A stretch of DNA of 64,000 nt. Source: Verrucomicrobiaceae bacterium (lineage in GTDB: Bacteria > Verrucomicrobiota > Verrucomicrobiia > Verrucomicrobiales > Verrucomicrobiaceae). Every line of letters starts with the position of its first letter. Positions within the stretch are counted from its first letter, which is position 1. The translations under genes were made by a program, and so were the position numbers. The notes below the pieces were generated by a model. That model made no database searches, was not told the DNA's origin, and saw only the letters and a program-made list of their open reading frames with translations. Of this stretch, positions 1-64,000 are shown piece after piece. The stretch covers positions 827 to 64,826 of the forward strand of contig JANOBO010000155.1 in NCBI GenBank assembly GCA_031411695.1, given 5' to 3'.

Positions 1-3000
1 TTGGTTGTTTCACGTGAGACATTGATCAGCGCGTCAAAGTTTGCGGTGAAGCCTCGATTCGAAACCGCAGTCGGCCCCGCATACTCAAACGTCCCGCCGT
101 TGAAAACCAAATTGCCCGCAGCATTGCTCGAGGCTCCCAGCGATCCCGGGACACCACCGTTCGTGATCGATGTGATGGTCAGCGTGCCGTCATTGACTTG
201 AAACACTCCAGTAAAGGTGTTGGCGCCGGTTAGCAACAACGTGCCGGGTCCGTTCTTGATAAGCCCCGTCGCAGCCCCGCCCGAACGGTTCGTGATGTCA
301 GCGTCGATCCTCAAAAGTCCCGTCTTGTCGTACTGATGGATGATCAGGTCGAGTGCGCTGCTGCCAGCACGCACACTGCCAGTGCCATTGATGGTCACCG
401 TATTGGTTCCGACGTTCGAGGTCATCAGGATGGCGTTTTGGTTAATCGTGTTGATCCCTTCCAACGTGAGGACTGTGTTCATTGGCGCATTGAAGCGCAA
501 CGTGTTGGTTGTCTGATTGTTTTGCGTGTTGCTGGCCAGTGTCACCGTGGTGTTGTTACTTGGAGCCCAGACATCATTCACATACTGCGAAGCCGGCAGA
601 GCGATTATCAATCCATCGGTAGTGCCGCCCTGAGCATCGTTGGCGCTGTTTCCGAAAGTGCTGCCGTTCTTTGCCCAATCAGTGCCCGCAACTGTGGCGT
701 ACCCGCCAAGGATGAGGTTCACATTTAGATTATCGGTCGAAGCAATTCCTGACTGACTGAAATCGACTGTCGCACCAGCCGCGTTCGTGATTCCATTCAT
801 TTTGAGCACGGATGTTCCAGAGGTGCGGCTGACTTTGTTAGCTCCCGCCAGCAGCGCCGTGCTCAACACCTCTTCGAAATGGCTGCCGCCCGAAAGAACA
901 ATCTCTCCTCCAAGCCGACCCCCACCGATTTGAAGGACGCCCTTATCCCCGAGCTTGCTCGTATTGTTCATGCTGTAATCCAAAACCAGTTGTCCCGCTG
1001 CGACGTTGAAGAACCCCGACTGCGTAGCCGAGCCAGAATCCATGGCGTGGGTGTTCATGCCGCTCAAGATCAGCGTTCCTTCCCCAGCTTGGGTTATGCT
1101 GCCATGACCCCGTAAATCGCCTTTAAGCTGGAGCGATGAACCTTGGACGATGGTGAAGACGGCTGGAGCATTGACACCGACGGTGCCGGCCCAAACGCTG
1201 TTTCCCTGCGTGACGGTCAAGCCGCCCCCCTGAAGATTAAGATCTTCCTGCGCCGTGTAGTTCACATTCTGAAGATCCAACCGGCCGCCGTACACGAACG
1301 TCCCCGCTCCCGTTCCGCCGAGTGCGTTGTCCGCACTCACCCCAAGCGTGCCTTCCAGGATCACCGTCTCCCCAATGTAATTATTGGTTGCGTTGGTCAT
1401 GATCCATGTCCCCAAACCTGTTTTCTTGACGCCGATCCCGTCGCCCGTGTCAGACAGTCTAAGGTTGAACTTATTGGGGCTCACCCCGTATCCACCAAGG
1501 TTCAGAATCGAGAGCCCGGTTCCTTCAGTCTCGACGTCGGGGGATGAAAAATTCGGGTCCGGATCAATATAACCAATTTCCAGCGTCGCACCCCGCGTGC
1601 CGTCGGCAAAAATGCCCCCGCCTTCAGGCCCCGCTCCCAACCTCAACGAGCGGTCTGTGAACATCGCGGAGGTCCCCGAGAACCGCAGGCCGGCTGCATT
1701 GCCGATGTAGAGGTTGACCGCTTCATTCGATGCAGCACCAATGCTGCTATTCGCGCCGCCGAAATCCAGGTAGGTCGCGTCGAGCACGCCGCCCTCGATG
1801 CGGGTCGGCCCCTGATAGTCTGACGGCGAGGAGAAATTGTGGTTCAAGGTGAGCACACCGGTCCCGCGCTTGATCAGGCCAAGTGTACCCGTGTCATCCT
1901 TCAGCGAGCCGTTGAAGGTGGTGTTGAAGATCGTGTCAACGATCAAGGTGGAAGGAGTCAACCCGTCCGCCCTAACCTCCCCCGCGCCCTGTAGGTCACT
2001 CACGGTGAAGTCCGTGTTCTGGAGGGTGAAGCTGCCCGCAGTAAGTATCAACGGTACCGGAGCGGACGAGTTGAGAGCGGTGGGGGTGGTGACCCTGACC
2101 GCGGCACCCGAAATCGGAATGGAGGTGCCGAGATAAGTGTTGTTCCCTGACAGGATGGCCGTACCTGCGCCGAACGTAATGGTGTTGTTGATCGTGTTGT
2201 TGTTGTTGATCGTGAAAAAATCCACGCCGTTCTGCCGGATCTCTCCTTGCACCGTCACCCCGCCGTTGATGTTGACGATTCCGTTGCCGTCCATGCGGAT
2301 GTTCTGCACGGTCATCCCGGTCGTTGTGGCGCTCCCGAGATTTGTGGTGCCGTTGTTGTGGTCCACGAAACCGACCTGGGTGTTGTTGCCGATGATGTTG
2401 AATGCCGCTCCGGTGGGCGCAGCCCCATTGTTAATGACGCCGCCGAGCAGATTCGAATTGGCGCCGCTCAGCGTGACGTTCCCCAAGCCGGTTTTGATGA
2501 GCGTGCCGGCGCTGCCATTGATGGCGGTAGGAACCGTGAAGGTGTCGCTGACGATAGCCACATCCAGCGTGCCGCCACCCGGTCCTACGGTTAGACCGCG
2601 GTTGTATACCGGTCCCAACCCTCCCAACGTGAACGTCGCCCGAGCCCGCAGCGTCCCGCCATTGAGCGTCAACTGATCGGCCACGAAAACCCCGGGAGCC
2701 GTCCCAAGACGCTCATCACTGTTGATGGAGAGAATGCCTTCGTTGAGGAAGGTCTTGCCGGTGTAAGTGTTCGTGCCGCCAAGCTCCAAGATGCCAGGCC
2801 CAGCCTTCACCAACGAAACAACGTTGGCACCATTGTTTCGCACGCTGGAATTGATGAGCAACTGCCGGGTGTTGTTATCCCCCACAGTCACGATCAACTC
2901 ATAGAGATTGTTGGAAACTCCCCCGGACGGTCCGGCCGTCAGGATGCCATTATTCGCCTGGCTTCCGATCACATGCTGTCCGCCGCTGGAGAGAATGCCG

Positions 3001-5486
3001 CCGGAAGCGACTGTAAGTTGTATGTTTGGGTTAGCCACGTTCACGCCAATCGTGCGAGCCGTGGCACCTTGAATGTTCAGCGAATTGATCGTGCGGTTCG
3101 CGGTCAACGTTCGGTTCGCGCTATTCTCCTTCACGTTCACACCAGTTAGCCAGGCGGCTTCTCCGGGGTTGAGCGTATAGCCGGCGTAAGGCACAACGCC
3201 GTTTGCTACATCATAGGTTGCCCAGTCGTTCCCCATCCTTGCCCACCCGCCGATGATTCCGGAGCTGTTACTCATGCCCGAACTGAACATCACCTTATTC
3301 GCTCCACCCAGGACCAGCGAAGGCACGGCGGCGGCGTCCGTAGCCGTGAAGTTCAACGTGGACCCGGGCGATCTCGCGAACCCTCCAAACGTCAGCGTTC
3401 CGGTGGCCGATGCTGCGGTGGAAACCAAATTGACCACCATCTGGCCGGACTGGAGGTTCAGCGAGCCCAGTGTCTCCGTGCTCGCATTGGCGTGCGAGTA
3501 GGTCAGCGTCGCACCTTTGCTGATCAGGGGGACCGCATCACCGATTCGATTGGTGGCCCCCGTCCCCGCAATCGTCAGCACGGTGCCGCCACTCAAGCTG
3601 ACGGATGAATACGCACCCGTGAATGCTCCGGTGTCCCGGAGAACCGTGGCCCCGCGGTGGATGGAGATCGGCCCGCCGACACTGATGGGCACCTCGAAGG
3701 CTGCATTCGGCGTGACGAGAGACAGAGAGCCGGTGATTGTCGTCGCCCCGTCCCCCTGATACTGAGCATTGGGGGGGGAGTTCAGCGCGCCTGCACCGGA
3801 AAACACCATGTTTCCGTTCACTTGAAGCGTGCCGTTTTGGGAGAGGATCTCCCCCTCGAGAAAGTTGAGGGTGCCGTTGACGGTGACCACCTTGCCTGAA
3901 TCGATGGTCAGGTTGGCCCCGTCGGTGGTGAGTCCCGCGTTGAAGGTGGTGTTCGTCCTGAAAGTCACCGTTCCATCCGAAGCCAGGAAAGGCGCATTGA
4001 AAACGCGAGCCGCGCCGCCTGTGACCAGAAGGGTGCTGGTAGCTGATGAGCCTGCGGCACCACCGGCTGGATTTGAAATCGTAACCGAGTCGGGCCCCAG
4101 GATGGCGGTGATCGTGGAATTGGCCGGAACGTTCCCTCCGCTAATCGGCATGCCCACGAGAAGGCCGTCTGTGTGGACGATAACCGTCTGGCTTCCAGCC
4201 GTCGTGCGCCCCACCACCGAGCCTTCTCCCAGAATGAAATTGCCCAGCCCCCTCGTCTCCGTGAGCACAGCGGAAGTGTCTGTGTAGGAGGTGATCAATC
4301 GTTGGACGCCCGAGAGGAGGGGCGTGTCGATCACGACCTTCGAGTTGTTGATGATCGCGCCCGAGAACAAGGTCGTGTTGTTCAGCACCAAGGTGCCCGC
4401 ATTCACGGTCGTGTCCCCGGTATAGCGGATGTTGCCGCCAACGAGAGTCAGCGTGCCCGCGCCAGCTTTGACGAGTTCAAGGCGCCCCGAACCAACTGTC
4501 TCAATCGCCGACTTGTCGCGCATGATGCCGTCGAAGTACGAATCCATCGCTCCATTGATGGTGAGCACGGAATTAGTCGAGAGATTTTCCCCGCCCCGGC
4601 TCTCAATCACGCCTTGGCCGGTCGTGTCCAAGATGGACGCGATCGTCTCGTTAAAGGTGCCGGAGATCGCGGCCCCCGTCACACTGGTGAAACTGCCGCC
4701 CAACCGGAAGAATGAATTGTGCCCCGAAGCCGACTGGAACGTGATCCGTGAGGTGTCCGCGATCTGGTCGCTTCTGCCCAATTGCAGCAACGCGGCGCTG
4801 CGGCCATCGGTTGTGGCGTTTCCAAGCCGGATATCTCCCACGATTGCGTTCCCTCCCGTGGTGTTCAGCCGGAGGACGCTGGTGCCGTTTCCGCCGTTGT
4901 TGATCGCCGTCAGTCCCGTGTAGGTGTTAAAGGCGGTGAACTCAATCGCGCCGCCACCGTACTTTGAAAAATCACCGCCACCGGAAATCACGCCCCGCAG
5001 GCCGATGGTGCCCGTCGTGACATTGACATCCAGGCTCGAGTTCAGGGTGATGGGAACCATGAACTGCTCGGTCTGCGTTGACACCACCTTGTTCAGCACG
5101 CTGTTGATGCCCGAGGAGGTCTGAAACACAAAATTTCCGCCCGTGCCAGGCTGAATTGTGAAATTATTGAAGGCATTGTTGGCGTTGGATATCGCTTGGT
5201 CTCCAATCGTCAACGCCCCCAGCGTGATGGTCTGGTTCAGGTTCATGACCACATTGCCCGTGATGTCCGTGGTCAGCGCGGCGATGGCGTCGATCCCATT
5301 TGGAAAGCCCGTGTCAGGCGTCTGAAACCATTGCAAGCTGCTGTTCCAGGCATAAGTGCCGCCAGCGGTTTTGTTGAAGCTGAAAAGGGTGACGGCGCGT
5401 GCCGACCCGCCGCCGAACGTCGCGGCGGCTAAAGCTGTCCACACGAGCGCGGAACTCACGCAGCGAGGTAGAGAAATGGTCTTCAT
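1..5486 (-). CDS. Giant autotransporter-associated beta-strand (PATR) repeat surface protein. The N-terminal >1828 aa are present and the 3' end runs off the window.
   Basis: It is absent from the ORF track because there is no stop inside the window. Hand translation from ATG (5486-5484) gives MKTISLPRCVSSALVWTALAAATFGGGSARA (signal peptide), then ...TGTIGLRGVISGGGDFSKYGGGAIEFTAFNTYTGLTAINNGG... Reverse translation of nt 3-250 in the same frame gives GLIKNGPGTLLLTGANTFTGVFQVNDGTLTI. No TTA/CTA/TCA triplets were seen in the stretches I checked, and no other minus-strand ORF is listed here. Confidence 0.9.
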   Translation of the reverse strand, partial: MKTISLPRCVSSALVWTALAAATFGGGSARAVTLFSFNKTAGGTYAWNSSLQWFQTPDTGFPNGIDAIAALTTDITGNVVMNLNQTITLGALTIGDQAISNANNAFNNFTIQPGTGGNFVFQTSSGINSVLNKVVSTQTEQFMVPITLNSSLDVNVTTGTIGLRGVISGGGDFSKYGGGAIEFTAFNTYTGLTAINNGGNGTSVLRLNTTGGNAIVGDIRLGNATTDGRSAALLQLGRSDQIADTSRITFQSASGHNSFFRLGGSFTSVTGAAISGTFNETIASILDTTGQGVIESRGGENLSTNSVLTINGAMDSYFDGIMRDKSAIETVGSGRLELVKAGAGTLTLVGGNIRYTGDTTVNAGTLVLNNTTLFSGAIINNSKVVIDTPLLSGVQRLITSYTDTSAVLTETRGLGNFILGEGSVVGRTTAGSQTVIVHTDGLLVGMPISGGNVPANSTITAILGPDSVTISNPAGGAAGSSATSTLLVTGGAARVFNAPFLASDGTVTFRTNTTFNAGLTTDGANLTIDSGKVVTVNGTLNFLEGEILSQNGTLQVNGNMVFSGAGALNSPPNAQYQGDGATTITGSLSLVTPNAAFEVPISVGGPISIHRGATVLRDTGAFTGAYSSVSLSGGTVLTIAGTGATNRIGDAVPLISKGATLTYSHANASTETLGSLNLQSGQMVVNLVSTAASATGTLTFGGFARSPGSTLNFTATDAAAVPSLVLGGANKVMFSSGMSNSSGIIGGWARMGNDWATYDVANGVVPYAGYTLNPGEAAWLTGVNVKENSANRTLTANRTINSLNIQGATARTIGVNVANPNIQLTVASGGILSSGGQHVIGSQANNGILTAGPSGGVSNNLYELIVTVGDNNTRQLLINSSVRNNGANVVSLVKAGPGILELGGTNTYTGKTFLNEGILSINSDERLGTAPGVFVADQLTLNGGTLRARATFTLGGLGPVYNRGLTVGPGGGTLDVAIVSDTFTVPTAINGSAGTLIKTGLGNVTLSGANSNLLGGVINNGAAPTGAAFNIIGNNTQVGFVDHNNGTTNLGSATTTGMTVQNIRMDGNGIVNINGGVTVQGEIRQNGVDFFTINNNNTINNTITFGAGTAILSGNNTYLGTSIPISGAAVRVTTPTALNSSAPVPLILTAGSFTLQNTDFTVSDLQGAGEVRADGLTPSTLIVDTIFNTTFNGSLKDDTGTLGLIKRGTGVLTLNHNFSSPSDYQGPTRIEGGVLDATYLDFGGANSSIGAASNEAVNLYIGNAAGLRFSGTSAMFTDRSLRLGAGPEGGGIFADGTRGATLEIGYIDPDPNFSSPDVETEGTGLSILNLGGYGVSPNKFNLRLSDTGDGIGVKKTGLGTWIMTNATNNYIGETVILEGTLGVSADNALGGTGAGTFVYGGRLDLQNVNYTAQEDLNLQGGGLTVTQGNSVWAGTVGVNAPAVFTIVQGSSLQLKGDLRGHGSITQAGEGTLILSGMNTHAMDSGSATQSGFFNVAAGQLVLDYSMNNTSKLGDKGVLQIGGGRLGGEIVLSGGSHFEEVLSTALLAGANKVSRTSGTSVLKMNGITNAAGATVDFSQSGIASTDNLNVNLILGGYATVAGTDWAKNGSTFGNSANDAQGGTTDGLIIALPASQYVNDVWAPSNNTTVTLASNTQNNQTTNTLRFNAPMNTVLTLEGINTINQNAILMTSNVGTNTVTINGTGSVRAGSSALDLIIHQYDKTGLLRIDADITNRSGGAATGLIKNGPGTLLLTGANTFTGVFQVNDGTLTITSITNGGVPGSLGASSNAAGNLVFNGGTFEYAGPTAVSNRGFTANFDALINVSRETT

Positions 5487-5615
5487 CGTATGTACTTTGT
5501 GGGGTGCCGTTATCGCAACTTGCGGCATTAAAGACAAGGAAAATCGTCCGAGTGTTCAGTCTCGATCATAAACGCCAACCCACCGGCCGCAAATCGATGC
5601 GCGAATAGGCGGCCC

Positions 5616-8600
5616 TTATTCGATTTGAGCGGCGCCCTCCATGATCTCGACACGCAAATTCCTCAGCTCGCCGGCTTCCTTCGTCGCCAGGACGGACACG
5701 GTCGTTCTCCCTGCTGGAAGATGGGTCTCGACGGTGCTGGCTGGGTTTTGAATGATGGTTTCGCCGATGACCAAGATGACACCCTTTGTCTCGTTTAACC
5801 CCAGCTTCAACTTCCCTGCGGCGTCGAGCTTCAGCGCAAACTGCGCGATCTTGGGGAACCAGGGATACATCTTCACGGACGGCACGAGATCGTCCAGTGG
5901 CAGATCGCCGTTGACCTTGCTCAGCGCGAGGCCCCACGGGAACGGGTGAGCGGTGTCATGCAGGGCTTGAAGGCCGGTGTGGCGGACGAAATCTATGTCA
6001 GCCTGCTCCATTTTTCCCATCACCTTCCACGAGCGGACGAATCGGTTGGTCTTGATCTTGTAGTCGCCTTCCCGGCCCAACTCGGAGAGGAAGCGCACGA
6101 GATCCACGAACTCGTCTTCACGCAGGCTCGCGGTAAGGCCGGGCGGCATCATCGACACCGGACTCATCACGCTGGTAGCGATCTTGTCCTTCGGCACTTT
6201 TTGAAGTTGGTTCGCCGGATCGCGCACGACCACCTCGGCCTCCCCGTCCTGCACAAGGCCACCGGAGACGACCCCGCCATCCTTCGTGGTGATCACGATC
6301 ATGTGGTAGCCCTCCTTGATTTTTTTGCTCGGCTCCAGGAGCGACTCGATCAAGTAATCCACTGGCGCGCTGCCGCCGATGCTGACGAGGTTCGGCCCGA
6401 TCATCCCGCCGGCCTCGCCGATCGCGTGACAGCTCTGGCAGAGCAACTGCTGCCGCCGATACACCAGCTCGCCGCGCGCCGCGCTTCCAGCCGTCTTCAC
6501 TTTCGCCACCATCGCGGTCATTTCATCGGAGGTGAGCGGACGGTCCATCTGCTTCACTCCGCCGGCCTTCCTCAATGCCTCGATCAGCGGCCCCTGCACG
6601 CCTCGGCTGGATGCCATGCGGATGCCCTCCACCGCGATGCCGTCCGGGATTTTCTTGCCGGCCAGCTCTTTAGCGAGCACGCCGGGGAGTTGCTTGTTCC
6701 GCAAGAACGCGCCGATCACTGGCGCTGCCTCCGCGCCATCCTTTGCCTGCGACAAAAACTCGACCGCGCGCTTGGCCGCGAGCTGCGGGCCCACGTCCGC
6801 CATGCCTTGGATCGCCAGACTGCGCAGCGTGGGCTGTTCCTGAAACAGCTTGTCAAAAAAGTCGCGCGACTTTGCGCCGCCGAGCAGCGTGAGCCCCTGC
6901 ACCGCGCCCTCGCGGATCGGCGGCGGCGTGCCGGCCTCAATCACCAGATTCATCAGCGCCTCGCGCGCGGGCTCGATCTTCCACGCCCCCGCCAAGATCG
7001 TGGCTCGGTGCACGATCTCAGCTTTGGGATCGCCGAGCCATGCTTGGGAAATGGCCTCCGCGCCTGCCGGCTTCACGCCGCGGGCGGTGGCCGCCTTCAC
7101 GAGCGCATCCAGCAGGCCCATCTGCAGTGGGGCGAGCGCTGGATCATTTGCCATGTCGGCCATCTGCTTTGCCTGCGCGGCATCGGCGGCATCGCCGGCC
7201 ATCGCCAGCACGGCGGCGGCATCATCGGGCGCGAGCTTGCTTTTTTTCAGCACGGCAAAAAGGGAGTCCAGCGCGTCTCTGCGGCCGGTGGACTTCATGG
7301 CGAACACCATGTGCTTCGGATTGTCCAGCTTCAGCGTGCCTTTTGCGAAGGCCGGCATCCATACGTCCGCCTGCTCGCGGCCGATCTGCTCCAAAAGGAA
7401 ATCGAGATTCTCGTCTATCGCGCCGTCCAGCACGCGCAGCGCCACGCCGAAAGCCTGCGGCGTTTTCATATCCGCCAAAACCGCCAGCGCCCACAGCCGC
7501 ACCTGCGGATGCGCGTCCGCCACCGCGCCCTCGAGAACCTTCATCGCGCCCGGCAGCTCCTTCCACCGGTGCGTCAGGATGCGCAACGCCGCAGCCTTCA
7601 CACGGTGATCACCGATGGCCCACAGATCGCGCCACAGCTTCGGTGAAAACACGTTCACGCATTCATGCGTCCACGCCGCCTCGAGAAGGTCATGCGCGTG
7701 GTTTTTGTCGTCCTTTGCCAGCTTGCTCGTCCATTCATCCAAGGGTGTCACCACCTTCGCGGCTCCAGCGTCACGCAGTTCACGCTTTGCAAATTGCCGC
7801 GTCCAGCTTCGCGGTGACTTCAGCAACTCGAGCAGCTCCGCCGTGCTCGCGCCTTCAAATTTTGGCTTCTCGCTCAACGGCCTGCCTTTCACGCTCAAGC
7901 GCCAGATGCGCCCGTGGCTGCGGTCCCGCCGCTCATCGCGGAAATCCACCTCGCCGTGCTGGATGATGGGGTTGTACCAATCGCAAATGTACAGCGCGCC
8001 ATCGGGCCCGATCTTGGTGTCGATGGGACGAAACGCCGGATGTTTCGATGCCAGCACATCGCTCACTTGCGTCGAGACGTAGCCGCTCGCCGACTCCGTG
8101 AGCTTAAAGCGGTTGATGCGATTGCCGCGGAAATCACACAGCACCAGCGAGCCCTGCCAATCGTCCGGGAAGTGAGGGTCCTCGATGATCTCCAGGCTGC
8201 AATGCTTCGGCTGTCCCGGATTGAGACCCTTCTGGATCCGCTTCGCGCCGGGCGATGTGGCGAAGACGGTGCCGGGGAAAATGTAGTTCACACCCTCACC
8301 GCCCGCGCCATCTGCCGCGAAGCTCTGACCCCACCGGTCAAACTCGAAGCCCCAGGGATTGATCAGACCCTTGCTGATGACCTCCAGCCGCCGCGTCTCC
8401 GGCCGGAACTCCCAGATGCCGCCGCCCATCAGCCTGCGCACGCCATACGGCGTCTCGATGTGACTGTGGATGTAGATCGACTGGAGGAAATACAGCATCC
8501 CCTCCGGCCCCCAGCGGAACGTGTGCAGCAAATGATGCGTGTCCTCCGTGCCGAAGCCCGAGAGAAGGATCGTGCGCTCGTCCGCCTTCAGGTCGCCATT

Positions 8601-9032
8601 CGTGTCCTTCAGAAAGACGACCTCCGTCGAGTTTGCCACATATAGCCCGCCATCGCCCGGCGCCACCGCCGTCGGAATGTGCAGCCCGTCCGCAAAGACC
8701 GAGCTCTTGTCCGCCTTCCCATCCCCGTCCGTGTCTTCGAGCACCACCACCTGGTCCCGCTCCGCATCGCCCGGCTTGATGTGCGGATACGTCGTGCTGC
8801 TCACCAGCCATAGCCGCCCCTTCGCGTCCCAGTTCATCTGCACTGGCTTCTGGATCATCGGCTCGCTCGCGAACAGATTGATCTCAAAACCATCCGGCAA
8901 AACAAACCCCGCCTTCTCTGCCTCGACGCTGGGATCCGGCATGTCCGCGAGTGATTTTGGCTGCGCGGCATGTGCGCCATTGATCGCCGTGGCGGCGATG
9001 ATGATGAGAGGGAAGAGGAGTCGGTGGGGCAT
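5616..9032 (-). CDS. PVC-type membrane-bound dehydrogenase domain / HEAT-repeat / cytochrome c (CxxCH) heme-binding protein
   Basis: 1138-aa ORF. It has an N-terminal signal peptide and the beta-propeller-like motif 'DAKGRLWLVSSTTYPHIKPGD...DGDGKADK'. The middle is HEAT-like and Ala/Leu-rich, followed by 'CQSCHAIG' heme c and a C-terminal domain. This architecture matches what I recall for the Pirellula/Verrucomicrobium-type heme-binding protein. Confidence 0.9.
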   Translation of the reverse strand: MPHRLLFPLIIIAATAINGAHAAQPKSLADMPDPSVEAEKAGFVLPDGFEINLFASEPMIQKPVQMNWDAKGRLWLVSSTTYPHIKPGDAERDQVVVLEDTDGDGKADKSSVFADGLHIPTAVAPGDGGLYVANSTEVVFLKDTNGDLKADERTILLSGFGTEDTHHLLHTFRWGPEGMLYFLQSIYIHSHIETPYGVRRLMGGGIWEFRPETRRLEVISKGLINPWGFEFDRWGQSFAADGAGGEGVNYIFPGTVFATSPGAKRIQKGLNPGQPKHCSLEIIEDPHFPDDWQGSLVLCDFRGNRINRFKLTESASGYVSTQVSDVLASKHPAFRPIDTKIGPDGALYICDWYNPIIQHGEVDFRDERRDRSHGRIWRLSVKGRPLSEKPKFEGASTAELLELLKSPRSWTRQFAKRELRDAGAAKVVTPLDEWTSKLAKDDKNHAHDLLEAAWTHECVNVFSPKLWRDLWAIGDHRVKAAALRILTHRWKELPGAMKVLEGAVADAHPQVRLWALAVLADMKTPQAFGVALRVLDGAIDENLDFLLEQIGREQADVWMPAFAKGTLKLDNPKHMVFAMKSTGRRDALDSLFAVLKKSKLAPDDAAAVLAMAGDAADAAQAKQMADMANDPALAPLQMGLLDALVKAATARGVKPAGAEAISQAWLGDPKAEIVHRATILAGAWKIEPAREALMNLVIEAGTPPPIREGAVQGLTLLGGAKSRDFFDKLFQEQPTLRSLAIQGMADVGPQLAAKRAVEFLSQAKDGAEAAPVIGAFLRNKQLPGVLAKELAGKKIPDGIAVEGIRMASSRGVQGPLIEALRKAGGVKQMDRPLTSDEMTAMVAKVKTAGSAARGELVYRRQQLLCQSCHAIGEAGGMIGPNLVSIGGSAPVDYLIESLLEPSKKIKEGYHMIVITTKDGGVVSGGLVQDGEAEVVVRDPANQLQKVPKDKIATSVMSPVSMMPPGLTASLREDEFVDLVRFLSELGREGDYKIKTNRFVRSWKVMGKMEQADIDFVRHTGLQALHDTAHPFPWGLALSKVNGDLPLDDLVPSVKMYPWFPKIAQFALKLDAAGKLKLGLNETKGVILVIGETIIQNPASTVETHLPAGRTTVSVLATKEAGELRNLRVEIMEGAAQIE

Positions 9033-9047
9033 GGCGGGGAAAAAAGA

Positions 9048-9086
9048 AGTGCTCAGTTGTCAGTGCTCAGTTGAAAAGTTGAAAAG
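9048..9086. repeat. Tandem direct repeats (AGTGCTCAGTTG x2, AAAAGTTG-like x2) in the 5' leader of the 5616..9032 gene
   Basis: The sequence aAGTGCTCAGTTGtcAGTGCTCAGTTGaaaagttgaaaag lies 16-54 nt upstream of the minus-strand ATG at 9032. The same 10-mer AGTGCTCAGT recurs at 57338 and 57352. Confidence 0.7.
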
Positions 9087-9171
9087 ACGCAAAGGGGCGT
9101 AGGCGCGATGCCTTGAAGCAATGTGTCGGTCGATCAGTTCCTGCGAGGCCTGGGTGCGTGCGATGATCATT

Positions 9172-9386
9172 CCCCTCACCCCAGCCCTCTCCCCAAGGGA
9201 GAGGGAGCAAGATGCGCTGCCGCGACACTGGCACGACGAGAGGGAGCAGTAGGCGCTGCCGACTCACTGGCGAGACGAGAGGGAGCAGAAGGCGCTGCTG
9301 CGCCACGGACGAAACTTTCGTAGAGCCTATCGAGCCGCAGCTCCTCAGGCTCCCTCTCCCCAGGGGAGAGGGCTGGGGTGAGGGGG
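9172..9386. repeat. Composite palindromic element (family 3): 37-nt terminal inverted repeats that are each hairpins, enclosing three 39-bp tandem units
   Basis: Left arm CCCCTCACCCCAGCCCTCTCCCCAAGGGAGAGGGAGC (9172-9208). Right arm GCTCCCTCTCCCCAGGGGAGAGGGCTGGGGTGAGGGGG (9349-9386). The reverse complements match except in the hairpin loop. Internal units lie at 9201-9239, 9240-9278 and 9279-~9315, each starting GAGGGAGCA. Confidence 0.85.
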
Positions 9387-9670
9387 ATGTCTCCGGTTCG
9401 CAGACACATACCGGAGCTATCTCACCTCGCTTATTGTTGAACGGCATTGGGCGTAAGCGGTTAAAAGCAAATTCGCCTTTCGAGAACAACCACAATGTCG
9501 CCTTTCCCCAAAGGTGTCACCGAGCGCAGCACTGGGTTTCGCGATAAACAAAACCTGCGGCCCGAAGGGTCAGAAAAATCTTCGGTCACTCTCGTTTCCT
9601 CCTGATTGAAATAATAACGGTGCGGCTGCATGGGAGGATGAGGTGAGACGGCAATCCGAACAGCAAGGAC

Positions 9671-9922
9671 TCAAGCTATCGCCAGCTTACGCTGGCCATA
9701 TCTTCCCTCAAGAATTCCACGAATCGACAGATCCTCATCAAGGTCGGGCCAATGCAATCCGAAAGGCGAAAGCTCGATGTGCTTAAGCTTCTCCACGGCT
9801 TTGCCCTCGAGACGCAGATTGCCTCGAATGGGAAAGCTAAAGTCCAATCCGTTCTGCATCCGAACGAGTACACGGCCACGGCTATAGGAGGCGCTGATGG
9901 GTTGATCAACCAAGGTGTTCAT
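9671..9922 (-). CDS. DUF2442 domain protein (small TA-like partner of DUF4160)
   Basis: 83-aa ORF ending in '...IELSPFGLHWPDLDEDLSIRGILEG', the DUF2442 signature as I remember it. Its ATG overlaps the end of the upstream DUF4160-like reading frame. Confidence 0.75.
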   Translation of the reverse strand: MNTLVDQPISASYSRGRVLVRMQNGLDFSFPIRGNLRLEGKAVEKLKHIELSPFGLHWPDLDEDLSIRGILEGRYGQRKLAIA

Positions 9923-10139
9923 TCCACTTTTGAATTATCAGTTTCAGATTCTCTTCGGCAAGACGTTTGCGCGGCGCTCAAGTCCTTCACTTTCATGCCG
10001 GCGGATTCGCGCAGTCAACTCCGCTCGCCACCTCAAACACAGCTTCACCCTTGCCTTTAAGAACGTGAACATGGGCCGGCTCGTGATCATTGCTGTAGAA
10101 GAAAAAACGAAATCCATTCTTGGTGAAGACATTCGGCAT
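9906..10139 (-). pseudogene. DUF4160-like gene disrupted by two compensating frameshifts (three in-frame TGA)
   Basis: Hand translation from ATG 10139 gives MPNVFTKNGFRFFFYSNDHEPAHVHVLKGKGEAVFEVASGVDCANPPA*, with the stop at 9993-9995. The same frame resumes after TGA..TGA..TGA as APRKRLAEENLKLIIQKWNEHLG*. The middle reads sensibly only in another frame (GMKVKDLSAAQTS). The total length of 234 nt is a multiple of 3. Confidence 0.55.
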
Positions 10140-10160
10140 GACCTGTTTTCGTGAGTTGGC

Positions 10161-11162
10161 TCACACCCGCTTCTTCCCGCCAAGCAGCACTGCCTTCTGC
10201 TCCTGAATCTTCGCGTCCGCACCTTCGATCAGCGGGTCGAACATGGGGATCTCCTTCGCGTTCTGCCCCTGCTCATGTTTTCGGAAACCGAACAGATACG
10301 TCTCGTTTGTCGGCCGCCAGCGGTGGAAGAACAGCTCGTCCTTGCGCATCACCAGCCGGCGCAGCCCTTCCAGCTCGGCTGCGGCGGCGGCGGGCTTTTC
10401 CAAATTGACCCCTTCGAGCAGCTTCGCCGCCATCATCTGATAGCCCGCCTCGGTGTGATGCACGCCGTTCTCCGTCAGCGGCTTCGTCGTGCGGCCCGGT
10501 TTCGGCATCCCGCCCATCAGCGTAAAGAGATCGACAAAGTGGCAGTGCTGCATCGCCGCAAATTTTTTCAGGGCGTCGGCCAGGCTCGCCAGCGTCTTGT
10601 TCGCATCGGTCTGGTCCGGCAGCGGCGGGGCCAGGTTTTCCAGCGGCGGCGGCGAGAGGAGGGCGATGCGCACGCCGGGCGATTTCTCGCGGATCAGGTC
10701 GAGCAGCTTGCGATAGCCGCTCAAGAACTCCGGCAGCCCCGCGAGCCGCTCGAAGGCCATCTCGCTCCCGTAGCACAAGATCACCACGGTCGGCTTCAAC
10801 AGTTCCAGATGTTTCGTCAGCCGCTCGATGCCTTCCTCCGGGGGACCAAAGTAGGAGCGCGCCGTGCCAAACACCGTGTCGCCGCTCCAGCCAAGATTGC
10901 GCACCGTCACTTTTTTCTCGCCGAGAGACAAAGCCAGCGAGGTCTCGAAGAAGCCGTGGCGCTGCTCGCGCTCGATGACCGTATTGCCCAGCAGCACTAG
11001 GCGGTCGCCGTCCTTGAACTCAAAGCCGGCCGCCGCCTGCGAGGCGGCCGCGCCGTCCTGCTGGGCGTGGATTATCGATGCGGAGAGTCCGAGTGCGACG
11101 GAGATGCTCCATGCGAGGGCGCTGAATTTCATGCGCGCGCAATCTGAGCGCCGCCCCGGCAA
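10161..11162 (-). CDS. SGNH/GDSL-type hydrolase, secreted
   Basis: 333-aa ORF. A likelier start is ATG 11132 (MKFSALAWSISVALGLSASIIHA, signal peptide). Motifs 'LVLLGNTVIE', 'NLGWSGDTV' and 'VVILCYGSEMAFE' are consistent with a GDSL-like lipase/acylhydrolase. Confidence 0.8.
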   Translation of the reverse strand: MPGRRSDCARMKFSALAWSISVALGLSASIIHAQQDGAAASQAAAGFEFKDGDRLVLLGNTVIEREQRHGFFETSLALSLGEKKVTVRNLGWSGDTVFGTARSYFGPPEEGIERLTKHLELLKPTVVILCYGSEMAFERLAGLPEFLSGYRKLLDLIREKSPGVRIALLSPPPLENLAPPLPDQTDANKTLASLADALKKFAAMQHCHFVDLFTLMGGMPKPGRTTKPLTENGVHHTEAGYQMMAAKLLEGVNLEKPAAAAAELEGLRRLVMRKDELFFHRWRPTNETYLFGFRKHEQGQNAKEIPMFDPLIEGADAKIQEQKAVLLGGKKRV

Positions 11163-11174
11163 TGTCCAGCGCGC

Positions 11175-12098
11175 TCACCGCTTTTTCCGCAGCACCACGA
11201 CGATGTCCGCATACTCATCATCGAGCGCGCGCGCTGACGCGGGATTGCAGGTGAAGTCATGGCACGCCACGATCTCGAGTTCGGGCGCGGCCGTCTTGAT
11301 GAGCCGCCGCAATTGCGCCGCATCGTACGTGCGGTAATCCCACAGCGTCTCCTGCCTGCACGTGCGGCCCTTGTGCGTGATCTCCAGCCGCGTGCGGAGC
11401 TTCTCGATCCGCGCGCGCCGGTCCGCCGGCCAGGTGCGTGTGTTGCACACCACGTGCACGCCCTTGCGGTCCATGACCCAGCGCTCGTGCTCGCAACTCG
11501 TGCGCGCGTAATCGGTGAGATGCAGCCCGAGCACGAAGACGCCGCCCGGGCGCAGCGCGCGCGTCACGCGCTGGAAAAAGGATGCCGCATCCTTCTCCGT
11601 CAGCAGGTAGCGGAAGGTGTTAATCAGGCAGTGTGCAAGATCGAATCGCGCACCGCCCGGCACCTCGAAGCTCTGCATCCAGTCTTCCCACAATCGTGCC
11701 TTCAGCGCTGACGAAGTCTTCGAAAGTAGTCCAGTCACTCCGTTACTGGTGTCTTCCGTATCGCGCAGCCTCCTCGTCGCGCTCGTTCGGCTCCAGTCCC
11801 GGGGTGACTCGGCTGCTTTCCGCGGCCGCGTCCGTCCTGCCTTCGATAGCCGCTCCCGCGCAAAATCCAGCATCTTCGCGCTGCCATCAAAGCCGCTCAC
11901 ACTCCAGCCGCGGCGCGCCATCTCCATCACCAGCCGGCCGCTGCCGCACGCCGGCTCCAGCACGCGGCGCGTTTTCCCGGCAGTCGCAAACATCGCGAAC
12001 ACATGCTCCAGCAAGTCCGCCTCCTTCCGCGTGTCGGCGTCATAGATGATGTCGTAGTACAAAGGCGTGTCGTACCAATCGCGCGCTTCCTGCTGCAT
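11175..12098 (-). CDS. Class I SAM-dependent methyltransferase carrying an in-frame repeat-derived insertion
   Basis: It has motif I 'VLEPACGSGRLVMEMARRG' and post-I 'VSGFDGSAKMLDFARERL'. A ~40-aa low-complexity insertion follows (TRPRKAAESPRDWSRTSATRRLRDTEDTSNGVTGLLSKTSS), encoded by repeat 11723..11825. After it comes 'ARFDLAHCLINTFRYL'. Confidence 0.85.
   Translation of the reverse strand: MQQEARDWYDTPLYYDIIYDADTRKEADLLEHVFAMFATAGKTRRVLEPACGSGRLVMEMARRGWSVSGFDGSAKMLDFARERLSKAGRTRPRKAAESPRDWSRTSATRRLRDTEDTSNGVTGLLSKTSSALKARLWEDWMQSFEVPGGARFDLAHCLINTFRYLLTEKDAASFFQRVTRALRPGGVFVLGLHLTDYARTSCEHERWVMDRKGVHVVCNTRTWPADRRARIEKLRTRLEITHKGRTCRQETLWDYRTYDAAQLRRLIKTAAPELEIVACHDFTCNPASARALDDEYADIVVVLRKKR
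11723..11825. repeat. Degenerate copy of the GTAG-type palindromic element (family 2) inside the methyltransferase ORF
   Basis: AAAGTAGTCCAGTCACTCCGTTACTGGTGT matches 33616-33645 at 28/30 positions. CGGCTCCAGTCCC matches at 13/13. The central spacer is the same 35-nt length, and the right end is eroded. Confidence 0.75.
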
Positions 12099-12159
12099 GG
12101 CGCCGATGCTAATTCTCCCGCTCCGCGTGCGCGACTAACAAAACGCTGATCGCGTCCGT

Positions 12160-13995
12160 TTGCCCGACATGCGCGCGCTCCTTGCATCTCTCTCCCTCAT
12201 CACATGGCTGCCCTCGTGCACCAAGGCCGCGCCGCTCCCTGTTTCTGAAAACAAACTCAGCACGTACACCTCTGAGATCGACCGTCAGCTCACCGAGATC
12301 GAGCACCAACGCGAAGCGCAGGATGCGAAATACAACCGGCCTCAGCGCAATCTCCTGCTCGAGGACGCGACCGACGCCGTCTTCCTGCGCCGCGCTTTTC
12401 TCGACACCATCGGCCGCATCCCCACTGCCGATGAGGCGCGCGCGTTTCTCGCGGACACGACGGCAAACAAACGGCCAAGGCTCATCGACAAACTGCTCGC
12501 AGATCCCGCGTGGGCGCAGCAGCGGTTTCAGCAGCTCGCCAGTCCCTTCCGCGTACAGACCGAGGTGCTCGGCGCCACGCAGAAGCCGTATCTCGAGTGG
12601 TTGCGCGCCGCTGCGGAGAAGAACATGCCGTTCGATGAACTCGCCCGCACACTGCTCACCGCCAGCGGCAGTTTGAACACCCATCCCGCCACCGGCTATC
12701 TCCTGCGCGATCACGGCTGGATGCTCGCCACCGCCACCGAGAGCGCGTGGATCTTCCTCGGCGCTGATCTCGTCTGCGCGCACTGCCACGATCACCCGTT
12801 TACCGACTGGACGCAGATGCAGGTCTATCAGCTCGCGGCGTGCTTCAGTGGCACGAGAATCACCATCGGGCCGTCAAAATCACCTGCGACCTTGCGCCCT
12901 AGCAAAACACCGCCGCCCGCCGTCGGCAAGGAACTCTGGCCCACCAGCACCGCGCAACAGCGCACGCTGCGCGAAAATAACCTCGGTGCCGACGAGCAGC
13001 TCGAGATCAACGACATGCGCGACGGCGCGGTTTTGATCCCGCACGATTACAAATACATCAACGCCAAGCCCGGTGACCGCGTTGCCCCTGACGTTCTCGC
13101 CTTCACGAAACAAGAAGGCAGCAACGCGATCCGCGAGCGCATCCGCATTGGGCCCGGCGATGGACTCAACTTGCGCGGCGACCTTGCCGAGTGGCTGGTC
13201 ACGCACGAGCGTTTTGCACAGACCTTTGCGTTTCGTGCTTGGACACATCTGTTTGTCGAGCCGCGACCGCAGACGGGGCTGGAGCCGCCGGAAGATTCTA
13301 TCAGCATCGCCGCCGCCGAGCGCACCGGCATGACGAACATGCTGTGCAACGGCGGCTGCGGCTCCGGTCCGACTCAGCAACGGTGGAGTGAGCTCATCCA
13401 TCCGAACGACGTTGCGGGGCAGAAGCTCAACCGCCTCCTCGGCAGCATCGCACGCGAGACGCACTTCGATGCGCGCGAGATGCAGCGCATCCTCATGAAC
13501 ACGCAGGCCTATCAGCGCGCCGCCATCACGCGGCCGCTGGGTGACGCCCTCGTGTTTCTGCCCGCGCCGCTGCTGCGCCGGCTCAGCCCGGATCAGATGT
13601 GGGACTCGCTCGTCGCGCTCGGCGGCGAGGCCGCTCTCGATCGAGGCCTTGCAGAAGAAATGCGCTTCACCCGCGATCTTCCGCAAACACTCTCCGCCGC
13701 GCACTCGTTGCGCCTCCTCGGCCGCAGCGCACGCGAGTGGCCGGACGATGATGTGCCTGCGATCTCCTTCGGCCTCACGCGCTGGATGATCAACGGCCAG
13801 CCTGTCGAGCGTGCTGCGAATGCCTCGGGCCGCGCCATGAAAAAGCTCGACGATTTATTCCTCAGCATCCTCGCCCGTCCCCCGTCGCAAACCGAGCGCG
13901 CCGCCGCCGAGAAGCATCTCGTCACTGAAGCAAACGACCTGCCGTCTGTCGCGTGGGCCTTGCTGAACACGGGAGAGTTTTTGTTTGTGCAGTGA
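12160..13995 (+). CDS. DUF1549/DUF1553 (PSCyt2/PSD1) domain protein
   Basis: 611 aa with a signal peptide. Motifs are 'FLRRAFLDTIGRIPTADEARAFL...LIDKLLADPAW' (DUF1549-like) and 'CAHCHDHPFTDWTQMQVYQLAACF' (DUF1553-like). There is no adjacent DUF1501 partner. Confidence 0.88.
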   Translation: MPDMRALLASLSLITWLPSCTKAAPLPVSENKLSTYTSEIDRQLTEIEHQREAQDAKYNRPQRNLLLEDATDAVFLRRAFLDTIGRIPTADEARAFLADTTANKRPRLIDKLLADPAWAQQRFQQLASPFRVQTEVLGATQKPYLEWLRAAAEKNMPFDELARTLLTASGSLNTHPATGYLLRDHGWMLATATESAWIFLGADLVCAHCHDHPFTDWTQMQVYQLAACFSGTRITIGPSKSPATLRPSKTPPPAVGKELWPTSTAQQRTLRENNLGADEQLEINDMRDGAVLIPHDYKYINAKPGDRVAPDVLAFTKQEGSNAIRERIRIGPGDGLNLRGDLAEWLVTHERFAQTFAFRAWTHLFVEPRPQTGLEPPEDSISIAAAERTGMTNMLCNGGCGSGPTQQRWSELIHPNDVAGQKLNRLLGSIARETHFDAREMQRILMNTQAYQRAAITRPLGDALVFLPAPLLRRLSPDQMWDSLVALGGEAALDRGLAEEMRFTRDLPQTLSAAHSLRLLGRSAREWPDDDVPAISFGLTRWMINGQPVERAANASGRAMKKLDDLFLSILARPPSQTERAAAEKHLVTEANDLPSVAWALLNTGEFLFVQ

Positions 13996-14098
13996 GGGCC
14001 GGGGGATTGCCCTCCTGGAAGACGCAGGGCGCGCACGGCTCAAGGGCACTGGCGGGAGGCACGGCCACCGGCGCGGGTGAACTCTGATCCGGGCGGCC

Positions 14099-15649
14099 TC
14101 AGCGCCGCCACTGGTACATCCAGCGCTCGGAGATGGCGCGGGTGTCTTGTTTGAGTTCGCAGGAGAGTTCCAGGAGATGGGTCTTCTCGGGGATGTCGAG
14201 CTTGAAGAAGGCGCGCCAGCCGCCGGTCTCTGGGTTGGCCATGACGCGCTTGTCCGCGACCTTCGCATCGCCGGCGGCGATGGTGACGTCGATGCCGGGT
14301 ATCCAATCCTTCGGTGGCGGCGGGGTGATGTTTCCTTTGGCGAAATCGATGACGTAAAGGTGGTCGTCTGATTTCATTGCGAGCCCGCGGCGGGTGGCGA
14401 TGACGCGCGAGAGGGTGCCGGGGAAATGTTCCTCAAGCCAGGAGAGACGGTACTCGAAGCTGAGCGGCTCGGCGGGGCTGGCGGGGATTTTTTCAGGCTG
14501 GAAAAAGGTGACGACGTTATCCCATGTCTCCTCGCCGGTGGGGATCTCGATGAGTGTGACCGAGCCTTTGTCGAAGCCGCGGATGGGCTCCACCCAGACG
14601 GCGGGGCGGCGATGATACACGGCTTCGAGATCCTGGAAGTTCTTGAAGTCGCGGTCGCGCTCGGCAAGGCCAAAGCCCTTGAGCTTGTCGGCCTTCATGA
14701 TGCTGAGGCGGAGATCCTTGCTGACATCGAGCGGGCGCCAGATGGCGGGGCCGTCTTCGATCTCGATTTGCAGGCCGTCGGAATCGTGGACCTCGGGGCG
14801 GAAGTCATCAGGCTTCGGGTGGGAGTTCTCGCCGTACCAAAACATGCTGGAGAAGGGGGCGATGCCGAGCGTCTTCACGGGCCGCCGCATGTAGAGGGTG
14901 CCTTTGACGAACATCTCGGTGGTCTTCCCGGGCATGGCGTCAAAGGAGTAGGCGCCGGTGACGCTGGGGCCGTCGAGCAGGGCGTGGACCTTGAAGAATT
15001 TATCGCCGGGCGCGGGCTTCTGAAACCAGAAGTGGGTGAAGTCGGGGAACTCCTCGGGCTCACCGCCGATGGTGTTGATGGCGACGCCGCGCGCGGAGAC
15101 GCCGAGGCCGAGCTCGGTGGTGCAGGCACGGTAGTAGCTGGCGCCCATGAAGACCATGAACTCGAAGCGGCGGCCGAGCAGGGCGTTCGGCGCCATGACA
15201 CGGAAGCCGGTAAAGCCGGTGGGGTAGCGCACATCGGGCGGCAGCGGCAGATCGTGATAATTGAATAACGCGGGATCAAATGGGATGGGCTTTGCGATGC
15301 CAGCGGCGCCGAGATCGAAGAAGCTGACCGTCTTCTTGAACATCCAGCCGGGATGGAAGAAATCGAGCTGGTAGGTGGTGCCGTCCGGGCCGTAAAGCGA
15401 GTGCTCCTCACGGAAGCGGATCTTGCGGTGGCCGTCGTACTCAAGCTTGTCGAAGAAGGGATGGAGCGCGGAGGACGGGGCGACGTAGGGCTTCAACGCG
15501 AGGGCGGCGGCGTATGTATCGAGCGTGGCGAAATCACACACGTCCTTGAGTTCCACGCCGCGCGCGTGCCCGGCCACTACGGCGAGGAGTGCAAGGCGGA
15601 TAGCGCGCGCTAGGGTGCGACGAAAAGATCTGAGGAATGGGCTGAACAT
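14099..15649 (-). CDS. opgG: Periplasmic glucan biosynthesis protein OpgG/MdoG family
   Basis: The ORF track gives 14099..15814. I prefer ATG 15649 (MFSPFLRSFRRTLARAIRLALLAVVAGHA, signal peptide) because the longer form overlaps cysN. Motifs 'YQLDFFHPGWMFKK', 'FMVFMGASYYRA' and 'FSSMFWYGENSHP' are typical of MdoG/MdoD. Confidence 0.88.
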   Translation of the reverse strand: MFSPFLRSFRRTLARAIRLALLAVVAGHARGVELKDVCDFATLDTYAAALALKPYVAPSSALHPFFDKLEYDGHRKIRFREEHSLYGPDGTTYQLDFFHPGWMFKKTVSFFDLGAAGIAKPIPFDPALFNYHDLPLPPDVRYPTGFTGFRVMAPNALLGRRFEFMVFMGASYYRACTTELGLGVSARGVAINTIGGEPEEFPDFTHFWFQKPAPGDKFFKVHALLDGPSVTGAYSFDAMPGKTTEMFVKGTLYMRRPVKTLGIAPFSSMFWYGENSHPKPDDFRPEVHDSDGLQIEIEDGPAIWRPLDVSKDLRLSIMKADKLKGFGLAERDRDFKNFQDLEAVYHRRPAVWVEPIRGFDKGSVTLIEIPTGEETWDNVVTFFQPEKIPASPAEPLSFEYRLSWLEEHFPGTLSRVIATRRGLAMKSDDHLYVIDFAKGNITPPPPKDWIPGIDVTIAAGDAKVADKRVMANPETGGWRAFFKLDIPEKTHLLELSCELKQDTRAISERWMYQWRR

Positions 15650-15810
15650 GGGGTGCGGGAAGGTGCTATGGAGACGAAGGGAGTCAACCCGCCGGAGCGT
15701 GCGCCGGGGGCGTTGATGCGAGGCTGAGACTGATCGGGCAGTGAAGCGGATCGGATGCCACTGCCGCACGAATCGCGCCGGCGGCATCTTTTGCTCCGCG
15801 AGGCGATGCA

Positions 15811-17127
15811 TCAAATGGCGAACTCGGCGTCCTCCTCGACCGGAGCCGGGACGGGCCCGATGATCATGCCGGCGGCGACGGTGTTATTCGTCTGCTCGTC
15901 GATGAGGACAAAGCTGCCGGTGATGCGGTTCTTCGCATATGGATCGAAAAACAGCGGCTGGGAGCAGTGGATGCGGATGCAGCCGATCTCGTTCATGGAG
16001 AACTCAGGATTGTCGCGCTGTTTTTCCAGCGTGGAGATATCGACCTTGTAGCGCACGTCGGAGATGACGGCGCGCACCTCGCGCGTGGTGTGGCGCAGGT
16101 AGTAGCGGCCGCGCGGCTTCATTTTCTTTTCGGTGAACCAGCAGATCATGGCCTCGATCTCCTGGCTCGACTGCGGCGGATGGTCCGACTTTGCGATGAG
16201 GTCCCCGCGGCTGATGTCGATCTCGTCGGCGACGGTGAAGGAATAGGAGAGCGTCGGCTCGGTCTCCTCCTTGTCGCCATCAGCGGTGTGGATGGCGGTG
16301 ATCTTTGTCTTCAAATTCGCTGGATACGCGATGACTTCGTCACCGACACGAAACGTGCCGCTGGCGACACGACCGGCGTAGCCACGGAAATCGTGATATT
16401 GCTCCGACATCGGGCGGATGACCCATTGAACAGGGAAGCGGGACTCGTGGTGCGTCTCGCCCAGGTTCACCTGCACCGTTTCAAGATGCTCGAGAAACAC
16501 CGGGCCGGTGTACCAGGGCATGTGCTCGGAGCGATCCACGACATTGTCACCATTCAGCGCGCTCATGGGTATGCAGGTGATGGAGAGCGGATTGTCGAGC
16601 CCGGCGGCAAATGCGAGATACTCGCTGACGATGGAGTCATAGACGGCCTGGTCGTAATCGACGAGATCCATCTTGTTCACGGCGAGCACGACGTGACTGA
16701 TGCGCAGCAAGCTGGCGAGATAGGAGTGCCGCTTCGTCTGCTCGATCACGCCCTGGCGCGCATCGACAAGGATGATAGCGAGGTCGGCGGTCGAAGCTCC
16801 CGTGACCATGTTCCGCGTGTATTGCACATGCCCCGGTGTGTCGGCGATGATGAACTTCCGCTTCGGCGTGGCGAAGTAGCGGTAGGCCACATCAATCGTG
16901 ATCCCCTGCTCGCGCTCGGCGCGCAGGCCGTCGGTGAGCAGCGCCAGATTCACATGCGCATCACCGCGGCGCTTCGAGGATTCTTCAACGGCGAGAAGCT
17001 GGTCTTCAAAGATCGACTTCGAGTCGTAGAGCAGGCGGCCGATGAGCGTGCTCTTGCCATCATCGACGGAGCCGGCGGTGGTGAAGCGGAGGAGTGAGGA
17101 TTCGGAGGGGTTTACGAGGAGGTCCAT
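15811..17127 (-). CDS. cysN: Sulfate adenylyltransferase subunit 1 (GTPase), no fused APS-kinase domain
   Basis: 438 aa with 'RFTTAGSVDDGKSTLIGRLLYDSK', 'DTPGHVQYTRNM' and 'NKMDLV' (G1/G3/G4 boxes). The length fits CysN alone. Confidence 0.95.
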   Translation of the reverse strand: MDLLVNPSESSLLRFTTAGSVDDGKSTLIGRLLYDSKSIFEDQLLAVEESSKRRGDAHVNLALLTDGLRAEREQGITIDVAYRYFATPKRKFIIADTPGHVQYTRNMVTGASTADLAIILVDARQGVIEQTKRHSYLASLLRISHVVLAVNKMDLVDYDQAVYDSIVSEYLAFAAGLDNPLSITCIPMSALNGDNVVDRSEHMPWYTGPVFLEHLETVQVNLGETHHESRFPVQWVIRPMSEQYHDFRGYAGRVASGTFRVGDEVIAYPANLKTKITAIHTADGDKEETEPTLSYSFTVADEIDISRGDLIAKSDHPPQSSQEIEAMICWFTEKKMKPRGRYYLRHTTREVRAVISDVRYKVDISTLEKQRDNPEFSMNEIGCIRIHCSQPLFFDPYAKNRITGSFVLIDEQTNNTVAAGMIIGPVPAPVEEDAEFAI

Positions 17128-17172
17128 GGTGACTGGCTGCGATAGAGAATGAATGTGAAGCTCGAAGTGAGA

Positions 17173-17553
17173 TCAGGGTTTCTGATATGGCGCGATCACT
17201 TTTGCCAGCATCGGGAAGTGGCGGGTGTTCAAGGTCTTCAACGTTAGGTCGTAGCGCTCAGCGGTGGCGGCGATGAGGCAATCGTCTAGGCCGCTGCCGT
17301 GAGATAGCTTGAAAGCTTGGCGGAAAAGACCTCCGCTCACGGCGATTTCAATGTCCACATCAAGGACGACGAGCTCATCAACGAGCGCTTCGAGCGCCAT
17401 GCGTTCGTTGCCGTCACGCACGCCCTGGTAAAGCTCAGCAACGGTGATGACCGAGGTGTAGTTGTTGGGTCTGTCGCCGTCCAGCGCCAGCCTGGCCTCG
17501 GGCAACCCACGGAGATAGTCGATTAAAACATCGGTGTCGAAGATCGCTGCCAT
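17173..17553 (-). CDS. vapC: PIN-domain toxin (VapC-like)
   Basis: The start is taken at MAAIFDTDVLIDYL (ATG 17553). The acidic PIN residues are D(6)...E...D('GLDDCLIAATA')...'LNTRHF'. It lies 4 nt downstream of the antitoxin-like ORF. Confidence 0.8.
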   Translation of the reverse strand: MAAIFDTDVLIDYLRGLPEARLALDGDRPNNYTSVITVAELYQGVRDGNERMALEALVDELVVLDVDIEIAVSGGLFRQAFKLSHGSGLDDCLIAATAERYDLTLKTLNTRHFPMLAKVIAPYQKP

Positions 17554-17557
17554 GATT

Positions 17558-17791
17558 TTAGTAGCGGCTGCCCTGGTCGCGATCTTTGCGATAGTCGGGG
17601 ATGTCTGGATGGTTCTTCCACATGCCGAAGGCGGCATCCATGCGCTTGCGCCGACGTTCAACGCGGTCAAACACAACGTAGGCGGTTATGGCGTCGTGAA
17701 GAACTTTTTCTTTGTCGATGCCGAGGAAGGCCGCGACTTTTTCAAGCTCGGCAAACTCTTGTTCCGTGAGTTGTACTTCGGTTTTGATCAT
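17558..17791 (-). CDS. vapB: Small antitoxin-like protein (VapB-type partner)
   Basis: 77-aa ORF immediately upstream of the PIN gene on the same strand. It has an N-terminal 'MIKTEVQLTEQEFAELEKVAAFLGIDKEKVL' and a basic/acidic C-tail. The family assignment comes from context only. Confidence 0.6.
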   Translation of the reverse strand: MIKTEVQLTEQEFAELEKVAAFLGIDKEKVLHDAITAYVVFDRVERRRKRMDAAFGMWKNHPDIPDYRKDRDQGSRY

Positions 17792-17822
17792 GACGTGCGG
17801 AGATTAGCACAAGTGCCTCATT

Positions 17823-18728
17823 TTAGAAATACCCTTCCTTCTTCCGGTCCTCCATCGCGGTCTCGCTGCGCTTGTCATCGGCGCGGGTGCCGCGCTCGGT
17901 TTGCCTGGCGGCGGCGACTTCGGCGACGACTTCGTCAATGGTGCTGGCGGTGCTCTCGACCGCGCCCGTGCAAGTGGCATCGCCGACGGTGCGGAAGCGG
18001 ATGGTCATCTCCTTGACCTTGGATTTCTCTTCGTCGAGCAACTGGATGAAGCCGGTTTCGGCATCGAGAAGCTGGCCGTGGCGGTCAATGATCTTCCGCT
18101 GATGCGTGAAGTAGAGGCTGGGCAGCGGAATCTTCTCCTGGCGGATGTACTGCCACACGTCCATCTCGGTCCAGTTGCTGAGCGGGAAGACGCGGAAGTG
18201 CTCGCCGAACTGTTTGCGGCCATTGAAGATGTTCCAGAGTTCGGGACGCTGGTTCTTTGGATCCCATTGGCCGAACTGATCTCGGTGGGAGAAGAATCGT
18301 TCCTTGGCGCGCGCCTTCTCCTCGTCGCGCCGACCACCGCCCAGGCAGGCGTCGAACTGGTGTTCTTCGATGGTGTCTAGCAGGGTGACGGTCTGCAGTT
18401 TGTTGCGGCTGGCGTTGTGCCCTTTCTCTTCAGTGACGCGGCCTTCGGCGATGCTTTTCTCGACGCTGCCGACGACAAGATCGGCGTGGATCTCCTTCGC
18501 GAACCAATCGCGATAAGTCATGGCCTCGGGGAAATTATGTCCGGTGTCGATGTGAAGCAGCGGGAGCGGCAAGCGCGCGGGATGAAACGCCTTCCGCGCG
18601 AGCCAAGCCATGATGATGGAGTCCTTGCCGCCGGAAAAGAGCAACGCAGGCTTTTGAAACTGCGCGGCGGTTTCACGCAGAACGTAGATCGCCTCGGATT
18701 CCAGGTATTGAAGATGAGTGAGGGCCAT
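17823..18728 (-). CDS. cysD: Sulfate adenylyltransferase subunit 2
   Basis: This is the C-terminal 301 aa of track ORF 17823..19658, starting MALTHLQYLESEAIYVLRE (ATG 18728). 'LLFSGGKDS' (PP-loop), 'HIDTGHNFPE' and 'RFRTVGDATCTG' are present. Confidence 0.95.
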   Translation of the reverse strand: MALTHLQYLESEAIYVLRETAAQFQKPALLFSGGKDSIIMAWLARKAFHPARLPLPLLHIDTGHNFPEAMTYRDWFAKEIHADLVVGSVEKSIAEGRVTEEKGHNASRNKLQTVTLLDTIEEHQFDACLGGGRRDEEKARAKERFFSHRDQFGQWDPKNQRPELWNIFNGRKQFGEHFRVFPLSNWTEMDVWQYIRQEKIPLPSLYFTHQRKIIDRHGQLLDAETGFIQLLDEEKSKVKEMTIRFRTVGDATCTGAVESTASTIDEVVAEVAAARQTERGTRADDKRSETAMEDRKKEGYF

Positions 18729-18757
18729 GAGAAGAAAAAGTGGCGCGGAGGTTAGGT

Positions 18758-19507
18758 TCAAAGGAGATGGAAAGCCACGAGCAGATTGCGTGTGCTGAGG
18801 CACACGATGAGCACGCCGACGAACACCATGAAAGGCTTCATCGGAATCCGCTTGGAAAGCCAGGCCGCGAGCGGGGCGGCGCACACGCCACCGAGGGCGA
18901 GGCCGATGATGATGGGCCAATGCGTGAAGCCGAGCGTGAAGAAAAACGTGGCCGATGCCGCGAGGGTGACAAAGAACTCGACCGCGTTCACGCTGCCGAC
19001 GGTGAAGCGGACGTTGTTTCCACGCGCGATGAGATTTGAGGCGACGATGGGCCCCCATCCGCCGCCGCCTATCGCATCGACAAATGCGCCGATAAAACCG
19101 AGCGGCGCGAGATAGCTGGTCACGTTGCGCGCGGGCACCTGCTTGAATGCCTTCGCGATGATGACGAGACCCATGATGATGAGATAGCCTGAAATGTAGG
19201 GCTTCAGCGCATCGCCAGGGAAGGACGAGAGGATGTAGGCGCCGATGACGGCACCGATCACCGCCGGGACCAGAAGCCGGCGAAACAAAAACTTGTCCAC
19301 GTTGCCAAACGCATGATGCGACATCGCCGAGGCGCCCGTGGTGAAACATTCCGCAGCATGGACCGTGGCGCTCGTCGCGGCTGGAGGAACACCGAACGAG
19401 ATGAGCAAGGACGACGCGGTCACGCCATAGGCCATGCCCAGCGCGCCATCGATGACCTGCGCGACGAAGCCCGCGAGCACATAATAGAAAAAGTGGTCCG
19501 GAAACAT
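18758..19507 (-). CDS. TauE/SafE family sulfite/anion exporter-like membrane protein
   Basis: Polytopic hydrophobic ORF with 'AQVIDGALGMAYGVTASSLLISFGVPPAATSATVH' and a second half 'DAIGGGGWGPIVASNLIARG'. Start ATG 19507 avoids overlap with cysH. The track gives 19567. Confidence 0.85.
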   Translation of the reverse strand: MFPDHFFYYVLAGFVAQVIDGALGMAYGVTASSLLISFGVPPAATSATVHAAECFTTGASAMSHHAFGNVDKFLFRRLLVPAVIGAVIGAYILSSFPGDALKPYISGYLIIMGLVIIAKAFKQVPARNVTSYLAPLGFIGAFVDAIGGGGWGPIVASNLIARGNNVRFTVGSVNAVEFFVTLAASATFFFTLGFTHWPIIIGLALGGVCAAPLAAWLSKRIPMKPFMVFVGVLIVCLSTRNLLVAFHLL

Positions 19508-19524
19508 CGTCGGCGCGCGGAGTG

Positions 19525-20184
19525 CTAGATCGAATAGTTCGTCGTGAGGGGCGCGTGCAGGCCGCACTCATGCTTCTCGTCGCCCTTCGCCGGATCGTAG
19601 TAGGTGCGCTCGTCCGGGAGATGATGCTCCGCAAGGTAGGCGTCCATTTCCGCGGCACTCCAGTCGAGGATCGGGTTGACCTTCAGGCAGTTGAACTTCG
19701 CGTCCCACATCACCGTCCGCAGTGACGCGGCGCGCTGGGGATTCTGCTCCTTGCGCAACGCGGTGATCCACACTTTGGGAGCCAGCTCCCTCATGCCACG
19801 CTCGAATGGTTCGAGCTTCATGATGCGGCTGAACGACTCGACCCGCGCCACTTCATCCGGCATCGGGATCTGACCACCATTGACCGCGAGCCAATGCGCC
19901 GAGGTCATCAATGGGAGATAGGCCTTTAAGTTGAGCCCGAGCGCCTCGCGGCACTTCTCGGCAAAGCGATACGTCTCGGGGAGATTCGTGCCGTGATCGA
20001 CCCACAGTGCGGGGATGTCCGGTAAGGCGGCCGTCGCCATGTGCAGGATGATCGCCTCATATGGACGGAAGTTTGTGGTGACGATCGCGCCACCCTTGCC
20101 CTCGGCCACCGCCCAGCGGGTGATCTCTTGAGCGGATAGGCCTTCGAGCCCTTCTAGGATGATGTCGATTTGAGTGGGAGACAT
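19525..20184 (-). CDS. cysH: Phosphoadenosine phosphosulfate (PAPS)-type reductase
   Basis: 219 aa with 'VTTNFRPYEAIILHM', 'WVDHGTNLPETY' and a C-terminal 'KHECGLH'. No CC...CxxC iron-sulfur cysteines are visible. Confidence 0.9.
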   Translation of the reverse strand: MSPTQIDIILEGLEGLSAQEITRWAVAEGKGGAIVTTNFRPYEAIILHMATAALPDIPALWVDHGTNLPETYRFAEKCREALGLNLKAYLPLMTSAHWLAVNGGQIPMPDEVARVESFSRIMKLEPFERGMRELAPKVWITALRKEQNPQRAASLRTVMWDAKFNCLKVNPILDWSAAEMDAYLAEHHLPDERTYYDPAKGDEKHECGLHAPLTTNYSI

Positions 20185-20331
20185 GGGGCGCGCAAGATTG
20201 ACCTAATTCCCCATCTGTAAAGTATGAAATACAGATTTTGGCGATGCCTTGCGGATGACGGAATCCCACCCGACGAGGTTTCCCCCGCAGTGTTGCGCTC
20301 ATCGTCTTCTCTGCTATCTAACGCCCCTCTT

Positions 20332-21648
20332 ATGCACAGTTTCCGCTACATCCAAGGCCGCCTCCATGCGGAAAGCGTCGATCTCGGCCAGCTCGCCGAC
20401 CGGCACAACACACCGCTTTACGTGTACAGCAGCGCCACGATCCGCGATCACTTCACGCGTCTGGACAGCGCGCTCGACAGGCTGGATCACATGATCTGCT
20501 ACGCGGTGAAGGCAAACTCGAATCTTGCCATCCTCAATCTCATCGCGTCACAAGGCGGCGGGTTTGACATCGTCTCTGGAGGCGAGCTTTTCCGGGTGCT
20601 TCAGGCGGGTGGAAACGCGGCACACTGCACCTTTGCCGGAGTGGGCAAGACGCGGCCGGAGATCGAGTATGCGCTGCGGGAGGGCATCTATTGCTTCAAT
20701 GCCGAATCCGAAGCCGAGCTGCGCTTCATCGATCAAATCGCGGGTGAGCTTGGCAAGAGGGCGCCCGTTGCGGTGCGGGTGAATCCGAACGTCGATGCGA
20801 AGACGCACGCGAAGATCACCACAGGCAAGAAGGAGAACAAATTCGGCATTGAGTTCGATCACATCGCGCAGGTGTATGAGATGATCGCCACGGAGTGCCC
20901 GAACCTCGAGATCAAAGGGCTGCAGATGCACATCGGCTCGCAACTCACCAGCGTCGATCCGTTTGTCGAGGCGGTGGAGAAGGTCATCCCGCTCGTCCAA
21001 GCGGTGAAGGAAAAGCATGGCATCAAGTTCTTCAGCATCGGCGGAGGCATCGGCATCGTTTACAAAAATAGCCTCGATTCCGGCGAGGCGGAGTGGTGGT
21101 CGCGCGAGGGCAATGAGTCCCACCCGCTCACCATCCAGGCCTACGCGGACGCCGTCGTGCCCCTGCTCGAGCCGCTAGGCCTCCGCATCCTGTGCGAGCC
21201 CGGCCGCTTCATGGTCGGCAATGCCGGCGCGCTCGTGACGAAGGTGCTCTTCGAGAAAAAAGGCGCGGCAAAGAGTTTCGTCATTGTCGATGCCGGCATG
21301 AATGACCTCATCCGGCCGACACTCTACGAAGGCTGGCACCAGATCGCTCCCGTCACGATGCCCACCTCCGCCGAGACGCATCGCGCGGACATCGTCGGAC
21401 CCATTTGCGAGACCGGCGATTTCCTCGCGCAAGACCGCGATCTCCCGCCCGTGAGCGAGGGCGATTATCTCGCCGTGCTCAGCGCCGGCGCGTATGGCTT
21501 CAGCATGGCGTCAAACTACAACTCCCGCCCCCTCGCCGCCGAAGTCCTCGTCGATGGGAAGGAAGCCCACCTCGTGCGCGAGCGCCAGTCTCTCGAAGAC
21601 CTCATCCGCGGCGAGCATGTGCCGCTGGACCAGAAGGAGACCGCGTAG
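20332..21648 (+). CDS. lysA: Diaminopimelate decarboxylase
   Basis: The start is taken at MHSFRYIQGRLHAE (ATG 20332). 'TPLYVYS', 'ICYAVKANSN' (PLP lysine), 'GGGIGIVY' and 'EPGRFMVGNAG' are present. The track ORF starts upstream at 20224. Confidence 0.95.
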   Translation: MHSFRYIQGRLHAESVDLGQLADRHNTPLYVYSSATIRDHFTRLDSALDRLDHMICYAVKANSNLAILNLIASQGGGFDIVSGGELFRVLQAGGNAAHCTFAGVGKTRPEIEYALREGIYCFNAESEAELRFIDQIAGELGKRAPVAVRVNPNVDAKTHAKITTGKKENKFGIEFDHIAQVYEMIATECPNLEIKGLQMHIGSQLTSVDPFVEAVEKVIPLVQAVKEKHGIKFFSIGGGIGIVYKNSLDSGEAEWWSREGNESHPLTIQAYADAVVPLLEPLGLRILCEPGRFMVGNAGALVTKVLFEKKGAAKSFVIVDAGMNDLIRPTLYEGWHQIAPVTMPTSAETHRADIVGPICETGDFLAQDRDLPPVSEGDYLAVLSAGAYGFSMASNYNSRPLAAEVLVDGKEAHLVRERQSLEDLIRGEHVPLDQKETA

Positions 21649-21741
21649 CCTGTGAGTCTCGCCCCGAACTCCTCCATTACAGACATACCGGCTTGAAGCC
21701 CGGCGATTTGTAGGGCACACATTCGTTTCATTTTTCGCTTC

Positions 21742-22467
21742 ATGAAAAAGCCCCCCTTCACCTCGCTCATCCTCGCGCTCGGCATCCTGCTTGGCCTTTT
21801 CTCCGGCATCGCCGCCGCGCAATCCGAATACATCATCGTCAGCGGCGGCCCCGCTCTCCGGCAGTGGGAGAATCTGCGCAAGAGCGGCGAGCAGCACGAC
21901 CGCTGGTGGGGAAACTTTGCGCGCACGGCGCGCGTCCGCCTTGAGGAAGTGCAAAAGCAGCAGCCGCCCGGCACCATCATCACCTGGCTCGTTTATCGCG
22001 ATGCCTATTTGCGCCGCGCAGGTGAGGACAGACAGCCGCTCACCAGCAACGTCGAGTCCGTGCGCGACAAGTACAACATCCGCCTCGTCTGGTTCCGCAC
22101 CGGTGACGACGTCATCAACTACATCAACAGCGGCATGAACCGCAGCCGGAACAAGATTTCAGGGTTCGAGTACTTCGGCCACTCGAACAAGTTCTGCTTC
22201 ATGTTCGACTACAGCTCGGACATCTACGGTGTCTCATCCTCGTGGCTGCACGAGGCCGACCTCAGAAAGATCCATCGCGGTTCCTTCGCCAAGAACGCCC
22301 TCTGTCAGAGTTGGGGCTGCCACACGGGCGAGAGCATGAGCACCTTTTGGAAAAAGGCCACCGGTGTCCCCATGATCGGTGCCTTTGGCAAGACCAACTA
22401 CTCCGACATGCATCTGCGCGGCTGGCGCGTCGGCCTCTCTCCCGGTGCCCACTGGCGCAAAGGTTAA
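21742..22467 (+). CDS. Secreted hypothetical protein
   Basis: 241 aa with a clear signal peptide, MKKPPFTSLILALGILLGLFSGIAAAQS. I recognise no family. The conserved-looking motifs are 'FEYFGHSNKF' and 'QSWGCHTGES'. Confidence 0.75.
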   Translation: MKKPPFTSLILALGILLGLFSGIAAAQSEYIIVSGGPALRQWENLRKSGEQHDRWWGNFARTARVRLEEVQKQQPPGTIITWLVYRDAYLRRAGEDRQPLTSNVESVRDKYNIRLVWFRTGDDVINYINSGMNRSRNKISGFEYFGHSNKFCFMFDYSSDIYGVSSSWLHEADLRKIHRGSFAKNALCQSWGCHTGESMSTFWKKATGVPMIGAFGKTNYSDMHLRGWRVGLSPGAHWRKG

Positions 22468-22491
22468 CCCGCACCCCACCACGCCGCCCTC

Positions 22492-23514
22492 ATGACTTTC
22501 CCGGACCTCCACCGCATCTATCATCAGCCGTTCTTCAAGCTGATCTCCCAGGCCCGCGCCGTGCATGAAGAGCACTGGCCCGCGAATGAAGTGCAGCTTT
22601 GCACCCTCCTCTCCATCAAGACCGGAGGCTGTAGCGAGGACTGCGGCTACTGCGCCCAGAGCTCGCGCTACAGCACCGGCGTACAGCGCGAGCAGCTCAT
22701 GGAAAAGGAGCAGGTCATGCAGCGCGCCACCGCAGCGCGCGCCGGCGGCTCCACCCGCTTCTGCATGGGTGCCGCCTGGAAAGGCGTGCGCAGCGGCACG
22801 GAAAAGTTCGAGCACGTCCTCGATATCGTCCGCGATGTCTCCACCCTCGGCATGGAAGTCTGCGTCACCCTCGGCGAACTCGGCCAGAACGAGGCGCGCG
22901 AGCTGAAGCAGGCCGGCGTCACCGCCTACAATCACAACATCGACACCTCCCCCGAGCATTACCCGAACGTCGTCACCACCCACACCTTCGACGATCGCCT
23001 CCGCACCATCCGCCACGCGCAGGATGCCGGCATGTCCGTCTGCTGCGGCGGCATCCTCGGCCTCGGTGAGGGCATCGACGACCGGCTGCGCATGCTCGAG
23101 GTGCTCAGCAATTTCAACCCCCAGCCCGAGAGCGTCCCCATCAACGCCCTCATGCCCATTGAAGGCACCCCCATGGGCGGCAATGAAGTCGTCGATTCCT
23201 TCGCCCTCATCCGCATGATCGCCGTCACCCGCATCGCCATCCCGCGAGCAAAGGTGCGCCTCAGCGCTGGCCGCACAAACCTCAGCAAAGAAGCCCAGAC
23301 CCTCTGCTTCTTCGCCGGCGCCAACTCCATCTTCTACGGCGACAAGCTCCTCACCACCGCCAACCCCCGCGCCAACGAAGACCTCGCCCTCCTCCGCGAA
23401 CTCGGCCTGTCCGCCCAGGCACCCGATCCATCTCTCGCCGCGCCCATCACAGACGAGAACCGGCCAACCTATCCCGTGTGCGAGGTTAAAGGCGGAGTTG
23501 GCTGCGGCGGCTGA
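22492..23514 (+). CDS. bioB: Biotin synthase (radical SAM)
   Basis: 'KTGGCSEDCGYCAQS' (CxxxCxxC), 'FCMGAAW', 'YNHNIDTS' and 'CCGGILGLGE' are present. Confidence 0.95.
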   Translation: MTFPDLHRIYHQPFFKLISQARAVHEEHWPANEVQLCTLLSIKTGGCSEDCGYCAQSSRYSTGVQREQLMEKEQVMQRATAARAGGSTRFCMGAAWKGVRSGTEKFEHVLDIVRDVSTLGMEVCVTLGELGQNEARELKQAGVTAYNHNIDTSPEHYPNVVTTHTFDDRLRTIRHAQDAGMSVCCGGILGLGEGIDDRLRMLEVLSNFNPQPESVPINALMPIEGTPMGGNEVVDSFALIRMIAVTRIAIPRAKVRLSAGRTNLSKEAQTLCFFAGANSIFYGDKLLTTANPRANEDLALLRELGLSAQAPDPSLAAPITDENRPTYPVCEVKGGVGCGG

Positions 23515-23631
23515 GCGTGGCAAAAGCCCCCGCACAGGCTCCTCACAGCAGACAGGAATGTCCGCATCACTGCTGACACTGATGTGAAACAGATACTGAA
23601 AGGGACTTGTCAGCGTCAATTGAGCGTCAGG

Positions 23632-24003
23632 TTAACGCCACAGGGCCGCGAGGAGGTAAGGGATGCTGCCAACCAAGGCCGCTGCGAGATACAGCAAAAG
23701 GAACCAACCAAGTGCAGCGAACGCACGCCATCCTCGCGTGCGGAAAAGATAAATCGGGACGAGCACAGGCCATGTGAAGAAAATGATTGAGCCAAAATCA
23801 TATGGCACTGGACGGCGCCGCTGGCGAGCATCCGCAAGGACCCAAAGCGCGATGCTGCTGGGGAGAAAAAGCTGGGCCAGCAAAGCGAGGAGGGAGTGAA
23901 CGCCGCTGGGAGAATCGAGCGTCGCGCGCGTGGCTAACGCAGCGAGGCAGTAAAACACGGAAGCTTCAAGCGAGAGAAACCATCGAAATGCCGGAAGTCT
24001 CAT
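23632..24003 (-). CDS. Small integral membrane protein, unknown function
   Basis: 123 aa with four hydrophobic segments and codon usage like its neighbours. I recognise no family. Confidence 0.6.
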   Translation of the reverse strand: MRLPAFRWFLSLEASVFYCLAALATRATLDSPSGVHSLLALLAQLFLPSSIALWVLADARQRRRPVPYDFGSIIFFTWPVLVPIYLFRTRGWRAFAALGWFLLLYLAAALVGSIPYLLAALWR

Positions 24004-24243
24004 AGAATAGTTCGGTCACAGGCCAAGCGCAGTCCCTCCGGACAGTGCGCTCACAAACCAAAATAGCGGCATGCATGCCAACGGCTCTATAGCCGACATT
24101 TGCAGGCTTTGCGACGGTGTTTCGACAGAGATGAAGCGTGATGGGAGTTGGCCGAAAGAGACGAAAAAAGGGAAAAACTGAGGCAAAGGCTTTTGCAGCC
24201 TTCTTTTGTTCACTTTGTTTTTTCGACTATCCAATCCTCTAGA

Positions 24244-25203
24244 ATGGACCCCTTGCCATCCCTCACTGAAATCGAAACGGCCATCGACTTGATCAGTCCG
24301 CACATGCAGGAAACACCCGCTTACCAGTGGCCTTTGCTGAATGCGGCAGTCGGCTGCGAGCTGTGGCTGAAGCACGAGAATCACACCCCGGCCGGCGCAT
24401 TCAAGATCCGGGGCGGTCTCGTCTATTTGAACGAGCTGAAACAGCGGCAGCCCGAAGTGCGCGGCGTGATCGCGGCATCGACGGGCAATCACGGTCAGTC
24501 CATCGCATTCGCAGCGCGATTGTCCGGCATGCGCGCCGTGATCGTGGTGCCGCATGGAAACAACCCGGAAAAGAACGCGGCAATGCGCTCCCTCGGCGCT
24601 GAACTCATCGAGCACGGGCGCGAGTTTCAGGAGGCGCTGGAGTTCTCGCGTGAGCTGGCGGAAAGGCAGGGGCTGCATGCCGTGCCTTCCTTTCATCCTT
24701 GGCTGGTCCGCGGTGTGGCCACCTATGCGATGCAGCTGTTTCGCGCGGTGGCCGATCTCGATGTCGTGTTCGTGCCCATCGGTCTGGGGTCGGGCTTTTG
24801 CGGCATCGCAGCGGCGCGTGCGGCGCTGAACCTGCAAACCAAAATCATCGGCGTCGTCTCCGAACAGGCGCCGGCCTACGCGCTGTCGTTTCAGCAAAAG
24901 AAACTCGTGACGCAATCCAGCGCGACGCGCGTGGCCGAAGGCGTCGCGTGCAGCACGCCGAATGCTGACGCGCTGCATTGGTTGATGCTGCACGCCCATG
25001 ATGTGGTGACTGTGAACGACGACGAGGCGGTGGCGGCGATGCGCGAGATCATCCAGGCCACACACAACATCGCGGAAGGAGCAGGCGCGCTGGCTTACGC
25101 GGCGTTGAAGAAGCATCGCGCGGAGTGGGAAGGCAGGCGCGTGGCCTGCGTGCTGACGGGCGGGAACGCGAGCATGAGCCTGCTGGCAAAAGCGCTGGCC
25201 TGA
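24244..25203 (+). CDS. PLP-dependent threonine dehydratase / serine-threonine ammonia-lyase family (no ACT domain)
   Basis: The start is taken at MDPLPSLTEIE (ATG 24244). 'ENHTPAGAFKIRGG' (PLP lysine), 'ASTGNHGQS' and 'PIGLGSGFCG' are present. Confidence 0.88.
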   Translation: MDPLPSLTEIETAIDLISPHMQETPAYQWPLLNAAVGCELWLKHENHTPAGAFKIRGGLVYLNELKQRQPEVRGVIAASTGNHGQSIAFAARLSGMRAVIVVPHGNNPEKNAAMRSLGAELIEHGREFQEALEFSRELAERQGLHAVPSFHPWLVRGVATYAMQLFRAVADLDVVFVPIGLGSGFCGIAAARAALNLQTKIIGVVSEQAPAYALSFQQKKLVTQSSATRVAEGVACSTPNADALHWLMLHAHDVVTVNDDEAVAAMREIIQATHNIAEGAGALAYAALKKHRAEWEGRRVACVLTGGNASMSLLAKALA

Positions 25204-25280
25204 CAGGTTGCTGCGCCCTCTATCACAGCCTCGTGCTGCGGGTTGCAATCTCTGCCTCTTCGCGCACTCTACGCGCCCGC

Positions 25281-26042
25281 ATGTCCGAACCTGATCCGCG
25301 CGAAATCATCCTCGAGGCCCGCGAGCTCACCCGTGAGTTCGAAGGGGTGAAGGCGCTGGACAAATTCAGCTTCAAACTGCATCGCGGAGAGATCCTCGGC
25401 CTGCTCGGCGCAAACGGCGCTGGCAAGACGACGGCAATGAACTGCCTGCTCGGACTCACGCTGCCAACATCGGGCCGCATCGAGGTTTTCGGCAAGGAGC
25501 TGCAGAAGCACCGCATCGAGATCCTTCAGCGCGCAAACTTTTCATCCGCGTATGTGAGCCTGCCGGGCAATCTGAAGGTGTGGCAGAACCTCCTCGTCTT
25601 CGCGCACATCTACGGCGTGCCGAATCCGAAGAAGAAGATCGCGGAGCTGCTCGAACTGCTGGAAGTGAGCGAGCTGCGCGACCGGGTCACCGGCCAGCTC
25701 TCTGCCGGTGAATCGACGCGGGTGAATCTCTGCAAGGCCTTTCTCAATGAGCCCGAGCTGCTGATGCTCGATGAGCCAACGGCAAGCCTCGATCCCGACA
25801 TCGCCGACAAGGTCCGCAAGGTGGTGCGCCGCGTGCAGTCTGAGCGGCAGATCGGCATCCTCTACACGTCGCACAACATGAAGGACATCGAGGAAGTCTG
25901 CGACCGCGTGATCTTCCTGCACAAGGGAAAGATTGTGGCGGAAGGCACTCCGGCGGAGATCGTCGAGCGCTCCAGCAGCAGCTCGCTGGAAGAAGTATTC
26001 ATCCAAATCGCGCGCGACGGAGACATCGTTGAATCCAAATGA
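25281..26042 (+). CDS. ABC transporter ATP-binding protein (ABC-2 type exporter)
   Basis: The start is taken at MSEPDPREIILEAR (ATG 25281). It has Walker A 'GANGAGKTT', signature 'LSAGESTR' and Walker B 'LLMLDEPT'. Confidence 0.93.
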   Translation: MSEPDPREIILEARELTREFEGVKALDKFSFKLHRGEILGLLGANGAGKTTAMNCLLGLTLPTSGRIEVFGKELQKHRIEILQRANFSSAYVSLPGNLKVWQNLLVFAHIYGVPNPKKKIAELLELLEVSELRDRVTGQLSAGESTRVNLCKAFLNEPELLMLDEPTASLDPDIADKVRKVVRRVQSERQIGILYTSHNMKDIEEVCDRVIFLHKGKIVAEGTPAEIVERSSSSSLEEVFIQIARDGDIVESK

Positions 26043-26836
26043 ACCTGCGAACCATCAGCGCGCTCGTCTTGCGCTACCTCTTTCTCTACACACGCTCACC
26101 GATGCGGCTGGTGGAGCTGGTTTTCTGGCCCGTCGTCGATCTCGTGGTATGGGGCAATGTCACCGTCTTCATCCAGCGCAACAGCACCGCGGACTTCGGC
26201 GGCTTCATCACCTTCATCCTCGGCGCGATGATCCTGTGGGACATCATGTTCCGCGCGCAGCAAGGCGTGGCCATCTCGTTTCTTGAGGACGTGTGGACGC
26301 GGAATCTGCTCAACGTCTTTGTCGCGCCCGTGCGCACTTCGGAATATCTCAGCGCCACGTTCTTCGTCGGCTTCCTGCGCATCCTCGTCACCGTCGTGGT
26401 GCTGGGTGTGATCTCGTACTTCGGATACTCGTTTAACATTTTCAGCCTGCACTGGTGGCTCATTCCATTCTTCGCGTGCCTGATGGTCTTCGGCTGGTCG
26501 CTCGGCATGATCTCCACCGCGCTGATCCTGCGCTGGGGTCAGGCGGCCGAATCGCTCGCGTGGGCCGTGCCGTTTTTTCTACAACCCGTGGTGGCTGCAT
26601 TTTATCCAGTCAAAGACATGCCTGCGTGGTCGCAACCCATCGCGTGGTGTCTGCCCGCCACTCACATCTTCGAAGGGATGCGCGAGGTGATGAAAACCGG
26701 CACCATGAGCTGGAGCGCGCTCGGCTGGGCTGCGGCGCTGAACGTGCTGTATCTCGCGCTGGCCGGGTGGCTGTTTGTCTGGGTCCTCGACCTCACGCGC
26801 AAGCGCGGCCTGCTCACGAAGTTCGCGACGCAGTAA
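26039..26836 (+). CDS. ABC-2 type transporter permease
   Basis: 265 aa, six hydrophobic segments, and a 4-nt overlap with the ATPase gene. Confidence 0.88.
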   Translation: MNLRTISALVLRYLFLYTRSPMRLVELVFWPVVDLVVWGNVTVFIQRNSTADFGGFITFILGAMILWDIMFRAQQGVAISFLEDVWTRNLLNVFVAPVRTSEYLSATFFVGFLRILVTVVVLGVISYFGYSFNIFSLHWWLIPFFACLMVFGWSLGMISTALILRWGQAAESLAWAVPFFLQPVVAAFYPVKDMPAWSQPIAWCLPATHIFEGMREVMKTGTMSWSALGWAAALNVLYLALAGWLFVWVLDLTRKRGLLTKFATQ

Positions 26837-26843
26837 TTTTCAA

Positions 26844-28703
26844 ATGCAAACCACAACCCTGCCGACCGACGAACCCGAATCCCTGCACCGCGCGGTGAGC
26901 GAGGCTGTGCGACGGCTGGCAGCGGGCGACATCGTGGCTTTGCCAACAGAGACGGTCTATGGCCTCGCGGCTGACGCGCTGGACGCGGACGCGGTCGCAA
27001 AGGTGTTCGCGGCAAAGGAGCGGCCGTCGTTTGATCCGCTGATCGTGCATGTGCCCACAAAGCAGGCTGTGCATGACGTGGCGGAGATTCCGGAGTCGAT
27101 CAAGAAAGTGGTGATCCAGCTCATTGAGCGCTTCTGGCCGGGGCCGCTCACGATCGTGCTGCCGAAGAAGGCGTGCGTGCCGGACATCGTGACCTCGGGT
27201 CTGCCGACCGTCGCGGTGCGCATGAGCTCGCATCCCGTTTTCAAGCGCATCAGCCAGGCGCTGGGGAAACCCATCGCCGCGCCGAGCGCGAATCGCTTTG
27301 GCTCGATCAGTCCGACATCCGCCTCGGCGGTGCAGGCCGAGCTTGATGGCCGCATCCCGCTGATCATTGATGGCGGCGCATGTTTGCACGGCATCGAATC
27401 AACGATCATCAAGATCGAGCCCGGCGGCACGACTTCAGAAAAAGTGGTGCAACCCGCTGGGTTGCCCTCAGAAAATGTGGGGCAAGCCGCTGGCTTGCCC
27501 GAGTCCGCTGCAACCCAGCGGGTAGCACCACCTTCAAAGCCGCTCATCACCATCCTGCGGCCGGGCCCGATCCTGCCGGACGATCTCAAGCAATATGGCC
27601 GTCTCCAACGCCACCAGAAGCAGCTGACCAACGAGCCGAGCGAGGCACCCGGTCAGCTCGCCTCCCACTACGCGCCGCGCACACCATTGCGGCTGCTCGA
27701 GTCACCGCGAGATTTCATCCCAGAGCCGGGGAAAAAATACGCGCTGCTGAGTTTTTGCGGTGATGCCGACGACGGCTACGTCGATCTCACAGACTGGGTA
27801 CAGGTGATGATCCTCAGCCCCGGCAACGGCAAGCTGCCCGAGGCTGCGGTGCGCTTCTTTTATGCTCTGCGCGAGCTGGACAAATGCGGCGCGGATGAAA
27901 TCATCGCCGAGCCGCTGCATGAGTTTGGCCTCGGCATTGCGATGATGGACCGGCTGCGCCGAGCGGCGAGCAAAGTGGGGCAACCCGCCGGGTTGCCCGA
28001 ATCCACTGCAACCCAGCGGGTTGCACCACTTTCGGCGGACGCGCCGGTTGCACCACCTTTCATTAACCTCTTCACGGATGTCTCGTACTTCGATCCGCGC
28101 GCAGACATCGAAAACGAAGAGCGCAATCTTCCGCACTGGCGTCAGCCCGGCAAAACCTACTTCGTGACCTACCTCTTGGGCGATGCGATCCCGCAGGAAA
28201 AACTGCGCCTGCTTCAGTCCGAGCGGAAGGCGTGGTTCGACTCTCACACGCAGCCTTGGTCGGACGAGGACCGGTTGCTCTATCACCAGCTTTTCTCCGC
28301 GCGCGTCCAAGACTGGCTCGATGCGGGCTACGGCTCATGCGTTTTGCTCGACGAGAAGGCCGCGCAAATTGTCGCGGACTCGCTTCGCCACTTTGATGGC
28401 CAGCGTTACGACCTGCTAGCGTGGGTGGTGATGCCGAATCACGTTCATGCGCTCGTGACGCCCAAAGATGGCTTTCATCTCGACCAAATTTTGCACTCCT
28501 GGAAATCCTTCACTGCGCATGAGATCAGCAAGCGACTCTCGCGCCACGGCCCGCTCTGGCAGCATGAGGGATACGATCACATCGTGCGGAAGCCGGAGGC
28601 GCTTTGGGCTATTGCCAAATATATTGCCGACAATCCGAAGAAAGCTGGCATCAGCACGCGGTTCGTCGAGTCACGAGTCACGCACACGCAGGATGGACGC
28701 TGA
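26844..28703 (+). CDS. tsaC: L-threonylcarbamoyladenylate synthase (Sua5/TsaC, YrdC + Sua5 domains) read through without a stop into a RAYT-like transposase domain
   Basis: The start is taken at MQTTTLPTDEP (ATG 26844, just after the upstream stop at 26836). The YrdC motifs are 'ALPTETVYGLAADA', 'KERPSFDPLIVHV' and 'SANRFGSISPT'. The Sua5 C-domain shows 'PGQLASHYAPRTPL...GLGIAMMDRLRRAAS'. The same frame then continues through REP sequence into the RAYT domain, up to TGA 28701-28703. Confidence 0.85.
   Translation: MQTTTLPTDEPESLHRAVSEAVRRLAAGDIVALPTETVYGLAADALDADAVAKVFAAKERPSFDPLIVHVPTKQAVHDVAEIPESIKKVVIQLIERFWPGPLTIVLPKKACVPDIVTSGLPTVAVRMSSHPVFKRISQALGKPIAAPSANRFGSISPTSASAVQAELDGRIPLIIDGGACLHGIESTIIKIEPGGTTSEKVVQPAGLPSENVGQAAGLPESAATQRVAPPSKPLITILRPGPILPDDLKQYGRLQRHQKQLTNEPSEAPGQLASHYAPRTPLRLLESPRDFIPEPGKKYALLSFCGDADDGYVDLTDWVQVMILSPGNGKLPEAAVRFFYALRELDKCGADEIIAEPLHEFGLGIAMMDRLRRAASKVGQPAGLPESTATQRVAPLSADAPVAPPFINLFTDVSYFDPRADIENEERNLPHWRQPGKTYFVTYLLGDAIPQEKLRLLQSERKAWFDSHTQPWSDEDRLLYHQLFSARVQDWLDAGYGSCVLLDEKAAQIVADSLRHFDGQRYDLLAWVVMPNHVHALVTPKDGFHLDQILHSWKSFTAHEISKRLSRHGPLWQHEGYDHIVRKPEALWAIAKYIADNPKKAGISTRFVESRVTHTQDGR
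27444..27531. repeat. REP family 1 cluster (REPIN-like) inside the sua5 interdomain linker
   Basis: The sequence is GTGGTGCAACCCGCTGGGTTGC ... GTGGGGCAAGCCGCTGGCTTGCCC GAGTCCGCT GCAACCCAGCGGGTAGCACCAC. The outer 22-mers are reverse complements of each other with 1 mismatch. Confidence 0.9.
27975..28058. repeat. REP family 1 doublet plus partial copy at the Sua5/RAYT junction
   Basis: GTGGGGCAACCCGCCGGGTTGCCC GAATCCACT GCAACCCAGCGGGTTGCACCAC lies at 27975-28029. An extra GGTTGCACCAC lies at 28047-28057. Confidence 0.9.
27975..28703 (+). mobile_element. REP-associated tyrosine transposase (RAYT, IS200/Y1 HUH family) domain
   Basis: 'NLPHWRQPGKTYFVTYLLGDAIP', the HUH motif 'LAWVVMPNHVHALVTP' and 'LWQHEGYDHIVRKPEALWAIAKYIADNPKKAGI' are present. 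There is no ATG between the end of Sua5 and the HUH motif. The only canonical in-frame start is the GTG at 27975, inside a REP. REP doublets flank it on both sides. Confidence 0.8.
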
Positions 28704-30384
28704 TCCAAAAGTGGGGCAAGCCTCAGAAAAAGTGGGGCAAGCCGCTGGCCTGCCCGAGTCCACTGCAACCCAGCGGGTAGCACCACATTCGAACTCCCAA
28801 GCCCGCTCCACCGGCGTCGTCTCCATCGCGATCCTTTGCAGCCGCGTGCTCGGACTGGTGCGCGACCAGTTGCTGAACGGCCTCTTTGGTTCCGCGTTCA
28901 CCGGCGTGTTCAGCATGGCGTTTCGCACCCCGAACATGCTGCGCGATCTCTTTGCCGAGGGCGCGCTTTCCACCGCGTTCGTCACCACGTTCTCGAAGAA
29001 GATGAAGACCGAGGGCGACGCTGCGGCTTGGCAGCTCGGGCGCAAAATGCTCTCACTCTCCGTCTGCTTCATGTCCATGGTCGCCCTCGCCGGCGTCGTG
29101 CTCGCGCCATGGATCTTCCGCCTGCTCACACCCGGCTTCTCCGAGGAGCACAAGATCCTCGGCATCTGGCTCGCGCAGATCATGTATCCCTTCATCGCCC
29201 TCGTCTCCGTCACCGCGCTGGTGATGGGCATGCTGAATGCGAAGAAAGTCTTCTTCATCCCCGCCCTCGCCTCCGCGTTCTTCAATCTCGGCTGCATCAT
29301 CGGCGGCGTCACCATCGCATGGGGGATCGATCCCGGCTTCCGCGATGGACATATCACCGAGCGCGGTCTCACCGGCTTCGCCATCGGCACCCTCATCGGC
29401 GGCGTGCTGCAGCTCCTCGTGCAGATCCCGTCGCTGCTGCGTGTCGGCTTCAAATTTGGACTCGACCTCGGATGGAAGGACTCCGGCGTGCGCGACGTGC
29501 TCCGCCTCATGTGGCCCTCGCTCCTCGCCGCCGGCGGCACGCAGATCACCGTGTTCATGAATTCCATCTTCGCCTCCATGACACCCGGCCACGCATCCTC
29601 CGTCGCCTGGCTCGGCAACGCGCAGCGGATGCAGCAGCTCCCGCTCGGCCTCTTCGGCGTCGCCGTCGCCACCGTCACGCTGCCCATGCTCTCTCGTCTC
29701 GCCACCGAGGGCATCACGCCCGCGTTCCGCGCCGCGCTGGCGAAAGGATTGCGCCTCGTGCTCTTCCTCACCCTGCCCTGCGCGCTCGGCCTCTCGCTGC
29801 TCGCGCATGAGATCATCTCCGTCATTTTCGAGCACGGAAAATTTACCGCCGATGACGTGACGCAGACCACCGGCCCGCTCCAGGCCTACGCCTTCGGCCT
29901 TGTCTTTTACTCCGCCGTGAAAGTGCTCCAGCCCGCTTTCTACACCATCGACCGTCGCTTCATCCCCATGATGATCAGCATCGGCATCATCATCTTCAAT
30001 CTCGTCGCAAACTACACGACCGTGATCGTGCTCGGCTGGGATCACAACGCCCTCGCCTGGGCCACCGCCATCGGTCTCGTGCTCAACTTCACCACGCTTT
30101 ACCTCTGCATGAGGAAATTCGCCAGCGGCCTCGAAACACGCACGCTCACTACCGCGCTGCTGCGGCTCGTCATTGCCGTCGCGCTCATGGCCGCCGTCTG
30201 CGTCGCCGCGCGCATGACAATCATGGCCGACTGGTCGCACCTCAGCCTGCTCATGCGCATAGGCACTCTCGGCGTCACCATCGCCGCCTCGGCGGCCGTG
30301 TATTTTTTCGCCACTGCTAAGCTCGGCATCGAGGAGTCGGGCGAGTTCCTGTCATTGCTCGGCAAGCGCTTCGGTCGTAAATAG
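28693..30384 (+). CDS. murJ: Lipid II flippase MurJ
   Basis: 'CSRVLGLVRDQLLNGLFGSAFTGVFSMAFRTPNMLRDLFAEGALSTAFV' is the MurJ N-terminal signature, and the protein has ~14 TM segments. The first usable starts are ATG 28693, GTG 28711 or GTG 28732, all upstream of or inside the REP. The track ORF begins at 28468, inside the RAYT domain. Confidence 0.9.
   Translation: MDADPKVGQASEKVGQAAGLPESTATQRVAPHSNSQARSTGVVSIAILCSRVLGLVRDQLLNGLFGSAFTGVFSMAFRTPNMLRDLFAEGALSTAFVTTFSKKMKTEGDAAAWQLGRKMLSLSVCFMSMVALAGVVLAPWIFRLLTPGFSEEHKILGIWLAQIMYPFIALVSVTALVMGMLNAKKVFFIPALASAFFNLGCIIGGVTIAWGIDPGFRDGHITERGLTGFAIGTLIGGVLQLLVQIPSLLRVGFKFGLDLGWKDSGVRDVLRLMWPSLLAAGGTQITVFMNSIFASMTPGHASSVAWLGNAQRMQQLPLGLFGVAVATVTLPMLSRLATEGITPAFRAALAKGLRLVLFLTLPCALGLSLLAHEIISVIFEHGKFTADDVTQTTGPLQAYAFGLVFYSAVKVLQPAFYTIDRRFIPMMISIGIIIFNLVANYTTVIVLGWDHNALAWATAIGLVLNFTTLYLCMRKFASGLETRTLTTALLRLVIAVALMAAVCVAARMTIMADWSHLSLLMRIGTLGVTIAASAAVYFFATAKLGIEESGEFLSLLGKRFGRK
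28711..28786. repeat. REP family 1 doublet immediately 3' of the RAYT stop, inside the murJ 5' end
   Basis: GTGGGGCAAGCC tcagaaaaa GTGGGGCAAGCCGCTGGCCTGCCC GAGTCCACT GCAACCCAGCGGGTAGCACCAC. Confidence 0.9.
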
Positions 30385-30396
30385 TGCGCGACTTTT

Positions 30397-30996
30397 ATGA
30401 ACCGCCATCGCCCCTGGCTCATCGCACTCACCGCACTCGTTCCGTTGTGGTTGGCCGTCGCCGTCGTGCAGCACCTGACGGACGACGACATCTCATCACC
30501 CGAGGAGACGATTGCCATCCTGGCCGATGCGCCCTGGCTGCACCCAGAAGCAGGGGCGGCATCCATCACGGCACGGGCCGCCCACATCGAGCTGGCGATC
30601 AAGAACATGAACCTGCTGAACTTCGAGCAGCGTCGCGAGGTGCGTGAAACCGGCGCGGACACGCTGAAGCAGTTCTTCGACTCGCTGACGCCGGAGGAGC
30701 GGAAAGTCTATGTGGACCGCACCGTGCAAAAGGCTTTCGACGCGGTGATCAAAGGCTTCAAGGCGATGGCACCCGCCGAGAGAAAAGACATGGTGAACCG
30801 CGTGCGCCGCGGCATCCGCCCAAACCGCACCGGACCCGACGCGCAGAAGATCGCGGATGAAGATCAGAAGATGTTCGACGAGTTCATCGACCTCGGCATC
30901 GAGGACTATCTGAAGAACGCGAGCACCGAAGAGAAGATGAAACTCGCGCCAGCAATCGAAGACATGCAGACACGAATCCGAGGCATTGGCCGGTGA
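30397..30996 (+). CDS. Hypothetical membrane-anchored protein
   Basis: 199 aa with an N-terminal TM segment 'PWLIALTALVPLWLAVAVV', followed by a charged helical region. I recognise no family. Confidence 0.7.
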   Translation: MNRHRPWLIALTALVPLWLAVAVVQHLTDDDISSPEETIAILADAPWLHPEAGAASITARAAHIELAIKNMNLLNFEQRREVRETGADTLKQFFDSLTPEERKVYVDRTVQKAFDAVIKGFKAMAPAERKDMVNRVRRGIRPNRTGPDAQKIADEDQKMFDEFIDLGIEDYLKNASTEEKMKLAPAIEDMQTRIRGIGR

Positions 30997-31000
30997 ACGA

Positions 31001-31058
31001 AAAGGTGGTGCAATCCGCTGCATTGCACTCTTAATGGCAAGCCAGCGGCATTTGCCAC
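31001..31058. repeat. Diverged REP family 1 copy (two hairpins)
   Basis: The sequence is aaaGGTGGTGCAATccgctgCATTGCAC tcttaa TGGCAAgccagcggcaTTTGCCAC. It shares the AAAGGTGGTGCAA leader with the 27444 and 34582 copies. Confidence 0.6.
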
Positions 31059-31160
31059 TTATGGCCCTCATCGATATTCAGCGTTCCCGGTCATGACACC
31101 GAGGGAGCGAAGCGGTCCCAAGGCTAGGAGAATCCATTTGCTGATGAGGAGCGGACGTGA

Positions 31161-31496
31161 TTGCTTCGCATCATGGTTTCAATGGAGGACATCCAGCGCT
31201 ACTGCAATGAGATTGCCGAAGCGTTCAAGCCGCAGAAGATCATCCTCTTCGGCTCTCACGCCTATGGGCGGCCGCACCGTGATTCCGATGTCGATGTGCT
31301 GGTGGTCATGCCTGAACATCGGCGTGCGGGGTATCACACCGTCATCAAGATCCGCGAAAAAGTTCGAGGACGCTTTCCCGTGGACCTTCTCGTGCGTGGC
31401 AGCCGCGACATCGCGCGCCGAGTCGAGGATCGTGAGTCGTTCATCCTCGACATCACAGAGAACGGGAGGGTCATGTATGAGGCGGGCCACGCATGA
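31161..31496 (+). CDS. Nucleotidyltransferase-domain protein (MntA-like antitoxin)
   Basis: 'ILFGSHAYGRPHRDSDVDVLVV' is the GS...D.D minimal nucleotidyltransferase motif. The start is uncertain (31161, 31173 or 31182). Confidence 0.8.
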   Translation: MLRIMVSMEDIQRYCNEIAEAFKPQKIILFGSHAYGRPHRDSDVDVLVVMPEHRRAGYHTVIKIREKVRGRFPVDLLVRGSRDIARRVEDRESFILDITENGRVMYEAGHA

Positions 31497-31857
31497 GTGG
31501 ATCAAAAAGGCGGAGGAGGATTTTCAGGCTGCTCTGGTGCTCTCGCGACAACGGAAGACGCCACTGCGTGACGCTGTCTGCTTTCACTGTCAGCAGAGCG
31601 CCGAGAAGTATCTCAAAGCGAGGCGGGAAGAAGCTGGGGTGCGCATCCCAAAAACACATGACCTTGAAGATTTGCTGAACCTCGCGACTCCTTTTGAGCC
31701 CCTGTGGACGGCGCTCGCACCTCCGCTCCGAAGACTCACGCCTTTTGGCGTGAAAATTCGTTATCCCGGCAATGAGGCCACTGACTCGCAGGTGAAAATG
31801 TCGACGCAGGACGTAAAGGTGGTCCGCAAAGAAGTCCGATTTGCCCTTGGACTCTGA
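31477..31857 (+). CDS. HEPN-domain protein (HepT-like toxin partner)
   Basis: This is the C-terminal 126 aa of track ORF 31093..31857, starting MRRATHEWIKKAEEDF. 'QQSAEKYLKA', 'HDLEDLL' and 'KIRYPG' are typical of PF05168-type HEPN. It overlaps the nucleotidyltransferase gene by 20 nt. Confidence 0.8.
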   Translation: MRRATHEWIKKAEEDFQAALVLSRQRKTPLRDAVCFHCQQSAEKYLKARREEAGVRIPKTHDLEDLLNLATPFEPLWTALAPPLRRLTPFGVKIRYPGNEATDSQVKMSTQDVKVVRKEVRFALGL

Positions 31858-31866
31858 GAATCACCC

Positions 31867-32763
31867 ATGGCCCTCATCGAAGTACAACACCTCACGAAAA
31901 GCTGGCGCAAAGAAAAGCCGGCGCTGGATGACGTTAGTTTTGAGGTCGGGTACGGGCAGATCGTCGGGCTGCTCGGGCACAATGGCGCGGGGAAGAGCAC
32001 GGTGCTCGGCATCACGCTCGGCATGGTGCGGCCCGACGGCGGCGAGGTGCGGATCGGCGGGCACTCGGTGCAGCAGCATCGCGCGCGGGCGCTGCAACAG
32101 ATCGGCGCGATCTTTGAGGCACCGGTGTTCTATGACTACCTGACGGGCTGGCAGAATCTGCGCGTGCTGTGCTCGCTCTCCGGCTATTGGGATGAGAAAG
32201 AGGCGAAGCGCGTGCTGAAGCTGGTGAACCTCCACGACCGCGCGGACAACCAAACCTCCACCTACAGCCACGGCATGAAGCAGCGGCTCGCGCTCGCACA
32301 GGCGCTGCTGCCGCGGCCGAAATGCCTGCTGCTCGACGAGCCGACCGACGGCCTCGACCCCGAGGGCATCCGCGAGTTCCGCGAGTTCGTGATGAAGCTG
32401 CGAACCGACTTCGGCATGACCATCCTGCTAAACTCACACCTTCTCGCCGAGGTCGAGCTCATGTGCGACCGATGCGTGATCCTCAAGGAAGGCCGCAAGA
32501 TCTACGAAGGCCCCGTGCCGTCGAAAGGCGACACGCAGAACCGCTACCAACTGCAGACGGCCGATCTAGAGATTGCGCGCGGCATCGCCGCGCGAGCCGG
32601 GGCCACCATCCACCCGGACAACACGGTGGAGCTGCCTCCCGACATTCTCGGCCACGAGTTCGTAAAGCGTCTGGTCGATGCAGGCGCGCGCGTGGATGGC
32701 TGGCACGCCGAGAAGAAAACCCTCGAGGACTGCTACCTCGAGCTCACCAGCGCCCCGCGATGA
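31867..32763 (+). CDS. ABC transporter ATP-binding protein
   Basis: It has Walker A 'GHNGAGKST', signature 'YSHGMKQR' and Walker B 'CLLLDEPTDGLD'. Confidence 0.93.
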   Translation: MALIEVQHLTKSWRKEKPALDDVSFEVGYGQIVGLLGHNGAGKSTVLGITLGMVRPDGGEVRIGGHSVQQHRARALQQIGAIFEAPVFYDYLTGWQNLRVLCSLSGYWDEKEAKRVLKLVNLHDRADNQTSTYSHGMKQRLALAQALLPRPKCLLLDEPTDGLDPEGIREFREFVMKLRTDFGMTILLNSHLLAEVELMCDRCVILKEGRKIYEGPVPSKGDTQNRYQLQTADLEIARGIAARAGATIHPDNTVELPPDILGHEFVKRLVDAGARVDGWHAEKKTLEDCYLELTSAPR

Positions 32764-33608
32764 AGCTCCTCCTTTGGCAATTTTACGCGGAGTGGCTGAA
32801 ACTGCTGAGGCGGAAGCGCACCTACATCGGGTTCGGCGCGTTCATCGCGATGGAGCTGGTGATCCTCGTGGTATTTCAGAGACAAGGACCGGAGGGGTTT
32901 TATCGGAGGATGATCTCGCGGCAAGGCGGCTTGTTTGAGAACTACTTTTCGGGACTGACCCTTGGCTTCATCGTGCTGGCTTTTTCGGCCGCTCTCCTTG
33001 GCTCCATTTACCTCGCGCTCGTGTCGGGCGACATCGTGGCTAAGGAAAGCGAAGATGGCAATCTACGCCTGCTGCTCGCCAGACCTGTGAGCCGTGTGCG
33101 TCTGCTGGCCGTGAAATATGCCACCTGCTCGTGCTATGCCTGGCTGCTGATCCAGTTCATCGCGTGGTCGGCGTTTCTGCTCGGCGTGAGCGTGCGCGGC
33201 TGGGGCGGAGGGATGTTTGTGTTCGCCCCTGAGCAAGGTCTGGCGGAGTTGTGGGATTGGCACGAGGGTCTGCGGCGGTATGCGCTTTGCTCCGTGTTTC
33301 TCGGCTTGAGCATGACGACGGTCAGCTCGGTGGCTTTCTTTTTCTCCTGCTTCCGCATCAAGCCGGCGGCCGCGACCATCACCGCGCTTTCCTACATGCT
33401 GATCGACACGATCCTCATGCGCACGAATCTGCTGCACAGCTATGAGTATCTGCTCATCACACCGTATCTCGAAACATGGATGCGCATGTTTCTCGATCCG
33501 ATCCCGTGGGCGCTCGTGATGCGGAACTACACCATCATCGGGGCCGTGAACTTGAGCTTGTTTGTGCTGGGCGCGGCTTGGTTTCAGACTCGGGATCTGA
33601 AATCGTGA
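32760..33608 (+). CDS. ABC-2 family permease
   Basis: The start MKLLLWQFYAEWLKLLRRK (ATG 32760) overlaps the ATPase stop (ATGA). There are six hydrophobic segments. The track ORF extends spuriously upstream to 32322. Confidence 0.85.
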   Translation: MKLLLWQFYAEWLKLLRRKRTYIGFGAFIAMELVILVVFQRQGPEGFYRRMISRQGGLFENYFSGLTLGFIVLAFSAALLGSIYLALVSGDIVAKESEDGNLRLLLARPVSRVRLLAVKYATCSCYAWLLIQFIAWSAFLLGVSVRGWGGGMFVFAPEQGLAELWDWHEGLRRYALCSVFLGLSMTTVSSVAFFFSCFRIKPAAATITALSYMLIDTILMRTNLLHSYEYLLITPYLETWMRMFLDPIPWALVMRNYTIIGAVNLSLFVLGAAWFQTRDLKS

Positions 33609-33615
33609 GCGCGTG

Positions 33616-33716
33616 AAAGTAGTCCAGGCACTCCGTGACTGGTGTGATCAGGTCCGCGTAGCATCATAGCTGCTACGAACCGGCTCCAGTCCCGCCGAGC
33701 GGGACTGGACTACTTT
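33616..33716. repeat. Full-length GTAG-type palindromic element (family 2)
   Basis: The sequence is AAAGTAGT-CCAGGCACtccGTGACTGG ... CGTAGCAtcatagcTGCTACG ... CCAGTCCCGCcgaGCGGGACTGG-ACTACTTT. The termini are 12-nt perfect inverted repeats. It is intergenic between the permease and panC. Confidence 0.8.
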
Positions 33717-33807
33717 GCGGAGCGCCAGCGGCCAAAGGCTGGAAGCCTCTTACCCTTGAGCGTCCGGAGTTCGATCCTCCGGTTGCGTTCTTGCGGACGT
33801 TGCTAGG

Positions 33808-34764
33808 ATGATTCGCATGAGGTTGATCGAAACGGTGACGGCGCTGCGCGAGTGGCGGTGTGAGAATGCGGCGCGCGTCTTCTTCGTGCCAACGATGGGC
33901 GCGCTGCACGAAGGGCACGCGGCGCTGGTGCGTGAGGCGCGGCGGATGGCTGGCGAGGACGGCCGTGTGGCGGTCAGCATCTTTGTGAACCCGCTGCAGT
34001 TCGGGCCAAATGAGGATCTGGATCGTTACCCGCGCACGCTGGAGGCTGATCTCGCGATGTGCGAGGCGGCGGGTGCGGACATGGTTTTCGCGCCGCCAGT
34101 TCGAGAAGTGTATTTTGAGAACAGGTCGATCCACATCGCCGAGTCGAGCCTGTCGCACGTCCTGTGCGGCGCGAGCAGGCCCGGACACTTCGACGGCGTG
34201 TGCACAGTGGTGGCAAAGCTGTTCAATCTCGTGCAACCGGATGACGCGGTCTTCGGCAAGAAGGACTACCAGCAGCTCTCGATCATCCGAAGGCTGCTGC
34301 GTGATCTGAATTTTCCGGTCGAGATCCACGGCCTGGAGACGGTGCGCGAGGCTGATGGGCTGGCGATGAGTTCGCGGAATCGTTACTTGAATGCTGACGA
34401 GCGTGCGCAGGCACCGACGTTGCGGCGTGCTTTGATCGCGGCGCGTGAAGCGTGGCTCGGCGGTGCGGAGGATGCGCGGGAGCTTGAGAAGATCGTCCGA
34501 GATGAAATCGCGGCGCACTCTCCACTTGGGAGGATCGACTATGTCTCGTGTGTCGATGCGGGTTCGCTCCGCGAACTAAAAGTGGTGCAAGCCGCTGGCT
34601 TGCAGCCGTCAGTGAAGGGCACAGCCAAACCCGATGGACTCCCTCCTGCAACCCAGCGGGTTGCACCACTTTTCGCAACCGAGCCGGTTGCATCACTTTT
34701 GGCGGGGGCGGTCTTTTTTGGTGCGACACGGCTGATCGACAACATCGAGCTGCGGCATCAATAA
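33808..34764 (+). CDS. panC: Pantoate--beta-alanine ligase with an in-frame REP-derived insertion near the C-terminus
   Basis: 'FVPTMGALHEGHAALV', 'VSIFVNPLQFGPNEDL' and 'KDYQQL' are present. The C-terminal 'ATRLIDNIEL' is preceded by ~40 extra aa (KVVQAAGLQPSVKGTAKPDGLPPATQRVAPLFATEPVASLL), encoded by REPs at 34582-34696. Confidence 0.93.
   Translation: MIRMRLIETVTALREWRCENAARVFFVPTMGALHEGHAALVREARRMAGEDGRVAVSIFVNPLQFGPNEDLDRYPRTLEADLAMCEAAGADMVFAPPVREVYFENRSIHIAESSLSHVLCGASRPGHFDGVCTVVAKLFNLVQPDDAVFGKKDYQQLSIIRRLLRDLNFPVEIHGLETVREADGLAMSSRNRYLNADERAQAPTLRRALIAAREAWLGGAEDARELEKIVRDEIAAHSPLGRIDYVSCVDAGSLRELKVVQAAGLQPSVKGTAKPDGLPPATQRVAPLFATEPVASLLAGAVFFGATRLIDNIELRHQ
34582..34696. repeat. 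REP family 1 cluster inside panC
   Basis: GTGGTGCAAGCCGCTGGCTTGC lies at 34582-34603, GCAACCCAGCGGGTTGCACCAC at 34648-34669 and GCAACCGAGCCGGTTGCATCAC at 34675-34696. Confidence 0.9.
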
Positions 34765-34765
34765 A

Positions 34766-34826
34766 GTGGTGCAAGCCGCTGGCTTGCGGCCATGATCGAT
34801 GACTGCAACCGAGTCGGTTGCACCAC
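34766..34826. repeat. Intergenic REPIN (two inverted family 1 REPs) between panC and nadB
   Basis: The sequence is aaaGTGGTGCAAGCCGCTGGCTTGC ggccatgatcgatgact GCAACCGAGTCGGTTGCACCACttt. It starts 2 nt after the panC stop and ends 3 nt before the nadB ATG. Confidence 0.9.
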
Positions 34827-34829
34827 TTT

Positions 34830-36434
34830 ATGAAGGAATACGATTTCATCGTTGTCGGCACGGGAGCGGGCGGTCTGAGCGCGGCGCTGCATGCGGCGGA
34901 GCACGGCCGCGTGGTGGTGCTGACGAAGCGCGGCGTGGACGACTCAAACTCGACCTGGGCGCAGGGCGGCATCGCGTGCGTGCAGAGCGAGGAAGACTCC
35001 ATCGAGCAGCATGTGAGCGACACACTCATCGCCGGCGGGGGCCTGTGCAACGAGTCGGCGGTGCGCACCATCGTCACGGAGGGCCCCGCGCGGATCGAGG
35101 AGCTGGTGAAGTGGGGCGTTCACTTTGATCAACGCGAGGCGACGGACGGGCACCTGGAATTCGACCTCACCCGCGAGGGCGGCCACACCCGGCGGCGCGT
35201 GCTGCATTCGCGCGATGCCACAGGTCGTGAGCTGACAGAGAAGCTGATCGCTGCGGTGCGGGCGCATCCGAACATCGAAGTGCTCGAGGAACACTTTGCC
35301 ATCGACCTCATCACAACCGCGAAGCTCGGTCATGTGGCGGAGGATCGCGTGCTCGGACTTTATGTGCTCGATGAGAAAAGCGGCGAGGTGGAGACCTTCC
35401 GATCGGACCGCGTGATCCTCGCGACGGGCGGCTGCGGGCGAGTTTATCTTTATACAACGAACCCGCAGATCGCGACCGGCGACGGGGTGGCGATGGCTTG
35501 GCGGGCGGGCGCGGCGGTGTCGAACATGGAGTTCATCCAGTTTCATCCGACGTGCCTCTACCATGCGGAGAACCGCTCCTTTCTCATCACCGAAGCGATG
35601 CGCGGCGAAGGTGCGCGGCTTGTGGACAAGGAAGGCAACGAATTCATGCAGAAGTACGACGAGCGCGGGTCTCTCGCGCCGCGTGACATCGTGGCCCGCG
35701 CGATCGACCACGAGATCAAGCGCACTGGCGGACCCTGCGTGTATCTCGACATCAGCCACAAGCCGGCAGAGTTCATCATCGAGCACTTCCCCAACATCCA
35801 CCGCGCCTGCCTCGAGCTGGACATCGACATCACCAAGCAGCCGATCCCCGTGGTGCCTGCCGCGCATTATCAATGCGGCGGCGTGCTCACTGACATCAAC
35901 GGAGCCACGACGATCCGCGGACTGGCCGCCGTGGGCGAGGTGGGCTGCACGGGCCTGCACGGCGCGAACCGCCTCGCCAGCAACTCGCTGCTCGAGTGCC
36001 TCGTCGTCTCGAAGCGCGCGGTCGATTTCATTTTGCAAAAGCTCCCCGTCGGCAAGACGCAGACACAGAGCTACGAGATCCCGCTGTGGAAACGCGGTGA
36101 CGCGCAGGACGTGGACGAACTCGTGGTCATCTACCACAACTGGGACGAGATCCGCCGGCTGATGTGGGACTATGTCTCCATCGTGCGCACCAACAAACGG
36201 CTCCAACGCGCGGCCGCGCGGCTGCGAAACCTGAAGCGCGAGGTGCAGGAGTTTTACTGGAACTTCCGCATCACCAGCGAGCTCCTCGAACTGCGAAACC
36301 TCGTCGAGACCGCGACACTCATCGTCGATTGCGCTGTGCGCCGTCAGGAAAGCCGCGGGCTGCATTACACGCTGGATTTCCCGGCTCCAAATCACTCCCG
36401 GCCGCCGACAGACACGGTCCTGCGGCGATATTGA
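34830..36434 (+). CDS. nadB: L-aspartate oxidase
   Basis: The start is taken at MKEYDFIVVGTGAGGLSAAL (ATG 34830). The track ORF starts at a TTG at 34818, inside the REP. 'TWAQGGIA', 'FIQFHPT', 'EAMRGEGA' and 'GLHGANRLASNSLLE' are present. Confidence 0.95.
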   Translation: MKEYDFIVVGTGAGGLSAALHAAEHGRVVVLTKRGVDDSNSTWAQGGIACVQSEEDSIEQHVSDTLIAGGGLCNESAVRTIVTEGPARIEELVKWGVHFDQREATDGHLEFDLTREGGHTRRRVLHSRDATGRELTEKLIAAVRAHPNIEVLEEHFAIDLITTAKLGHVAEDRVLGLYVLDEKSGEVETFRSDRVILATGGCGRVYLYTTNPQIATGDGVAMAWRAGAAVSNMEFIQFHPTCLYHAENRSFLITEAMRGEGARLVDKEGNEFMQKYDERGSLAPRDIVARAIDHEIKRTGGPCVYLDISHKPAEFIIEHFPNIHRACLELDIDITKQPIPVVPAAHYQCGGVLTDINGATTIRGLAAVGEVGCTGLHGANRLASNSLLECLVVSKRAVDFILQKLPVGKTQTQSYEIPLWKRGDAQDVDELVVIYHNWDEIRRLMWDYVSIVRTNKRLQRAAARLRNLKREVQEFYWNFRITSELLELRNLVETATLIVDCAVRRQESRGLHYTLDFPAPNHSRPPTDTVLRRY

Positions 36435-36653
36435 CGAGCCCCTGCGTTGGTCTGATTTTCGGCTGACAGAACCCAACCGCCGCCTCGTTTTGTGGGTCCG
36501 ATTTCCCCGGCTCGTCGTATGGCATCCGAGAAGCGTCGTGCCAACGGATTCAACGGGTCGTTCAACGATGTTAACCACATCAGAAATTATCACACGGAAA
36601 GGATTGCCCCGAGGCGACCTGATTTGCTAAGCTTTAAAAAAACGGAAAACTGA

Positions 36654-37568
36654 ATGGTCGATAAACACACAGCCGCAGCATTGGCAACGGTGATCGTGCT
36701 CTCCGCGACGGCGGGCGCGCAGACGTTCTCGCCATCCTCCGCCTCGGTGTCCCGTGATCGCTCGCTGCCGACGCTGAAGCTCACGCAAAAAGGCGGGAAA
36801 CCCGTGGCGGCCCCATTGCCGAGAGTCTTCGTGCCCACGCTGCCGCGCACGGCCTACACGCGCTATCCATGGAAGACTGATATTGTGGCGACGGTGTTTT
36901 GGGTGGGCGAGATGCCCACGGAAAACAATCCAACGCCGAATCACCAAAGCTCGTGGGACACGGAGTGGGCGAAGAACTACGGCGGCTTTGACGATCCCGA
37001 TCCGTTGCAGCGCGGGCGCGATTTCTGTCCGGTGAAGTTCAAGCCGGGCTTGAATCCATTTTACGTGGCGCTGCCCTACAACGATCTCATCAATTACAAG
37101 ACCACGAAGCCTGAGGCGGCGACGATCATCCCGTGGTTCAAGGAGCGCTTTGTGAAGGCCGGCAAGAGCGTGCTGAAGGGACAGTGGATCGCCATCCGCT
37201 ACGGCAATCAAGTGTGCTACGCGCAATGGGAGGACTGCGGCCCGTGGGTGACGGACGACGCGGCGTATGTGTTTGGAAACGCCCGCCCGAAGAACACGGA
37301 GAACAATGGCGGCGCGGGAATCGATCTCTCACCCGCAGTGCGGGACTTCCTCGGCATCTCAAGCGGAAGGAAGTGCGACTGGCGTTTTGTCGATCTGAAC
37401 GAGGTGCCCGACGGGCCGTGGCGGAGTCTGGGCCAGAACAATCACTTCGTTCAGAACAAGACGAAGGCCGCCACGCAGCAGAACGAGATGCTCGCGTCCA
37501 GGCTCGAGGAACTGCGGCGTATGCGCGACGAGTACTTCAAGAAGAACGGGAGCCAGTATCTGCGGTAA
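36654..37568 (+). CDS. Secreted hypothetical protein, possibly with an RlpA-like double-psi beta-barrel domain
   Basis: 304 aa with a signal peptide. 'VFWVGEMPTENNPTPNHQSSWD' and 'CYAQWEDCGPW...GAGIDLSPAVRDFLGI' resemble the DPBB '..RGP...iDLS.aA...LG' motif. The functional call is weak. Confidence 0.7.
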   Translation: MVDKHTAAALATVIVLSATAGAQTFSPSSASVSRDRSLPTLKLTQKGGKPVAAPLPRVFVPTLPRTAYTRYPWKTDIVATVFWVGEMPTENNPTPNHQSSWDTEWAKNYGGFDDPDPLQRGRDFCPVKFKPGLNPFYVALPYNDLINYKTTKPEAATIIPWFKERFVKAGKSVLKGQWIAIRYGNQVCYAQWEDCGPWVTDDAAYVFGNARPKNTENNGGAGIDLSPAVRDFLGISSGRKCDWRFVDLNEVPDGPWRSLGQNNHFVQNKTKAATQQNEMLASRLEELRRMRDEYFKKNGSQYLR

Positions 37569-37845
37569 TGACGGGGCAGTGAGCACTCCGCGCCTCGCGG
37601 GTGTGCGAGAGACGCGGCAGCACCGTCTTGATGCATGCGCTGCTTGCATTCCTCAGGGATGCGCGCGGCAGCTAACGGCGAGGCTGCGGGTCGGACCGGT
37701 GGTTCCCGCTCGCAAAGCCTCTCTCCACCACCGGCTACCGGCTGGCAAGCCTCCGGCTTGAAACATGAACGCGGTTCTTGCTCGCACGAGCAAGGCGGGA
37801 GAACAATTTGGCGAACCTCGCCTTGATCCGCGCTTCCTGGCCCGG

Positions 37846-38283
37846 TCACTTCACCTCAAAGATCGCCTCCACCTCGACGGCGGCTCCTGTGGGAAGCTGC
37901 GCAAAGCCGAGCGCGCTGCGGGCATGAAAGCCATCACCGCTCTTCCCGAAGATCTCATGCAGCAGGTCGGATGCGCCGTTGATGACGAGGTGCTGCTCGT
38001 TGAACTCGAGCGTGGAGTTCACGCAGCCGAGCACCTTGATCACACGCAGGCCGTCGAGTGTGCCGTGCGTGTCCCACACGGAGCGGAGGATTTTCTCCGC
38101 ACAGTTTTTCGCGGCGGCGTAGCCTTCCTCGACACTGGTCTCGGCGCCGAGCTTTCCCTTGAGATCACTGACGTGGCCCGAGGTAATAAGCTGGCTGCCG
38201 CTGCGGATGCATAGGTTCAGGTAGCCGGGCGCGGCCTTTTCAAACTTGATGCCGAGGTCTTCGGCTTGTCGCTGGGGCGTCAT
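37846..38283 (-). CDS. RidA/YjgF/UK114 family protein
   Basis: 145 aa with '..SGSQLITSGHV', 'KVLGCVNS' and 'ARSALGFAQLPTGAAVEVEAIFEV' (family C-terminal signature). Confidence 0.85.
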   Translation of the reverse strand: MTPQRQAEDLGIKFEKAAPGYLNLCIRSGSQLITSGHVSDLKGKLGAETSVEEGYAAAKNCAEKILRSVWDTHGTLDGLRVIKVLGCVNSTLEFNEQHLVINGASDLLHEIFGKSGDGFHARSALGFAQLPTGAAVEVEAIFEVK

Positions 38284-38298
38284 GGTGGGCTGCAGGAG

Positions 38299-39705
38299 TT
38301 AGGAGTACGATTCCTCCACGCGCTTGGCGACGTCCTTGTAGCCGTAGTCGCTGTTGTAGATCTCCTTCAGAGCCTCGAGGTATTGCTCCTTCTTCCCCAT
38401 CTTGTTGCTGACCATGGCCAACTCGTAGAGCACGTCCTTCTTCGTCGCGTCCATGATGGCCAGCTCCCTCACGATCTCGGAGAACTGGCTTTCGGCCAGG
38501 TCGTTCATGTTCTTCCGCTCGAAGCAACGGCCCAGCATGATGATGGCCTTGGCACGAAGATGGGGATTGCTCTTCGCCTGCTGGAGGTGGGGGATGGCCT
38601 CGGTGTACATGCCGGCATAAAAGAAGGCGGAACCAAGGTCGTATTGAAACTGCTTGTCGGTCGGGTTGCGGTCCACGCGCGCCTTTGCCTCGGCGATGAC
38701 GACGGCGCTGCGCTGACGTTTGATGTCGGCGATTTGCGCGCGCTTCTCCTCGATGTCCGGTGAGGAAGGATCGGACTCGATCTCGGATTCCATGCGCTCG
38801 ATATTCAGGTCGGCCACCTTGTCCTGCACCATTTCGATCTTCCGCTGCATGGCCACGTCACCGGGGTTCAGCGTGAGCGCGTAATTGTAAAACGACAGGG
38901 CGGTCTCGAGATCCTCCAGCCGCTCATAGATGTCCGCCATGCGCTTGACGATGTTGACGTTGGTGTTGTCCTTGTCGTAATCAGCGATGAGTTCGGCGAG
39001 CAGCGCCTCCATCTGCTCGCGGGTCATGCCCTGCTTGGTCATGAGCTCCATCTTGTTCGCCTCGTCGGTGCTCTTCATCGCCTTGCGGAAGTCGCCTTCC
39101 TGGTTCCAGCCTTGACGTAGGATGGAGGTGCGCGCGGCGGAGTCCTTGTCGCCCTTCACGGCGTTCATGTCGCGCGGGTCCACCTTCACGATGTGGCGGT
39201 AAACCTCGCCGGCCTTCTCCGGCAGTTCGTGGGCCATGTAGTGCTCCGCCAGCCGGTGCATGTTCTTTGTGTTCTCAGGGTGCCCTTCACGGATGGTCTC
39301 CAGCGCGAATGCGGCGAGATCCATGATGCGGAGACGGATGGCCTGGTCATACAGCGTCTGGTTGGCGCTGACGTTGTAGGGGTCCTTCTGGAACACGTTG
39401 TCCTCGAGGTCATTGATCTGCTCGAGAGGATCCTTCTTGGAGCCGCCTTTGAAGAGCGCCATGCCGCCTCCAAAGCTCAGGCCTTTCTTCTGGCCCTTGA
39501 TCCGCTCTGCCTCCGCGCGGCGCACGAGCTGGCGGCCATCCATGAAACCGACGTGCGCTTTCACGATCGGCAGCACGAGGCTCACCACGTAGTCCCAGTT
39601 GCGCTGCTCAAATGAAATCAGGCCTTTCTTCCACAGGTTGGCAAACTTGGGATCCAGGTCTTCGGGTTTGATGATGGCTTGTTCGGATTCGTTGGGGGTG
39701 CTCAC
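38299..39705 (-). CDS. Tetratricopeptide-repeat protein
   Basis: 468 aa with repeated 34-aa A/Y/L patterns (e.g. 'ALSFYNYALTLNPGDV', 'GSAFFYAGMYTEAIPHLQQA', 'LGRCFERKNMNDLAESQFSE'). Confidence 0.85.
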   Translation of the reverse strand: MSTPNESEQAIIKPEDLDPKFANLWKKGLISFEQRNWDYVVSLVLPIVKAHVGFMDGRQLVRRAEAERIKGQKKGLSFGGGMALFKGGSKKDPLEQINDLEDNVFQKDPYNVSANQTLYDQAIRLRIMDLAAFALETIREGHPENTKNMHRLAEHYMAHELPEKAGEVYRHIVKVDPRDMNAVKGDKDSAARTSILRQGWNQEGDFRKAMKSTDEANKMELMTKQGMTREQMEALLAELIADYDKDNTNVNIVKRMADIYERLEDLETALSFYNYALTLNPGDVAMQRKIEMVQDKVADLNIERMESEIESDPSSPDIEEKRAQIADIKRQRSAVVIAEAKARVDRNPTDKQFQYDLGSAFFYAGMYTEAIPHLQQAKSNPHLRAKAIIMLGRCFERKNMNDLAESQFSEIVRELAIMDATKKDVLYELAMVSNKMGKKEQYLEALKEIYNSDYGYKDVAKRVEESYS

Positions 39706-39745
39706 GGTTGGTTCTCCTTTTGAAACGGTTTTTCGGGCCTCGATG

Positions 39746-39910
39746 CTACTTTTTCCCGGCGGGATTGACCAGCGAAACCAGTGCTCCCAGCTCCTCTTTC
39801 ACGCCTTGTGTGAATCCCGCGACGCTGAAGCCGTGCTCAAAGAGCACCATCCAGCAGAACGTGGCTGCCACAAAGGCGATGATCCAGAGGGCTTTTGAAA
39901 GCAAACGCAT
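39746..39910 (-). CDS. Possible 54-aa small membrane protein upstream of the TPR gene
   Basis: Hand translation gives MRLLSKALWIIAFVAATFCWMVLFEHGFSVAGFTQGVKEELGALVSLVNPAGKK*. It is below the track's length cut-off. It has one TM helix and sits on the same strand 40 nt upstream of 39705. Confidence 0.4.
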   Translation of the reverse strand: MRLLSKALWIIAFVAATFCWMVLFEHGFSVAGFTQGVKEELGALVSLVNPAGKK

Positions 39911-40051
39911 AGTAACCCGGCGGGGGGCGCGAACTTATGATGCAAATCCGGCACCAGTCCAGCGGGACTTCGTCCTCCACCACACGCTGTACGACGGGGC
40001 CGGATGCGATGGTTGCGCGCGGTGGGAAACGTCCGTAGCTTCGCCGCATTC

Positions 40052-42214
40052 ATGCCCCGCAGACCTTTCACTTTATCCGTCCGCCGGACCGCGCTTCTCG
40101 CATTGGCGCTGCTCCCGGCCTGCGGAAAACAAGAGGACCCGAGGGCGCGGGAAAGCACCACGGAAGCAGCGGCCGAAACAGCCCGGGCGGCGGACGCGAA
40201 GGCTTTGTCGAAGAAGCTCGCAGCCTTCACCGGCGCCCGCACAAAGGTCGTCTGGTCACAGTATCAAAAGGACACGGCCACCGACCCACGCTCAAACAAC
40301 ACCGGCCATCTCCTCATGGGCCTCGACACTCAAGATCCCCTCGGCGCGCGGGCCGTGAGCGCAAAGCCTGACAACTACACCCGGCCCATTCTCAGCAGCG
40401 ACGGGGAAACGATTCTCTTCACGCAGAAGACCGTCACTTGGGACGCACAGGATGCGAAGCACTACTCCGTCTCCATCCTGCGCACCGATTGGAAAGGCAG
40501 CGCGCCCAGCAAGATCAACGACGGCTATGCGGTGGATACTTGGAAGGATCCGAAGACCCGCATCGAGTGGGTCTATGCGGTGCGGGACATCATCGCGTCT
40601 CCCGCAGTCTCGCTTCAGGCGAAAAAGCTCATCCGCTTTCAGCTCGATCATCCTGACGAGGAGGAGCTCGTCTGGGATCAGACCCCTGTGTCGCCGGATA
40701 ACATCCAGCTCTCACGCAATGGCCGCAGGGCCAGCGGCCAGTTCCCCTGGCCGGACGCAGGTCACTTCGTGCTTGGGGAAACGAGCACGTTCACAAAGCG
40801 CGGCACAGGGTCATGGCCGTCCCTCGCGCCGGACAACAGTTACGTCTCATGGATTCTCGATGATCAGAACCAGAACCTCACCCTGTTCCCCGCAGACGAT
40901 GCCGCGCCGTGGTCCGTGCCGCTCACCGCTTCGGGTGACTTGAGCAAGGGCAGCATCAATCATCCATCCTGGAGCAATCATCCGCGCTTCATCGCGCTGA
41001 CCGGACCGTATCTCCCGGCCGCGAATCCATCCGAGGGCAGCGCCATCGGCACTGGCGGCTTGTCGTCCGAGGTCTTCATCGGCAAGTTCAGCGAAAAGCT
41101 CGACCAGATCGAAGACTGGTTCCGCATCACCGACAACGCGCTGAACGACAACTACCCCGATGTCTGGATCGAAGGCGGGGACACCGCCGCTCTGGCAACG
41201 TTTGCGCAGGCATCCGACGCGCCGCCAGCCGCGCCCGTCACGCCTTGGCCTGCGAGCCAAGAGGGCCTCGTCTTCCTCTGGCAGCGCGGAGATGCGAAGA
41301 ACCACCTCGCGCTGTCCGGCGGCCGCGATCTCGACTGCACGCTCGACCTGCACGGCGCCGCGCGCTTCGGGCGCAGCCACGAGATGCTGCTCGATGCCGG
41401 CACCTTTGAGCCGAAGGCCGACGTCACCACGATCATCGCGGATGCGCTCCAGTCGGCCATGCCGCTCGCCGTCGGCTTCATCCTGCACATCGAGGGCGAG
41501 GTGAAGTCCGCCCACGGCACGCTCGCCACCTTTCCTCATCTGCGGCTCACCCTGCGGGACGGCATCATCAGCGCGGAGACTTCCTCCGGCATCATCGGCG
41601 TCGGTCCTGTGCAAGGCAGCGTGTGTCACGTCACCGCATCCGCTGGCGATACCGGCTACAGCGTCACGCTGCAGGAAGCAGACGGGAAGAGCACGACGAA
41701 AATCTCCGCAGCACGTCCTCGGCAGGCCCCAGGCCGCCCCGTGGTGGTCTCATTTGGCGGCGGCAGCGGCGCGGGCATCGGCATGTCGCACGTCACCGTC
41801 TTTGCGCGAAAGCTCACGGCCGATGAAATCCAGGCGAACGCCAGCGTGCTCGCATCCCTGCCCGTCCCGACGCTTTCCACCACGCTCAAGCTGCGCGGCA
41901 AATTGCTGCAATCCTCATCCCCGCCCGCGCCCGGCTCCGGGGGTGCGCATGGCGGTGCCCTCATCGAGTCCCTTTATGAAATCACCAAGGTCATCGAAGG
42001 CGAGGCAAGCGCGAAGCAGATCCTCGTGAGGCATTGGGCCGTCATGGATGGCAAGCCCGTGCGTGGCCTGCCCCGCAAGACCGGCCTGGAGTACGACCTG
42101 CTCGTCCAGCCCTTCAGCGATCACCCGCAGTTCAAAAGCATCCCCTGCCCTGCCCTCGATCCCAAGCCCGCACTCGAACCTTGGCTGGACATCACCACGC
42201 CGTCGGTGAGGTAA
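40052..42214 (+). CDS. Large lipoprotein, beta-propeller-like N-terminal part and LamG-like C-terminal part (hypothetical)
   Basis: The start is taken at MPRRPFTLSVRRTALLALALLPAC|G (lipobox). 'YTRPILSSDGETILFTQ' is a TolB-like blade. 'MSHVTVFARKLTADEIQANA' resembles the tail motif of LamG/laminin-G domains. Confidence 0.8.
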   Translation: MPRRPFTLSVRRTALLALALLPACGKQEDPRARESTTEAAAETARAADAKALSKKLAAFTGARTKVVWSQYQKDTATDPRSNNTGHLLMGLDTQDPLGARAVSAKPDNYTRPILSSDGETILFTQKTVTWDAQDAKHYSVSILRTDWKGSAPSKINDGYAVDTWKDPKTRIEWVYAVRDIIASPAVSLQAKKLIRFQLDHPDEEELVWDQTPVSPDNIQLSRNGRRASGQFPWPDAGHFVLGETSTFTKRGTGSWPSLAPDNSYVSWILDDQNQNLTLFPADDAAPWSVPLTASGDLSKGSINHPSWSNHPRFIALTGPYLPAANPSEGSAIGTGGLSSEVFIGKFSEKLDQIEDWFRITDNALNDNYPDVWIEGGDTAALATFAQASDAPPAAPVTPWPASQEGLVFLWQRGDAKNHLALSGGRDLDCTLDLHGAARFGRSHEMLLDAGTFEPKADVTTIIADALQSAMPLAVGFILHIEGEVKSAHGTLATFPHLRLTLRDGIISAETSSGIIGVGPVQGSVCHVTASAGDTGYSVTLQEADGKSTTKISAARPRQAPGRPVVVSFGGGSGAGIGMSHVTVFARKLTADEIQANASVLASLPVPTLSTTLKLRGKLLQSSSPPAPGSGGAHGGALIESLYEITKVIEGEASAKQILVRHWAVMDGKPVRGLPRKTGLEYDLLVQPFSDHPQFKSIPCPALDPKPALEPWLDITTPSVR

Positions 42215-42337
42215 GTGGGCGCTAGGTGAAGCGGATGCTGGTGCAGTGGTGGCGAACAGCACGTGGCGGCCCCCAATGCCGGATTGGTCCATGAGGGCGG
42301 AGAGGGATGCCCGCACCGAGGGGGAGTGCCATACCCA

Positions 42338-42502
42338 CCCCCTCATCCCAGCCCTCTCCCCAAGGGAGAGGGAGCCGGATGGCGCTGCCGCGCCGGTAGC
42401 GGCGGTGAGACCCTCGTCCAAACCTGAACAGGTTGCTCAGCGCATCCGAGCAGCAGCTCGTCAGGCTCCCTCTCCCTCGGGGAGAGGGCCGGGGTGAGGC
42501 GG
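42338..42502. repeat. Second copy of the family 3 palindromic element (single internal unit)
   Basis: The left arm CCCCCTCATCCCAGCCCTCTCCCCAAGGGAGAGGGAGC and right arm GCTCCCTCTCCCTCGGGGAGAGGGCCGGGGTGAGGCGG are near-identical to the arms at 9172-9386. It lies between convergent genes. Confidence 0.85.
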
Positions 42503-42570
42503 ATTCTGTTCGTTCGCACCCAGACGTTGCGCGTTCTCATCCACCGGCTCGCCGCCTCAAGGCATCCTTG

Positions 42571-43017
42571 CTAAAACACCAAACCCACGATACCACGCGC
42601 CGCGAGCTGGCGGTTCAGTTCCTGCGCGGCTTTGGCTCCTCGCGCGCGCAGCGCCCCGTCGGGCGCGGGAGACTCCGCGAGTTTTGTCCACGACCCGAGC
42701 ATCTCGGCCCACGCTTTCGCAATGTCCTCGGGCAACCCTTCGACAGGGACTTTCGTGAACTTTTCCGCCAGGGACTTCACCGCTTGCCGACGGTCGGCAT
42801 CGGTCTCGACACTTTGCGTTTGATACCATTCCAAGATCTCGCGCATCGAGACAGCGAAGCGGTTCAGCGCCGCCTGCTCCGCGCTCGATTTGAGGATGGC
42901 CTCCTCGCGCTGCTTTCCGCCAGGCTTGCGTTTCTCCTGTTTCTTGTGGCAGGCCGTGGCCGCGAGCGCAAGGCACGCGAGCATAACGGTGGGCGGGAGG
43001 GAGAGCCGAAACCTCAT
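42571..43017 (-). CDS. Small lipoprotein, unknown function
   Basis: 148 aa with the lipobox 'MLACLALAATAC|H' followed by a charged helical sequence. Its stop abuts the family 3 repeat. Confidence 0.7.
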   Translation of the reverse strand: MRFRLSLPPTVMLACLALAATACHKKQEKRKPGGKQREEAILKSSAEQAALNRFAVSMREILEWYQTQSVETDADRRQAVKSLAEKFTKVPVEGLPEDIAKAWAEMLGSWTKLAESPAPDGALRARGAKAAQELNRQLAARGIVGLVF

Positions 43018-43019
43018 CG

Positions 43020-44525
43020 TCAGAGCAGGATGGGTTTCACCACGTTCCCGGCCACGTCCGTGAGCCGGAAGTCGCGGCCCTGAAACGAGAAGATAAACCG
43101 GTCGTGCTGGATGCCCATGAGAAGCATGACCGTGGCGTGGAAGTCGTTCACCGTCACCTTCCCCTCCACGACATCGAAGCCGAACTCATCCGTGGAGCCG
43201 TGGGTGATGCCGGGTTTCACACCCGCGCCCGCCATCCAGCAGGTGAAGGCGTCGCGGTGATGCTCCCGCCCGTACTCGCCGCCTTCTTTTTGCGAGCCCT
43301 GAGAGTATGGGGTGCGGCCGAACTCGGTGACGAACATGACCAGCGTGTCCTTCAGCATGTCCCTCGCTGTCAAATCCTCCAGCAGCGCAGCGGCGGGCCG
43401 GTCAATCTCGCGGGCGCTCACCGAGAAGCCAGCCTTGAGCCCGCCGTGGTGATCCCAGCCCGGATGATAAAGCTGCACGAAGCGCACGCCGCTCTCCGAC
43501 ATGCGTCGTGCGAGCACGCAGTTCCGCGCGAAGCTGCCGGGCGTCTCCACATCGGGACCATAAAGCGCGAGCGTTTCCGGCTTCTCACCGGCGAGATCGA
43601 TCAGGCCGGGCACGGAGGCCTGCATGCGGAAGGCCATTTCGTATTGCTCGATGCGCGCGTCGATCTCCGCCTCGCCTCGGCGCGCCAGTTCGTCCTGCTG
43701 CACCTCGCGCAGGCGGTCGAGCATCTTGCGGTGCAGCGTCTGCGGGATGCCGGGCGGATTATTCAGAAACAACACAGGCTCCGCTCCCGCGCGGAACGGC
43801 ACGGCCTGATGTTGCGATGGCAAAAAGCCGCTGTCCCAAAGCCGCGACGAGAGCGGCTGGTCGGCGATCTTCTTCGTCACCAGCACGATGAAGGCAGGGA
43901 GGTTTTCGTTCTCGGAGCCGAGCCCGTAGCTGATCCAGGAGCCCATGGTGGGGCGGCCGGGAAGCTGGCTGCCGCTGTTGATGTAAATGATGGCGGGATC
44001 GTGATTCACCGCCTCGGACACCATGCCCTTGAGGAAGCAGATCTTGTCGGCCTGCCCGGCCAGATGCGGAAAGCGGTCGCTGAACCACGCGCCGCTCTGG
44101 CCGTGTTGTTTGAAATCAAACGCCGTGCCTTGCATGGGAAACGACGCCTGCAGCTTCGACATGCCCAGGGGCTTGCGGCCGTTGAAGACCGAGGCGGGCA
44201 GAGGCTCCAGCTCGCGCTTTTTGAGCACCGGCTTGCAGTCAAAAGAATCGAGCTGCGACATGCCCCCGCTCATGAACAGGCAGATCACGCGCTTGGCCTT
44301 TGGCGCAAAGTGCGGCAGCGATGCGAGCTTCGCGTGCGCGGACGACTCACCACCGAGCAAGCTGGCCAACGCCGCGCCCGCGACGCCGTAGCCGCCACGC
44401 AGGAGAACATCGCGGCGGCCCAGCCGGGGGTCAGGCCTGCCGGCTGACAACGGATCATGGCTTGGATGGCTGGCATCCTTGCGCGTGGGTCGGTTTCTGT
44501 TTCGGCTCATGTCACTCGTCTTCAA
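43020..44525 (-). CDS. DUF1501 domain protein (sulfatase-fold, Tat-signal)
   Basis: 501 aa with the Tat-like motif 'GRRDVLLRGGYGVAGAALA'. 'VICLFMSGGMSQLDSFDCKP', 'YHPGWDHH' and 'FGRTP' are present. Its ATG overlaps the stop of the upstream PSCyt gene (ATGA). Confidence 0.92.
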   Translation of the reverse strand: MKTSDMSRNRNRPTRKDASHPSHDPLSAGRPDPRLGRRDVLLRGGYGVAGAALASLLGGESSAHAKLASLPHFAPKAKRVICLFMSGGMSQLDSFDCKPVLKKRELEPLPASVFNGRKPLGMSKLQASFPMQGTAFDFKQHGQSGAWFSDRFPHLAGQADKICFLKGMVSEAVNHDPAIIYINSGSQLPGRPTMGSWISYGLGSENENLPAFIVLVTKKIADQPLSSRLWDSGFLPSQHQAVPFRAGAEPVLFLNNPPGIPQTLHRKMLDRLREVQQDELARRGEAEIDARIEQYEMAFRMQASVPGLIDLAGEKPETLALYGPDVETPGSFARNCVLARRMSESGVRFVQLYHPGWDHHGGLKAGFSVSAREIDRPAAALLEDLTARDMLKDTLVMFVTEFGRTPYSQGSQKEGGEYGREHHRDAFTCWMAGAGVKPGITHGSTDEFGFDVVEGKVTVNDFHATVMLLMGIQHDRFIFSFQGRDFRLTDVAGNVVKPILL

Positions 44526-47500
44526 TAGCTCGACACAAACGCGTCGCTGCTGATCAATGCGCGCGTCATCAACATCGTGGCGGCGATCTCAACTGCGGCG
44601 AGTTTCTCATCCGGCTTGGATGCGCCGGTGTTTGCCAGCAGCGTGGCAGCATCGTTCGGGTTCTTCGTGTAAAAATCGCGCGCCTCATCGATCAGCGCGC
44701 TCATCGACTTTTGCTGCGCCTCTGAGGGTGGCTGCGCGGTCAGCGCACGAAACGCATCGCGCACGCGGGCGTCCTGCCGCGCTGCTTCGGGATGAGCGCG
44801 CACGAGCTTTTCCGCGAGCACGCGCGCGGCCTCGAGAAAGCCGGTGTCATCCATCAAGGCCAGTGCTTGAAGCGGCGTGAGCGTGGACTCGCGGCGCACG
44901 AGGCAGAACTCACGCGTCGGGGCGTCAAACACGCTCATCATCGGCGGCGGGCAGGTGCGGCGCCAGAAGGTGTAGAGGCTGCGGCGGTACAATTTGTCGC
45001 CCGTGTCCTGCTGGTACACATGCTGCGTGCCGCTGTCCTCCCAGAGGCCGGCGGGTTGATACGGCTTCACGCTCGGGCCGCCGATGGCAGGATTGATCAA
45101 CCCGCTGGCGACTAGCGCGGCATCACGCACCTGCTCCGCTGGCAGACGGAAACGCGGACCGCGCGCGAGCAGCCGGTTTTCGGGATCATTCCGGATCAGC
45201 GCAGGATCTGCAGGCAGCGACGACTGCCGGTAGGTCTGCGACAAGGCGATCTCGCGGCACAGCGCCTTGATGTCCCAGCCGCTCTCGATGAGGCGGAGCG
45301 CCAGCCAGTCGAGCAGCGCGGGATTTGATGGCACGCGGCCCTGAAGCCCGAAGTCTTCCTGCGTGGCGACGATGCCTCTGCCGAAAAACATCGCCCAGAT
45401 GCGGTTCGCCTCCACACGCGCGGTCAGCGGATTTCGCGCATCAGTCATCCATTGCGCGAGACCCCGACGATCCTGCGGCGCGTCTTTTGGAAACGGCAGC
45501 AGCGCGCCCGGAGTGGCTGGTTGCACGGTCTCCCCATGCTGCCGGAAATCGCCGCGCTCGAGCATCGGCGTGGCGCGGCGCGGCCCGTGCATCTCGCCCA
45601 TGACCATCAGCTCGGTGAGCTGCGTGGAGAACTCGTTCTCCGACTGCCGCGCGCGTGTGAGTTTCTCCAGCGCCGACTTTGCCGGTGGGTCGATCTCCCG
45701 CGCAAACCAGTCCAGCCATGCGGGATCGTCCGCCTTCACCTGCACGCCGGCGAGCATCGCCACCTCGGCGGCGGACAGCTCGGCATCGTAGGCGCGCAGC
45801 TCGTCCAAGGCGGCACCACGCAGGCTGCTGTCGAGATTTCGTCCGCCGACCTGCAGCATGACGGCCTCACCGCCGGTGGCATCGGCGACCTTGAGCGTGT
45901 CGAGATCACCCCACTCGGGGAGGTAGTCGATGTCCTTGTACAAATGGTCGCGCACGGTCTTCACCGGCATCTGCCTGCCATCGACGTAAAGCCTCATGCC
46001 GGCGGCGCGGCTGGAGCCGTCGTAGGTGAAGCCAATGTGGCGCCACTCGCGGAAGTCGAGTTCATCCGGCACCTGCACGCGGATGGCATTGCCAGGATAA
46101 AAATGGCCGAGCGTCGCGGTCAGCCTGCCTTCCTCAAACGTGATCTCGTAGCCGCGGTTCGCCGCATCGAGCCCGCCGCGCGTGCGGTGGAGGATGACGC
46201 CTTTCTCCGGCGCCTTCTCGCAGCGCAGCCAGAAGGAAAACGTAAACGGCTGCCAGCGGAGATAGTGCGCCAGCTTCGGCACGCCGTATTTCTTCGGCTT
46301 GTCCTTCGGAAACACGCACGCCATGCCGAAGCGGCCCCGCGCATCCTCCGCCGTCATGAAGGTGCCGCTGCCGCCGAGTGCCGGAGCATTGTCCGGGAGG
46401 AACTCGCGCGTCTTCGCGTTCACCAGATCGAAGCTCTGGTAAAGCTCCGGCGTGCGCGGCGGCGTGGGCGTCCTCACCGTCTGCCCGCTGGTGGCGAGCG
46501 AGGCCCAAAGACCCTCCCCGGTGCCGGGCGGGAGGCGCGTCTTCAGCCAACCGGGGAAGCGCTCCGCCGACTGGCTGCGCGCCTGCTGAAACGATTCCTC
46601 CGCACGCCGCACCGCGAGCTTGAGCTTCTCGTGCTCCGCCTGCTGCCCGGGCTTGTACACGAAGGCGGTGGGCGCGGGCACGCCGTTGCTGAAACGGGAG
46701 AAGAGCCCGAGCTCGTCGATGTTGTTCACGAACGCGGCGAACTGGTAATACTCCTTCCGCGTGAAGGGATCGTACTTGTGATCGTGACAGCGGCTGCACT
46801 CCAGCGTGAGGCCGAGCACGGCGGTGGCGGTGGTCTTCACGCGATCAAACACCTGATCCCAGCGATACTCATCAGGATCGCTGCCGGACTCGTTCGACTG
46901 CACGGAGAGCCGGTGAAACGCGGTGGCGACGACTTGGTCCTGCGTGGCATTTGGCAGCATGTCGCCGGCCATCTGCCATTGGATGAACTTGTCGTAGGGC
47001 AGGTTCTCGTTGAACGCGCGGATGACCCAGTCGCGCCAAGGCCACACCTCGGAGTCAGCGTCCTCGTGCCGGCCATAAGTGTCGCCGTAGCGCGCGGCAT
47101 CGAGCCAGACGGCTGCCATGCGCTCGCCAAAGTGCGGGCTGCGCAAGAGGCGGTCCACCTCGGCGGAATGCGACGGATCACTCGGATTTGCAGTCTGAGG
47201 CGCACGGGCAAATGCATCCAACTCCTCCAACGTCGGCGCTAGGCCGGTGAGGGCGAGGCTCACACGCCGCAGCCATTGCGCGCGGTCCGCCTCACGCGCG
47301 GGCTGGATTCCCTTCTTGGACAAAGCGTCGCGCACGAGCGCATCGATGGGATGCGCGGCACCCGGCACCGTCGGGATGACAGGTTGTTCAGGCGCGATGA
47401 AGGCCCAGTGATTCTCGTACTTCGCACCTTGGGCGATCCAGCGGCGCAGGAGGTTTTTCTCCGCATCACTCAGCGCATCGTGCTTCTCCGGCGGCGGCAT

Positions 47501-47968
47501 GACCTCTTCCTCGTCCGTTGATGTGATGCGCTCGATCAGCTTGCTGGCCGCAATGTCGCAAGGGACGACAGCCTTGCGTTCGCGCGCCACCGCGCCGTCA
47601 TCGAGCCGCAGCTTGCCTTTTCGCTTCGCCGCATCGGCGCCGTGACAGGCCAGGCACTTCGCTGCGAGCAGCGGCCGCACCTCGAAATTGTACGACACCA
47701 TCGGCTCGTCACCGCGTGAGGGAGCGGCAGACAAGACCAAAGCGCCACAGACAGTCGCAAGCGTCCGAATCAGGGTGCGGACCGGGCGGTGTGAGTGCGT
47801 TGCATTTGAGAAACTGCCGGGGGTGCGTTTCAAAGGGGGTGCCGGAAGTGTGCTGGAAGACGAACTCGCCGCAACCTGATTTGTCGTCACGTTTTGCCCG
47901 CGCTGGTAAATGTGCGCGCGCACCTCATCACGGCCGCGAGGCACGCGGGCAATTTCTCTTTGACCCAT
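44522..47968 (-). CDS. PSCyt1 / DUF1549 (PSCyt2) / LamG / DUF1553 (PSD1) multidomain protein
   Basis: 'CLACHGADAAKRKGKLRLDD' (Planctomycete cytochrome c), 'LRRVSLALTGLAPTLEELDAF...LLRSPHFGERMAAVWLD' and 'CSRCHDHKYDPFTRKEYYQ' are present. The track ORF runs to 48412 but would overlap lpxC. Candidate starts are ATG 47968, GTG 47890 or ATG 47701. Confidence 0.9.
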   Translation of the reverse strand: MGQREIARVPRGRDEVRAHIYQRGQNVTTNQVAASSSSSTLPAPPLKRTPGSFSNATHSHRPVRTLIRTLATVCGALVLSAAPSRGDEPMVSYNFEVRPLLAAKCLACHGADAAKRKGKLRLDDGAVARERKAVVPCDIAASKLIERITSTDEEEVMPPPEKHDALSDAEKNLLRRWIAQGAKYENHWAFIAPEQPVIPTVPGAAHPIDALVRDALSKKGIQPAREADRAQWLRRVSLALTGLAPTLEELDAFARAPQTANPSDPSHSAEVDRLLRSPHFGERMAAVWLDAARYGDTYGRHEDADSEVWPWRDWVIRAFNENLPYDKFIQWQMAGDMLPNATQDQVVATAFHRLSVQSNESGSDPDEYRWDQVFDRVKTTATAVLGLTLECSRCHDHKYDPFTRKEYYQFAAFVNNIDELGLFSRFSNGVPAPTAFVYKPGQQAEHEKLKLAVRRAEESFQQARSQSAERFPGWLKTRLPPGTGEGLWASLATSGQTVRTPTPPRTPELYQSFDLVNAKTREFLPDNAPALGGSGTFMTAEDARGRFGMACVFPKDKPKKYGVPKLAHYLRWQPFTFSFWLRCEKAPEKGVILHRTRGGLDAANRGYEITFEEGRLTATLGHFYPGNAIRVQVPDELDFREWRHIGFTYDGSSRAAGMRLYVDGRQMPVKTVRDHLYKDIDYLPEWGDLDTLKVADATGGEAVMLQVGGRNLDSSLRGAALDELRAYDAELSAAEVAMLAGVQVKADDPAWLDWFAREIDPPAKSALEKLTRARQSENEFSTQLTELMVMGEMHGPRRATPMLERGDFRQHGETVQPATPGALLPFPKDAPQDRRGLAQWMTDARNPLTARVEANRIWAMFFGRGIVATQEDFGLQGRVPSNPALLDWLALRLIESGWDIKALCREIALSQTYRQSSLPADPALIRNDPENRLLARGPRFRLPAEQVRDAALVASGLINPAIGGPSVKPYQPAGLWEDSGTQHVYQQDTGDKLYRRSLYTFWRRTCPPPMMSVFDAPTREFCLVRRESTLTPLQALALMDDTGFLEAARVLAEKLVRAHPEAARQDARVRDAFRALTAQPPSEAQQKSMSALIDEARDFYTKNPNDAATLLANTGASKPDEKLAAVEIAATMLMTRALISSDAFVSSY

Positions 47969-47996
47969 CCAGCCGACAAGGCTAACAACCGCGCCT

Positions 47997-49319
47997 ATGC
48001 CCGCCGCCTCCGACCGCCAGCACACCTTGGCGAAGCCCGCTTCACTGACGGGCACCTCGCTGCATACCGGTGAGCAGGTCACGATCACCCTGCAGCCCGC
48101 GCCGGAGGATTTTGGCATCAAATTCCGCCGCATCGACCTCGAGGACAAGCCCTTCATCCCCGCGCTGGTCGAGAAGGTGCAGAAGGTCGAGCGCGCCACC
48201 ACCATCGCCGAGGGCGGCGTGAACGTGCACACCGTCGAGCACGTGCTCTCCGCGCTCTGCGCCATGGGCGTGGACAATGCGATCATCGAGATGGATGCGA
48301 ACGAGCCGCCCATCGTCGATGGCAGCGCGCTGCCGTTTGTGGAACTGATCAAGAAGGCCGGCCTGCAGGAGCAAAAGGAAGCGCGGCGTGTGTTTGAGAT
48401 CCGCGAGCCCATCTACCAGGAGACGCGCGACGGCACCATCCTGCACATCGTGCCGGACAAAAAGTTCCGCATCTCCTGCACCAATGTCGGCCCCGGCGGC
48501 AAGCACACGCAGTATTTCTCCACCGAGATCACGCCGGAGATCTACGAGAAGGAGATCGCCCCCGCGCGCACTTTTGTTTATTACGAGGACATCGCGCCGC
48601 TGCTGGAGAAGGGCCTGATCAAAGGCGGCACGCTCGAGGCCGCCGTCGTCATTCGCGGCGACACTTTGCTCTCCAAACAGCCGCTGCGTTTCCCGGACGA
48701 GTTCGTGCGGCACAAGATCCTCGACATCGTGGGCGATCTCATGCTCTCCGGGAAGCGCATCCTCGGACACGTCATCGCCGTGCGGCCCGGTCACGGACCG
48801 AACGCCGAGCTGGCCCGCGCCGTCGTGAAGCAATACACCGAGATGCGGGCCATGGTGCCCGCCACCGTCCATATCCCCGGTGGTGAGGCCGTGCTGGACG
48901 TCGCTGAGATCATGCGAATCCTCCCGCATCGCTATCCATTCCTGATGGTGGACCGCATCGTCGGCTTCGAAGGCGAGAACAAATGCACCGGCGTGAAGTG
49001 CGTGACGATCAACGAGCCGTACTTCCAAGGTCACTTCCCCGGCCATCCCATCATGCCCGGCGTGCTGCAGCTCGAGGCCATGGCCCAGGTCGCCAGCATC
49101 GCCGTGCTGCGCAAACCGGAGTACCAAGGCAAGATCGGCTACTTCATGAGCGCCAACGAGGTGAAATGGCGCAAGCCCGTGATGCCCGGCGACATCCTCT
49201 TCATCGAGACTGAAATCATCAAGACCCGTCGCGTCGTCGCCCAAGCCAAAGGCCGCTGCATCGTGAACGGCCAGGTCGTGAGCGAGGCGGATTTGATGTT
49301 CACTTTGGTTGATCGCTAG
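47997..49319 (+). CDS. lpxC: Bifunctional UDP-3-O-acyl-GlcNAc deacetylase / 3-hydroxyacyl-ACP dehydratase (LpxC-FabZ fusion)
   Basis: The LpxC part shows 'GTSLHTGEQVTITLQPAP', 'TVEHVLSAL' and 'HKILDIVGDL'. The FabZ part shows 'LPHRYPFLMVDRIV' and 'YFQGHFPGHPIMPGVLQLEAMAQ'. Confidence 0.95.
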   Translation: MPAASDRQHTLAKPASLTGTSLHTGEQVTITLQPAPEDFGIKFRRIDLEDKPFIPALVEKVQKVERATTIAEGGVNVHTVEHVLSALCAMGVDNAIIEMDANEPPIVDGSALPFVELIKKAGLQEQKEARRVFEIREPIYQETRDGTILHIVPDKKFRISCTNVGPGGKHTQYFSTEITPEIYEKEIAPARTFVYYEDIAPLLEKGLIKGGTLEAAVVIRGDTLLSKQPLRFPDEFVRHKILDIVGDLMLSGKRILGHVIAVRPGHGPNAELARAVVKQYTEMRAMVPATVHIPGGEAVLDVAEIMRILPHRYPFLMVDRIVGFEGENKCTGVKCVTINEPYFQGHFPGHPIMPGVLQLEAMAQVASIAVLRKPEYQGKIGYFMSANEVKWRKPVMPGDILFIETEIIKTRRVVAQAKGRCIVNGQVVSEADLMFTLVDR

Positions 49320-49343
49320 TCGCCTTCGCACTCGCACTCTTCC

Positions 49344-49793
49344 ATGAACAGCCTCTACGAGATTCCAGCGGACATCTACGAGAGTGTCCATGAGGCAATT
49401 CTTGCCATCGTTAATGCCAGCCAGGTCAACGACGACGTACTTTGTGCCTCGCACTACGAGCGGCTCCGTGAGTTTTGCGAGCAGCAGACCGCAGCCGGCC
49501 GCGGTTCAGGCTTTATGTGGGAAGCACTTGCCGACGTGACCGACGATTCTGAAGAGCGTTTAGCCTTCTATGAGCGTTCTCTTGCGTTAGCGCGCTATAA
49601 CGCCGAGCCAACGCAAACGACCTTGCTGGCTATCGGTCAACTCCACGCCGAGGTCGGCGACTGGTTGCGTGCCGAACATCTGTTGATTGCAGCTCGGCGG
49701 GAGGCGATTGCTGCCGACGATCTAGACACCGAGGGTGAGGCCGCTTTGATGTTACTCCAAGTCCCAATCAATGATGCTTCAAGTGACGAATGA
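49344..49793 (+). CDS. Hypothetical acidic helical (TPR-like) protein inserted between lpxC-fabZ and lpxA
   Basis: 149 aa with no signal peptide. 'RLAFYERSLALARYNAEP...LLAIGQLHAEVGDWLRAEHLL' is TPR-like. It looks slightly AT-richer than its neighbours by eye. Confidence 0.65.
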   Translation: MNSLYEIPADIYESVHEAILAIVNASQVNDDVLCASHYERLREFCEQQTAAGRGSGFMWEALADVTDDSEERLAFYERSLALARYNAEPTQTTLLAIGQLHAEVGDWLRAEHLLIAARREAIAADDLDTEGEAALMLLQVPINDASSDE

Positions 49794-49845
49794 ATGAGCT
49801 GTTGCCAGAACTGTATCGAGATGGATTGAGCGTGTTGTTTTCCAT

Positions 49846-49880
49846 CATTCGTCATTCTGCATTCGTCATTCGTCATTCCT
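49846..49880. repeat. Five tandem heptamers CATTC[GC][TG] ending 6 nt before the lpxA ATG
   Basis: cattcgt cattctg cattcgt cattcgt cattcct, at 49846-49880. Confidence 0.85.
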
Positions 49881-49886
49881 GATCCC

Positions 49887-50678
49887 ATGCCCATCCACCC
49901 CACCGCAATCATCGATCCCACAGCGCGCATCGGCAGCGATGTCGAGATCGGACCGTACTCGATCATCGGCGCTGATGTCGAGATCGGTGACGGCACCTGG
50001 ATTCAACATCACGTCACGATTCTCGGCCCGACGAAGATCGGGAAGGGGAATCGCTTCTTCGCCAGCGGCTCCATCGGCCAGCAGTCGCAGGATTTGAAGT
50101 ACAAGTCCGAGCCGACCTATCTCGAAATCGGCGACGACAACACCTTCCGCGAGTTTTGCACCGTGCATCGCGCCACGTCGCCGGAAGGGAAGACCATCGT
50201 GGGCAGCCACAATCACTTCCTCGCCTACTGCCACATCGCGCACGACTGCATCGTCGGGAGCCATTGCATCTTCTCAAACAACGGCACGCTCGCCGGTCAC
50301 GTGACAGTCGAGGATCATGTCATTCTCGGCGGCCTCACCGCCGTGCATCAGTTCTGCCGCATCGGCCAGCACAGCTTCACCGGCGGCTGCTCGAAGATCG
50401 TGCAGGACATCCCGCCATTCACGACGGTGGATGGCAATCCAGCGCGCGCGCGCGGGCTGAACGAGACCGGCCTCAAGCGCCGCGGCTGCAACGAGGCGCA
50501 GATCAAGGCCCTCTATTCCGCGTATCGCACGCTGTATCGCAAAGGCTTGAACACCAGCCAGGCCATCTCCGAGATCCGCGCAAAACCGATGACCCACGAG
50601 GTCGGCGCGTTCGTGACTTTCATCGAGGCCGCCAGACGCGGCTTCGTGAACGCCGGCAAAGACAACGCCGGAGAGTGA
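49887..50678 (+). CDS. lpxA: Acyl-ACP--UDP-N-acetylglucosamine O-acyltransferase
   Basis: It has left-handed beta-helix hexapeptide repeats ('IHPTAIIDPTARIGSDVEIGPYSIIGADVEIGDGT') and 'LKRRGCNEAQIKALYSAYRTLYR' (LpxA C-terminal helical domain). Confidence 0.95.
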   Translation: MPIHPTAIIDPTARIGSDVEIGPYSIIGADVEIGDGTWIQHHVTILGPTKIGKGNRFFASGSIGQQSQDLKYKSEPTYLEIGDDNTFREFCTVHRATSPEGKTIVGSHNHFLAYCHIAHDCIVGSHCIFSNNGTLAGHVTVEDHVILGGLTAVHQFCRIGQHSFTGGCSKIVQDIPPFTTVDGNPARARGLNETGLKRRGCNEAQIKALYSAYRTLYRKGLNTSQAISEIRAKPMTHEVGAFVTFIEAARRGFVNAGKDNAGE

Positions 50679-50723
50679 AGGCTCGTGTCCAGGCTCCGGG
50701 CGTGGCCGTACAGGAGTGCCGCA

Positions 50724-51222
50724 TCACTTCGATTCCAACGTGGCCTTCGCGCCAAAGGATTTAACCGAGCCGCTCGTGAGCGCGGCCTTTGCCTTCGCGT
50801 CGTCCTTCAAATAGGCGTCCCAAAACGACAGCGTCGCCGCCTTCACCGGAGGCGCGAACGCATTGTCGCGTCCGCCGTAGCCACCGAAGGACACGTGGTT
50901 CGCGCCGTCGATGAAGAGCAGGTGTTTGTCTCCCGCCGGGCTGCGCGCATAGGGTTCCTTTTTCCACTCCGGTTCCTGTCCGCCCGCGCCTTTGTCCGCA
51001 GACCCTGTCATCGTCATCATGGGCAGCGTGAGCTTGCTCCAGCTATTCTCCGTGAGCCCCTGCTGGCCGATGCCTCGCGCGCTCATCGGCTGGATGCAGC
51101 GCGCGCGTCCTTGAAGCTCCGCGCCTTTTCATCGCCCATGTCCACCGTCACGCCCCGAAGAAGGGAGGCGGTGTAAGCGGGAATGACGAGCGACAGCAGG
51201 ACTAGCAGACAAAGTGTTTCAT
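50724..51222 (-). pseudogene. Remnant of a secreted alpha/beta-hydrolase (dienelactone hydrolase / PAF-AH-like); only the C-terminal third is intact
   Basis: The 120-aa ORF (50724..51086) has 'LPMMTMTGSADKG' and 'LLFIDGANHVSFGG' (Asp and His regions) but no GxSxG nucleophile segment. Upstream at 51222, ATG AAA CAC TTT GTC TGC TAG stops at once, and a signal-peptide-like LCLLVLLSLVIPAYTAS is readable only in another frame. Confidence 0.4.
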
Positions 51223-51486
51223 AGGATCAGCGCGGCCTGAGTCCGAGGTAGCCACCATCATCATGGAGGGTTTCAAAATGACAGCGCGCGCACGCCGCTG
51301 TTCACGCCCCCGGCCCCCATGCGGACCGACGACTCAACTCACACGGCACCAACGGCCGAGATCATGCCAAAAAATCCAAGAGCGGATGGAAAGTGAACTC
51401 GCTTCTCGGTGACGGATGTGTGGAAACCTTGCGCCGCACGATGAAAAGACTTTACAGTCCCGCGCGGCGTCCGATAGCCTCGCAGC

Positions 51487-51903
51487 ATGAAAACAAAAAC
51501 ATCCCCGTCGGCGCAAAGTGACAACCTTCCAGTCTCAAAACAAACCGTGGGAGGCGTGACGGGGGCGATCCTCGGAGGCGTCGCCGCCGGTCCGCTCGGT
51601 GCGCTGGCTGGCGCTATTGCCGGTACCGTGATGGGGAACCGCTCTGCGGCTGGCAAGCCCATGCTGCCACCCGGCACAGTGAAAAAGGCGGAGGCTGCCG
51701 CCAAATCGGCAGTGAAAAAACTTCCCTCTCTCCCCAGCAAAACGAAGGTGCGCAAGGCCGCGGCAAAAGTGGTGACTGCCGTGAAAAAGAAAGCCGCCTC
51801 CGTGACGAAGGACGTGAAGAAGACCGCAGCGTCCGCGGAGAAGAGCGTGAAGAAGGCGCTGCCGAAAACGAAGAAGAAAGCCACGAAGCGCGGCAAGGCG
51901 TGA
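51487..51903 (+). CDS. Glycine-zipper + Lys/Ala-rich (histone H1-like tail) small protein
   Basis: 138 aa with 'GGVTGAILGGVAAGPLGALAGAIAGTVMG', followed by ~85 aa of K/A/V/T repeats (VKKAEAAAKSAVKK...KKKATKRGKA). I prefer it over the overlapping 248-aa minus ORF, whose Phe-rich sequence is the complement of the Lys codons. Confidence 0.7.
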   Translation: MKTKTSPSAQSDNLPVSKQTVGGVTGAILGGVAAGPLGALAGAIAGTVMGNRSAAGKPMLPPGTVKKAEAAAKSAVKKLPSLPSKTKVRKAAAKVVTAVKKKAASVTKDVKKTAASAEKSVKKALPKTKKKATKRGKA

Positions 51904-51930
51904 TGCAACCCCGGCAAGGCGGCCGCGCGT

Positions 51931-52182
51931 TCAATTGCAACCGCAGCCGCCGCCCCCGATGCTCCGACCACCCGGAGCACCTTCCCGTGAGAAAAAGACG
52001 TGGTCCCGCAGCGAGGTGGAGAGCGGATCGCGGTCGGGCTCCATGGTGTAGTCTGCCAGCTTCCCGCGTTTAAACAGCGGAACATGCGTGCAGTGGCACA
52101 ATGCCGAAGTCACCAGGAAAAGAAGCAGCGCCCGCCACGCGGCGCGTGACACGAAATCAGTGGAGGCGCGCGGCGTCTTCAT
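51931..52182 (-). CDS. DUF4266 domain lipoprotein-like protein
   Basis: 83 aa ending in 'SREGAPGGRSIGGGGCGCN', the characteristic DUF4266 C-terminus as I recall it. Confidence 0.75.
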   Translation of the reverse strand: MKTPRASTDFVSRAAWRALLLFLVTSALCHCTHVPLFKRGKLADYTMEPDRDPLSTSLRDHVFFSREGAPGGRSIGGGGCGCN

Positions 52183-52185
52183 GGT

Positions 52186-53244
52186 TCAAAGAACAAAGTC
52201 GTCGAAGCGCGCTGTCTCGAGGCGCTGCCCATTCCGCCACACACACCCTTGCGCGAGACAGGACTGCGAGATCAGCACGAGACCCTCTTTCTGTCCCAGC
52301 ACGAGTGCCGCAGTCGAGAGCACGCCCGCTTCTGTGCAGCCCTGCGCGATGACCGTCGCGGCGTTGCATCCATTTGCCACCGGATGCCCAGTGCGCGGAT
52401 CGATGATGTGCCCGTAGCGCCGTCCGTCGATCTCGAAGGCACGCAGATAATCGCCCGACGTGGCAACCGCGCGGTCATTCACCATCACGCCGCCCCAGCA
52501 GCGGCCGGGATCATCGGGATGCTCGAGGCCCACGCGCCAGCCGCCGCCATGCGGGCCCTGTCCCGCCACGCGGATGTCGCGTCCGAAGTCCACCATGATC
52601 TCACGGATGCCCCATCGCGCTGACATCTCCAGCACGCGATCCACCGCGTACTCCTTCCCGATGCCGCCGAGGTCGATGCACATTCCGGCACGCGGCAGAA
52701 AAACGCCGCCGCTTTTCCGCTGCACCTTGCTCCATCCCGTCAGCTCCAGCGCGGCGGCGATCTCCGCGTCCGTCGGGATCACGGGCGAGTCCTTGCGGTA
52801 ATCCCACAGCCGGATCAGCGGCAGCGCGGTGGGATCGAACACACCGCCTGTGGACCAGTGATACCAGTCACAAAGCGAGAGGATCGAATCCAGCTCAGCG
52901 TCTGTCTCCACCCAGCGCTCGCCAGCTTCGCGATTGATCTCCGAGATCAAGCTGTCGCCCTTGAATCGGGAGTACTTGTTTTCAAACTCGGTCACCCACC
53001 CAATCGCCGCCTCACGAAACGCGGCCGCCTGCTTCTGCGATGGCGCGCGGAAGATGATCTGACATTGAGTGCCCATCGCCGGGAACACGGCCTTCGTCCA
53101 TCCTTCTGCGCTCCGCCCCGTGGCTGCGGCATCCTGCGTGGCTGCGGCGTTCTGCCGCAGTCCGTTCAGGTCGCGGCTGGAAGCTGCGACGACGGACTGC
53201 GGCAGAATGTCGCAGCCACTTTGTTCTGGCTGCTTCAGAACCAT
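52186..53244 (-). CDS. apbE: FAD:protein FMN transferase (ApbE family)
   Basis: 352 aa with 'MGTQCQIIF', 'SEINREAG', 'GGVFDPTALPLIRLW', 'CIDLGGIGKEYAVD', 'VATSGDY' and 'HIIDPRTGHP'. Confidence 0.9.
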   Translation of the reverse strand: MVLKQPEQSGCDILPQSVVAASSRDLNGLRQNAAATQDAAATGRSAEGWTKAVFPAMGTQCQIIFRAPSQKQAAAFREAAIGWVTEFENKYSRFKGDSLISEINREAGERWVETDAELDSILSLCDWYHWSTGGVFDPTALPLIRLWDYRKDSPVIPTDAEIAAALELTGWSKVQRKSGGVFLPRAGMCIDLGGIGKEYAVDRVLEMSARWGIREIMVDFGRDIRVAGQGPHGGGWRVGLEHPDDPGRCWGGVMVNDRAVATSGDYLRAFEIDGRRYGHIIDPRTGHPVANGCNAATVIAQGCTEAGVLSTAALVLGQKEGLVLISQSCLAQGCVWRNGQRLETARFDDFVL

Positions 53245-54521
53245 ACTTTGAATCCCAGCGTCACGCTGTTTGCCTCTGGATAGGTGATGCCTGGCGTTTC
53301 CTTGTCCCTCCCAAACTGTGAGTACCTCTCGTAGGCGATGTCAGCCCAGAACTTCTCGCTCACCTTCCAGATGAGCTTCATGCCATACGTCACGCTGCCG
53401 AGCTTCGAGAGCCGGTAGTCAGCCGAGTACGCCGCAGGCTTGCCCGTGAATTGCGTCGCATAAAAATCCGCCGCTGACTGCTCGTAGTAGCGCACGCCGG
53501 GCACGAGGATTAGCTTCGGCCCGAGGTTCTGGAACCAGTCGAGGCCGAAGGTATGCGCGTTGATGCCATACGAGTCGGTGTAGAAACGGTAGCTCGCCTC
53601 CAGCGCGCCTTTCAACGGATCAATCTGGCGGTTGAGCGCCAAATAGATGACGTGTTTGTCGCGGCTGTCCGGGCGTTTCTCATCGACGACCTCGTCGTTC
53701 AGCACCACCAGCTTGTATGGGTCGTCGAGATATCCCCACGACGTCCCGGCGACGTAGCTCACTTTCAGCAGCGTGAAGGGATCGATCACCTGCGCGATCT
53801 GCAGCTGGCCGTCCACGGAGTCCTTGTCCTCCCAGTTTCCCGTGGGCATGTCGCGCACGCTGTCGTGTGTGAGGGATGCGCCGAGCGAGAGCGTCGTCAT
53901 GCGCTCATTGAAATCGCGCGAGACGATGAGGCTGCCGGCGACTGATTGGTAATCGGATTCGGTGCTGTAGGCGGCGCCGAAATCTGTGACCCACTCACCG
54001 TGCCGGGTCCGCAGGCCGAGATTCACGGCGAGGCGCTGATCCTCGTATTCGTTCATCGGCAGATAAGGCTTGCCGTATTCCTCCAGCGTCGTCTGCGTCG
54101 TCAGCAAAGACGCCGCCGAGGTCGTCACCGGCACCAAGGTCGAGGTGCCGCTCGGGCCCGAGACGGCCACGAACGACGTTTGCGCCGCGCCCGGTGTGCT
54201 CACCACCGAGGTCACCTCCCGTGTTCTCCGCTTCATCGGCTCGCCCGTCGGCGTCGCGCCCGAGATCACATCATAGACACTCTGAATTGTGAGGATCGTG
54301 TTCGGCGTGAGATCCGTCTGGAGGTAGAGTGACGGTGAGTAAGCCTCTGTGCGGTGATGGTCTTCAAGATAGTAGCTGAACTTGAAGTCCGCGCGGTCCT
54401 CGGCGTTTCCCTTCCGCAAGGGCAGTGCCAGCAAACAGGCCGCAACAATCACCGCCCGGGCGGCACTCGCTCTTCGACCCGTCTTCGACACAGCGATAAG
54501 ATTGCCTGACCTCACAGGCAC
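53235..54521 (-). CDS. DUF3570 domain protein (predicted outer-membrane beta-barrel)
   Basis: 428 aa with a signal peptide, alternating beta-strand pattern 'FKFSYYLEDHHRTEAYSPSLYLQTDL' and a C-terminal 'SVTLGFKVWF' (aromatic terminus). It overlaps apbE by 10 nt. Confidence 0.8.
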   Translation of the reverse strand: MPVRSGNLIAVSKTGRRASAARAVIVAACLLALPLRKGNAEDRADFKFSYYLEDHHRTEAYSPSLYLQTDLTPNTILTIQSVYDVISGATPTGEPMKRRTREVTSVVSTPGAAQTSFVAVSGPSGTSTLVPVTTSAASLLTTQTTLEEYGKPYLPMNEYEDQRLAVNLGLRTRHGEWVTDFGAAYSTESDYQSVAGSLIVSRDFNERMTTLSLGASLTHDSVRDMPTGNWEDKDSVDGQLQIAQVIDPFTLLKVSYVAGTSWGYLDDPYKLVVLNDEVVDEKRPDSRDKHVIYLALNRQIDPLKGALEASYRFYTDSYGINAHTFGLDWFQNLGPKLILVPGVRYYEQSAADFYATQFTGKPAAYSADYRLSKLGSVTYGMKLIWKVSEKFWADIAYERYSQFGRDKETPGITYPEANSVTLGFKVWF

Positions 54522-54576
54522 CGAGAGTACAAGGATTGGCGTTTGAAGAAAAGCACTCTTTTGTCGCCGCTATGGA

Positions 54577-55998
54577 TTAAGCGAGCGCCTTTGTGACCAC
54601 GTCGCCATGCACATCCGTCAGCCGGTCGTCGCGGCCATTGTGCGGAAAGGTGAGGCGCGTGTGATCAAAACCGAGCAGGTGCAGGATCGTCGCGTGGATG
54701 TCGTGCACGTGCGTCTTCCCTGTCTCGGCGCGCAGGCCCACAGCGTCGGTGCTGCCGATGACCGTTCCGCCCTTCACTCCTCCGCCGGCCATCCACATGC
54801 AAAAGCCGTGCGGATTGTGGTCCCGCCCGGTGCCAGCCTCATTCATCGGCATTCGGCCGAACTCGCCGCCCCACACCACGAGCGTGGTGTCGAGCAAGCC
54901 GCGTGATTTGAGATCGCGCAGCAAGCCAGCGACCGGAAGATCACTTTGCGCGCAGAGCTTGGAGTGATTCCCCTCCATGTCGTTGTGCCCGTCCCAGCCG
55001 TTTGTGTCGCCGCAATACAACTGCACAAAACGGACGCCGCGCTCCACCATCCGCCGCGCCAGCAGACAGCGCGTGCCGAAGTCGGACGTGATTTTTTGAT
55101 CCAGGCCGTACAGCCTTTTTGTCGCCTCCGTTTCCTTGGAGATGTCCACCACGTCCGGAGCGTGCGATTGCATGCGAAACGCCAGTTCATACGCCGAGAT
55201 GCGCGCGGCGAGATCGGAGTCTTCCTCGCCCTGCGGCAGGTTGAGACGGTTCAATTGGTTGATCAGTCCCGCTGTGCTCCGTTGCTGAGTCGCGCTCACA
55301 CCGGCCGGCGTGCCGAGATTCAAAATCGGCGAGCTGCCGCCGCGCAACAGCGTGCCTTGATACGCGGCCGGGAGAAAACCATTGCCCCACGCTGGCGCAC
55401 CGCCTTTGGGCCAGCCTGCCGGATCTGGCATCACCACGAACGCGGGCATGTTCTGGTTCTCCGTGCCGAGGCCGTAGCTCACCCACGAGCCGAGGCTCGG
55501 CTTGCCCATCAGGATCGTGCCGGTGTTCATCATGTACACCGACTCCGGATGCGTGACGCTGTCGCCGTGACATCCGCGCAGGAGACAAATGTCATCCACA
55601 CACTCCGCGATGTGCGGCAGCAGACCCGACACCTCCATGCCGCACTCGCCGTGTTTCGCAAACGGACGCAACGGCGGCATCAGCGTGTTCTTCGCCACCG
55701 CGCGCCGCGTCTTGAAGGTGCCGAACGAATCCGGGATCGGCTGCCCCGCGAGCCGCACGAGATCCGGCTTTGGATCAAACAAATCCACATGGCTCGGCCC
55801 GCCCGACATGAAGAGGAAGATCACGCTCTTTGCTCTGGCAGCGAAATGCGGGTCGCGCGGAGCGAGGGGACTGCCGATTGCGGATTGCGATGCGGCGAGA
55901 AGTCCCTCCCGCTCCAGCATCGCCGTGAGCGCGACCATGCCAAAGCCGCCGCCGGAACTGCGGAGGAAGGAGCGGCGGGTGATCGAAGGCGGTTTCAT
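54577..55998 (-). CDS. DUF1501 domain protein (Tat-signal)
   Basis: The start is taken at MKPPSITRRSFLRSSGGGFGMVAL (ATG 55998). 'VIFLFMSGGPSHVDLFDPKP', 'GWDGHND' and 'FGRMP' are present. The track ORF begins at 56031. Confidence 0.92.
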   Translation of the reverse strand: MKPPSITRRSFLRSSGGGFGMVALTAMLEREGLLAASQSAIGSPLAPRDPHFAARAKSVIFLFMSGGPSHVDLFDPKPDLVRLAGQPIPDSFGTFKTRRAVAKNTLMPPLRPFAKHGECGMEVSGLLPHIAECVDDICLLRGCHGDSVTHPESVYMMNTGTILMGKPSLGSWVSYGLGTENQNMPAFVVMPDPAGWPKGGAPAWGNGFLPAAYQGTLLRGGSSPILNLGTPAGVSATQQRSTAGLINQLNRLNLPQGEEDSDLAARISAYELAFRMQSHAPDVVDISKETEATKRLYGLDQKITSDFGTRCLLARRMVERGVRFVQLYCGDTNGWDGHNDMEGNHSKLCAQSDLPVAGLLRDLKSRGLLDTTLVVWGGEFGRMPMNEAGTGRDHNPHGFCMWMAGGGVKGGTVIGSTDAVGLRAETGKTHVHDIHATILHLLGFDHTRLTFPHNGRDDRLTDVHGDVVTKALA

Positions 55999-56246
55999 AT
56001 CTGAATCATCTCCGCTGGATAACGGCCCCACGCCTCAAAGTCTTCTTGGGTGAGCGAGGCATATCGTTTGATCGGCACATGCCGAATGTTCCAGGCGAAG
56101 TTCAAATGATGAAACGCATGACGCAGTCCGATTTCGAAGTCTTCGCGCGAAATCTTCTCTGCCGAAATCTCATGTTCCAACCGCACGATCTCCTCCCGCG
56201 CTTCGGCGAGGTTGCTGGCGATGATCTTCCAGTTGTGCCTTTTCAT
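55995..56246 (-). CDS. Hypothetical 83-aa protein translationally coupled to the DUF1501 gene
   Basis: The sequence begins MKRHNWKIIASNLAEAREEIVRLEHEI... Its TGA overlaps the ATG at 55998 (ATGA). The stretch is AT-richer than its neighbours. I recognise no family. Confidence 0.55.
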   Translation of the reverse strand: MKRHNWKIIASNLAEAREEIVRLEHEISAEKISREDFEIGLRHAFHHLNFAWNIRHVPIKRYASLTQEDFEAWGRYPAEMIQI

Positions 56247-56280
56247 TGGATGTTTGATTCACGCTTTCAATTGGCCGCCA

Positions 56281-56520
56281 TCATCGCGCCTTGTTTGATG
56301 ACACATAGGGCGGCAAACGACGGACACCGCCCCAACACCACGCCTCCGCTGAAGAGGGCGCGCGCTCCGTTGCGTTCTCGAAATGCCTGGCCGCTCCCTC
56401 CCAATCTCCAGCTTCCGCGCAGCGGTCGGCGTGGTTGAGTTCCTGCTCGATGGATCGCTTATCAAACATCGCGGCAGGGAAGCACCGCTGCGTGGAGATT
56501 CCAAGTGGGGAATCCTTCAC
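56281..56520 (-). CDS. Possible 79-aa TPR-fragment-like ORF
   Basis: 'ADRCAEAGDWEGAARHFENATERAPSSAEAW' looks like one TPR unit. There is no other support. Confidence 0.3.
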   Translation of the reverse strand: MKDSPLGISTQRCFPAAMFDKRSIEQELNHADRCAEAGDWEGAARHFENATERAPSSAEAWCWGGVRRLPPYVSSNKAR

Positions 56521-56567
56521 CCTTGAACACGATCCGCCGCGGCCGATCTGCCATGCGTCGGCTGCTT

Positions 56568-56738
56568 CTAAGGTGGTGGCGGTGAAGCGGGAGGAACGGC
56601 GGCAGGCTTCTTCACTCGTTGCGTGAAACTGGGAGCAGGGATGTATCCGACGGTGCCACTTCCGCCCGACCAGTCGCGGGCGGAACTCTTGTTCTTGAAT
56701 GGCCGGGGTGCCTTGTTGCTCTGTTTCTGGCTCTTCAT
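56568..56738 (-). CDS. Possible 56-aa basic Pro-rich small ORF
   Basis: Hand translation gives MKSQKQSNKAPRPFKNKSSARDWSGGSGTVGYIPAPSFTQRVKKPAAVPPASPPPP*. It starts 30 nt downstream of the DUF1553 gene stop, on the same strand. Confidence 0.25.
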   Translation of the reverse strand: MKSQKQSNKAPRPFKNKSSARDWSGGSGTVGYIPAPSFTQRVKKPAAVPPASPPPP

Positions 56739-56767
56739 GGTGCGACGCGGATCAACTCTGATTTGCT

Positions 56768-59074
56768 TCAGTTCCTGTAAACAAACTCGTTCAAATTAAA
56801 CAATGCCCGGCAGAGTTCGTCGAGCGGCGATGACTTGAGAAACTTTTGCGCGATGGCTTTCTCATCGGCGCGTGGTTCACGGCAGAGTATCAGCTGGTAC
56901 GCGAGGGCGATCTGCTCCGGCTCAGTGCGCGCTTCTTTGCGGAGGCGGGCGGCGGTTGCGCTCGAAGCGCTGGTGACTTCTCGCGCGTTCAAAAGCGTCA
57001 GGGCTTGTGGCGCGGTGGTGCTGCGCTCGCGATCGGGGCAGCTGAGGTTGTTATCGGGTGCATCGAACACTTCGAGGAATGGGAAACGCAGATTCCGTCG
57101 CGCGAAGATGTAGATGCTGCGGCGGTTGTAGTCGCGCTCGTGATCGTTCTGATTCCAGCCGCCCTTCGCGCCTTCGATAACTTCCTTCGGCACAGGCGGG
57201 AACACACCAGGGCCGCCGAGGTTCAAATTCAATTTCCCACTGACGGCGAGGAGGCTGTCGCGGATGACCTCGCCCTCTAGTCTCACTTTTGGAAACGCCG
57301 CGTAGAGGTCGGCGCGTGGAGCTTCGATGGGGGCTTCAGTGCTCAGTGCCAAGTGCTCAGTTTTGGCTCGTGACTCTGACTGAGCACCGCGCGCTGAGAA
57401 CTGACCACTTCCTCCAGCCTGCTGATATGTATCCGACATCAAGATGATACGATGCATGTGCTTCACACTCCAGCCGCTGGCGATGAACTCGCTGGCGAGC
57501 CAGTCGAGCAGCTCGGGATGCGTGGGCGGTGCGCCATGGACGCCGAAGTCGCTGGGTGTGGCGACGAGTCCGCGCCCGAAGTGATGCTGCCAGATGCGGT
57601 TCACCATGACGCGCGCGCTCAGCGGATTATCGGGACTGGCGATCCAGTCGGCGAGCGCGCGGCGGTCCGTGGACTTCACGCGATTCGGGATCACCTGCGG
57701 CGAAGCGGGCTGCACGGGATCGAGCGGCATCGAATATTCCCCACGGCGCAAAATGAAGGTTTCGCGCGGCTTGCCTTTGTCGAGCGCGAGAGCGGTGGGC
57801 ATTGTGGGCGGCTTGCCGATCTTCTTGAGCGCAGCGATCAACTTCTCGCGCTTCGCCTTGTCGTCGGTCGAGAGCGCCCCGGCGACTTCCTTGTCGCTGA
57901 TCTTCACCTTGCTGGCGGTTTCGAGCACGAGGTTGATCTGCTCGTCGTTGCGTTGCTCCGCTGGCGTCTCGTGGGCGGACCTGGCTTCGGGCGTGAGCTG
58001 GGCGAGCTTTTGCCGGAACACTTTTGCACGCGCGGGCGCCTCGAGTTCGGCAAGCGCGGCGACCTCGGGATGAGCGTTGTATTGCCGCATGGCGAGATCA
58101 TGCGCGCGACGCTGGACCTGAGTTGGAATGGGCCGCGCGCGCTGGAATGACGATGAGGTGAAGTAGGCCTGCAGGCTGTAGTAGTCGCGCTGCGAGAGCG
58201 GCTCGAACTTGTGATCGTGACAGCGCGCGCAGGACAGGGTCAGGCCGAGGAAGACCATCGCCGTGGTGTCGGTGGCGTCGTTCAGCGTGTTGTGGCGGCG
58301 CTGCTCCTGGTCGGACGAGTCCACCATGTCGGGCCCGAGCAGCGCGAAGCCGGTGGCCACGAGAGCGTGCGGCTCGTCGGGCCAGAGCTCGTCACCGGCG
58401 ATCTGCTCGCGGATGAAGCGGTCGTAAGGTTTGTCGGCGTTAAAGCTCTCGTTGACGTAGTCGCGGTAGCGCCAGGCATCCGGGCGCACCTCGTCGTGCT
58501 CGAAGCCGTCCGTCTCTGCGAAGCGCACGAGGTCCAGCCAGTGCCGGCCCCAGCGCTCTCCGTAGTGGGGAGAGGCGAGGAGGCGGGAGATGAGAGACGC
58601 GGAGACGCGGAGACTGTGAGACGATGAGATGGCTACAGCGGAACTATTCTCCGCGTCTCCTTGTCTCCGCGTCTCATTGTCTTCGGCGCATTCGCGGGAG
58701 AACGCGGCAACCTCCTCGGGCGTCGGGGGGAGTCCGGTGAGATCGAGTGCGATACGGCGGATGAGAGTCTCCGCGCCCGCCGGTGGAGAGAGCGTCAGGT
58801 TGTGCGCGGTGAGCTTTGCCTTGATGAAATGATCGGCTGCGTTTTCGCCAGCGGGCACCTCGATGCGATGGAGCGGCTGAAAGGCCCAATGCGCGCGGTC
58901 GGCATCGGTGAGCGTGAAGTCACCCTTGGGCCGGATATCCGCCGCTGGTGCGAGGCCCGTCAGCACGATGAAGGCGCAGGCCATGACTCTGCCCTGGCAT
59001 CGGGCTTCAAGTGTGCGTGACGGGCTCTGTGGGATCATGCGGGGCACAGGAACGTTGCGCCCGGCGGCCGACAT
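56768..59074 (-). CDS. DUF1549/DUF1553 (PSCyt2/PSD1) protein carrying two in-frame palindromic insertions
   Basis: 'LIRRIALDLTGLPPTPEEVAAF', 'LLASPHYGERWGRHWLDLVRFAETDG', 'CARCHDHKFEPLSQRDYYSLQAYF' and 'FDAPDNNLSCPDRERSTTAPQAL' are present. The start is uncertain (59074, 59038 or 58984). Confidence 0.9.
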   Translation of the reverse strand: MSAAGRNVPVPRMIPQSPSRTLEARCQGRVMACAFIVLTGLAPAADIRPKGDFTLTDADRAHWAFQPLHRIEVPAGENAADHFIKAKLTAHNLTLSPPAGAETLIRRIALDLTGLPPTPEEVAAFSRECAEDNETRRQGDAENSSAVAISSSHSLRVSASLISRLLASPHYGERWGRHWLDLVRFAETDGFEHDEVRPDAWRYRDYVNESFNADKPYDRFIREQIAGDELWPDEPHALVATGFALLGPDMVDSSDQEQRRHNTLNDATDTTAMVFLGLTLSCARCHDHKFEPLSQRDYYSLQAYFTSSSFQRARPIPTQVQRRAHDLAMRQYNAHPEVAALAELEAPARAKVFRQKLAQLTPEARSAHETPAEQRNDEQINLVLETASKVKISDKEVAGALSTDDKAKREKLIAALKKIGKPPTMPTALALDKGKPRETFILRRGEYSMPLDPVQPASPQVIPNRVKSTDRRALADWIASPDNPLSARVMVNRIWQHHFGRGLVATPSDFGVHGAPPTHPELLDWLASEFIASGWSVKHMHRIILMSDTYQQAGGSGQFSARGAQSESRAKTEHLALSTEAPIEAPRADLYAAFPKVRLEGEVIRDSLLAVSGKLNLNLGGPGVFPPVPKEVIEGAKGGWNQNDHERDYNRRSIYIFARRNLRFPFLEVFDAPDNNLSCPDRERSTTAPQALTLLNAREVTSASSATAARLRKEARTEPEQIALAYQLILCREPRADEKAIAQKFLKSSPLDELCRALFNLNEFVYRN
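57336..57404. repeat. Palindromic insertion (AGTGCTCAGT motif) inside the DUF1553 gene
   Basis: The sequence is tcAGTGCTCAGTgccaAGTGCTCAGTtttggctcgtgactctgACTGAGCACcgcgcGCTGAGAACTG. It is translated as GGSGQFSARGAQSESRAKTEHLALSTE. Confidence 0.65.
58587..58681. repeat. Palindromic insertion (GAGACGCGGAGAC arms) inside the DUF1549 region
   Basis: GAGACGCGGAGACGCGGAGAC lies at 58594-58614. TCTCCGCGTCTCCttGTCTCCGCGTCTC lies at 58648-58675. It is translated as ETRRQGDAENSSAVAISSSHSLRVSASL. Confidence 0.7.
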
Positions 59075-59252
59075 TCACGGCGTTCTGGATTCGGCGGCTT
59101 TTCGAGAGTCATGGCGCCCTCATGTTCTGCGGGCGAAGAGGCAGCGGATGGCGATGCGCTCAAATCGTCGGCCACCCCAAATATTCGCGGACAACTCCAC
59201 ATTGTATGCTTGAGATGCGCCGCCCGTTTGCGACCGCACCCCACCTGCCCCA

Positions 59253-59906
59253 ATGCCGCGTTTCCACTCACTCCTCTTCGCCGCCTGCCTGCCAACTCTG
59301 TCCGCCCTGGCAGCCGAGCATTGGCAGCCGCTCTTCAACGGGAAGGACCTCACCGGCTGGCGCGCCAACGTGAGACCTGACTCCTTCTCTGTGGCGGACG
59401 GCGTGATCCGCGCGCGCGCAACCCATGAGCGCGCTCATTTGTTCTTCATCGGCGGGCTCAGCGATGGCTTTGTGCGCTTCAAGAACTTCGAGTTTGAGGC
59501 GATGGCGCGCGGCGAGCCGAACTCCAATGCGGGAATTTTCATTCACACCGACATGACCACCCGCGACAAGGTTCTCCACCTCGCCACGGGTTACGAGGTG
59601 CAGCTCAACAGCTCGTCCAAGGAGAAGCGCAAGACCGGCAGCCTCTACGCGGTGGTGGACCTGGACAAGTCACCCGTGGACGAGACCCAGTGGTTCCGCA
59701 TCCGCATCACGGTCCGCAGCCCTCGCATCATCGTCCATGTGAACGACCTGCGGGTTGTCGATTACACGGAGCCACCTGACGTCAAACGCCCGGCCGAGCG
59801 AGCGGGCCGTGTGCTCCGCGCCGACGGCGGCGCAATCGCGCTGCAGGCGCACGACCCCCAGAGCGTCTTTTACTTCAAGGACGTCCGCATCAAATCCCTG
59901 CCTTAG
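59253..59906 (+). CDS. DUF1080 (3-keto-disaccharide hydrolase-like) domain protein
   Basis: 217 aa with a signal peptide. 'WQPLFNGKDLTGWR', 'SNAGIFIHT', 'GYEVQLN' and 'GAIALQAHDPQSVFYFKDVRIKSL' are present. Confidence 0.88.
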   Translation: MPRFHSLLFAACLPTLSALAAEHWQPLFNGKDLTGWRANVRPDSFSVADGVIRARATHERAHLFFIGGLSDGFVRFKNFEFEAMARGEPNSNAGIFIHTDMTTRDKVLHLATGYEVQLNSSSKEKRKTGSLYAVVDLDKSPVDETQWFRIRITVRSPRIIVHVNDLRVVDYTEPPDVKRPAERAGRVLRADGGAIALQAHDPQSVFYFKDVRIKSLP

Positions 59907-60145
59907 GGTCGCCGAGAGATACGGATCCGCATCATATGATCCCGCGCGAGGGAGACGGGCGCCTCGGCGCCAACGCCCACGCACCTCCGTGGCAGGCGAC
60001 CTCCTGCCGCGGATTCACGACGGGTGCCGCACCTGAGACGTGCGTGCTGCCGCGCGAATGGCGTTTGTGTTATGACGGCCGATCAATCAAACCGCCTCTC
60101 ACGTATCGTTAAGACTCAAACAAAATCACTGCGCCAGCCAACCTC

Positions 60146-61846
60146 ATGAAAACAAGATCCGCTCTGATTCCCACCGCCTCTTCCGTTGCGCTGCTTGGCT
60201 TTTTTTGCAGTCACCTCACTGCCGCCGATGCGCTTCGCCTCAAGACCGAAACCTTTGATCGCGATCCCGGCTGGGAGAACATCAACAACCGCATCGAAGC
60301 CTCCGATCCGCCGACGGTGACGCAGGACTTTGGCTGGAGTCCTGGCAGGATCGGCGGGACAGTGTGGAAATCCACGACGCCGGCGTGGTATGGCATGCCG
60401 CTGAAGCAGCCGCTGTCGTTCAAGGATGCGTTCTCGGCTTCAGGCAAGATCGCCGTGACGCGCCGTGCGGCTGGGAGAGAAGGCGTTGCTTATCTCGGCT
60501 TCTTCAATCACGAGCGCCAGGGCTGGCGGCCTTGGTCTTCGATGGTGATGCGCCTGATGGATGATGGCGACACGGCGGGCATCTTCCTCGATTACATGAC
60601 GGGCAAATGGGAGGCGGGCGCGGCGGAGATGGAGCTGGCGATCCCAGCGGATGGCTCCGAGCACACCTGGCGGCTGACTTATGATCCGAATGCCACGCGC
60701 GCGCCGTGGACGGACACGCGCCTTTATAGTTACCTGACGACGCAGCGGCAGACGGCGGAAGATACTCTCGCCAAAGCATTGCTGGTCGAGCCGGAGCTGA
60801 CGCTCGCCGCGCTGGAGCAGCGTTTGCAGGCGGCGCTCGATCGAGGGCTGGTAACTTTTCTCGAGCGTGTCAGGAAGAAGTGGTGGCTGCTCAAGCAGGA
60901 CAAGCAAGACCTCAAAGGTGCCGTCACCGTGCAGGTCGATGGCGGCGTGGAATACCGCACATATCTCACTGCCGAATTGCGCGATCAGCCCGTGGTGCTG
61001 GATCGCTTCGGGATTTTCAACATGCAGCTCGCGCACGGCGCAGTGACTTTTCATGTCTCGGACTTGGTGGTGAATGGCGCGATGATTGATCTGAGCAAAG
61101 ATCCCGGATGGGACGGGCACGGCAATCGCACCACATTCGTCGAGCGCGATTTTCGGCGGCAGAACTTTGGTTTCAGTGCGGACACGCAACACGCGGGCGG
61201 CGCGAAGGGCGAAATCGGCGGACAATTTTATAACATTGAGCCGACCGAAACGCGGCACGGTTTCTACGCCGACGATGTGGGCCGCCTCACGCTTGATGAT
61301 CCAATCCGGTTCGCGGGGAAGATCACGTTCATTGAAGGCTCGACGGATGCCGGGATGTTCTTCGGCTTCTTCCGCAAGGAGGATGAACAAGCCGTTCTCG
61401 GACCGAACAAACCCGGCGACGCGAGCGGCTGGCCGCAGCCCAACACTTTGGGCGTGCAGGTCGATGGCCCGGCGCGGATTGGGTGGTGGTTCATCCCGGT
61501 CGTCACCGCAGCCGACCGCAAGCTCTCGCGCAAGATGGATGGCACGCTCTTCCTGCCGACGCGCGCGCACCGCACCTTCGATTTCGTCTATGATCCGCAG
61601 GCAAACAAGGGCGTGGGCCGCATCACCGTGACGCTCGATGGCGAGCCGCCGTTCAACCTCGACCTCACGCCCGAGCAGCGCAAAGCCGGCGCTACCTTCG
61701 ACCGCTTCGGCCTGACGAGTTTCCGCCGCGGCGGCAAATTCAGCCGGCTCTATTTCGACGACTTGACTTACACGACGCGCCGGCCCGCCGACGCGCCGCC
61801 GATGCGGCACGAGCAGAAAATCATCACGGTGCCTTTTCCCCGATGA
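60146..61846 (+). CDS. Secreted hypothetical protein (paralog of the 63678 gene)
   Basis: 566 aa with a signal peptide. The N-terminal 'LKTETFDRDPGWENINNRIE..PPTVTQDFGWS' is shared with the ORF at 63678. I recognise no family. Confidence 0.8.
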   Translation: MKTRSALIPTASSVALLGFFCSHLTAADALRLKTETFDRDPGWENINNRIEASDPPTVTQDFGWSPGRIGGTVWKSTTPAWYGMPLKQPLSFKDAFSASGKIAVTRRAAGREGVAYLGFFNHERQGWRPWSSMVMRLMDDGDTAGIFLDYMTGKWEAGAAEMELAIPADGSEHTWRLTYDPNATRAPWTDTRLYSYLTTQRQTAEDTLAKALLVEPELTLAALEQRLQAALDRGLVTFLERVRKKWWLLKQDKQDLKGAVTVQVDGGVEYRTYLTAELRDQPVVLDRFGIFNMQLAHGAVTFHVSDLVVNGAMIDLSKDPGWDGHGNRTTFVERDFRRQNFGFSADTQHAGGAKGEIGGQFYNIEPTETRHGFYADDVGRLTLDDPIRFAGKITFIEGSTDAGMFFGFFRKEDEQAVLGPNKPGDASGWPQPNTLGVQVDGPARIGWWFIPVVTAADRKLSRKMDGTLFLPTRAHRTFDFVYDPQANKGVGRITVTLDGEPPFNLDLTPEQRKAGATFDRFGLTSFRRGGKFSRLYFDDLTYTTRRPADAPPMRHEQKIITVPFPR

Positions 61847-61883
61847 AGAACACCGCAGAGGTTGTAAAGCCGCAGAGTAACAT

Positions 61884-61968
61884 GGGCGTCCCGCCTGTGT
61901 GTGTTTGGGGCGTCCCGACCCAAAGCGTTTCAGGTGGGACGCCAGCAACACGCACTGCCGGGACGGGC
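61884..61968. repeat. Nested imperfect palindrome upstream of the sulfatase gene
   Basis: GGGCGTCCCG (61884), GGGGCGTCCCG (61907), GGGACGCC (61936) and CCGGGACGGGC (61958) are arranged as A-A'-a'-a. A separate 10-bp-arm hairpin, GATTCGACTGgCAGTCGAATC, lies at 61986-62006. Confidence 0.6.
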
Positions 61969-62061
61969 TGTGTTAAAGCGACGTAGATTCGACTGGCAGT
62001 CGAATCCGGTTCGAACCCCTCGGGGAGTAAAAAAATCGTGGTCACCTAAGGCACGCTCACC

Positions 62062-63573
62062 ATGAAAGTATCCGCGCTCCTTTTTTCGCTTCTCATCGTT
62101 CTTTGCGGCCTGGCTTTATCTGCGGAGAGGCCCATGCAGCTCAATGTGCTTTTCATCGTCGCCGATGACCTCCGACCGGACCTCGGCTGCTACGGTCAGA
62201 CGGAAGTTCATTCGCCGAACCTCGACCGGCTGGCAGCCCGCGGGCTGGTTTTCGAGCGCGCCTATTGCCAGGTGGCGTTATGCAATCCGAGCCGCGCGTC
62301 GGTGCTCACCGGAAGGCGTCCCGATACGACGCAGGTGCTGGACAACGGCGCGCATGTTCGCCAGGCGATGCCAGGCGTGGTCACGCTGCCGCAGTTTTTC
62401 CGGGAGCACGGCTGGCACACGCAAGGGATGGGGAAAATTTTCCATCCCGGCTGCGACGACGCACCGTCGTGGAGCGTCCCGCATTGGCATCCGCAGCAGC
62501 AGTTTGAAGGACCTGGAGCAGAGGCGCTCATCGCAAAATATGAATCCTACTACGGCGGGGAGGGCCGGGCCGTGGTGCGTCAGCGCGCGGCCGCGGCGAT
62601 CCAATCCGGAACGAGCGCGCAGAGCCTCAAGCCGAAGAACCTGCTCGGTCCGGCATGGGAGGCGCCGGACGTTGCGGACGAGGAACTGCTCGACGGCCAA
62701 ACGGCCACTCGAGCGATCGAGGCGCTACGCGAAGTGAAAGGTCGGCCCTTCTTTCTCGCGGTTGGTTTTCTCAAGCCCCACCTACCCTTCGTCGCGCCGA
62801 AGAAATACTGGGATCTGTATTCGCCGGAAAATATGCGCTCCGCCTCGCCGCTATCCCCGAAGGACGCTCCGCTGTGGGCACTGCACGAGTGGAGTGAACT
62901 GCGCAGCTTCGTGGGCATGCCGAAAACCGGCCCGTTGAGTGACGAGCAGGCCCGCCAGATGATCCACGGCTACCGCGCCGCGACGAGTTACCTGGACGCG
63001 CAGGTCGGTCGGGTGCTTGATGAGTTGGACCGGCTCGGATTGCGCGAGAAAACCATCGTCGTGTTTTGGGGCGATCATGGCTGGCAGCTCGGCGAGCACG
63101 GCTTGTGGTGCAAGCACACCAACTTCGAGCTGGCCACGCGCGCGCCGCTCATCCTCTCCGCGCCGGGCATGAAGTCCGCAGGCCGGCGCACTGCGGCGCT
63201 GGTCGAGTTCGTGGATATATATCCGACGCTTGCCGAACTCTGCGGCCTCCCGCTCCCGCCGGAACTCGAGGGCGCGAGCCTGGTGCCGCTGCTGGCGAAA
63301 CCTGACCGGGCGTGGAAGCCCGCCGCATTCAGCCAGTATCTCCGTGCAGGCAAGGATCCGCACATGGGTTACTCCATGCGCACCGATCGCTACCGCTTCA
63401 CCCGCTGGGTCCGGCTCGACGACCCCGCGCGAGTCGATGGGTTGGAACTTTACGACCACCAAAGCGACCCGGAGGAAAACGTGAACATCGCCGGCGAGCC
63501 AAAGCACGCCGGACTCGTCGCGCAACTCACGGCGCAATTGCTGCAAGGCTGGCGCGGTGCGCTTCCGAAGTAA
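62062..63573 (+). CDS. Sulfatase (iduronate-2-sulfatase-like, formylglycine-dependent)
   Basis: 503 aa with a signal peptide. 'NVLFIVADDLRPDLGCYG', 'LCNPSRASVLTGRRPD' (CxPxR FGly motif) and 'VVFWGDHGWQLGEHGLWCKH' are present. Confidence 0.93.
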   Translation: MKVSALLFSLLIVLCGLALSAERPMQLNVLFIVADDLRPDLGCYGQTEVHSPNLDRLAARGLVFERAYCQVALCNPSRASVLTGRRPDTTQVLDNGAHVRQAMPGVVTLPQFFREHGWHTQGMGKIFHPGCDDAPSWSVPHWHPQQQFEGPGAEALIAKYESYYGGEGRAVVRQRAAAAIQSGTSAQSLKPKNLLGPAWEAPDVADEELLDGQTATRAIEALREVKGRPFFLAVGFLKPHLPFVAPKKYWDLYSPENMRSASPLSPKDAPLWALHEWSELRSFVGMPKTGPLSDEQARQMIHGYRAATSYLDAQVGRVLDELDRLGLREKTIVVFWGDHGWQLGEHGLWCKHTNFELATRAPLILSAPGMKSAGRRTAALVEFVDIYPTLAELCGLPLPPELEGASLVPLLAKPDRAWKPAAFSQYLRAGKDPHMGYSMRTDRYRFTRWVRLDDPARVDGLELYDHQSDPEENVNIAGEPKHAGLVAQLTAQLLQGWRGALPK

Positions 63574-63677
63574 TCTCCTGAGCAGTTAAACTCGATTCGA
63601 TAGAACACCGATCAGACCCACATAACTAACCAGCGGCCCGCGCGGAAGCTGTTCAACCTATAACCCAGAACCAGTCC

Positions 63678-64000
63678 ATGAACCCCACTCCACGAATCTT
63701 GCTAGCATCTCTACTGGCGGCCAGCGTTGTCCAAGCCCAGCCGACACTCAAAACCGAAACCTTCGACGGCGATCCTGGCTGGGAGGGGCATGGCAACCGC
63801 GTCGAGTTGAAAGCACCGCCAGTGGTGAAGCAGGATTTTGGTTTCAGTGCGACGCAGTTCGCTGGCAAGACGGCGGGAGAGATCGGTGGAAAGATCACGC
63901 GCACGACGAAGCCTGCTTATTACGCCACGGAGATCGCGCCGAAGACGCTGGATGATGCGCTCGCGGCGTCTGGCAGTTTTTCGATCAAGGCCTCGCAGCC
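63678..64000 (+). CDS. Secreted hypothetical protein, paralog of 60146..61846 (5' part only; runs off the window)
   Basis: Hand translation gives MNPTPRILLASLLAASVVQAQPTLKTETFDGDPGWEGHGNRVELKAPPVVKQDFGFSATQF... It is open to the window end. Confidence 0.75.
   Translation, partial: MNPTPRILLASLLAASVVQAQPTLKTETFDGDPGWEGHGNRVELKAPPVVKQDFGFSATQFAGKTAGEIGGKITRTTKPAYYATEIAPKTLDDALAASGSFSIKASQ

What the first reader, a model, noticed from the sequence alone, without database searches (positions are those of the whole stretch)
27444..28786. REPtron: a RAYT-like Y1/HUH transposase domain bracketed by its own REP doublets
Residues ~430-642 of the 26775..28703 ORF carry three motifs: 'NLPHWRQPGKTYFVTY', a HUH motif 'VVMPNHVHALV', and 'LWQHEGYDHIVRKPEALWAIAKYIADNPKKAG'. 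This is the layout I know from REP-associated tyrosine transposases (COG1943 / Y1_Tnp). Directly 5' (27975-28029) and 3' (28732-28786) sit near-identical 55-nt modules: GTGGGGCAA[C/G]CCGC[C/T]GG[G/C][T/C]TGCCC - GA[A/G]TCCACT - GCAACCCAGCGGGT[T/A]GCACCAC. Each half is a GTGG tail plus a 7-9 bp hairpin, and the halves are inverted relative to each other (REPIN-like). Further copies lie at 27444-27531, 31001-31058, 34582-34696 and 34766-34826. That is six loci within 7.4 kb and none elsewhere in the 64 kb. RAYT/REP systems are best described in Proteobacteria; as far as I know, one in a PVC-type genome with this REP consensus is not a textbook case.
Basis: partly seen in the sequence, partly recalled or inferred. 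Interest (0 to 1): 0.8.

Follow-up and report, generated by a model that had tools for sequence, protein, structure and literature searches.

The report
REP transposase fused into housekeeping gene
A domesticated hairpin-cutting transposase (RAYT) and its short palindromic repeats sit so seamlessly in a Verrucomicrobium operon that the transposase is read as the tail of the tRNA-modification enzyme Sua5 and the repeats are translated as protein linkers; relatives of this transposase are embedded in frame in dozens of other host proteins, which I found described nowhere.

Summary
There are 13 GTGG-footed REP hairpins at 27444-34826 (0.01 expected by chance) and none elsewhere in the 64 kb. They bracket a Y1/HUH domain whose best matches are the RAYT profile and the E. 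coli TnpA_REP structure. The REPtron reading is supported.

The ORF is Sua5 (YrdC + Sua5_C) fused in frame to the RAYT. REPs are also translated inside the Sua5 linker, inside PanC, and in the MurJ N-terminus.

The sua5-RAYT-murJ arrangement is old and syntenic in Verrucomicrobiaceae relatives. The RAYT there is fused, separate or lost. In this lineage it is under purifying selection as strong as the enzyme (dN/dS 0.09).

A second clade carries REP-RAYT-REP inside the Sua5 interdomain linker. Among the 150 best cluster representatives of this RAYT clade, 65 are fused, and 36 of those are embedded with at least 100 host residues on both sides. Hosts include LeuRS, ValRS, XseA, HypF, CarB, helicases and R-M enzymes.

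REPs, REPtrons and intragenic REPs in Verrucomicrobia were already published. ORF-embedded RAYTs were not found in the literature searched. Verdict: a new variant of a known kind.

The parts
26844..28703 (+). Single ORF, sua5::RAYT, 619 aa from ATG 26844 (an upstream TTG at 26775 gives 642 aa). It reads Sua5/TsaC2, then a REP-encoded linker, then the RAYT domain, then a TGA stop.
   Evidence: An identical 619-aa protein, P0001, is on record from independent contigs.
26916..27419 (+). YrdC catalytic domain of Sua5 (PF01300).
   Evidence: E 8e-52, aa 48-215 of the 642-aa ORF. TIGR00057 scores 166 bits against a cut-off of 123. Invariant residues are kept.
27444..27531 (.). REP triplet (two forward, one reverse) translated in frame as an insert of about 35 aa in a Sua5 loop (…EKVVQPAGLPSENVGQAAGLPESAATQRVAPP…).
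   Evidence: The insert is absent from the unfused orthologues P0007, P0011 and P0012. It is predicted disordered, with pLDDT below 50 at residues 199-221.
27615..27971 (+). Sua5 C-terminal domain (PF03481).
   Evidence: E 3e-22, aa 281-399.
27975..28056 (.). Inverted REP doublet (27975-27996 forward, 28008-28029 reverse) plus a degenerate third REP. It replaces the sua5 stop codon and encodes the Sua5-RAYT linker (KVGQPAGLPESTATQRVAPLSADAPVAPP).
   Evidence: Empty-site orthologues end ...RRAA(A/V)K.. followed by a stop. pLDDT is below 50 at residues 380-401.
28056..28700 (+). RAYT (Y1/HUH) domain. LPHW strand at the N-terminus, HUH = HVH at 28440-28448, WQHEGYDH motif, catalytic Tyr at 28620-28622.
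   Evidence: AF2 pLDDT 91.4. Best Foldseek hit is 4ER8_A, E 1e-6. dN/dS is 0.089 against L097.
28711..28786 (.). Truncated half-REP (28711-28722) followed by an inverted REP doublet (28732-28753 forward, 28765-28786 reverse), 3' of the RAYT. It lies inside the 5' end of murJ.
28693..30384 (+). murJ. The ATG at 28693 overlaps the RAYT stop (ATGGACGCTGA). No start codon exists between the REP doublet and the conserved MurJ core, so the doublet is read as an N-terminal extension.
   Evidence: TIGR01695 matches from aa 112 of ORF 28468, which is about nt 28801. The same layout is seen in L097.
31005..31058 (.). Intergenic REP doublet (the second arm is degenerate) after the 199-aa gene.
   Evidence: An orthologous doublet is present in L097 at 8237-8291.
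34582..34696 (.). REP cluster (one forward, two reverse) translated in frame inside panC (33808-34764). Net insert is 32 aa near the C-terminus.
   Evidence: The PanC of L097 lacks it. TIGR00018 matches aa 4-261 only.
34766..34826 (.). REP doublet that exactly fills the gap between the panC stop (TAA 34762-34764) and the nadB ATG (34830).

Best explanation
This is a REPtron: a domesticated Y1/HUH tyrosine nuclease (RAYT) together with its cognate REP hairpins (a GTG(G) foot, an 8-9 bp stem and a 3-nt loop, mostly as inverted doublets). It has long resided at the sua5|murJ junction of a Verrucomicrobiaceae lineage.

Shown:
- In this genome a REP doublet replaces the sua5 stop codon, and the RAYT has no ATG of its own.
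- Ribosomes translating sua5 must therefore read through the REP-encoded flexible linker and produce a three-domain Sua5-RAYT protein.
- The RAYT stop overlaps the murJ start, which preserves the stop/start overlap between sua5 and murJ seen at two of four empty sites.

Inferred:
- The RAYT domain binds GTGG-footed hairpins in single-stranded DNA and cuts and rejoins them through its HUH-metal site and Tyr616.
- This maintains and spreads REP doublets, which have seeded the neighbourhood.
- Copies that landed in frame in tolerant loops or termini (Sua5 linker, PanC, MurJ N-terminus) persist as translated, disordered peptide inserts.
- The fusion itself is most likely a tolerated by-product of REP insertion in a tightly packed operon. 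It is not a new enzymatic function, because relatives carry the same RAYT at the same place as a separate gene.
For: RAYT identity:
- NF047646 scores 82.2 bits (cut-off 80) and PF01797 scores 30 bits (cut-off 23).
- The only PDB sequence hit is 4ER8, with HUH and Tyr aligned.
- The AF2 model has pLDDT 91, and its best Foldseek hit is 4ER8_A (E 1e-6), followed by IS200/IS608/ISDra2 TnpA.

REPs:
- 13 copies against 0.01 expected.
- Strong stem covariation.
- REP doublets lie on both sides of the RAYT here and in L097 and L104.

Fusion is real:
- There is no stop between the domains.
- The same architecture occurs in P0002-P0006 and P0008, at 51-72% identity, from independent assemblies.
- The REP-encoded stretches are the only two disordered segments of the AF2 model.

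Selection: dN/dS is 0.089 for the RAYT, against 0.10 and 0.14 for the two Sua5 domains.

Old syntenic residence with a labile fusion:
- L097, L103 and L104 are fused.
- L105 and L106 have a separate RAYT between sua5 and murJ.
- L096, L100, L101 and L102 have none, and L100 carries decayed REP remnants.

REP gain since divergence: the panC insert and the panC/nadB doublet are absent in L097.
Against: - All 13 REPs lie within 7.4 kb. The other 56 kb hold none, so a large dispersed REP population in this genome is not shown.
- No activity data exist.
- In-frame GTG (27975) and TTG (27993) codons inside the REP could allow separate initiation of a RAYT protein.
- Some fused relatives show decaying motifs (P0008 QSNHVH; P0005 YDA instead of YDH; P0006 SHQH), so function is not kept everywhere.
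- The NCBIfam score is only just above its cut-off.
- dS is near saturation, so the dN/dS values are approximate.
Confidence: 0.75

Rival explanations
1. The fusion is adaptive. The HUH domain has been recruited to work with Sua5 or the tRNA t6A pathway, or Sua5 targets or regulates the nuclease. The protein would then be a new bifunctional enzyme, not a hitch-hiking REPtron.
For: - Sua5 was hit twice independently: at the C-terminus (class 1) and within the interdomain linker (class 2).
- HypF carries the RAYT directly after its YrdC-like domain.
- Several other hosts handle tRNA or nucleic acids: Dtd, LeuRS, ValRS, XseA and a DinG-like helicase.
- The RAYT is under purifying selection as strong as the enzyme.
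Against: - The same RAYT sits at the same locus as a separate ORF in L105 and L106.
- Close relatives have lost it entirely.
- Class 2 is polymorphic at 98% identity of the host domain.
- Hosts also include CarB, a Mur ligase, radical-SAM enzymes, dehydrogenases and R-M enzymes.
- REPs always accompany the RAYT and differ between clades, as expected for REP-specific nucleases.
Confidence: 0.1
2. The RAYT is mainly made as a separate protein from an internal start in the REP foot (GTG 27975 or TTG 27993). The read-through fusion would be a minor or irrelevant product.
For: - Stand-alone homologues are annotated with starts inside or just before REP-encoded sequence.
- In L105 the murJ ATG lies inside a REP hairpin.
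- In-frame GTG and TTG codons exist in the doublet.
Against: - There is no stop codon, so the fusion must be made whenever sua5 is translated.
- No promoter-like signal rises above chance.
- The candidate start codons lie inside a stable hairpin.
- In class 2 and the other internal insertions, the downstream host domains are conserved and require read-through.
Confidence: 0.2
3. This is a fossil. The RAYT domain is inactive, and the REPs are static relics kept only because deleting them would damage the operon.
For: - REPs are confined to one 7.4-kb stretch of the window.
- Motif decay is seen in some fused relatives.
- REPs have decayed in L103 and L100.
Against: - dN/dS is 0.089 and the HUH, WQ and Tyr motifs are intact here and in L097.
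- Two REP loci are specific to this lineage.
- Near-identical REP copies (0-1 mismatch) occur 7 kb apart.
Confidence: 0.1
4. This is an assembly or annotation artefact: a missed stop, a frameshift, or a chimeric contig joined at repeats.
For: REPs are repeats and could mislead assemblers. MAG-derived sequence is error-prone.
Against: - The identical protein is on a second NCBI contig.
- The same fusion is found in at least 6 diverged clusters from different projects.
- Synteny is conserved on both sides.
Confidence: 0.02

Closest known systems
E. coli REPtron / TnpA_REP (RAYT), PDB 4ER8 (PMC3333891, PMC3479197)
   Same: - Y1 HUH fold with an HUH motif and a single Tyr.
- The gene is bracketed by REPs that carry a 5' GT[AG]G foot and a hairpin.
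- It is syntenic and vertically inherited, and is frequently lost by deletion.
   Different: - About 18% identity.
- An extra block of about 65 aa with two to three helices after strand beta1, and an N-terminal LPHW motif.
- The REP foot is GTGG, with an 8-9 bp stem and a 3-nt loop.
- No own start or stop separation: the RAYT is translated as the C-terminal domain of Sua5.
GTAG/GTGG REPs and intragenic REPs of Opitutus terrae and other PVC bacteria (Di Nocera 2013, PMC3733652)
   Same: - Verrucomicrobial REPs with a GTGG tag.
- Many dimers.
- REPs inside ORFs that encode 20-30 aa.
- REPtrons present.
   Different: That paper treats RAYTs as separate genes. It reports no translational fusion or in-frame embedding of the RAYT itself. 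The REP stem sequence here is different.
TnpA_Y1 subclass 2.4 / 2.7 (Quentin 2018, PMC6006769; Bertels group 4)
   Same: - Motif signature NHVH / WQ / YIxxNP.
- GT[AG]G long REPs.
- In-frame REP insertions are tolerated; in that paper they lie inside tnpA_REP itself.
   Different: - Assignment was not tested by phylogeny.
- The beta1-alphaA insertion seen here is not listed for those subclasses.
- That study discarded unexpectedly long proteins as 'gene fusions or annotation errors', which is the class described here.
Rickettsia palindromic elements (RPEs) (from my own knowledge and as cited in PMC3733652)
   Same: Palindromic repeats inserted in frame into housekeeping ORFs and tolerated as peptide inserts.
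   Different: RPEs are longer, have no GTGG-foot REP structure and no associated transposase gene. Here the nuclease gene itself is also in frame.
Inteins (lifestyle analogy only)
   Same: A selfish nuclease-related element carried in frame inside conserved, often nucleic-acid-handling, host proteins.
   Different: There is no Hint or splicing domain. The insert stays in the mature protein as an extra domain on disordered tethers.
IS200/IS605 insertion sequences
   Same: Y1 HUH transposase fold, hairpin-recognising single-strand chemistry.
   Different: - The IS200 profile scores 19.9 bits against a cut-off of 55.
- The Y motif is RAYT-type, not Y---Q.
- There is no tnpB.
- The element keeps one conserved, syntenic position between sua5 and murJ across relatives, which is unlike an IS; its copy number in this genome could not be tested.

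Membership tests
RAYT / TnpA_REP | Y1 HUH nuclease fold with an HUH motif and one catalytic Tyr | tested here: met
   HVH lies at 28440-28448. The Tyr at 28620-28622 aligns to the first Tyr (residue 115) of the YIYINP motif of 4ER8; that this is the catalytic Tyr of 4ER8 rests on my own knowledge. The AF2 model's best Foldseek hit is 4ER8_A, E 1e-6, TM 0.62.
RAYT / TnpA_REP | Curated profile match above its cut-off | tested here: met
   NF047646 scores 82.2 against a cut-off of 80 for the domain alone and 78.3 for the whole ORF. PF01797 scores 27.9-30 against 23. This is borderline but consistent.
RAYT / TnpA_REP | Gene flanked by its REPs (REPtron) | tested here: met
   Doublets at 27975-28029 and 28732-28786. 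The same arrangement is seen in L097 and L104.
RAYT / TnpA_REP | Cognate REP = 5' GT[AG]G foot plus an imperfect palindrome | tested here: met
   A GTGG foot is conserved. The stem covaries at pairs 5:23, 10:18 and 12:16, and 0 of 500 shuffles reach the observed value.
RAYT / TnpA_REP | REP family dispersed in many copies through the same genome | tested here: inconclusive
   13 copies lie in 7.4 kb and none in the other 56 kb. The rest of the genome is not available. Related MAGs carry the REP on 3-15 contigs each, as lower bounds.
RAYT / TnpA_REP | Vertically inherited at a conserved position | tested here: met
   sua5-RAYT-murJ is found in L097, L103, L104, L105 and L106. Copy number per genome is not testable.
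RAYT / TnpA_REP | REP-specific single-strand DNA cleavage and joining | not testable with these tools
   This needs biochemistry.
TnpA_Y1 subclass 2.4/2.7 (Quentin 2018) | Placement in the published phylogeny or HMM set | not tested
   Only the motif signature was compared (NHVH, WQ, YIADNP) with Table 1 of PMC6006769.
IS200/IS605 insertion sequence | TnpA_IS200 profile, Y---Q motif, optional tnpB, multiple identical copies | tested here: not met
   NF033573 scores 19.9 against a cut-off of 55. The Y motif is YIADNP. The neighbouring genes are sua5 and murJ.
Sua5 / TsaC2 threonylcarbamoyl-AMP synthase | YrdC domain plus Sua5_C domain with conserved catalytic residues | tested here: met
   PF01300 E 8e-52 and PF03481 E 3e-22. 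TIGR00057 scores 166 against 123. Invariant columns are retained.
Intein | Hint/splicing domain with junction residues | tested here: not met
   Pfam finds only PF01300, PF03481 and PF01797 in the ORF.
RPE-like in-frame palindromic inserts | Repeat inserted in frame in a host ORF without disrupting it | tested here: met
   The Sua5 linker carries about +35 aa relative to P0007. PanC carries +32 aa relative to L097. This is a resemblance in behaviour only; the repeat family differs.

The most novel reading that the evidence does not exclude
This RAYT clade of PVC bacteria habitually lives as a REP-RAYT-REP cassette embedded in frame inside host genes. Hosts seen include Sua5, HypF, LeuRS, ValRS, XseA, a DinG-like helicase, CarB, a Mur ligase, radical-SAM enzymes and type I/IIG R-M enzymes. 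Translated REPs serve as flexible tethers. The host gene supplies transcription and translation, and embedding shelters the element from imprecise deletion. Three allelic states exist: empty, solo REP doublet, and full cassette. Together these would imply that whole REPtrons are gained or lost as units. This would be an intein-like lifestyle without splicing, and an unrecognised source of natural enzyme-HUH chimeras.
Probability: 0.4. Interest if true: 0.85.

Novelty: new variant of a known kind. Interest (0 to 1): 0.66.

Why it matters
RAYTs are the best-known domesticated bacterial transposases, yet what they do for the cell, how they are expressed and whether REPtrons move as units are still open questions.

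- **Expression.** This locus shows a RAYT with no translational identity of its own. It is read through from an essential gene across its own repeat.
- **Generality.** The wider search shows this is not a one-off. About half of the best 150 cluster representatives of this clade are fused to host proteins or embedded within them. Large surveys discarded such proteins as annotation errors.
- **Natural experiments on gain and loss.** There are fused, separate and lost states at one locus. In a second clade there are empty, solo-REP and full-cassette alleles at 98% host identity. These allow REPtron gain and loss and the cost of insertion to be measured.
- **Protein engineering.** The set amounts to a catalogue of permissive domain-insertion sites in essential enzymes.
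- **Biotechnology.** These are natural enzyme-HUH chimeras, which is relevant to HUH-tag technology.
- **Annotation.** Long 'Sua5', 'LeuRS' or 'HsdR' proteins in PVC genomes may be hosts with an inserted nuclease.

Tried and rejected
1. **REP loci kept free of stop codons in all six frames.** The six loci have 3-6 open frames, no different from random windows of equal length. Only the 27972-28032 doublet is open in all six.
2. **When present at sua5|murJ the RAYT is always fused.** Rejected by L105 (own ATG, 24 nt after the sua5 stop) and L106 (overlapping, out of frame).
3. **The window's RAYT-less REP triplet marks the same site as the class-2 RAYT insertion.** It lies about 20 residues upstream.
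4. **Class-2 insertion is fixed in its clade.** Most close relatives are unfused. One relative at 98% identity has a solo REP doublet.
5. **Rfam.** No family matches, either in 26-36 kb at E<=1 or in the whole window at gathering thresholds.
6. **Promoter scan.** Nothing above chance upstream of the RAYT.
7. **Subclass assignment.** Done from motifs only. It fits 2.4/2.7 but remains unresolved.
8. **Literature.** Searches for a RAYT-Sua5 or ORF-embedded RAYT report found nothing. This covers the open-access library only.
9. **The aaRS fragment P0224.** It ends inside the RAYT and may be a pseudogene, so it is not used as evidence.

Full report
**1.

All copies lie between 27444 and 34826, against 0.01 expected from shuffles. 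A looser head-plus-outer-stem pattern adds nothing elsewhere in the 64 kb.

- a triplet at 27444-27531;
- inverted doublets at 27975-28029, 28732-28786, 31005-31058 and 34766-34826;
- a cluster at 34582-34696.

Each unit is a GTG(G) foot followed by an 8-9 bp stem and a 3-nt loop. I aligned 72 distinct copies from the window and related genomes. The stem shows 61 double-sided (compensatory) changes, against 19.6 +/- 3.5 in column shuffles (0 of 500 as high). Pairing collapses when the partner column is slid. The two arms of a doublet often carry different, internally compensated stems (GCAAGCC/GGCTTGC versus GCAACCC/GGGTTGC). Selection therefore acts on the individual hairpins.

**2. The domain is a RAYT**

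- The C-terminal 215-240 residues of ORF 26775/26844-28703 match Pfam Y1_Tnp at 27.9-30 bits (cut-off 23). They match NCBIfam 'REP-associated tyrosine transposase' at 82.2 bits (cut-off 80). The IS200 model reaches only 19.9 of 55 bits.
- The only PDB sequence hit is 4ER8, E. coli TnpA_REP bound to a REP. HVH and the Tyr of KYIADNP align to its HUH and to the first Tyr of its YIYINP motif.
- An AlphaFold model built on 59 homologues has pLDDT 91.4. Its best Foldseek hit is 4ER8_A (E 1e-6, TM 0.62), followed by ISDra2, IS200 and IS608 transposases.
- The motif signature (NHVH, WQ, YIADNP) resembles subclasses 2.4/2.7 of Quentin et al.. I could not test placement.
- The family carries an extra helical block after the first strand and an invariant LPHW motif.

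The REPtron interpretation is therefore supported.

**3.

Residues 48-215 and 281-399 of the ORF are the YrdC and Sua5_C domains of threonylcarbamoyl-AMP synthase. No stop codon and no ATG lie between Sua5 and the RAYT. The linker (KVGQPAGLPESTATQRVAPLSADAPVAPP) is the REP doublet itself.

REPs are translated in three further places:
- **Sua5 loop.** A REP triplet is translated as an insert of about 35 aa that is absent from unfused orthologues.
- **PanC.** A REP cluster adds 32 aa near the C-terminus relative to the orthologue in L097.
- **MurJ.** murJ must start at ATG 28693, which overlaps the RAYT stop (ATGGACGCTGA). No start codon follows the 3' doublet, so that doublet encodes a MurJ N-terminal extension.

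The last doublet exactly fills the space between the panC stop and the nadB start.

In a full-length AlphaFold model, the only two segments with pLDDT below 50 are residues 199-221 and 380-401. These are the two REP-encoded stretches. The three domains themselves are confident.

**4. History of the locus**

Homologue searches and contig look-ups show sua5 followed directly by murJ, with stop and start overlapping in L096 and L100, in relatives that lack the element (L096, L100, L101, L102). L100 retains decayed REP remnants at the junction.

Other relatives carry the RAYT at exactly this place, in one of two states:
- **Fused, as here.** L097 (72% identical protein), L103 and L104, which encode three of the six fused protein clusters P0002-P0006 and P0008.
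- **A separate ORF.** In L105 the RAYT has its own ATG 24 nt after the sua5 stop, and the murJ ATG lies inside a REP. In L106 the RAYT overlaps sua5 out of frame.

In rough NJ trees, fused and syntenic stand-alone RAYTs of this clade are interspersed, and fused Sua5s are scattered among unfused ones. The sua5-RAYT-murJ arrangement is therefore old and vertically inherited, the RAYT is often lost, and the fusion state is labile.

Between the window and L097 the RAYT domain has dN/dS 0.089 (pN 0.15, pS 0.69). That is as constrained as YrdC (0.10) and Sua5_C (0.14). Four REP loci are orthologous between the two genomes, with diverged but compensated stems. The panC insert and the panC/nadB doublet are specific to the window. 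This points to REP gain since the split.

**5. REP dispersal**

The window's own genome could not be scanned.
- 42 stretches are from Verrucomicrobia. They include 15, 7, 6, 5 and 3 different contigs of five Verrucomicrobiaceae MAGs.
- The other 53 are singletons from unrelated phyla.

Window-type 'AAAGTGG...CCACTTT' inverted doublets occur in MAGs SSF29 and VAR_61. The family is therefore dispersed in relatives. Here it is seen only near the RAYT.

**6. A wider pattern**

**Class 2 Sua5 fusions.** A second, monophyletic group of Sua5 proteins carries the RAYT between YrdC and Sua5_C. It is flanked on both sides by a different GTGG REP (GTGGCATCGGCT..AGCCGATG), read as GIGFQPMSDRQDADAT, in a different synteny. 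It is polymorphic:
- P0259 is 98% identical in YrdC and has only a solo REP doublet at that spot.
- More distant relatives have an empty linker.

**Other hosts.** Searching with the RAYT domain alone finds stand-alone RAYTs across Planctomycetes, Verrucomicrobia, Lentisphaerae and Kiritimatiellia. It also finds fusions to Dtd and HsdR.

**Exhaustive search of 1.84 billion cluster representatives.** This gives 4373 hits at E<=1e-10. The best 150 break down as follows:

| Arrangement | Count |
|---|---|
| RAYT with at least 100 host residues on both sides | 36 |
| C-terminal fusion | 17 |
| N-terminal fusion | 12 |
| Stand-alone | 72 |
| Undetermined | 13 |

Pfam on 30 of the long proteins shows split but otherwise normal hosts: LeuRS, ValRS, XseA, a DinG-like helicase, HypF (RAYT right after its YrdC-like domain), B12-radical-SAM enzymes, a Mur ligase, CarB, dehydrogenases, HsdR and Eco57I/MmeI-type enzymes. 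In 17 of 28 proteins checked, the same REP-encoded peptide recurs on both sides of the RAYT.

Caveats: representatives over-count fusions, because each new host founds a new cluster. Some N-terminal 'fusions' may be truncated ORFs.

**7. Mechanism**

Shown:
- The fusion ORF exists and REP-encoded disordered linkers join its domains.
- The catalytic motifs are intact and the domain is under purifying selection.
- REPs bracket the RAYT, and the RAYT stop overlaps the murJ start.

Inferred:
- The HUH/Tyr domain recognises GTGG-footed hairpins in single-stranded DNA and cuts and rejoins them, as TnpA_REP does. This maintains and spreads REP doublets locally.
- Copies that land in frame in loops or termini survive as peptide inserts.
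- The RAYT is expressed by read-through from sua5.
- Reading through to the murJ start preserves operon coupling, which would explain why in-frame arrangements persist.

I rate the fusion as a tolerated by-product and not a new function, because separate and absent states coexist at the same locus.

**8. Novelty**

Already published:
- GTAG/GTGG REPs, REPtrons and intragenic REPs in Verrucomicrobia (PMC3733652).
- In-frame REP inserts inside tnpA_REP (PMC6006769).

PMC6006769 explicitly discarded unexpectedly long proteins as 'gene fusions or annotation errors'. I found no report of a RAYT translationally fused to, or embedded in, host proteins.

The locus is thus a new variant of a known kind. 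It is also an entry point to a possibly general, undescribed lifestyle of this RAYT clade.

Noticed in passing
window 31161-31857: A nucleotidyltransferase (PF01909) / HEPN (PF05168) pair, a toxin-antitoxin-like module, sits right after the REP doublet at 31005-31058. It is present at the same place in L096 and absent in L097, where the REP doublet abuts the ABC transporter gene.
   Followed up: partly
window 27449-27465, 27480-27500, 28735-28755 (minus strand): Forward REPs preceded by an A-run read on the minus strand as a hairpin plus T-run, so they look like intrinsic terminators. The region holds 17 terminator-like sites against 6.1 +/- 2.8 in shuffles. They might block antisense transcription into the operon.
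   Followed up: no
L050 490-720, L066 4410-4600, L076 20-190, L009 7090-7200: Other Verrucomicrobiaceae MAGs carry direct arrays of 'CCCCCGTGG' REPs. Several different compensated stems (GCAAGCC, GCAAGCA, GCAAGCT, GCGAGCC) alternate within one array, unlike the inverted doublets of the window.
   Followed up: no
L085 3582-3900 (Prosthecobacter debontii MAG): A tandem unit of about 147 nt is bounded by back-to-back REPs (GTGGGGCAAGCC.. / GTGGCGCAAGCC..) and repeated at least twice.
   Followed up: no
L105 4640-4730; window 34762-34832: REPs supply gene punctuation. In L105 the murJ ATG lies inside a REP stem (CAAGATGGTTGC). In the window the panC TAA overlaps the AAA flank of a REP, and the nadB ATG follows CCACTTT directly.
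   Followed up: partly
P0395 (984 aa HypF homologue): The RAYT is inserted directly after the YrdC-like domain of HypF and is flanked by GRRDACDTVPQASRL on both sides. This is the same relative position as in class-2 Sua5. It could be coincidence or a shared permissive linker.
   Followed up: partly
P0108 (574 aa): A protein call joins Sua5 domains to a MurJ domain (PF03023) in one ORF. Read-through of the sua5|murJ junction may therefore also occur without a RAYT.
   Followed up: no
window 53138-53163 and 61983-62008: Two isolated GTGG/GTAG-footed perfect hairpins are unrelated in sequence to the REP family (GTGGCTGCGGCGTTCTGCCGCAG; GTAGATTCGACTGGCAGTCGAATC). They may be chance matches or another low-copy REP type.
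   Followed up: no
window 27444-34700, in-ORF REPs: All translated forward REPs use the same reading frame (K-V-[VG]-Q-[AP]-A-G-L) and all translated reverse REPs read A-T-Q-R-V-A-P, although other frames are also open. There are too few independent cases (3-4) to test.
   Followed up: partly

What the first reader, a model, noticed from the sequence alone, without database searches (positions are those of the whole stretch)
26844..28703. Essential t6A enzyme Sua5/TsaC reads through in frame into the RAYT domain: no stop, and no ATG for the transposase
The Sua5 C-domain ends with its usual '...GLGIAMMDRLRRAAS' at ~27971. Instead of a stop, the frame continues K-V-G-Q-P-A-G-L-P-E-S-T-A-T-Q-R-V-A-P (REP-encoded), then 'SYFDPRADIENEERNLPHW...', which looks like the very N-terminus of a stand-alone RAYT. 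No ATG/GTG/TTG lies in frame between the REP and the LPHW motif. The only canonical candidate start is the GTG at 27975, inside the REP itself. There are three possibilities. A Sua5-RAYT fusion protein may be made. The RAYT may start from the REP-borne GTG. Or a REP-associated rearrangement removed the sua5 stop and the RAYT start and inactivated the transposase.
Basis: seen in the sequence. Interest (0 to 1): 0.72.

Follow-up and report, generated by a model that had tools for sequence, protein, structure and literature searches.

The report
Sua5 fused in-frame to REP transposase
An essential tRNA-modification enzyme (Sua5) really does read straight through a short palindromic repeat into an intact repeat-associated transposase (RAYT), and this transposase family turns out to sit in frame inside or behind many housekeeping genes, apparently using them for its own expression.

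Summary
Window 26844-28703 is one 619-codon ORF: Sua5 (YrdC and Sua5_C domains), about 29 REP-encoded linker residues, then a complete RAYT with its LPHW, HUH and YxxNP motifs.

It is not an assembly error. A separate MAG contig (L081, 99.05% identical, 89 SNPs, no indels) carries the same ORF. Between the two strains the RAYT part shows 13 synonymous and 3 non-synonymous changes, omega about 0.07, the same as sua5 and murJ.

In relatives, sua5 ends ...AAKF-stop and is followed directly by murJ, or by a separate REP-flanked RAYT. In the window a GTGG-type REPIN sits on the Lys codon, so Phe and the stop are gone. GTAG-type REPs in other relatives supply the sua5 TAG stop. A distant relative (L041) shows an independent fusion at the same codon.

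The only canonical internal starts, GTG 27975 and TTG 27993, lie inside a -55 kcal/mol hairpin.

Wider context: 26 of 70 sampled metagenome RAYT loci have the RAYT, flanked by REP-coded linkers, in frame inside host genes. Hosts include CarB (six times, same site), LeuRS, ValRS, AlaRS, ClpB, PriA, DinG-like helicases, MgsA and HsdR. XseA, HypF and Dtd hosts came from the protein searches. I found no description of this in the literature I searched.

Verdict: a real translational fusion, and a new variant of the known REPtron.

The parts
26844..27971 (+). sua5 / tsaC2 part of the fused ORF (YrdC-like domain and Sua5 C-terminal domain), ending ...MMDRLRRAAS
   Evidence: Pfam PF01300 and PF03481; TIGR00057 at 166 bits against a cutoff of 123. 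It is 87% identical to Sua5 of L001 outside the insertion.
27426..27538 (+). In-frame REPIN cluster inside sua5. It adds 35 residues (aa 195-229, GTTSEKVVQPAGLPSENVGQAAGLPESAATQRVAP) in the IEPG/SPKP hairpin loop.
   Evidence: The insertion is missing from all six relatives aligned in A2, and Sua5 matches in the 80 relatives are about 324-345 codons against 376 here. REP copies at 27444-27467, 27477-27500 and 27508-27531.
27972..28060 (+). Junction REPIN (arms 27972-27996 and 28008-28032) plus a partial REP at 28043-28060. It encodes the linker KVGQPAGLPESTATQRVAPLSADAPVAPP and contains GTG 27975 and TTG 27993.
   Evidence: Inverted repeat I2, 25 nt, 92% complementary. RNA fold -54.9 kcal/mol, z -4.8. 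No SNPs against L081. Linker pLDDT below 50.
28059..28703 (+). RAYT (TnpAREP-type Y1 HUH nuclease) domain, 214 aa plus the TGA stop. LPHW at 28128-28139, HUH histidines at 28440-28448, catalytic Tyr at 28620-28622.
   Evidence: NF047646 at 82.8 bits, above the cutoff of 80. Every column that is invariant across all 23 aligned sequences, the window included, falls within this domain. The AF2 core has pLDDT above 90 and its best PDB match is 4ER8. Omega 0.07 against L081.
28693..30384 (+). murJ. Its ATG overlaps the RAYT stop by 11 nt, and its N-terminal tail (MDADPKVGQASEKVGQAAGLPESTATQRVAPHSNSQ...) is REP-encoded.
   Evidence: Pfam MurJ at aa 64-522. Same call, 563 aa, in L081. Relatives start MSE(E/D)..K..ARSTG.
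28707..28790 (+). Right-hand REP cluster of the REPtron, lying inside the murJ 5' coding region
   Evidence: REP copies at 28707-28722, 28732-28755 and 28763-28786. 93% identical over 73 nt to the copy inside sua5 (family D1).

Best explanation
A REPtron (REPIN, RAYT gene, REPs) sits in the roughly 10-bp gap between sua5 and murJ of a tightly packed operon in a Verrucomicrobiaceae genome.

Its left REPIN starts on the Lys codon of the ancestral sua5 end (...AAKF-stop). This REP family carries GTGG instead of the usual GTAG tag, so it supplies no TAG stop. Its stop-free frame is also the RAYT frame.

Every ribosome that translates sua5 therefore continues through about 29 disordered Pro/Ala/Gly-rich REP-encoded residues into an intact RAYT. 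It stops at the RAYT TGA, which overlaps the murJ ATG. The product is a 619-aa Sua5-linker-RAYT protein.

Shown: ORF continuity in two strains, purifying selection on the RAYT frame, the insertion point, an independent recurrence, and in-frame embedding of related RAYTs in other host genes.

Inferred: the fusion is the main or only source of RAYT in this organism; the flexible linker lets both domains fold and work; the element relies on the host gene's transcription and translation start instead of its own.
For: - One ORF, three domains.
- L081, an independent assembly at 99.05% identity with no indels, has the same 619-aa gene call.
- RAYT part: 13 synonymous against 3 non-synonymous differences, omega 0.07, binomial P 1e-6. 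The other two frames give omega above 1. sua5 and murJ both give 0.07.
- Every column invariant across all 23 aligned sequences, the window included, covers the LPHW, HUH and Y motifs. The fold matches TnpAREP 4ER8, and the linker has pLDDT below 50.
- Relatives: sua5 is directly followed by murJ in most loci; 13 loci have a separate RAYT there.
- The ancestral sua5 end ...AAKF-stop is seen in L001 and L038.
- GTAG REPs supply the sua5 TAG in eight loci.
- L041 is fused through a REP at the same Lys codon. Its Sua5 is 88-89% identical to unfused L038, L042 and L044 but only 70% to the window, so the two fusions are independent.
- P0268 is a Sua5 with a REP-coded tail at the same codon.
- GTG 27975 and TTG 27993 lie in a 23-bp stem, -55 kcal/mol.
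- dtd-RAYT single ORFs with REP linkers occur in nine protein clusters. Two were checked at the DNA level (L082, L083), and both are followed by spoU.
- 26 of 70 metagenome RAYT loci are in frame inside host genes, and 23 of the 26 keep the Y motif.
Against: - There are no expression data, so the fusion protein is inferred from sequence alone.
- The window's RAYT has Leu at a near-invariant Arg (YFVT[FY]RL). L081 keeps Arg.
- 13 of the 16 RAYT SNPs lie in one 73-nt tract, probably a single recombination import, so the omega estimate rests on few independent events.
- Among the 14 sua5-RAYT-murJ loci (13 relatives plus the window), 4 have RAYT in the sua5 frame. That is what chance gives, so the frame match itself needs no selection.
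- No other Sua5-RAYT fusion was found among 1.84 billion cluster representatives or in the junction search.
- A separate RAYT started inside the REP cannot be excluded.
- Whether the genome has a second tsaC/sua5 copy is unknown.
Confidence: 0.7

Rival explanations
1. Two products. Besides the unavoidable read-through chain, a free RAYT of about 240 aa starts at the REP-borne GTG 27975 or TTG 27993, or at a non-canonical ATT 28062, and this free form is the active one.
For: Gene callers start related RAYTs at REP-borne GTG or TTG: P0002 at GTG inside GTAGTG, and the 214-aa forms at a TTG conserved in eight loci. L041 has an ATG in the REP loop, in frame. L038, L042 and L044 encode RAYTs with REP-coded N-terminal leaders. 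This genome shows no Shine-Dalgarno signal, so a missing SD says nothing against it.
Against: Both canonical starts are base-paired in a -55 kcal/mol hairpin. With no upstream stop there can be no termination-reinitiation coupling. Embedded RAYTs in CarB, LeuRS and similar hosts show that the family tolerates being part of a host chain.
Confidence: 0.25
2. Accidental, inert cargo. The REP insertion removed the stop by chance, the RAYT part is a tolerated C-terminal tail with no activity of its own, and it is beginning to decay.
For: The frame match is at the chance rate, 4 of 14 loci. The window carries Arg-to-Leu at a near-invariant position. The closest relative, L001, has no RAYT at all. 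No other Sua5-RAYT fusion exists in the large libraries.
Against: Omega is 0.07 in the RAYT frame and above 1 in the other frames. All catalytic motifs are intact. There is an independent recurrence (L041), and dtd-RAYT fusions are long-lived. REPIN copies within the window are 93% alike, which argues against long-dead repeats.
Confidence: 0.2
3. Sequencing or assembly artefact: an indel in the hairpin-rich junction hides the true sua5 stop.
For: REP hairpins are error-prone for some sequencing platforms, and no reads were available to check.
Against: A second assembly that differs at 89 positions has an identical structure with no gaps over 9,327 bp. A different genus-level lineage (L041) shows the same kind of junction. 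The synonymous bias shows that the downstream frame is the one being read.
Confidence: 0.02

Closest known systems
REPtron: RAYT / TnpAREP gene flanked by its REPs (E. coli yafM; PDB 4ER8; PMC3333891, PMC3479197, PMC6006769)
   Same: HUH and Tyr motifs. Best sequence and fold match is 4ER8. NF047646 scores above its cutoff. Cognate REPs flank the gene on both sides and are scattered nearby as inverted pairs (REPINs).
   Different: The gene has no start or 5' boundary of its own and is the C-terminal domain of an essential host ORF. It has an extra N-terminal region of about 90 aa (LPHW...YFVTFRL plus two helices). The REP tag is GTGG rather than GTAG.
Intragenic in-frame REPs / RPEs (Rickettsia RPEs; Opitutus terrae GTAG-20 elements; Di Nocera et al. 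2013, PMC3733652)
   Same: REPs are translated inside functional genes, here sua5, panC and the murJ tail. REP termini lie at stop codons. The paper reports both a GTGG variant and the highest intragenic REP count in a verrucomicrobium.
   Different: Those reports concern repeats encoding 20-80 aa only. Here, and in CarB, LeuRS and other hosts, the whole transposase gene of about 210 aa is in frame with the host gene.
Inteins
   Same: Selfish protein-coding inserts in frame inside essential, often nucleic-acid-handling, proteins. They recur at the same site in related genomes (CarB six times).
   Different: No splicing motifs or conserved junction nucleophiles are present; the junctions are variable REP-coded peptides. 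The insert presumably stays in the mature protein.
Host-transposase fusion genes in eukaryotes (e.g. SETMAR; my own knowledge, not checked here)
   Same: A transposase domain is joined to a host protein in one ORF and kept under purifying selection.
   Different: Those arise by exon capture and splicing and usually keep only the DNA-binding domain. Here the fusion is direct, bacterial and made by repeat insertion, and the catalytic residues are retained.

Membership tests
RAYT / TnpAREP (REP-associated tyrosine transposase, Y1 HUH) | HUH motif and catalytic Tyr (YxxxNP), with matches to the family models | tested here: met
   PNHVHAL and YIADNP are present. Pfam Y1_Tnp scores 28 bits against a cutoff of 23. 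NF047646 scores 82.8 bits against a cutoff of 80 for the 214-aa part, but 78.4 bits, just below the cutoff, when the whole 619-aa protein is scored.
RAYT / TnpAREP | TnpAREP-like fold | tested here: met
   The AF2 core has pLDDT above 90. The best Foldseek PDB match is 4ER8_A (E 9e-7, TM-score 0.57 normalised to the target), followed by IS200/IS605 TnpA structures.
RAYT / TnpAREP | Gene flanked by cognate REPs that also occur elsewhere in the genome | tested here: met
   REPINs lie on both sides of the gene (27972-28060 and 28707-28790). Further copies lie at 27435-27538 and 34578-34826, against 0 expected by chance.
RAYT / TnpAREP | Cleaves or joins REP hairpin ssDNA | not testable with these tools
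   This needs biochemistry with the purified fusion and with the isolated domain.
Sua5 / TsaC2 (threonylcarbamoyl-AMP synthase) | YrdC-like domain with its catalytic motifs, plus the Sua5 C-terminal domain | tested here: met
   PF01300 at 176 bits, PF03481 at 80 bits, TIGR00057 at 166 bits against a cutoff of 123. The PTETVYGL, KERP and SANRFG motifs are invariant in alignment A2.
Translational fusion (single polypeptide) | No stop codon between the domains, reproducible across assemblies | tested here: met
Translational fusion (single polypeptide) | The fused protein is detected in cells | not testable with these tools
   No transcriptome, Ribo-seq or proteome data are available for this organism.
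Intein | Conserved splice-junction residues (N-terminal Cys/Ser; C-terminal His-Asn followed by Cys/Ser/Thr) | tested here: not met
   The junctions are variable REP-coded peptides with no conserved nucleophiles in the window, the six CarB loci, XseA, HypF or DinG. This was checked by eye, not with a model.

The most novel reading that the evidence does not exclude
This PVC-type RAYT clade has a lifestyle that I could not find described. The REP-RAYT-REP unit works as an in-frame cassette with no start codon of its own, and often no stop. It lodges in surface loops or at the ends of housekeeping proteins, including CarB, LeuRS, ValRS, AlaRS, ClpB, PriA, DinG, XseA, HypF, MgsA, Dtd and Sua5. 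It is translated as a passenger domain joined by REP-encoded flexible linkers, so it takes its expression from genes the host cannot switch off. Divergent RAYT alleles replace one another at fixed sites: the host gene is 99% identical while the RAYT is only 57-69% identical. The Sua5-RAYT ORF in this window is the C-terminal version of that strategy.
Probability: 0.45. Interest if true: 0.85.

Novelty: new variant of a known kind. Interest (0 to 1): 0.68.

Why it matters
RAYTs are regarded as domesticated, single-copy, separately expressed genes. How they are expressed and why they persist are both unclear.

A RAYT whose only evident route to translation is the ORF of an essential t6A enzyme ties its expression and its survival to a gene the cell cannot lose. 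Relatives embedded in CarB, tRNA synthetases, ClpB or PriA show the same dependence. This gives a concrete, testable model for the long-term persistence of REPIN/RAYT systems.

There are practical consequences too. Annotation pipelines and earlier surveys discard or mislabel such long proteins, for example naming stand-alone RAYTs 'type I restriction enzyme R subunit'. REP-encoded peptides also appear to act as natural, well-tolerated interdomain linkers.

Tried and rejected
- **Out-of-frame ATG 28078 as a remnant RAYT start.** Rejected. It arises from the Asp-Val codons that align with Asp-Phe of homologues.
- **murJ needing a REP-borne GTG start**, which would have been an argument for REP-borne starts in general. 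Rejected. murJ has ATG 28693, matching the ATG of relatives.
- **Shine-Dalgarno scoring to judge the internal starts.** Uninformative. Gene starts in this window are no more SD-like than random positions.
- **Exact look-up of the 619-aa protein.** Not on record. The neighbouring ABC permease led to L081 instead.
- **Search for other Sua5-RAYT fusions.** None was found among the 1.84 billion representatives or with a junction query. The only hit of note was P0268, a Sua5 with a REP-coded tail.
- **Single shared origin of the window and L041 fusions.** Rejected on the identity matrices and on the retained ...KF-stop in the nearest relatives of each.
- **Literature searches for in-frame RAYT fusions**. 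I found only a remark that over-long TnpAY1 proteins were discarded as 'gene fusions or annotation errors' (PMC6006769).
- **Source names of the embedded examples**. All come from metagenomes or MAGs, so no isolate genome was confirmed.
Full report
**1. The observation**

Window 26844-28703 (+) is one open reading frame of 619 codons. Pfam places Sua5_yciO_yrdC at aa 25-192, Sua5_C at aa 258-376 and Y1_Tnp at aa 520-596. NCBIfam calls the first part threonylcarbamoyl-AMP synthase (TIGR00057, above its cutoff). The last 214 aa scored alone reach REP_Tyr_transpos at 82.8 bits, cutoff 80.

The Sua5 domain ends ...MMDRLRRAAS at 27971. What follows is encoded by a REPIN, two inverted REPs at 27972-27996 and 28008-28032 that are 92% complementary, plus a partial third REP at 28043-28060. 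The REP motif GTGG(G/T)GCAA(G/C)CCGC(T/C)GG(C/G)TTGC occurs 6-8 times in the window against none in shuffles.

There are two canonical in-frame starts inside the REP, GTG 27975 and TTG 27993. After them only ATT 28062 and ATC 28107 precede LPHW.

**2. Is it real?**

The exact 619-aa protein is not on record. The neighbouring ABC permease led to contig JANPJX010000075.1 of GCA_031425775.1 (L081). There a gene caller predicted a 619-aa Sua5_yciO_yrdC, Sua5_C and Y1_Tnp protein, followed by a 563-aa MurJ.

L081 matches window 22388-31714 at 99.05%, with 89 mismatches and no gaps. It is therefore a different strain and a different assembly with the same structure.

Across the fused ORF the differences are strongly synonymous:

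| Region | Synonymous | Non-synonymous | Omega |
|---|---|---|---|
| Sua5 part | 15 | 3 | 0.07 |
| RAYT part | 13 | 3 | 0.07 |
| murJ | 10 | 2 | 0.07 |

For the RAYT part the binomial P is 1e-6. Read in the other two frames, the same SNPs give omega above 1. The frame shared with sua5 is therefore the one that selection sees.

Two caveats apply. Thirteen of the 16 RAYT SNPs lie in a 73-nt tract (28157-28229) that looks like one recombination import. The window strain also has Leu at a near-invariant Arg (YFVT[FY]RL), whereas L081 has Arg.

**3. How the junction arose**

A scan of one genome per species with the Sua5 part gave 80 loci, mostly annotated as Verrucomicrobiaceae (Prosthecobacter, Brevifollis), with some more distant Akkermansiaceae/Verrucomicrobiales records.

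- In most of them murJ follows sua5 within about 50 nt.
- In 13 loci a RAYT homologue (57-62% identical) lies between the two genes.
- The closest relative, L001 (Sua5 87% identical), has no RAYT. Its sua5 ends ...RRAAAKF-TGA, four bases before the murJ ATG.
- L038, L042, L043 and L044 end ...RRAAVKF-TAA and have a separate RAYT downstream.
- In eight further loci sua5 ends on a TAG that is part of a GTAG-tagged REP (GTAGTGCAACCG...CGGTTGCAG). The RAYT there has no ATG, only REP-borne GTG or TTG candidates.

That GTAG REPs supply stop codons, and that a GTGG variant predominates in one REP family of the verrucomicrobium Opitutus terrae, is published (PMC3733652).

In the window the REP (AAAGTGGGG...) begins on the Lys codon of the ancestral ...AAKF-stop. 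Phe and the stop are gone, and the GTGG tag offers no TAG.

L041 (CAZKMS010000032.1) has the same arrangement: RRAAA-KVGQASCLRESGESATKMVAPLSFYQTLHYFDP..., open through to the RAYT stop. Its Sua5 is 88-89% identical to unfused L038, L042 and L044 and 70% to the window, so the two fusions arose independently.

P0268 is a third lineage with a REP at the same codon. Its Sua5 ends ...RRAAVKAGQPSSLPESRSATGTVAPPSE-stop.

Among the 14 loci with a RAYT (13 relatives plus the window), four have it in the sua5 frame. That is the chance rate, so the frame match itself needs no special explanation.

**4. The rest of the anatomy**

murJ starts at ATG 28693 and overlaps the RAYT TGA (28701-28703). Its first residues, MDADPK, match the MSEDPK of L001. 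The right-hand REPs of the REPtron (28707-28790) are then translated as part of the MurJ N-terminal tail.

sua5 itself carries a 35-aa in-frame REPIN insertion (aa 195-229). It is absent from the six relatives aligned in A2, and the shorter Sua5 match lengths of all 80 relatives agree. panC (33808-34764) carries about 42 extra REP-coded residues.

All translated REPINs in the window are read in the same frame. From sua5 to murJ there is therefore no non-coding DNA; the repeats lie inside coding sequence. Intragenic in-frame REPs of this kind are already documented, most abundantly in O. terrae (PMC3733652).

**5. Is the RAYT made on its own?**

Stand-alone relatives usually start at an ATG 18-25 codons before LPHW. 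The window has none.

GTG 27975 and TTG 27993 lie in the left arm of a 23-bp REPIN stem. The RNA fold is -54.9 kcal/mol with z -4.8.

Gene starts in this window show no Shine-Dalgarno signal above background, so SD scoring cannot decide the question.

Whatever happens at these codons, sua5 has no stop, so the read-through chain must be made whenever sua5 is translated. An AlphaFold model of the linker plus RAYT gives pLDDT below 50 for the first 30 or so REP-encoded residues and above 90 for the core. The best PDB match is TnpAREP bound to a REP hairpin (4ER8). The linker looks like a flexible tether.

**6. Wider context**

The RAYT search returned nine clusters in which D-Tyr-tRNA deacylase (Dtd) and RAYT form one ORF through REP-coded linkers such as ...VTIVLES-VERASRPF...GRDARST...FDP. 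Two were checked at the DNA level, and both are followed by spoU (L082 and L083).

The search of 1.84 billion representatives found no second Sua5-RAYT. It did find the RAYT inside XseA, HypF (between the YrdC-like and Kae1-like domains), a DinG-like helicase, ValRS, LeuRS and restriction-modification enzymes. Palindromic REP peptides lie on both sides.

A metagenome scan returned 80 RAYT loci. In 70 of them the motifs could be located, and in 26 the frame stays open for hundreds of codons on both sides. Pfam identified these hosts:

- CarB in six contigs, always at the same point of the oligomerisation domain
- LeuRS in three contigs
- DinG-like helicases in two
- ValRS, AlaRS, ClpB, PriA, MgsA and HsdR
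- DNA methylases

The CarB sequence continues correctly after the insert. In L099 the insert is bounded by 49-nt inverted REP doublets. Twenty-three of the 26 embedded copies keep the Tyr motif, at a constant spacing of 170-174 residues.

At fixed sites the RAYT is far more divergent than its host:

| Pair | Host gene identity | RAYT identity |
|---|---|---|
| L120 vs L129 | CarB 99% | 69% |
| L038 vs L044 | Sua5 99% | 57% |

This points to cassette replacement or very fast evolution.

For inserts in the middle of genes such as carB or leuS, the host protein can only be made by translating through the RAYT. Being part of a host chain is therefore a normal state for this clade. All of these examples come from metagenomes or MAGs.

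**7. Comparison with what is known**

The element is a REPtron by every feature I could test: motifs, family model, fold and flanking cognate REPs.

Two things are new. Here the RAYT has lost its own 5' boundary and is the C-terminal domain of an essential enzyme. More generally, whole RAYT genes, not just REPs, sit in frame in host genes.

[quoted passage not shown] Inteins are the nearest analogy in where they insert, but no splice motifs are present.

**8. Verdict**

The most likely reading (0.7) is a genuine Sua5-linker-RAYT protein, created when a stop-less GTGG-type REP landed on the penultimate sua5 codon, with the RAYT part still under selection.

A co-existing free RAYT from a REP-borne start (0.25) and an inert tail (0.2) remain possible. 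These are not all mutually exclusive.

Novelty: a new variant of a known kind. Interest: 0.68. That score comes mainly from the locus exposing a broader and apparently undescribed habit of this RAYT clade.

Noticed in passing
window 27426-27538: sua5 carries an in-frame 35-aa REPIN insertion in the IEPG/SPKP hairpin loop. It is absent from the six relatives aligned, and the shorter Sua5 matches of all 80 relatives agree.
   Followed up: yes
window 33808-34830: panC has about 42 extra REP-coded residues near its C-terminus (34578-34700). Another REPIN (34766-34826) starts right after the panC TAA stop codon and ends 4 nt before the nadB-like ATG at 34831.
   Followed up: partly
window 28693-28800: The murJ ATG overlaps the RAYT stop by 11 nt, and the MurJ N-terminal tail is REP-encoded. 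All translated REPINs in the window use the same frame and orientation (KV[GV]Q[AP]AGL...QRVAP).
   Followed up: partly
window 28157-28229, compared with L081: 13 SNPs fall within 73 nt of the RAYT and are mostly synonymous (11 of 13). This looks like an imported recombination tract. At 28174 the window has Leu where L081 and more than 90% of the family have Arg.
   Followed up: partly
L038 vs L044; L120 vs L129: At the same insertion site the host genes are 99% identical (Sua5, CarB) but the RAYTs are only 57% and 69% identical. This suggests that RAYT cassettes are swapped at fixed sites.
   Followed up: partly
L090, L096, L099, L111, L120, L129 (CarB); L121, L133, L136 (LeuRS); L085 (ValRS); L134 (AlaRS); L148 (ClpB); L115 (PriA); L123, L127 (DinG-like); L131, L161 (MgsA); L100 (HsdR); P0136 (XseA); P0242 (HypF): Complete RAYT domains with REP-coded linkers lie in frame inside housekeeping and restriction-modification genes. 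These account for 26 of the 70 metagenome loci examined.
   Followed up: partly
L082 3001-4113; L083 732-1844; P0049, P0056, P0061, P0077, P0082, P0083, P0113, P0116: dtd (D-Tyr-tRNA deacylase) and RAYT form one ORF through a REPIN. This recurs across clusters, and spoU follows in both loci that were inspected.
   Followed up: partly
whole window: Upstream regions of the 31 long ORFs pair with the anti-Shine-Dalgarno sequence no better than random positions do. This organism seems not to rely on SD-led initiation.
   Followed up: no
one search hit list (P0013, P0021, P0022, P0095): JGI names several stand-alone RAYTs 'type I restriction enzyme R subunit'. This is probably annotation transferred from HsdR proteins that carry an embedded RAYT, as in L100 and P0107.
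   Followed up: no

What the first reader, a model, noticed from the sequence alone, without database searches (positions are those of the whole stretch)
27433..27543. REP cluster inserted in frame into the flexible linker between the YrdC and Sua5 domains
The YrdC domain ends 'GIESTIIKIEPGG' and the Sua5 domain begins 'PLITILRPGPILPDDL'. In other Sua5 proteins I recall these segments being separated by only a short linker. Here ~35 extra residues, TTSEKVVQPAGLPSENVGQAAGLPESAATQRVAPPSK, are encoded exactly by the REP triplet at 27444-27531. A palindromic mobile repeat has therefore been absorbed into an essential gene without breaking the frame. This is the same phenomenon reported for Rickettsia palindromic elements.
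Basis: partly seen in the sequence, partly recalled or inferred. Interest (0 to 1): 0.65.

Follow-up and report, generated by a model that had tools for sequence, protein, structure and literature searches.

The report
Mobile palindromic repeat inside Sua5 gene

Summary
Window 27432-27536 holds about 105 extra bases made of three REP units: 27441-27467 (+), 27474-27500 (+) and 27508-27534 (-). They are read in frame within sua5 (tsaC2). The repeat family occurs about 13 times in the window, against 0.2-0.9 expected by chance. The cluster is about 93% identical to a sister copy at 28729-28790. Only 4 of the 120 closest orthologues carry any insert at this site, and the nearest insert-free one is 93% identical. 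Contigs assembled from other samples carry the same insert.

The interpretation needs one correction. The insert is not in the interdomain linker. It sits at the tip of the last beta-hairpin of the TsaC-like (YrdC) domain, between the strands that carry the Ser181 and Arg195 equivalents of P. abyssi Sua5. The true linker, with its PGx and HY motifs, is intact further downstream. AlphaFold models the insert as a disordered loop. Sua5 remains under purifying selection (dN/dS 0.06).

A REP-associated tyrosine transposase (RAYT) gene flanked by REPINs lies 0.55 kb downstream. It is read in frame with sua5, with no stop codon between them. The same hairpin carries a different REPIN in a sister clade. 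PanC and MurJ in this window also contain REP-coded peptides. Intragenic REPs are already described, so this is a new member of a known kind.

The parts
26844..27971 (+). sua5/tsaC2 coding sequence proper (L-threonylcarbamoyladenylate synthase), from ATG 26844 to the last conserved residues ...MDRLRRAAS
   Evidence: Pfam PF01300 (7e-52) and PF03481 (3e-22); TIGR00057 at 166 bits against a cutoff of 123. Matches PDB Sua5 6f87 and 2eqa. The AF2 model matches 6f8y and 9d3h at E 5e-26.
27432..27536 (+). In-frame insertion of 35 codons (boundaries good to within a few bases) relative to insert-free orthologues; encodes GTTSEKVVQPAGLPSENVGQAAGLPESAATQRVAP
   Evidence: Protein alignment A1; DNA junction comparison with L001; pLDDT below 50 for residues 197-227, lying between strands 187-192 and 234-239.
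27441..27467 (+). REP unit 1: AAAGTGGTGCAACCCGCTGGGTTGCCC
   Evidence: hairpin -7.7 kcal/mol, z -3.5
27474..27500 (+). REP unit 2: AATGTGGGGCAAGCCGCTGGCTTGCCC; it forms a REPIN with unit 3
   Evidence: hairpin -11.0 kcal/mol, z -5.0. Units 2 and 3 differ at 4 of 62 positions from the copy at 28729-28790 (sequences).
27508..27534 (-). REP unit 3 (inverted): AAGGTGGTGCTACCCGCTGGGTTGCAG on the minus strand
   Evidence: 92% complementary to unit 1 (inverted repeat I3)
27972..28059 (+). REPIN (27972-27998 +, 28006-28032 -) plus an extra half unit (28043-28059 -). It replaces the sua5 stop codon and joins sua5 in frame to the RAYT ORF.
   Evidence: folds at -27 kcal/mol, z -7.9. A run X3 contig spans 27892-28562 without a gap.
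28086..28703 (+). REP-associated tyrosine transposase (RAYT) domain, in frame with sua5; stop codon at 28701-28703
   Evidence: PF01797 at 28 bits; NF047646 REP_Tyr_transpos at 78.4 bits, just under the 80-bit cutoff. H-V-H and Y-x-x-x-N-P are 100% conserved in 81 relatives. The gene is flanked by REPINs.
28708..28789 (+). Sister REP cluster (a truncated unit plus a REPIN) just after the RAYT stop. It lies inside the 5' end of the MurJ reading frame that starts at ATG 28693.
34579..34699 (+). Another intragenic cluster of the same REP family, in frame near the C-terminus of PanC
34763..34829 (.). Intergenic REPIN of the same family. It fills the spacer between the PanC stop (TAA 34762-34764) and the next ATG (34831).

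Best explanation
A cluster of three REP units from the genome's own REP/REPIN family inserted into the sua5 coding sequence in this lineage, after it split from its closest insert-free relatives. The family consists of non-autonomous single-strand hairpin elements mobilised by a RAYT, an HUH/Y1 transposase. The cluster is 105 nt long and has no stop codon in the frame used, so the gene stays open. The protein gains 35 Gly/Ala/Pro/Gln-rich residues that form a disordered loop at the tip of the last beta-hairpin of the TsaC-like domain. [quoted passage not shown] The insert is most likely a tolerated, near-neutral passenger rather than a new functional module. The probable mobilising enzyme is encoded 0.55 kb downstream, between sua5 and murJ. 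It is bracketed by sister REPINs, one of which has erased the sua5 stop codon.

Shown here: the repeat identity and copy number; the hairpins; the absence of the insert from orthologues; the in-frame status; the loop position in a model; support from independent assemblies; purifying selection on sua5; and the adjacent RAYT with conserved motifs.

Inferred: that the RAYT moved the element; that the insert is translated; and that it is functionally neutral.
For: The repeat family exceeds chance (15 against 0.17; 13 against 0.86). The Sua5-loop cluster aligns along its whole length with the cluster at 28708-28789, including the internal TCAGAAAA(A/T)GTGG junction. Its REPIN part differs at only 4 of 62 bases, whereas sua5 itself has dS 0.78 against the nearest insert-free orthologue. 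Of the 120 best orthologues, 116 have 12-13 residues between EST.. and ..RPG, where the window has 47. In an NJ tree the window is nested inside a clade of 10 insert-free sequences. L001, the closest relative, has no insert, no RAYT and no REP tag in 9 kb. The AF2 model shows strands 187-192 and 234-239 with coil between them and pLDDT below 50 for 197-227; the fold is that of Sua5. The residues K58/R60, S148/N150, S186, R239, P269-G270 and H275 are invariant in A1 (23 sequences) and Y276 is at least 90% conserved; all but K58/R60 are called invariant against orthologues. dN/dS is 0.06. Independent contigs carry the insert. The RAYT rests. The Sua5-RAYT-MurJ gene order is conserved in 10 genomes.
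Against: There are no transcript or peptide data (no RNA run was found), so translation of the insert is assumed. Only 64 kb of the genome was seen, so a second tsaC/sua5 copy that would relieve constraint cannot be excluded. The 5' junction cannot be resolved to the base: the GGC ACG ACT codons are of unclear origin. No target-site signature was identified. RAYT-mediated transposition of REPINs has never been shown directly for this family.
Confidence: 0.85

Rival explanations
1. There was a single ancient insertion. One REPIN entered this hairpin in the common ancestor of the window's clade and the P0012/P0013/P0015 clade. It was later removed precisely in many descendants (RAYT-type excision is seamless) and remodelled in the window.
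For: Four orthologues carry an insert at the same codon position, all ending in ..APPSKP. The L004 and L005 arms are about 96% identical although their sua5 genes have dS of about 1.3. This fits either conserved ancient arms or recent re-insertion.
Against: At least 5 independent precise losses would be needed on the tree. The window's cluster belongs to other hairpin subfamilies, has an extra unit and has a different 5' junction: its native IKIEPGG codons are retained, whereas in L004/L005 the native IKVE codons double as the REP tag. The window's copy is nearly identical to a local sister copy, which points to a recent event.
Confidence: 0.12
2. The insert is functional. Either the 35-residue loop or the strong hairpins in the mRNA have been recruited, for example to tune Sua5 activity or partner binding, or to slow ribosomes and so set the expression of the downstream in-frame RAYT.
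For: The same hairpin is occupied in at least two lineages. All six forward REP tags inside ORFs of the window use the same codon phase, giving K-V-x-Q-x-A-G-L. The site lies between two active-site strands. sua5 and the RAYT share one reading frame in 5 of 10 genomes.
Against: The insert is absent from 116 of 120 close orthologues, including 93%-identical ones. L009 carries a decayed copy. The loop is modelled as disordered. The phase bias may simply reflect that the other two frames encode Trp/Cys/Arg-rich peptides or occasional stop codons.
Confidence: 0.08
3. The insert is an assembly artefact: a repeat-induced chimera placed a REP cluster into sua5.
For: In run X1 the contigs break exactly at 27439/27440, as is typical at repeats. 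Several contigs join REP copies of different loci (joints 27498->28005 and others).
Against: A single 893-nt contig from another sample crosses the whole insert and both flanks with no gap. The frame is kept through 619 codons. Relatives carry comparable inserts in independent assemblies.
Confidence: 0.02
4. This sua5 copy is a decaying pseudogene or a redundant paralogue, so the insertion has no consequence.
For: Only one 64-kb window was examined. The stop codon is lost and the ORF runs on into a transposase.
Against: dN/dS is 0.06 against L001. All catalytic and linker motifs are conserved. The sua5-murJ neighbourhood is the orthologous locus in all relatives examined.
Confidence: 0.03

Closest known systems
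Intragenic REPs of the GTAG/CGTC-tagged families (Di Nocera et al. 2013, PMC3733652)
   Same: Both are short tagged palindromes, mostly present as inverted dimers and associated with RAYT genes. A minority lie wholly inside ORFs and encode 20-30 or more residues. REP termini can supply or overlap stop codons. The Verrucomicrobium Opitutus terrae is among the species reported.
   Different: The tag here is AAAGTGG (GTGG) rather than GTAG, although relatives L010-L013 do use GTAG, whose TAG serves as the sua5 stop. The host gene is sua5, which I did not see in the text passages read; the paper's Additional file 3 was not checked. In this window 4 of 6 clusters are intragenic, an unusually high share.
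Rickettsia palindromic elements (RPE; Ogata et al. 2000, as cited in PMC3733652 and PMC10969869)
   Same: Both are palindromic repeats inserted in frame into housekeeping genes. The added peptides lie on the protein surface and are compatible with fold and function.
   Different: RPE-1 elements are about 100-150 bp and occur in an obligate intracellular alphaproteobacterium; no RAYT association was seen in the passages read. Here the elements are 27-nt REP units in clusters of 60-105 nt, with a RAYT next door. No sequence relationship to RPEs was tested.
REPIN-RAYT systems (Bertels & Rainey 2011, PMC3116915; Nunvar et al. 2010)
   Same: REP doublets occur in inverted orientation. The RAYT is flanked by REPs. 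It is inherited at a fixed chromosomal position, sua5-RAYT-murJ, in 10 genomes. REP tags are absent from the L001 locus, which lacks the RAYT.
   Different: REPINs are described as extragenic. Here they are frequently inside coding sequence, and in 5 of 10 genomes the RAYT ORF is fused in frame to the upstream essential gene.
Sua5/TsaC2 (P. abyssi 6F87, S. tokodaii 2EQA/3AJE/4E1B, T. maritima 9D3H)
   Same: The domain order is the same: TsaC-like domain, lid linker, SUA5 domain. The KxR/SxN tetrad and the PGx and HY linker motifs are present.
   Different: There is a 35-residue loop in place of the 3-4-residue turn between the last two strands of the TsaC-like domain, and a C-terminal read-through into a REP-coded spacer and a transposase domain.

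Membership tests
REP / REPIN (RAYT-associated repetitive palindromes) | Short (about 20-40 nt) imperfect palindrome able to form a stem-loop in single-stranded DNA or RNA | tested here: met
   The 27-nt units fold at -7.7 and -11.0 kcal/mol (0 of 200 shuffles as good). Unit 3 has one stem mismatch (-4.4 kcal/mol).
REP / REPIN (RAYT-associated repetitive palindromes) | Many copies dispersed in the genome, far above chance | tested here: met
   13-15 matches in 64 kb at 6 loci, against 0.17-0.86 expected. Only the window could be searched, not the whole genome.
REP / REPIN (RAYT-associated repetitive palindromes) | Units paired in inverted orientation (the REPIN doublet) | tested here: met
   Doublets at 27474/27508, 27972/28006, 28729/28763 and 34763/34803.
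REP / REPIN (RAYT-associated repetitive palindromes) | Conserved tetranucleotide tag (GTAG or CGTC) at one end | tested here: inconclusive
   A conserved tag exists but reads AAAGTGG (GTGG). Relatives L010-L013 carry GTAG at the homologous position.
REP / REPIN (RAYT-associated repetitive palindromes) | A RAYT gene in the genome, flanked by REPs of the same family | tested here: met
   The ORF part 28086-28703 scores 78.4 bits on NF047646 (cutoff 80) and 28 bits on PF01797 (cutoff 23). HUH and Y-x-x-x-N are invariant in 81 relatives. REPINs lie on both sides.
REP / REPIN (RAYT-associated repetitive palindromes) | Extragenic location | tested here: not met
   This copy, and three other clusters in the window, lie inside reading frames. 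This is the known minority behaviour (PMC3733652).
REP / REPIN (RAYT-associated repetitive palindromes) | Mobility: presence/absence differences between related genomes | tested here: met
   The insert is absent from 116 of 120 orthologues. An insert-free allele occurs in run X4. A different REPIN occupies the same site in L004 and L005.
Rickettsia palindromic elements (RPE) | Sequence membership in one of the RPE families of Rickettsia | not tested
   No RPE consensus was available and the host is a Verrucomicrobium. The resemblance is functional only.
Sua5/TsaC2 threonylcarbamoyl-AMP synthase | TsaC-like domain with the KxR / SxN tetrad and threonine-site Ser and Arg | tested here: met
   K58-E-R60, S148-A-N150, S186 and R239 are invariant in A1. 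They were mapped to Pa-Sua5.
Sua5/TsaC2 threonylcarbamoyl-AMP synthase | Interdomain lid linker with PGx and HY motifs, followed by the SUA5 Rossmann-like domain | tested here: met
   APGQLASHYAP (residues 268-278) is conserved. PF03481 matches residues 258-376. Foldseek matches 6f8y and 9d3h.
Sua5/TsaC2 threonylcarbamoyl-AMP synthase | Catalytic activity (TC-AMP formation, t6A complementation) | not testable with these tools
   Only indirect support is available: dN/dS 0.06.

The most novel reading that the evidence does not exclude
In this Verrucomicrobiaceae lineage the REP/RAYT system may have become entangled with translation of its host genes in two ways. First, the RAYT at the conserved sua5-RAYT-murJ position has no stop codon separating it from sua5 in 5 of 10 genomes, and in the window there is no canonical start codon near its N-terminus. 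It would then be made as, or coupled to, a C-terminal extension of an essential tRNA-modification enzyme, which ties transposase dose to a housekeeping gene. Second, the REP sequence may have been shaped so that one phase (K-V-G-Q-x-A-G-L-P ... A-T-Q-R-V-A-P) is a benign, translatable peptide. That would let REPINs colonise loops and termini of coding sequences and repeatedly re-use tolerant sites such as the Sua5 hairpin.
Probability: 0.15. Interest if true: 0.7.

Novelty: new member of a known kind. Interest (0 to 1): 0.4.

Why it matters
This is a well-documented case, with DNA-level before and after alleles, of a bacterial non-autonomous mobile element being absorbed into the catalytic domain of a near-universal enzyme without breaking it. 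It marks a permissive site in Sua5: the tip of the hairpin between the Ser181 and Arg195 strands. It also shows that 'extragenic' palindromes can be largely intragenic in some Verrucomicrobia, which matters for gene calling, since it produces spurious fusions, shifted starts and lost stops. The adjacent in-frame sua5-RAYT arrangement, seen in several genomes, offers a testable handle on how single-copy RAYTs are expressed and kept. The general phenomenon is already known.

Tried and rejected
1. Assembly artefact: rejected, because independent contigs from other samples cross the insert.
2. Interdomain-linker location: rejected by the alignment to Pa-Sua5, by the published domain limits (linker 200-239) and by the AF2 secondary structure.
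3. A shared ancestral linker peptide: rejected, because 116 of 120 orthologues lack it and the tree nests the window among insert-free sequences.
4. Target-site duplication: none is convincing. The apparent CTTCA repeats at the two ends are simply the inverted REP termini.
5. PDB sequence search for the RAYT part found nothing at E <= 0.01. Motif conservation over 81 relatives was used instead.
6. A search for RNA-seq runs that hold the locus found none, so transcription and translation could not be checked.
7. A literature search for any paper linking RAYT and Sua5 found none.
8. An independent RAYT start codon in the window: only GTG 27975 and TTG 27993, both inside the REPIN, are available in frame. 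There is no ATG/GTG/TTG at the position where L015 (ATG) and L004 (GTG) have one. This is left unresolved.
Full report
**The observation**

The window has one long open frame from 26775 (the likely ATG is at 26844) to the stop at 28701-28703. Its first 376 residues are a two-domain Sua5/TsaC2 L-threonylcarbamoyladenylate synthase. Pfam gives PF01300 for residues 25-192 and PF03481 for residues 258-376, and TIGR00057 scores 166 bits.

At the DNA level it contains three copies of a 27-nt palindromic unit:
- 27441-27467 (+): AAAGTGGTGCAACCCGCTGGGTTGCCC
- 27474-27500 (+): AATGTGGGGCAAGCCGCTGGCTTGCCC
- 27508-27534, inverted

The core of the unit matches 15 times in the window against 0.17 expected by chance. 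The 5' tag AAAGTGGNGCAA matches 13 times against 0.86 expected. Units 1 and 2 fold as DNA hairpins better than all 200 shuffles. Unit 3 has a stem mismatch and folds weakly. The whole 111 nt folds at -36.9 kcal/mol (z -7.1), because unit 1 pairs with unit 3.

**It is a repeat copy, not a native peptide**

The same family forms clusters at five other places:
- 27972-28059, at the sua5 3' end
- 28708-28789, just after the ORF's stop codon
- 34579-34699, inside PanC
- 34763-34829, intergenic
- a degenerate unit at 31002

The Sua5-loop cluster aligns along its full length with the 28708-28789 cluster, including the internal TCAGAAAA(A/T)GTGG junction. Their REPIN parts differ at only 4 of 62 positions.

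**Comparison with orthologues**

A protein search returned Verrucomicrobial orthologues, with Prosthecobacter and relatives as the named ones. Among the 120 best, 108 have 12 residues and 7 have 13 between the EST.. strand and the ..RPG strand. The window has 47. The closest orthologue, P0002, is 93% identical over shared columns. It reads IKIEPA-EPKPMITILRPG, and its DNA (L001) has 51 nt where the window has 156. L001 also has no RAYT and no REP tag in 9 kb, and there sua5 abuts murJ directly.

In an NJ tree the window is nested within ten insert-free sequences. Synonymous divergence from L001 is 0.78, far greater than the roughly 6% difference between the Sua5-loop REPIN and its sister copy. 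The insertion therefore post-dates that split.

**Not an artefact**

Logan contigs from other samples of the same study support the sequence. One 893-nt contig (run X2) crosses 26900-27697 with 15 substitutions and no gap. A 671-nt contig (run X3) crosses 27892-28562, the sua5-REP-RAYT junction. A low-depth contig from another study (run X4) represents an insert-free allele of a roughly 90%-identical relative.

**Where in the protein**

Alignment to P. abyssi Sua5 (6F87) puts the insert between ...GVESTVIDLTEW and PPVLLRPGG. The structure paper gives Ser181 (in EST) and Arg195 (in LRPG) among the residues listed around the bound L-threonine. It defines the interdomain linker as residues 200-239, with the essential PGM and HY motifs (PMC6004061).

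In the window protein these linker motifs are APGQLASHYAP at residues 268-278, about 30 residues downstream of the insert. They are conserved: P269, G270, Q271 and H275 are invariant and Y276 is at least 90% conserved.

An AlphaFold2 model built on 60 orthologues (mean pLDDT 75) shows strand 187-192, coil 193-233 with pLDDT below 50 for 197-227, and strand 234-239. The model matches Sua5/TsaC2 crystal structures with Foldseek probability 1.0. So the insert enlarges the turn of the last beta-hairpin of the TsaC-like domain. It does not lie in the flexible linker.

The catalytic tetrad (K58/R60, S148/N150) together with S186 and R239 is invariant in alignment A1. dN/dS against L001 is 0.06. The gene therefore looks functional.

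**The same site in other lineages**

Three further orthologues carry inserts at the same codon position. L004 (P0012) and L005 (P0015) carry a 51-nt REPIN of another hairpin subfamily: AAAGTGGAGCAAGC(T/C)TCCAGCTTGC... GCAACCAAGATGGTTGCACCACC. In both, the native codons for I-K-V-E (ATCAAAGTGGAG) double as the REP tag. L009 (P0013) carries a decayed version.

Their nearest relatives (P0017, P0016, P0025) lack any insert. L005 has another copy of the same REP unit elsewhere on its contig, and L015 has one at its sua5 3' end. The L004 and L005 arms are about 96% identical, but their spacers are unrelated and their sua5 genes have dS of about 1.3.

The simplest reading is that this hairpin tip is a tolerant site hit more than once, possibly favoured because the native AAGGTGGAG resembles the tag. 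An older insertion followed by precise losses cannot be excluded for the sister clade.

**The transposase next door**

Residues from about 415 to 619 of the same ORF form a REP-associated tyrosine transposase. NF047646 scores 78.4 bits, just under its 80-bit cutoff, and PF01797 scores 28 bits. Over 81 relatives fetched from GTDB genomes, the H-V-H motif and a Y-x-x-x-N-P motif are 100% conserved. From my own knowledge of the family, the latter is the counterpart of Y127-x-x-x-Q131 in IS608 TnpA. REPINs flank the gene on both sides.

The order sua5-RAYT-murJ is conserved in ten distinct Verrucomicrobiaceae genomes: the window, L004, L007, and L010 to L016. This fits the published picture of single-copy, vertically inherited RAYTs.

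In five of the ten (the window, L004, L007, L014, L016) sua5 has no stop codon and runs in frame into the RAYT. In L010-L013 a GTAG-tagged REP supplies the TAG stop. In L015 the stop follows a REP unit. In the window the only in-frame start candidates between sua5 and the conserved RAYT N-terminus are GTG 27975 and TTG 27993, both inside the REPIN. Whether a fusion protein is made, or matters, is untested.

**Other REP-coded peptides in the window**

- PanC (33808-34764) has about 32 extra residues, KVVQAAGLQPS...ATQRVAPLFATEPVASL, between positions that are 13 residues apart in solved PanC structures.
- MurJ must start at or upstream of the REPIN at 28729-28789. The ATG at 28693, overlapping the RAYT stop, is shared with L009.
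- All six forward REP tags that lie in ORFs begin at codon position 0, giving K-V-x-Q-x-A-G-L. The other two phases encode Trp/Cys/Arg-rich peptides and sometimes contain stops.

With four independent clusters this phase agreement is only suggestive, at about 1 in 27.

**Comparison with what is known**

In-frame palindromic repeats are classical for Rickettsia RPEs. Di Nocera et al. (2013) catalogued REPs lying wholly inside ORFs in many species, including the Verrucomicrobium Opitutus terrae. They reported dimers encoding 20-30 residues and tags providing stop codons (PMC3733652; PMC10969869). The present case is therefore a new member of a known kind. I found no paper connecting RAYTs with Sua5.

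**Verdict**

The finding is solid but not surprising to a specialist. The more unusual features lie around it: recurrent use of the same hairpin, the stop-less sua5-RAYT junction in several genomes, and the high share of intragenic REPs with one codon phase. Interest is 0.4.

Noticed in passing
window 26844-28703: sua5 has no stop codon. A REPIN at 27972-28059 joins it in frame to a RAYT (Y1/HUH transposase) domain, giving one 619-codon ORF. The same in-frame arrangement occurs in L004, L007, L014 and L016. In L010-L013 and L015 the two genes are in different frames.
   Followed up: partly
window 34579-34699 (PanC, 33808-34764): A second in-frame REP cluster adds about 32 residues near the C-terminus of pantothenate synthetase, relative to solved PanC structures.
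   Followed up: partly
window 28693-28800: The MurJ reading frame starts at an ATG that overlaps the RAYT stop (ATGGACGCTGA, shared with L009) and reads through a REP cluster. There is no start codon between the REPIN and the conserved SRVLG motif, so MurJ must carry REP-coded N-terminal residues.
   Followed up: partly
window 34762-34833: An intergenic REPIN exactly fills the spacer between two genes. The PanC TAA stop overlaps the REP tag (TAAAGTGG), and the next gene's ATG follows the inverted tag directly (CCACTTTATG).
   Followed up: no
window 27441-34829; L004, L005, L014, L015: REP hairpins fall into subfamilies that differ by compensatory stem changes behind a constant AAAGTGGNGCAA tag: GCAACC-CGCT-GGGTTGC, GCAAGC-CGCT-GGCTTGC, GCAACCG-GCT-CGGTTGC and, in relatives, GCAAGCT-TCC-AGCTTGC and GCAACCA-AGA-TGGTTGC.
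   Followed up: partly
L010-L013, about 2900-2915: In these Prosthecobacter-like genomes the REP at the sua5 3' end carries a GTAG tag whose TAG is the sua5 stop codon. The RAYT frame opens inside that REP (GTA GTG CAA ...).
   Followed up: no
L009 714-828 and 1221-1343: This relative has no RAYT between sua5 and murJ. It keeps a decayed REPIN in the Sua5 hairpin and a REPIN-coded C-terminal tail on Sua5, consistent with REPIN decay after loss of the local RAYT.
   Followed up: no
window 31002-31028: A degenerate single REP unit (AAGGTGGTGCAATCCGCTGCATTGCAC) lies in the spacer between ORFs 30397-30996 and 31093-31857.
   Followed up: no
window 27433-27543 against run X2: The strain in run X2 differs from the window at 15 positions over 26900-27697, but at none between 27369 and 27580. 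The insert and its immediate flanks are identical between the two strains.
   Followed up: no
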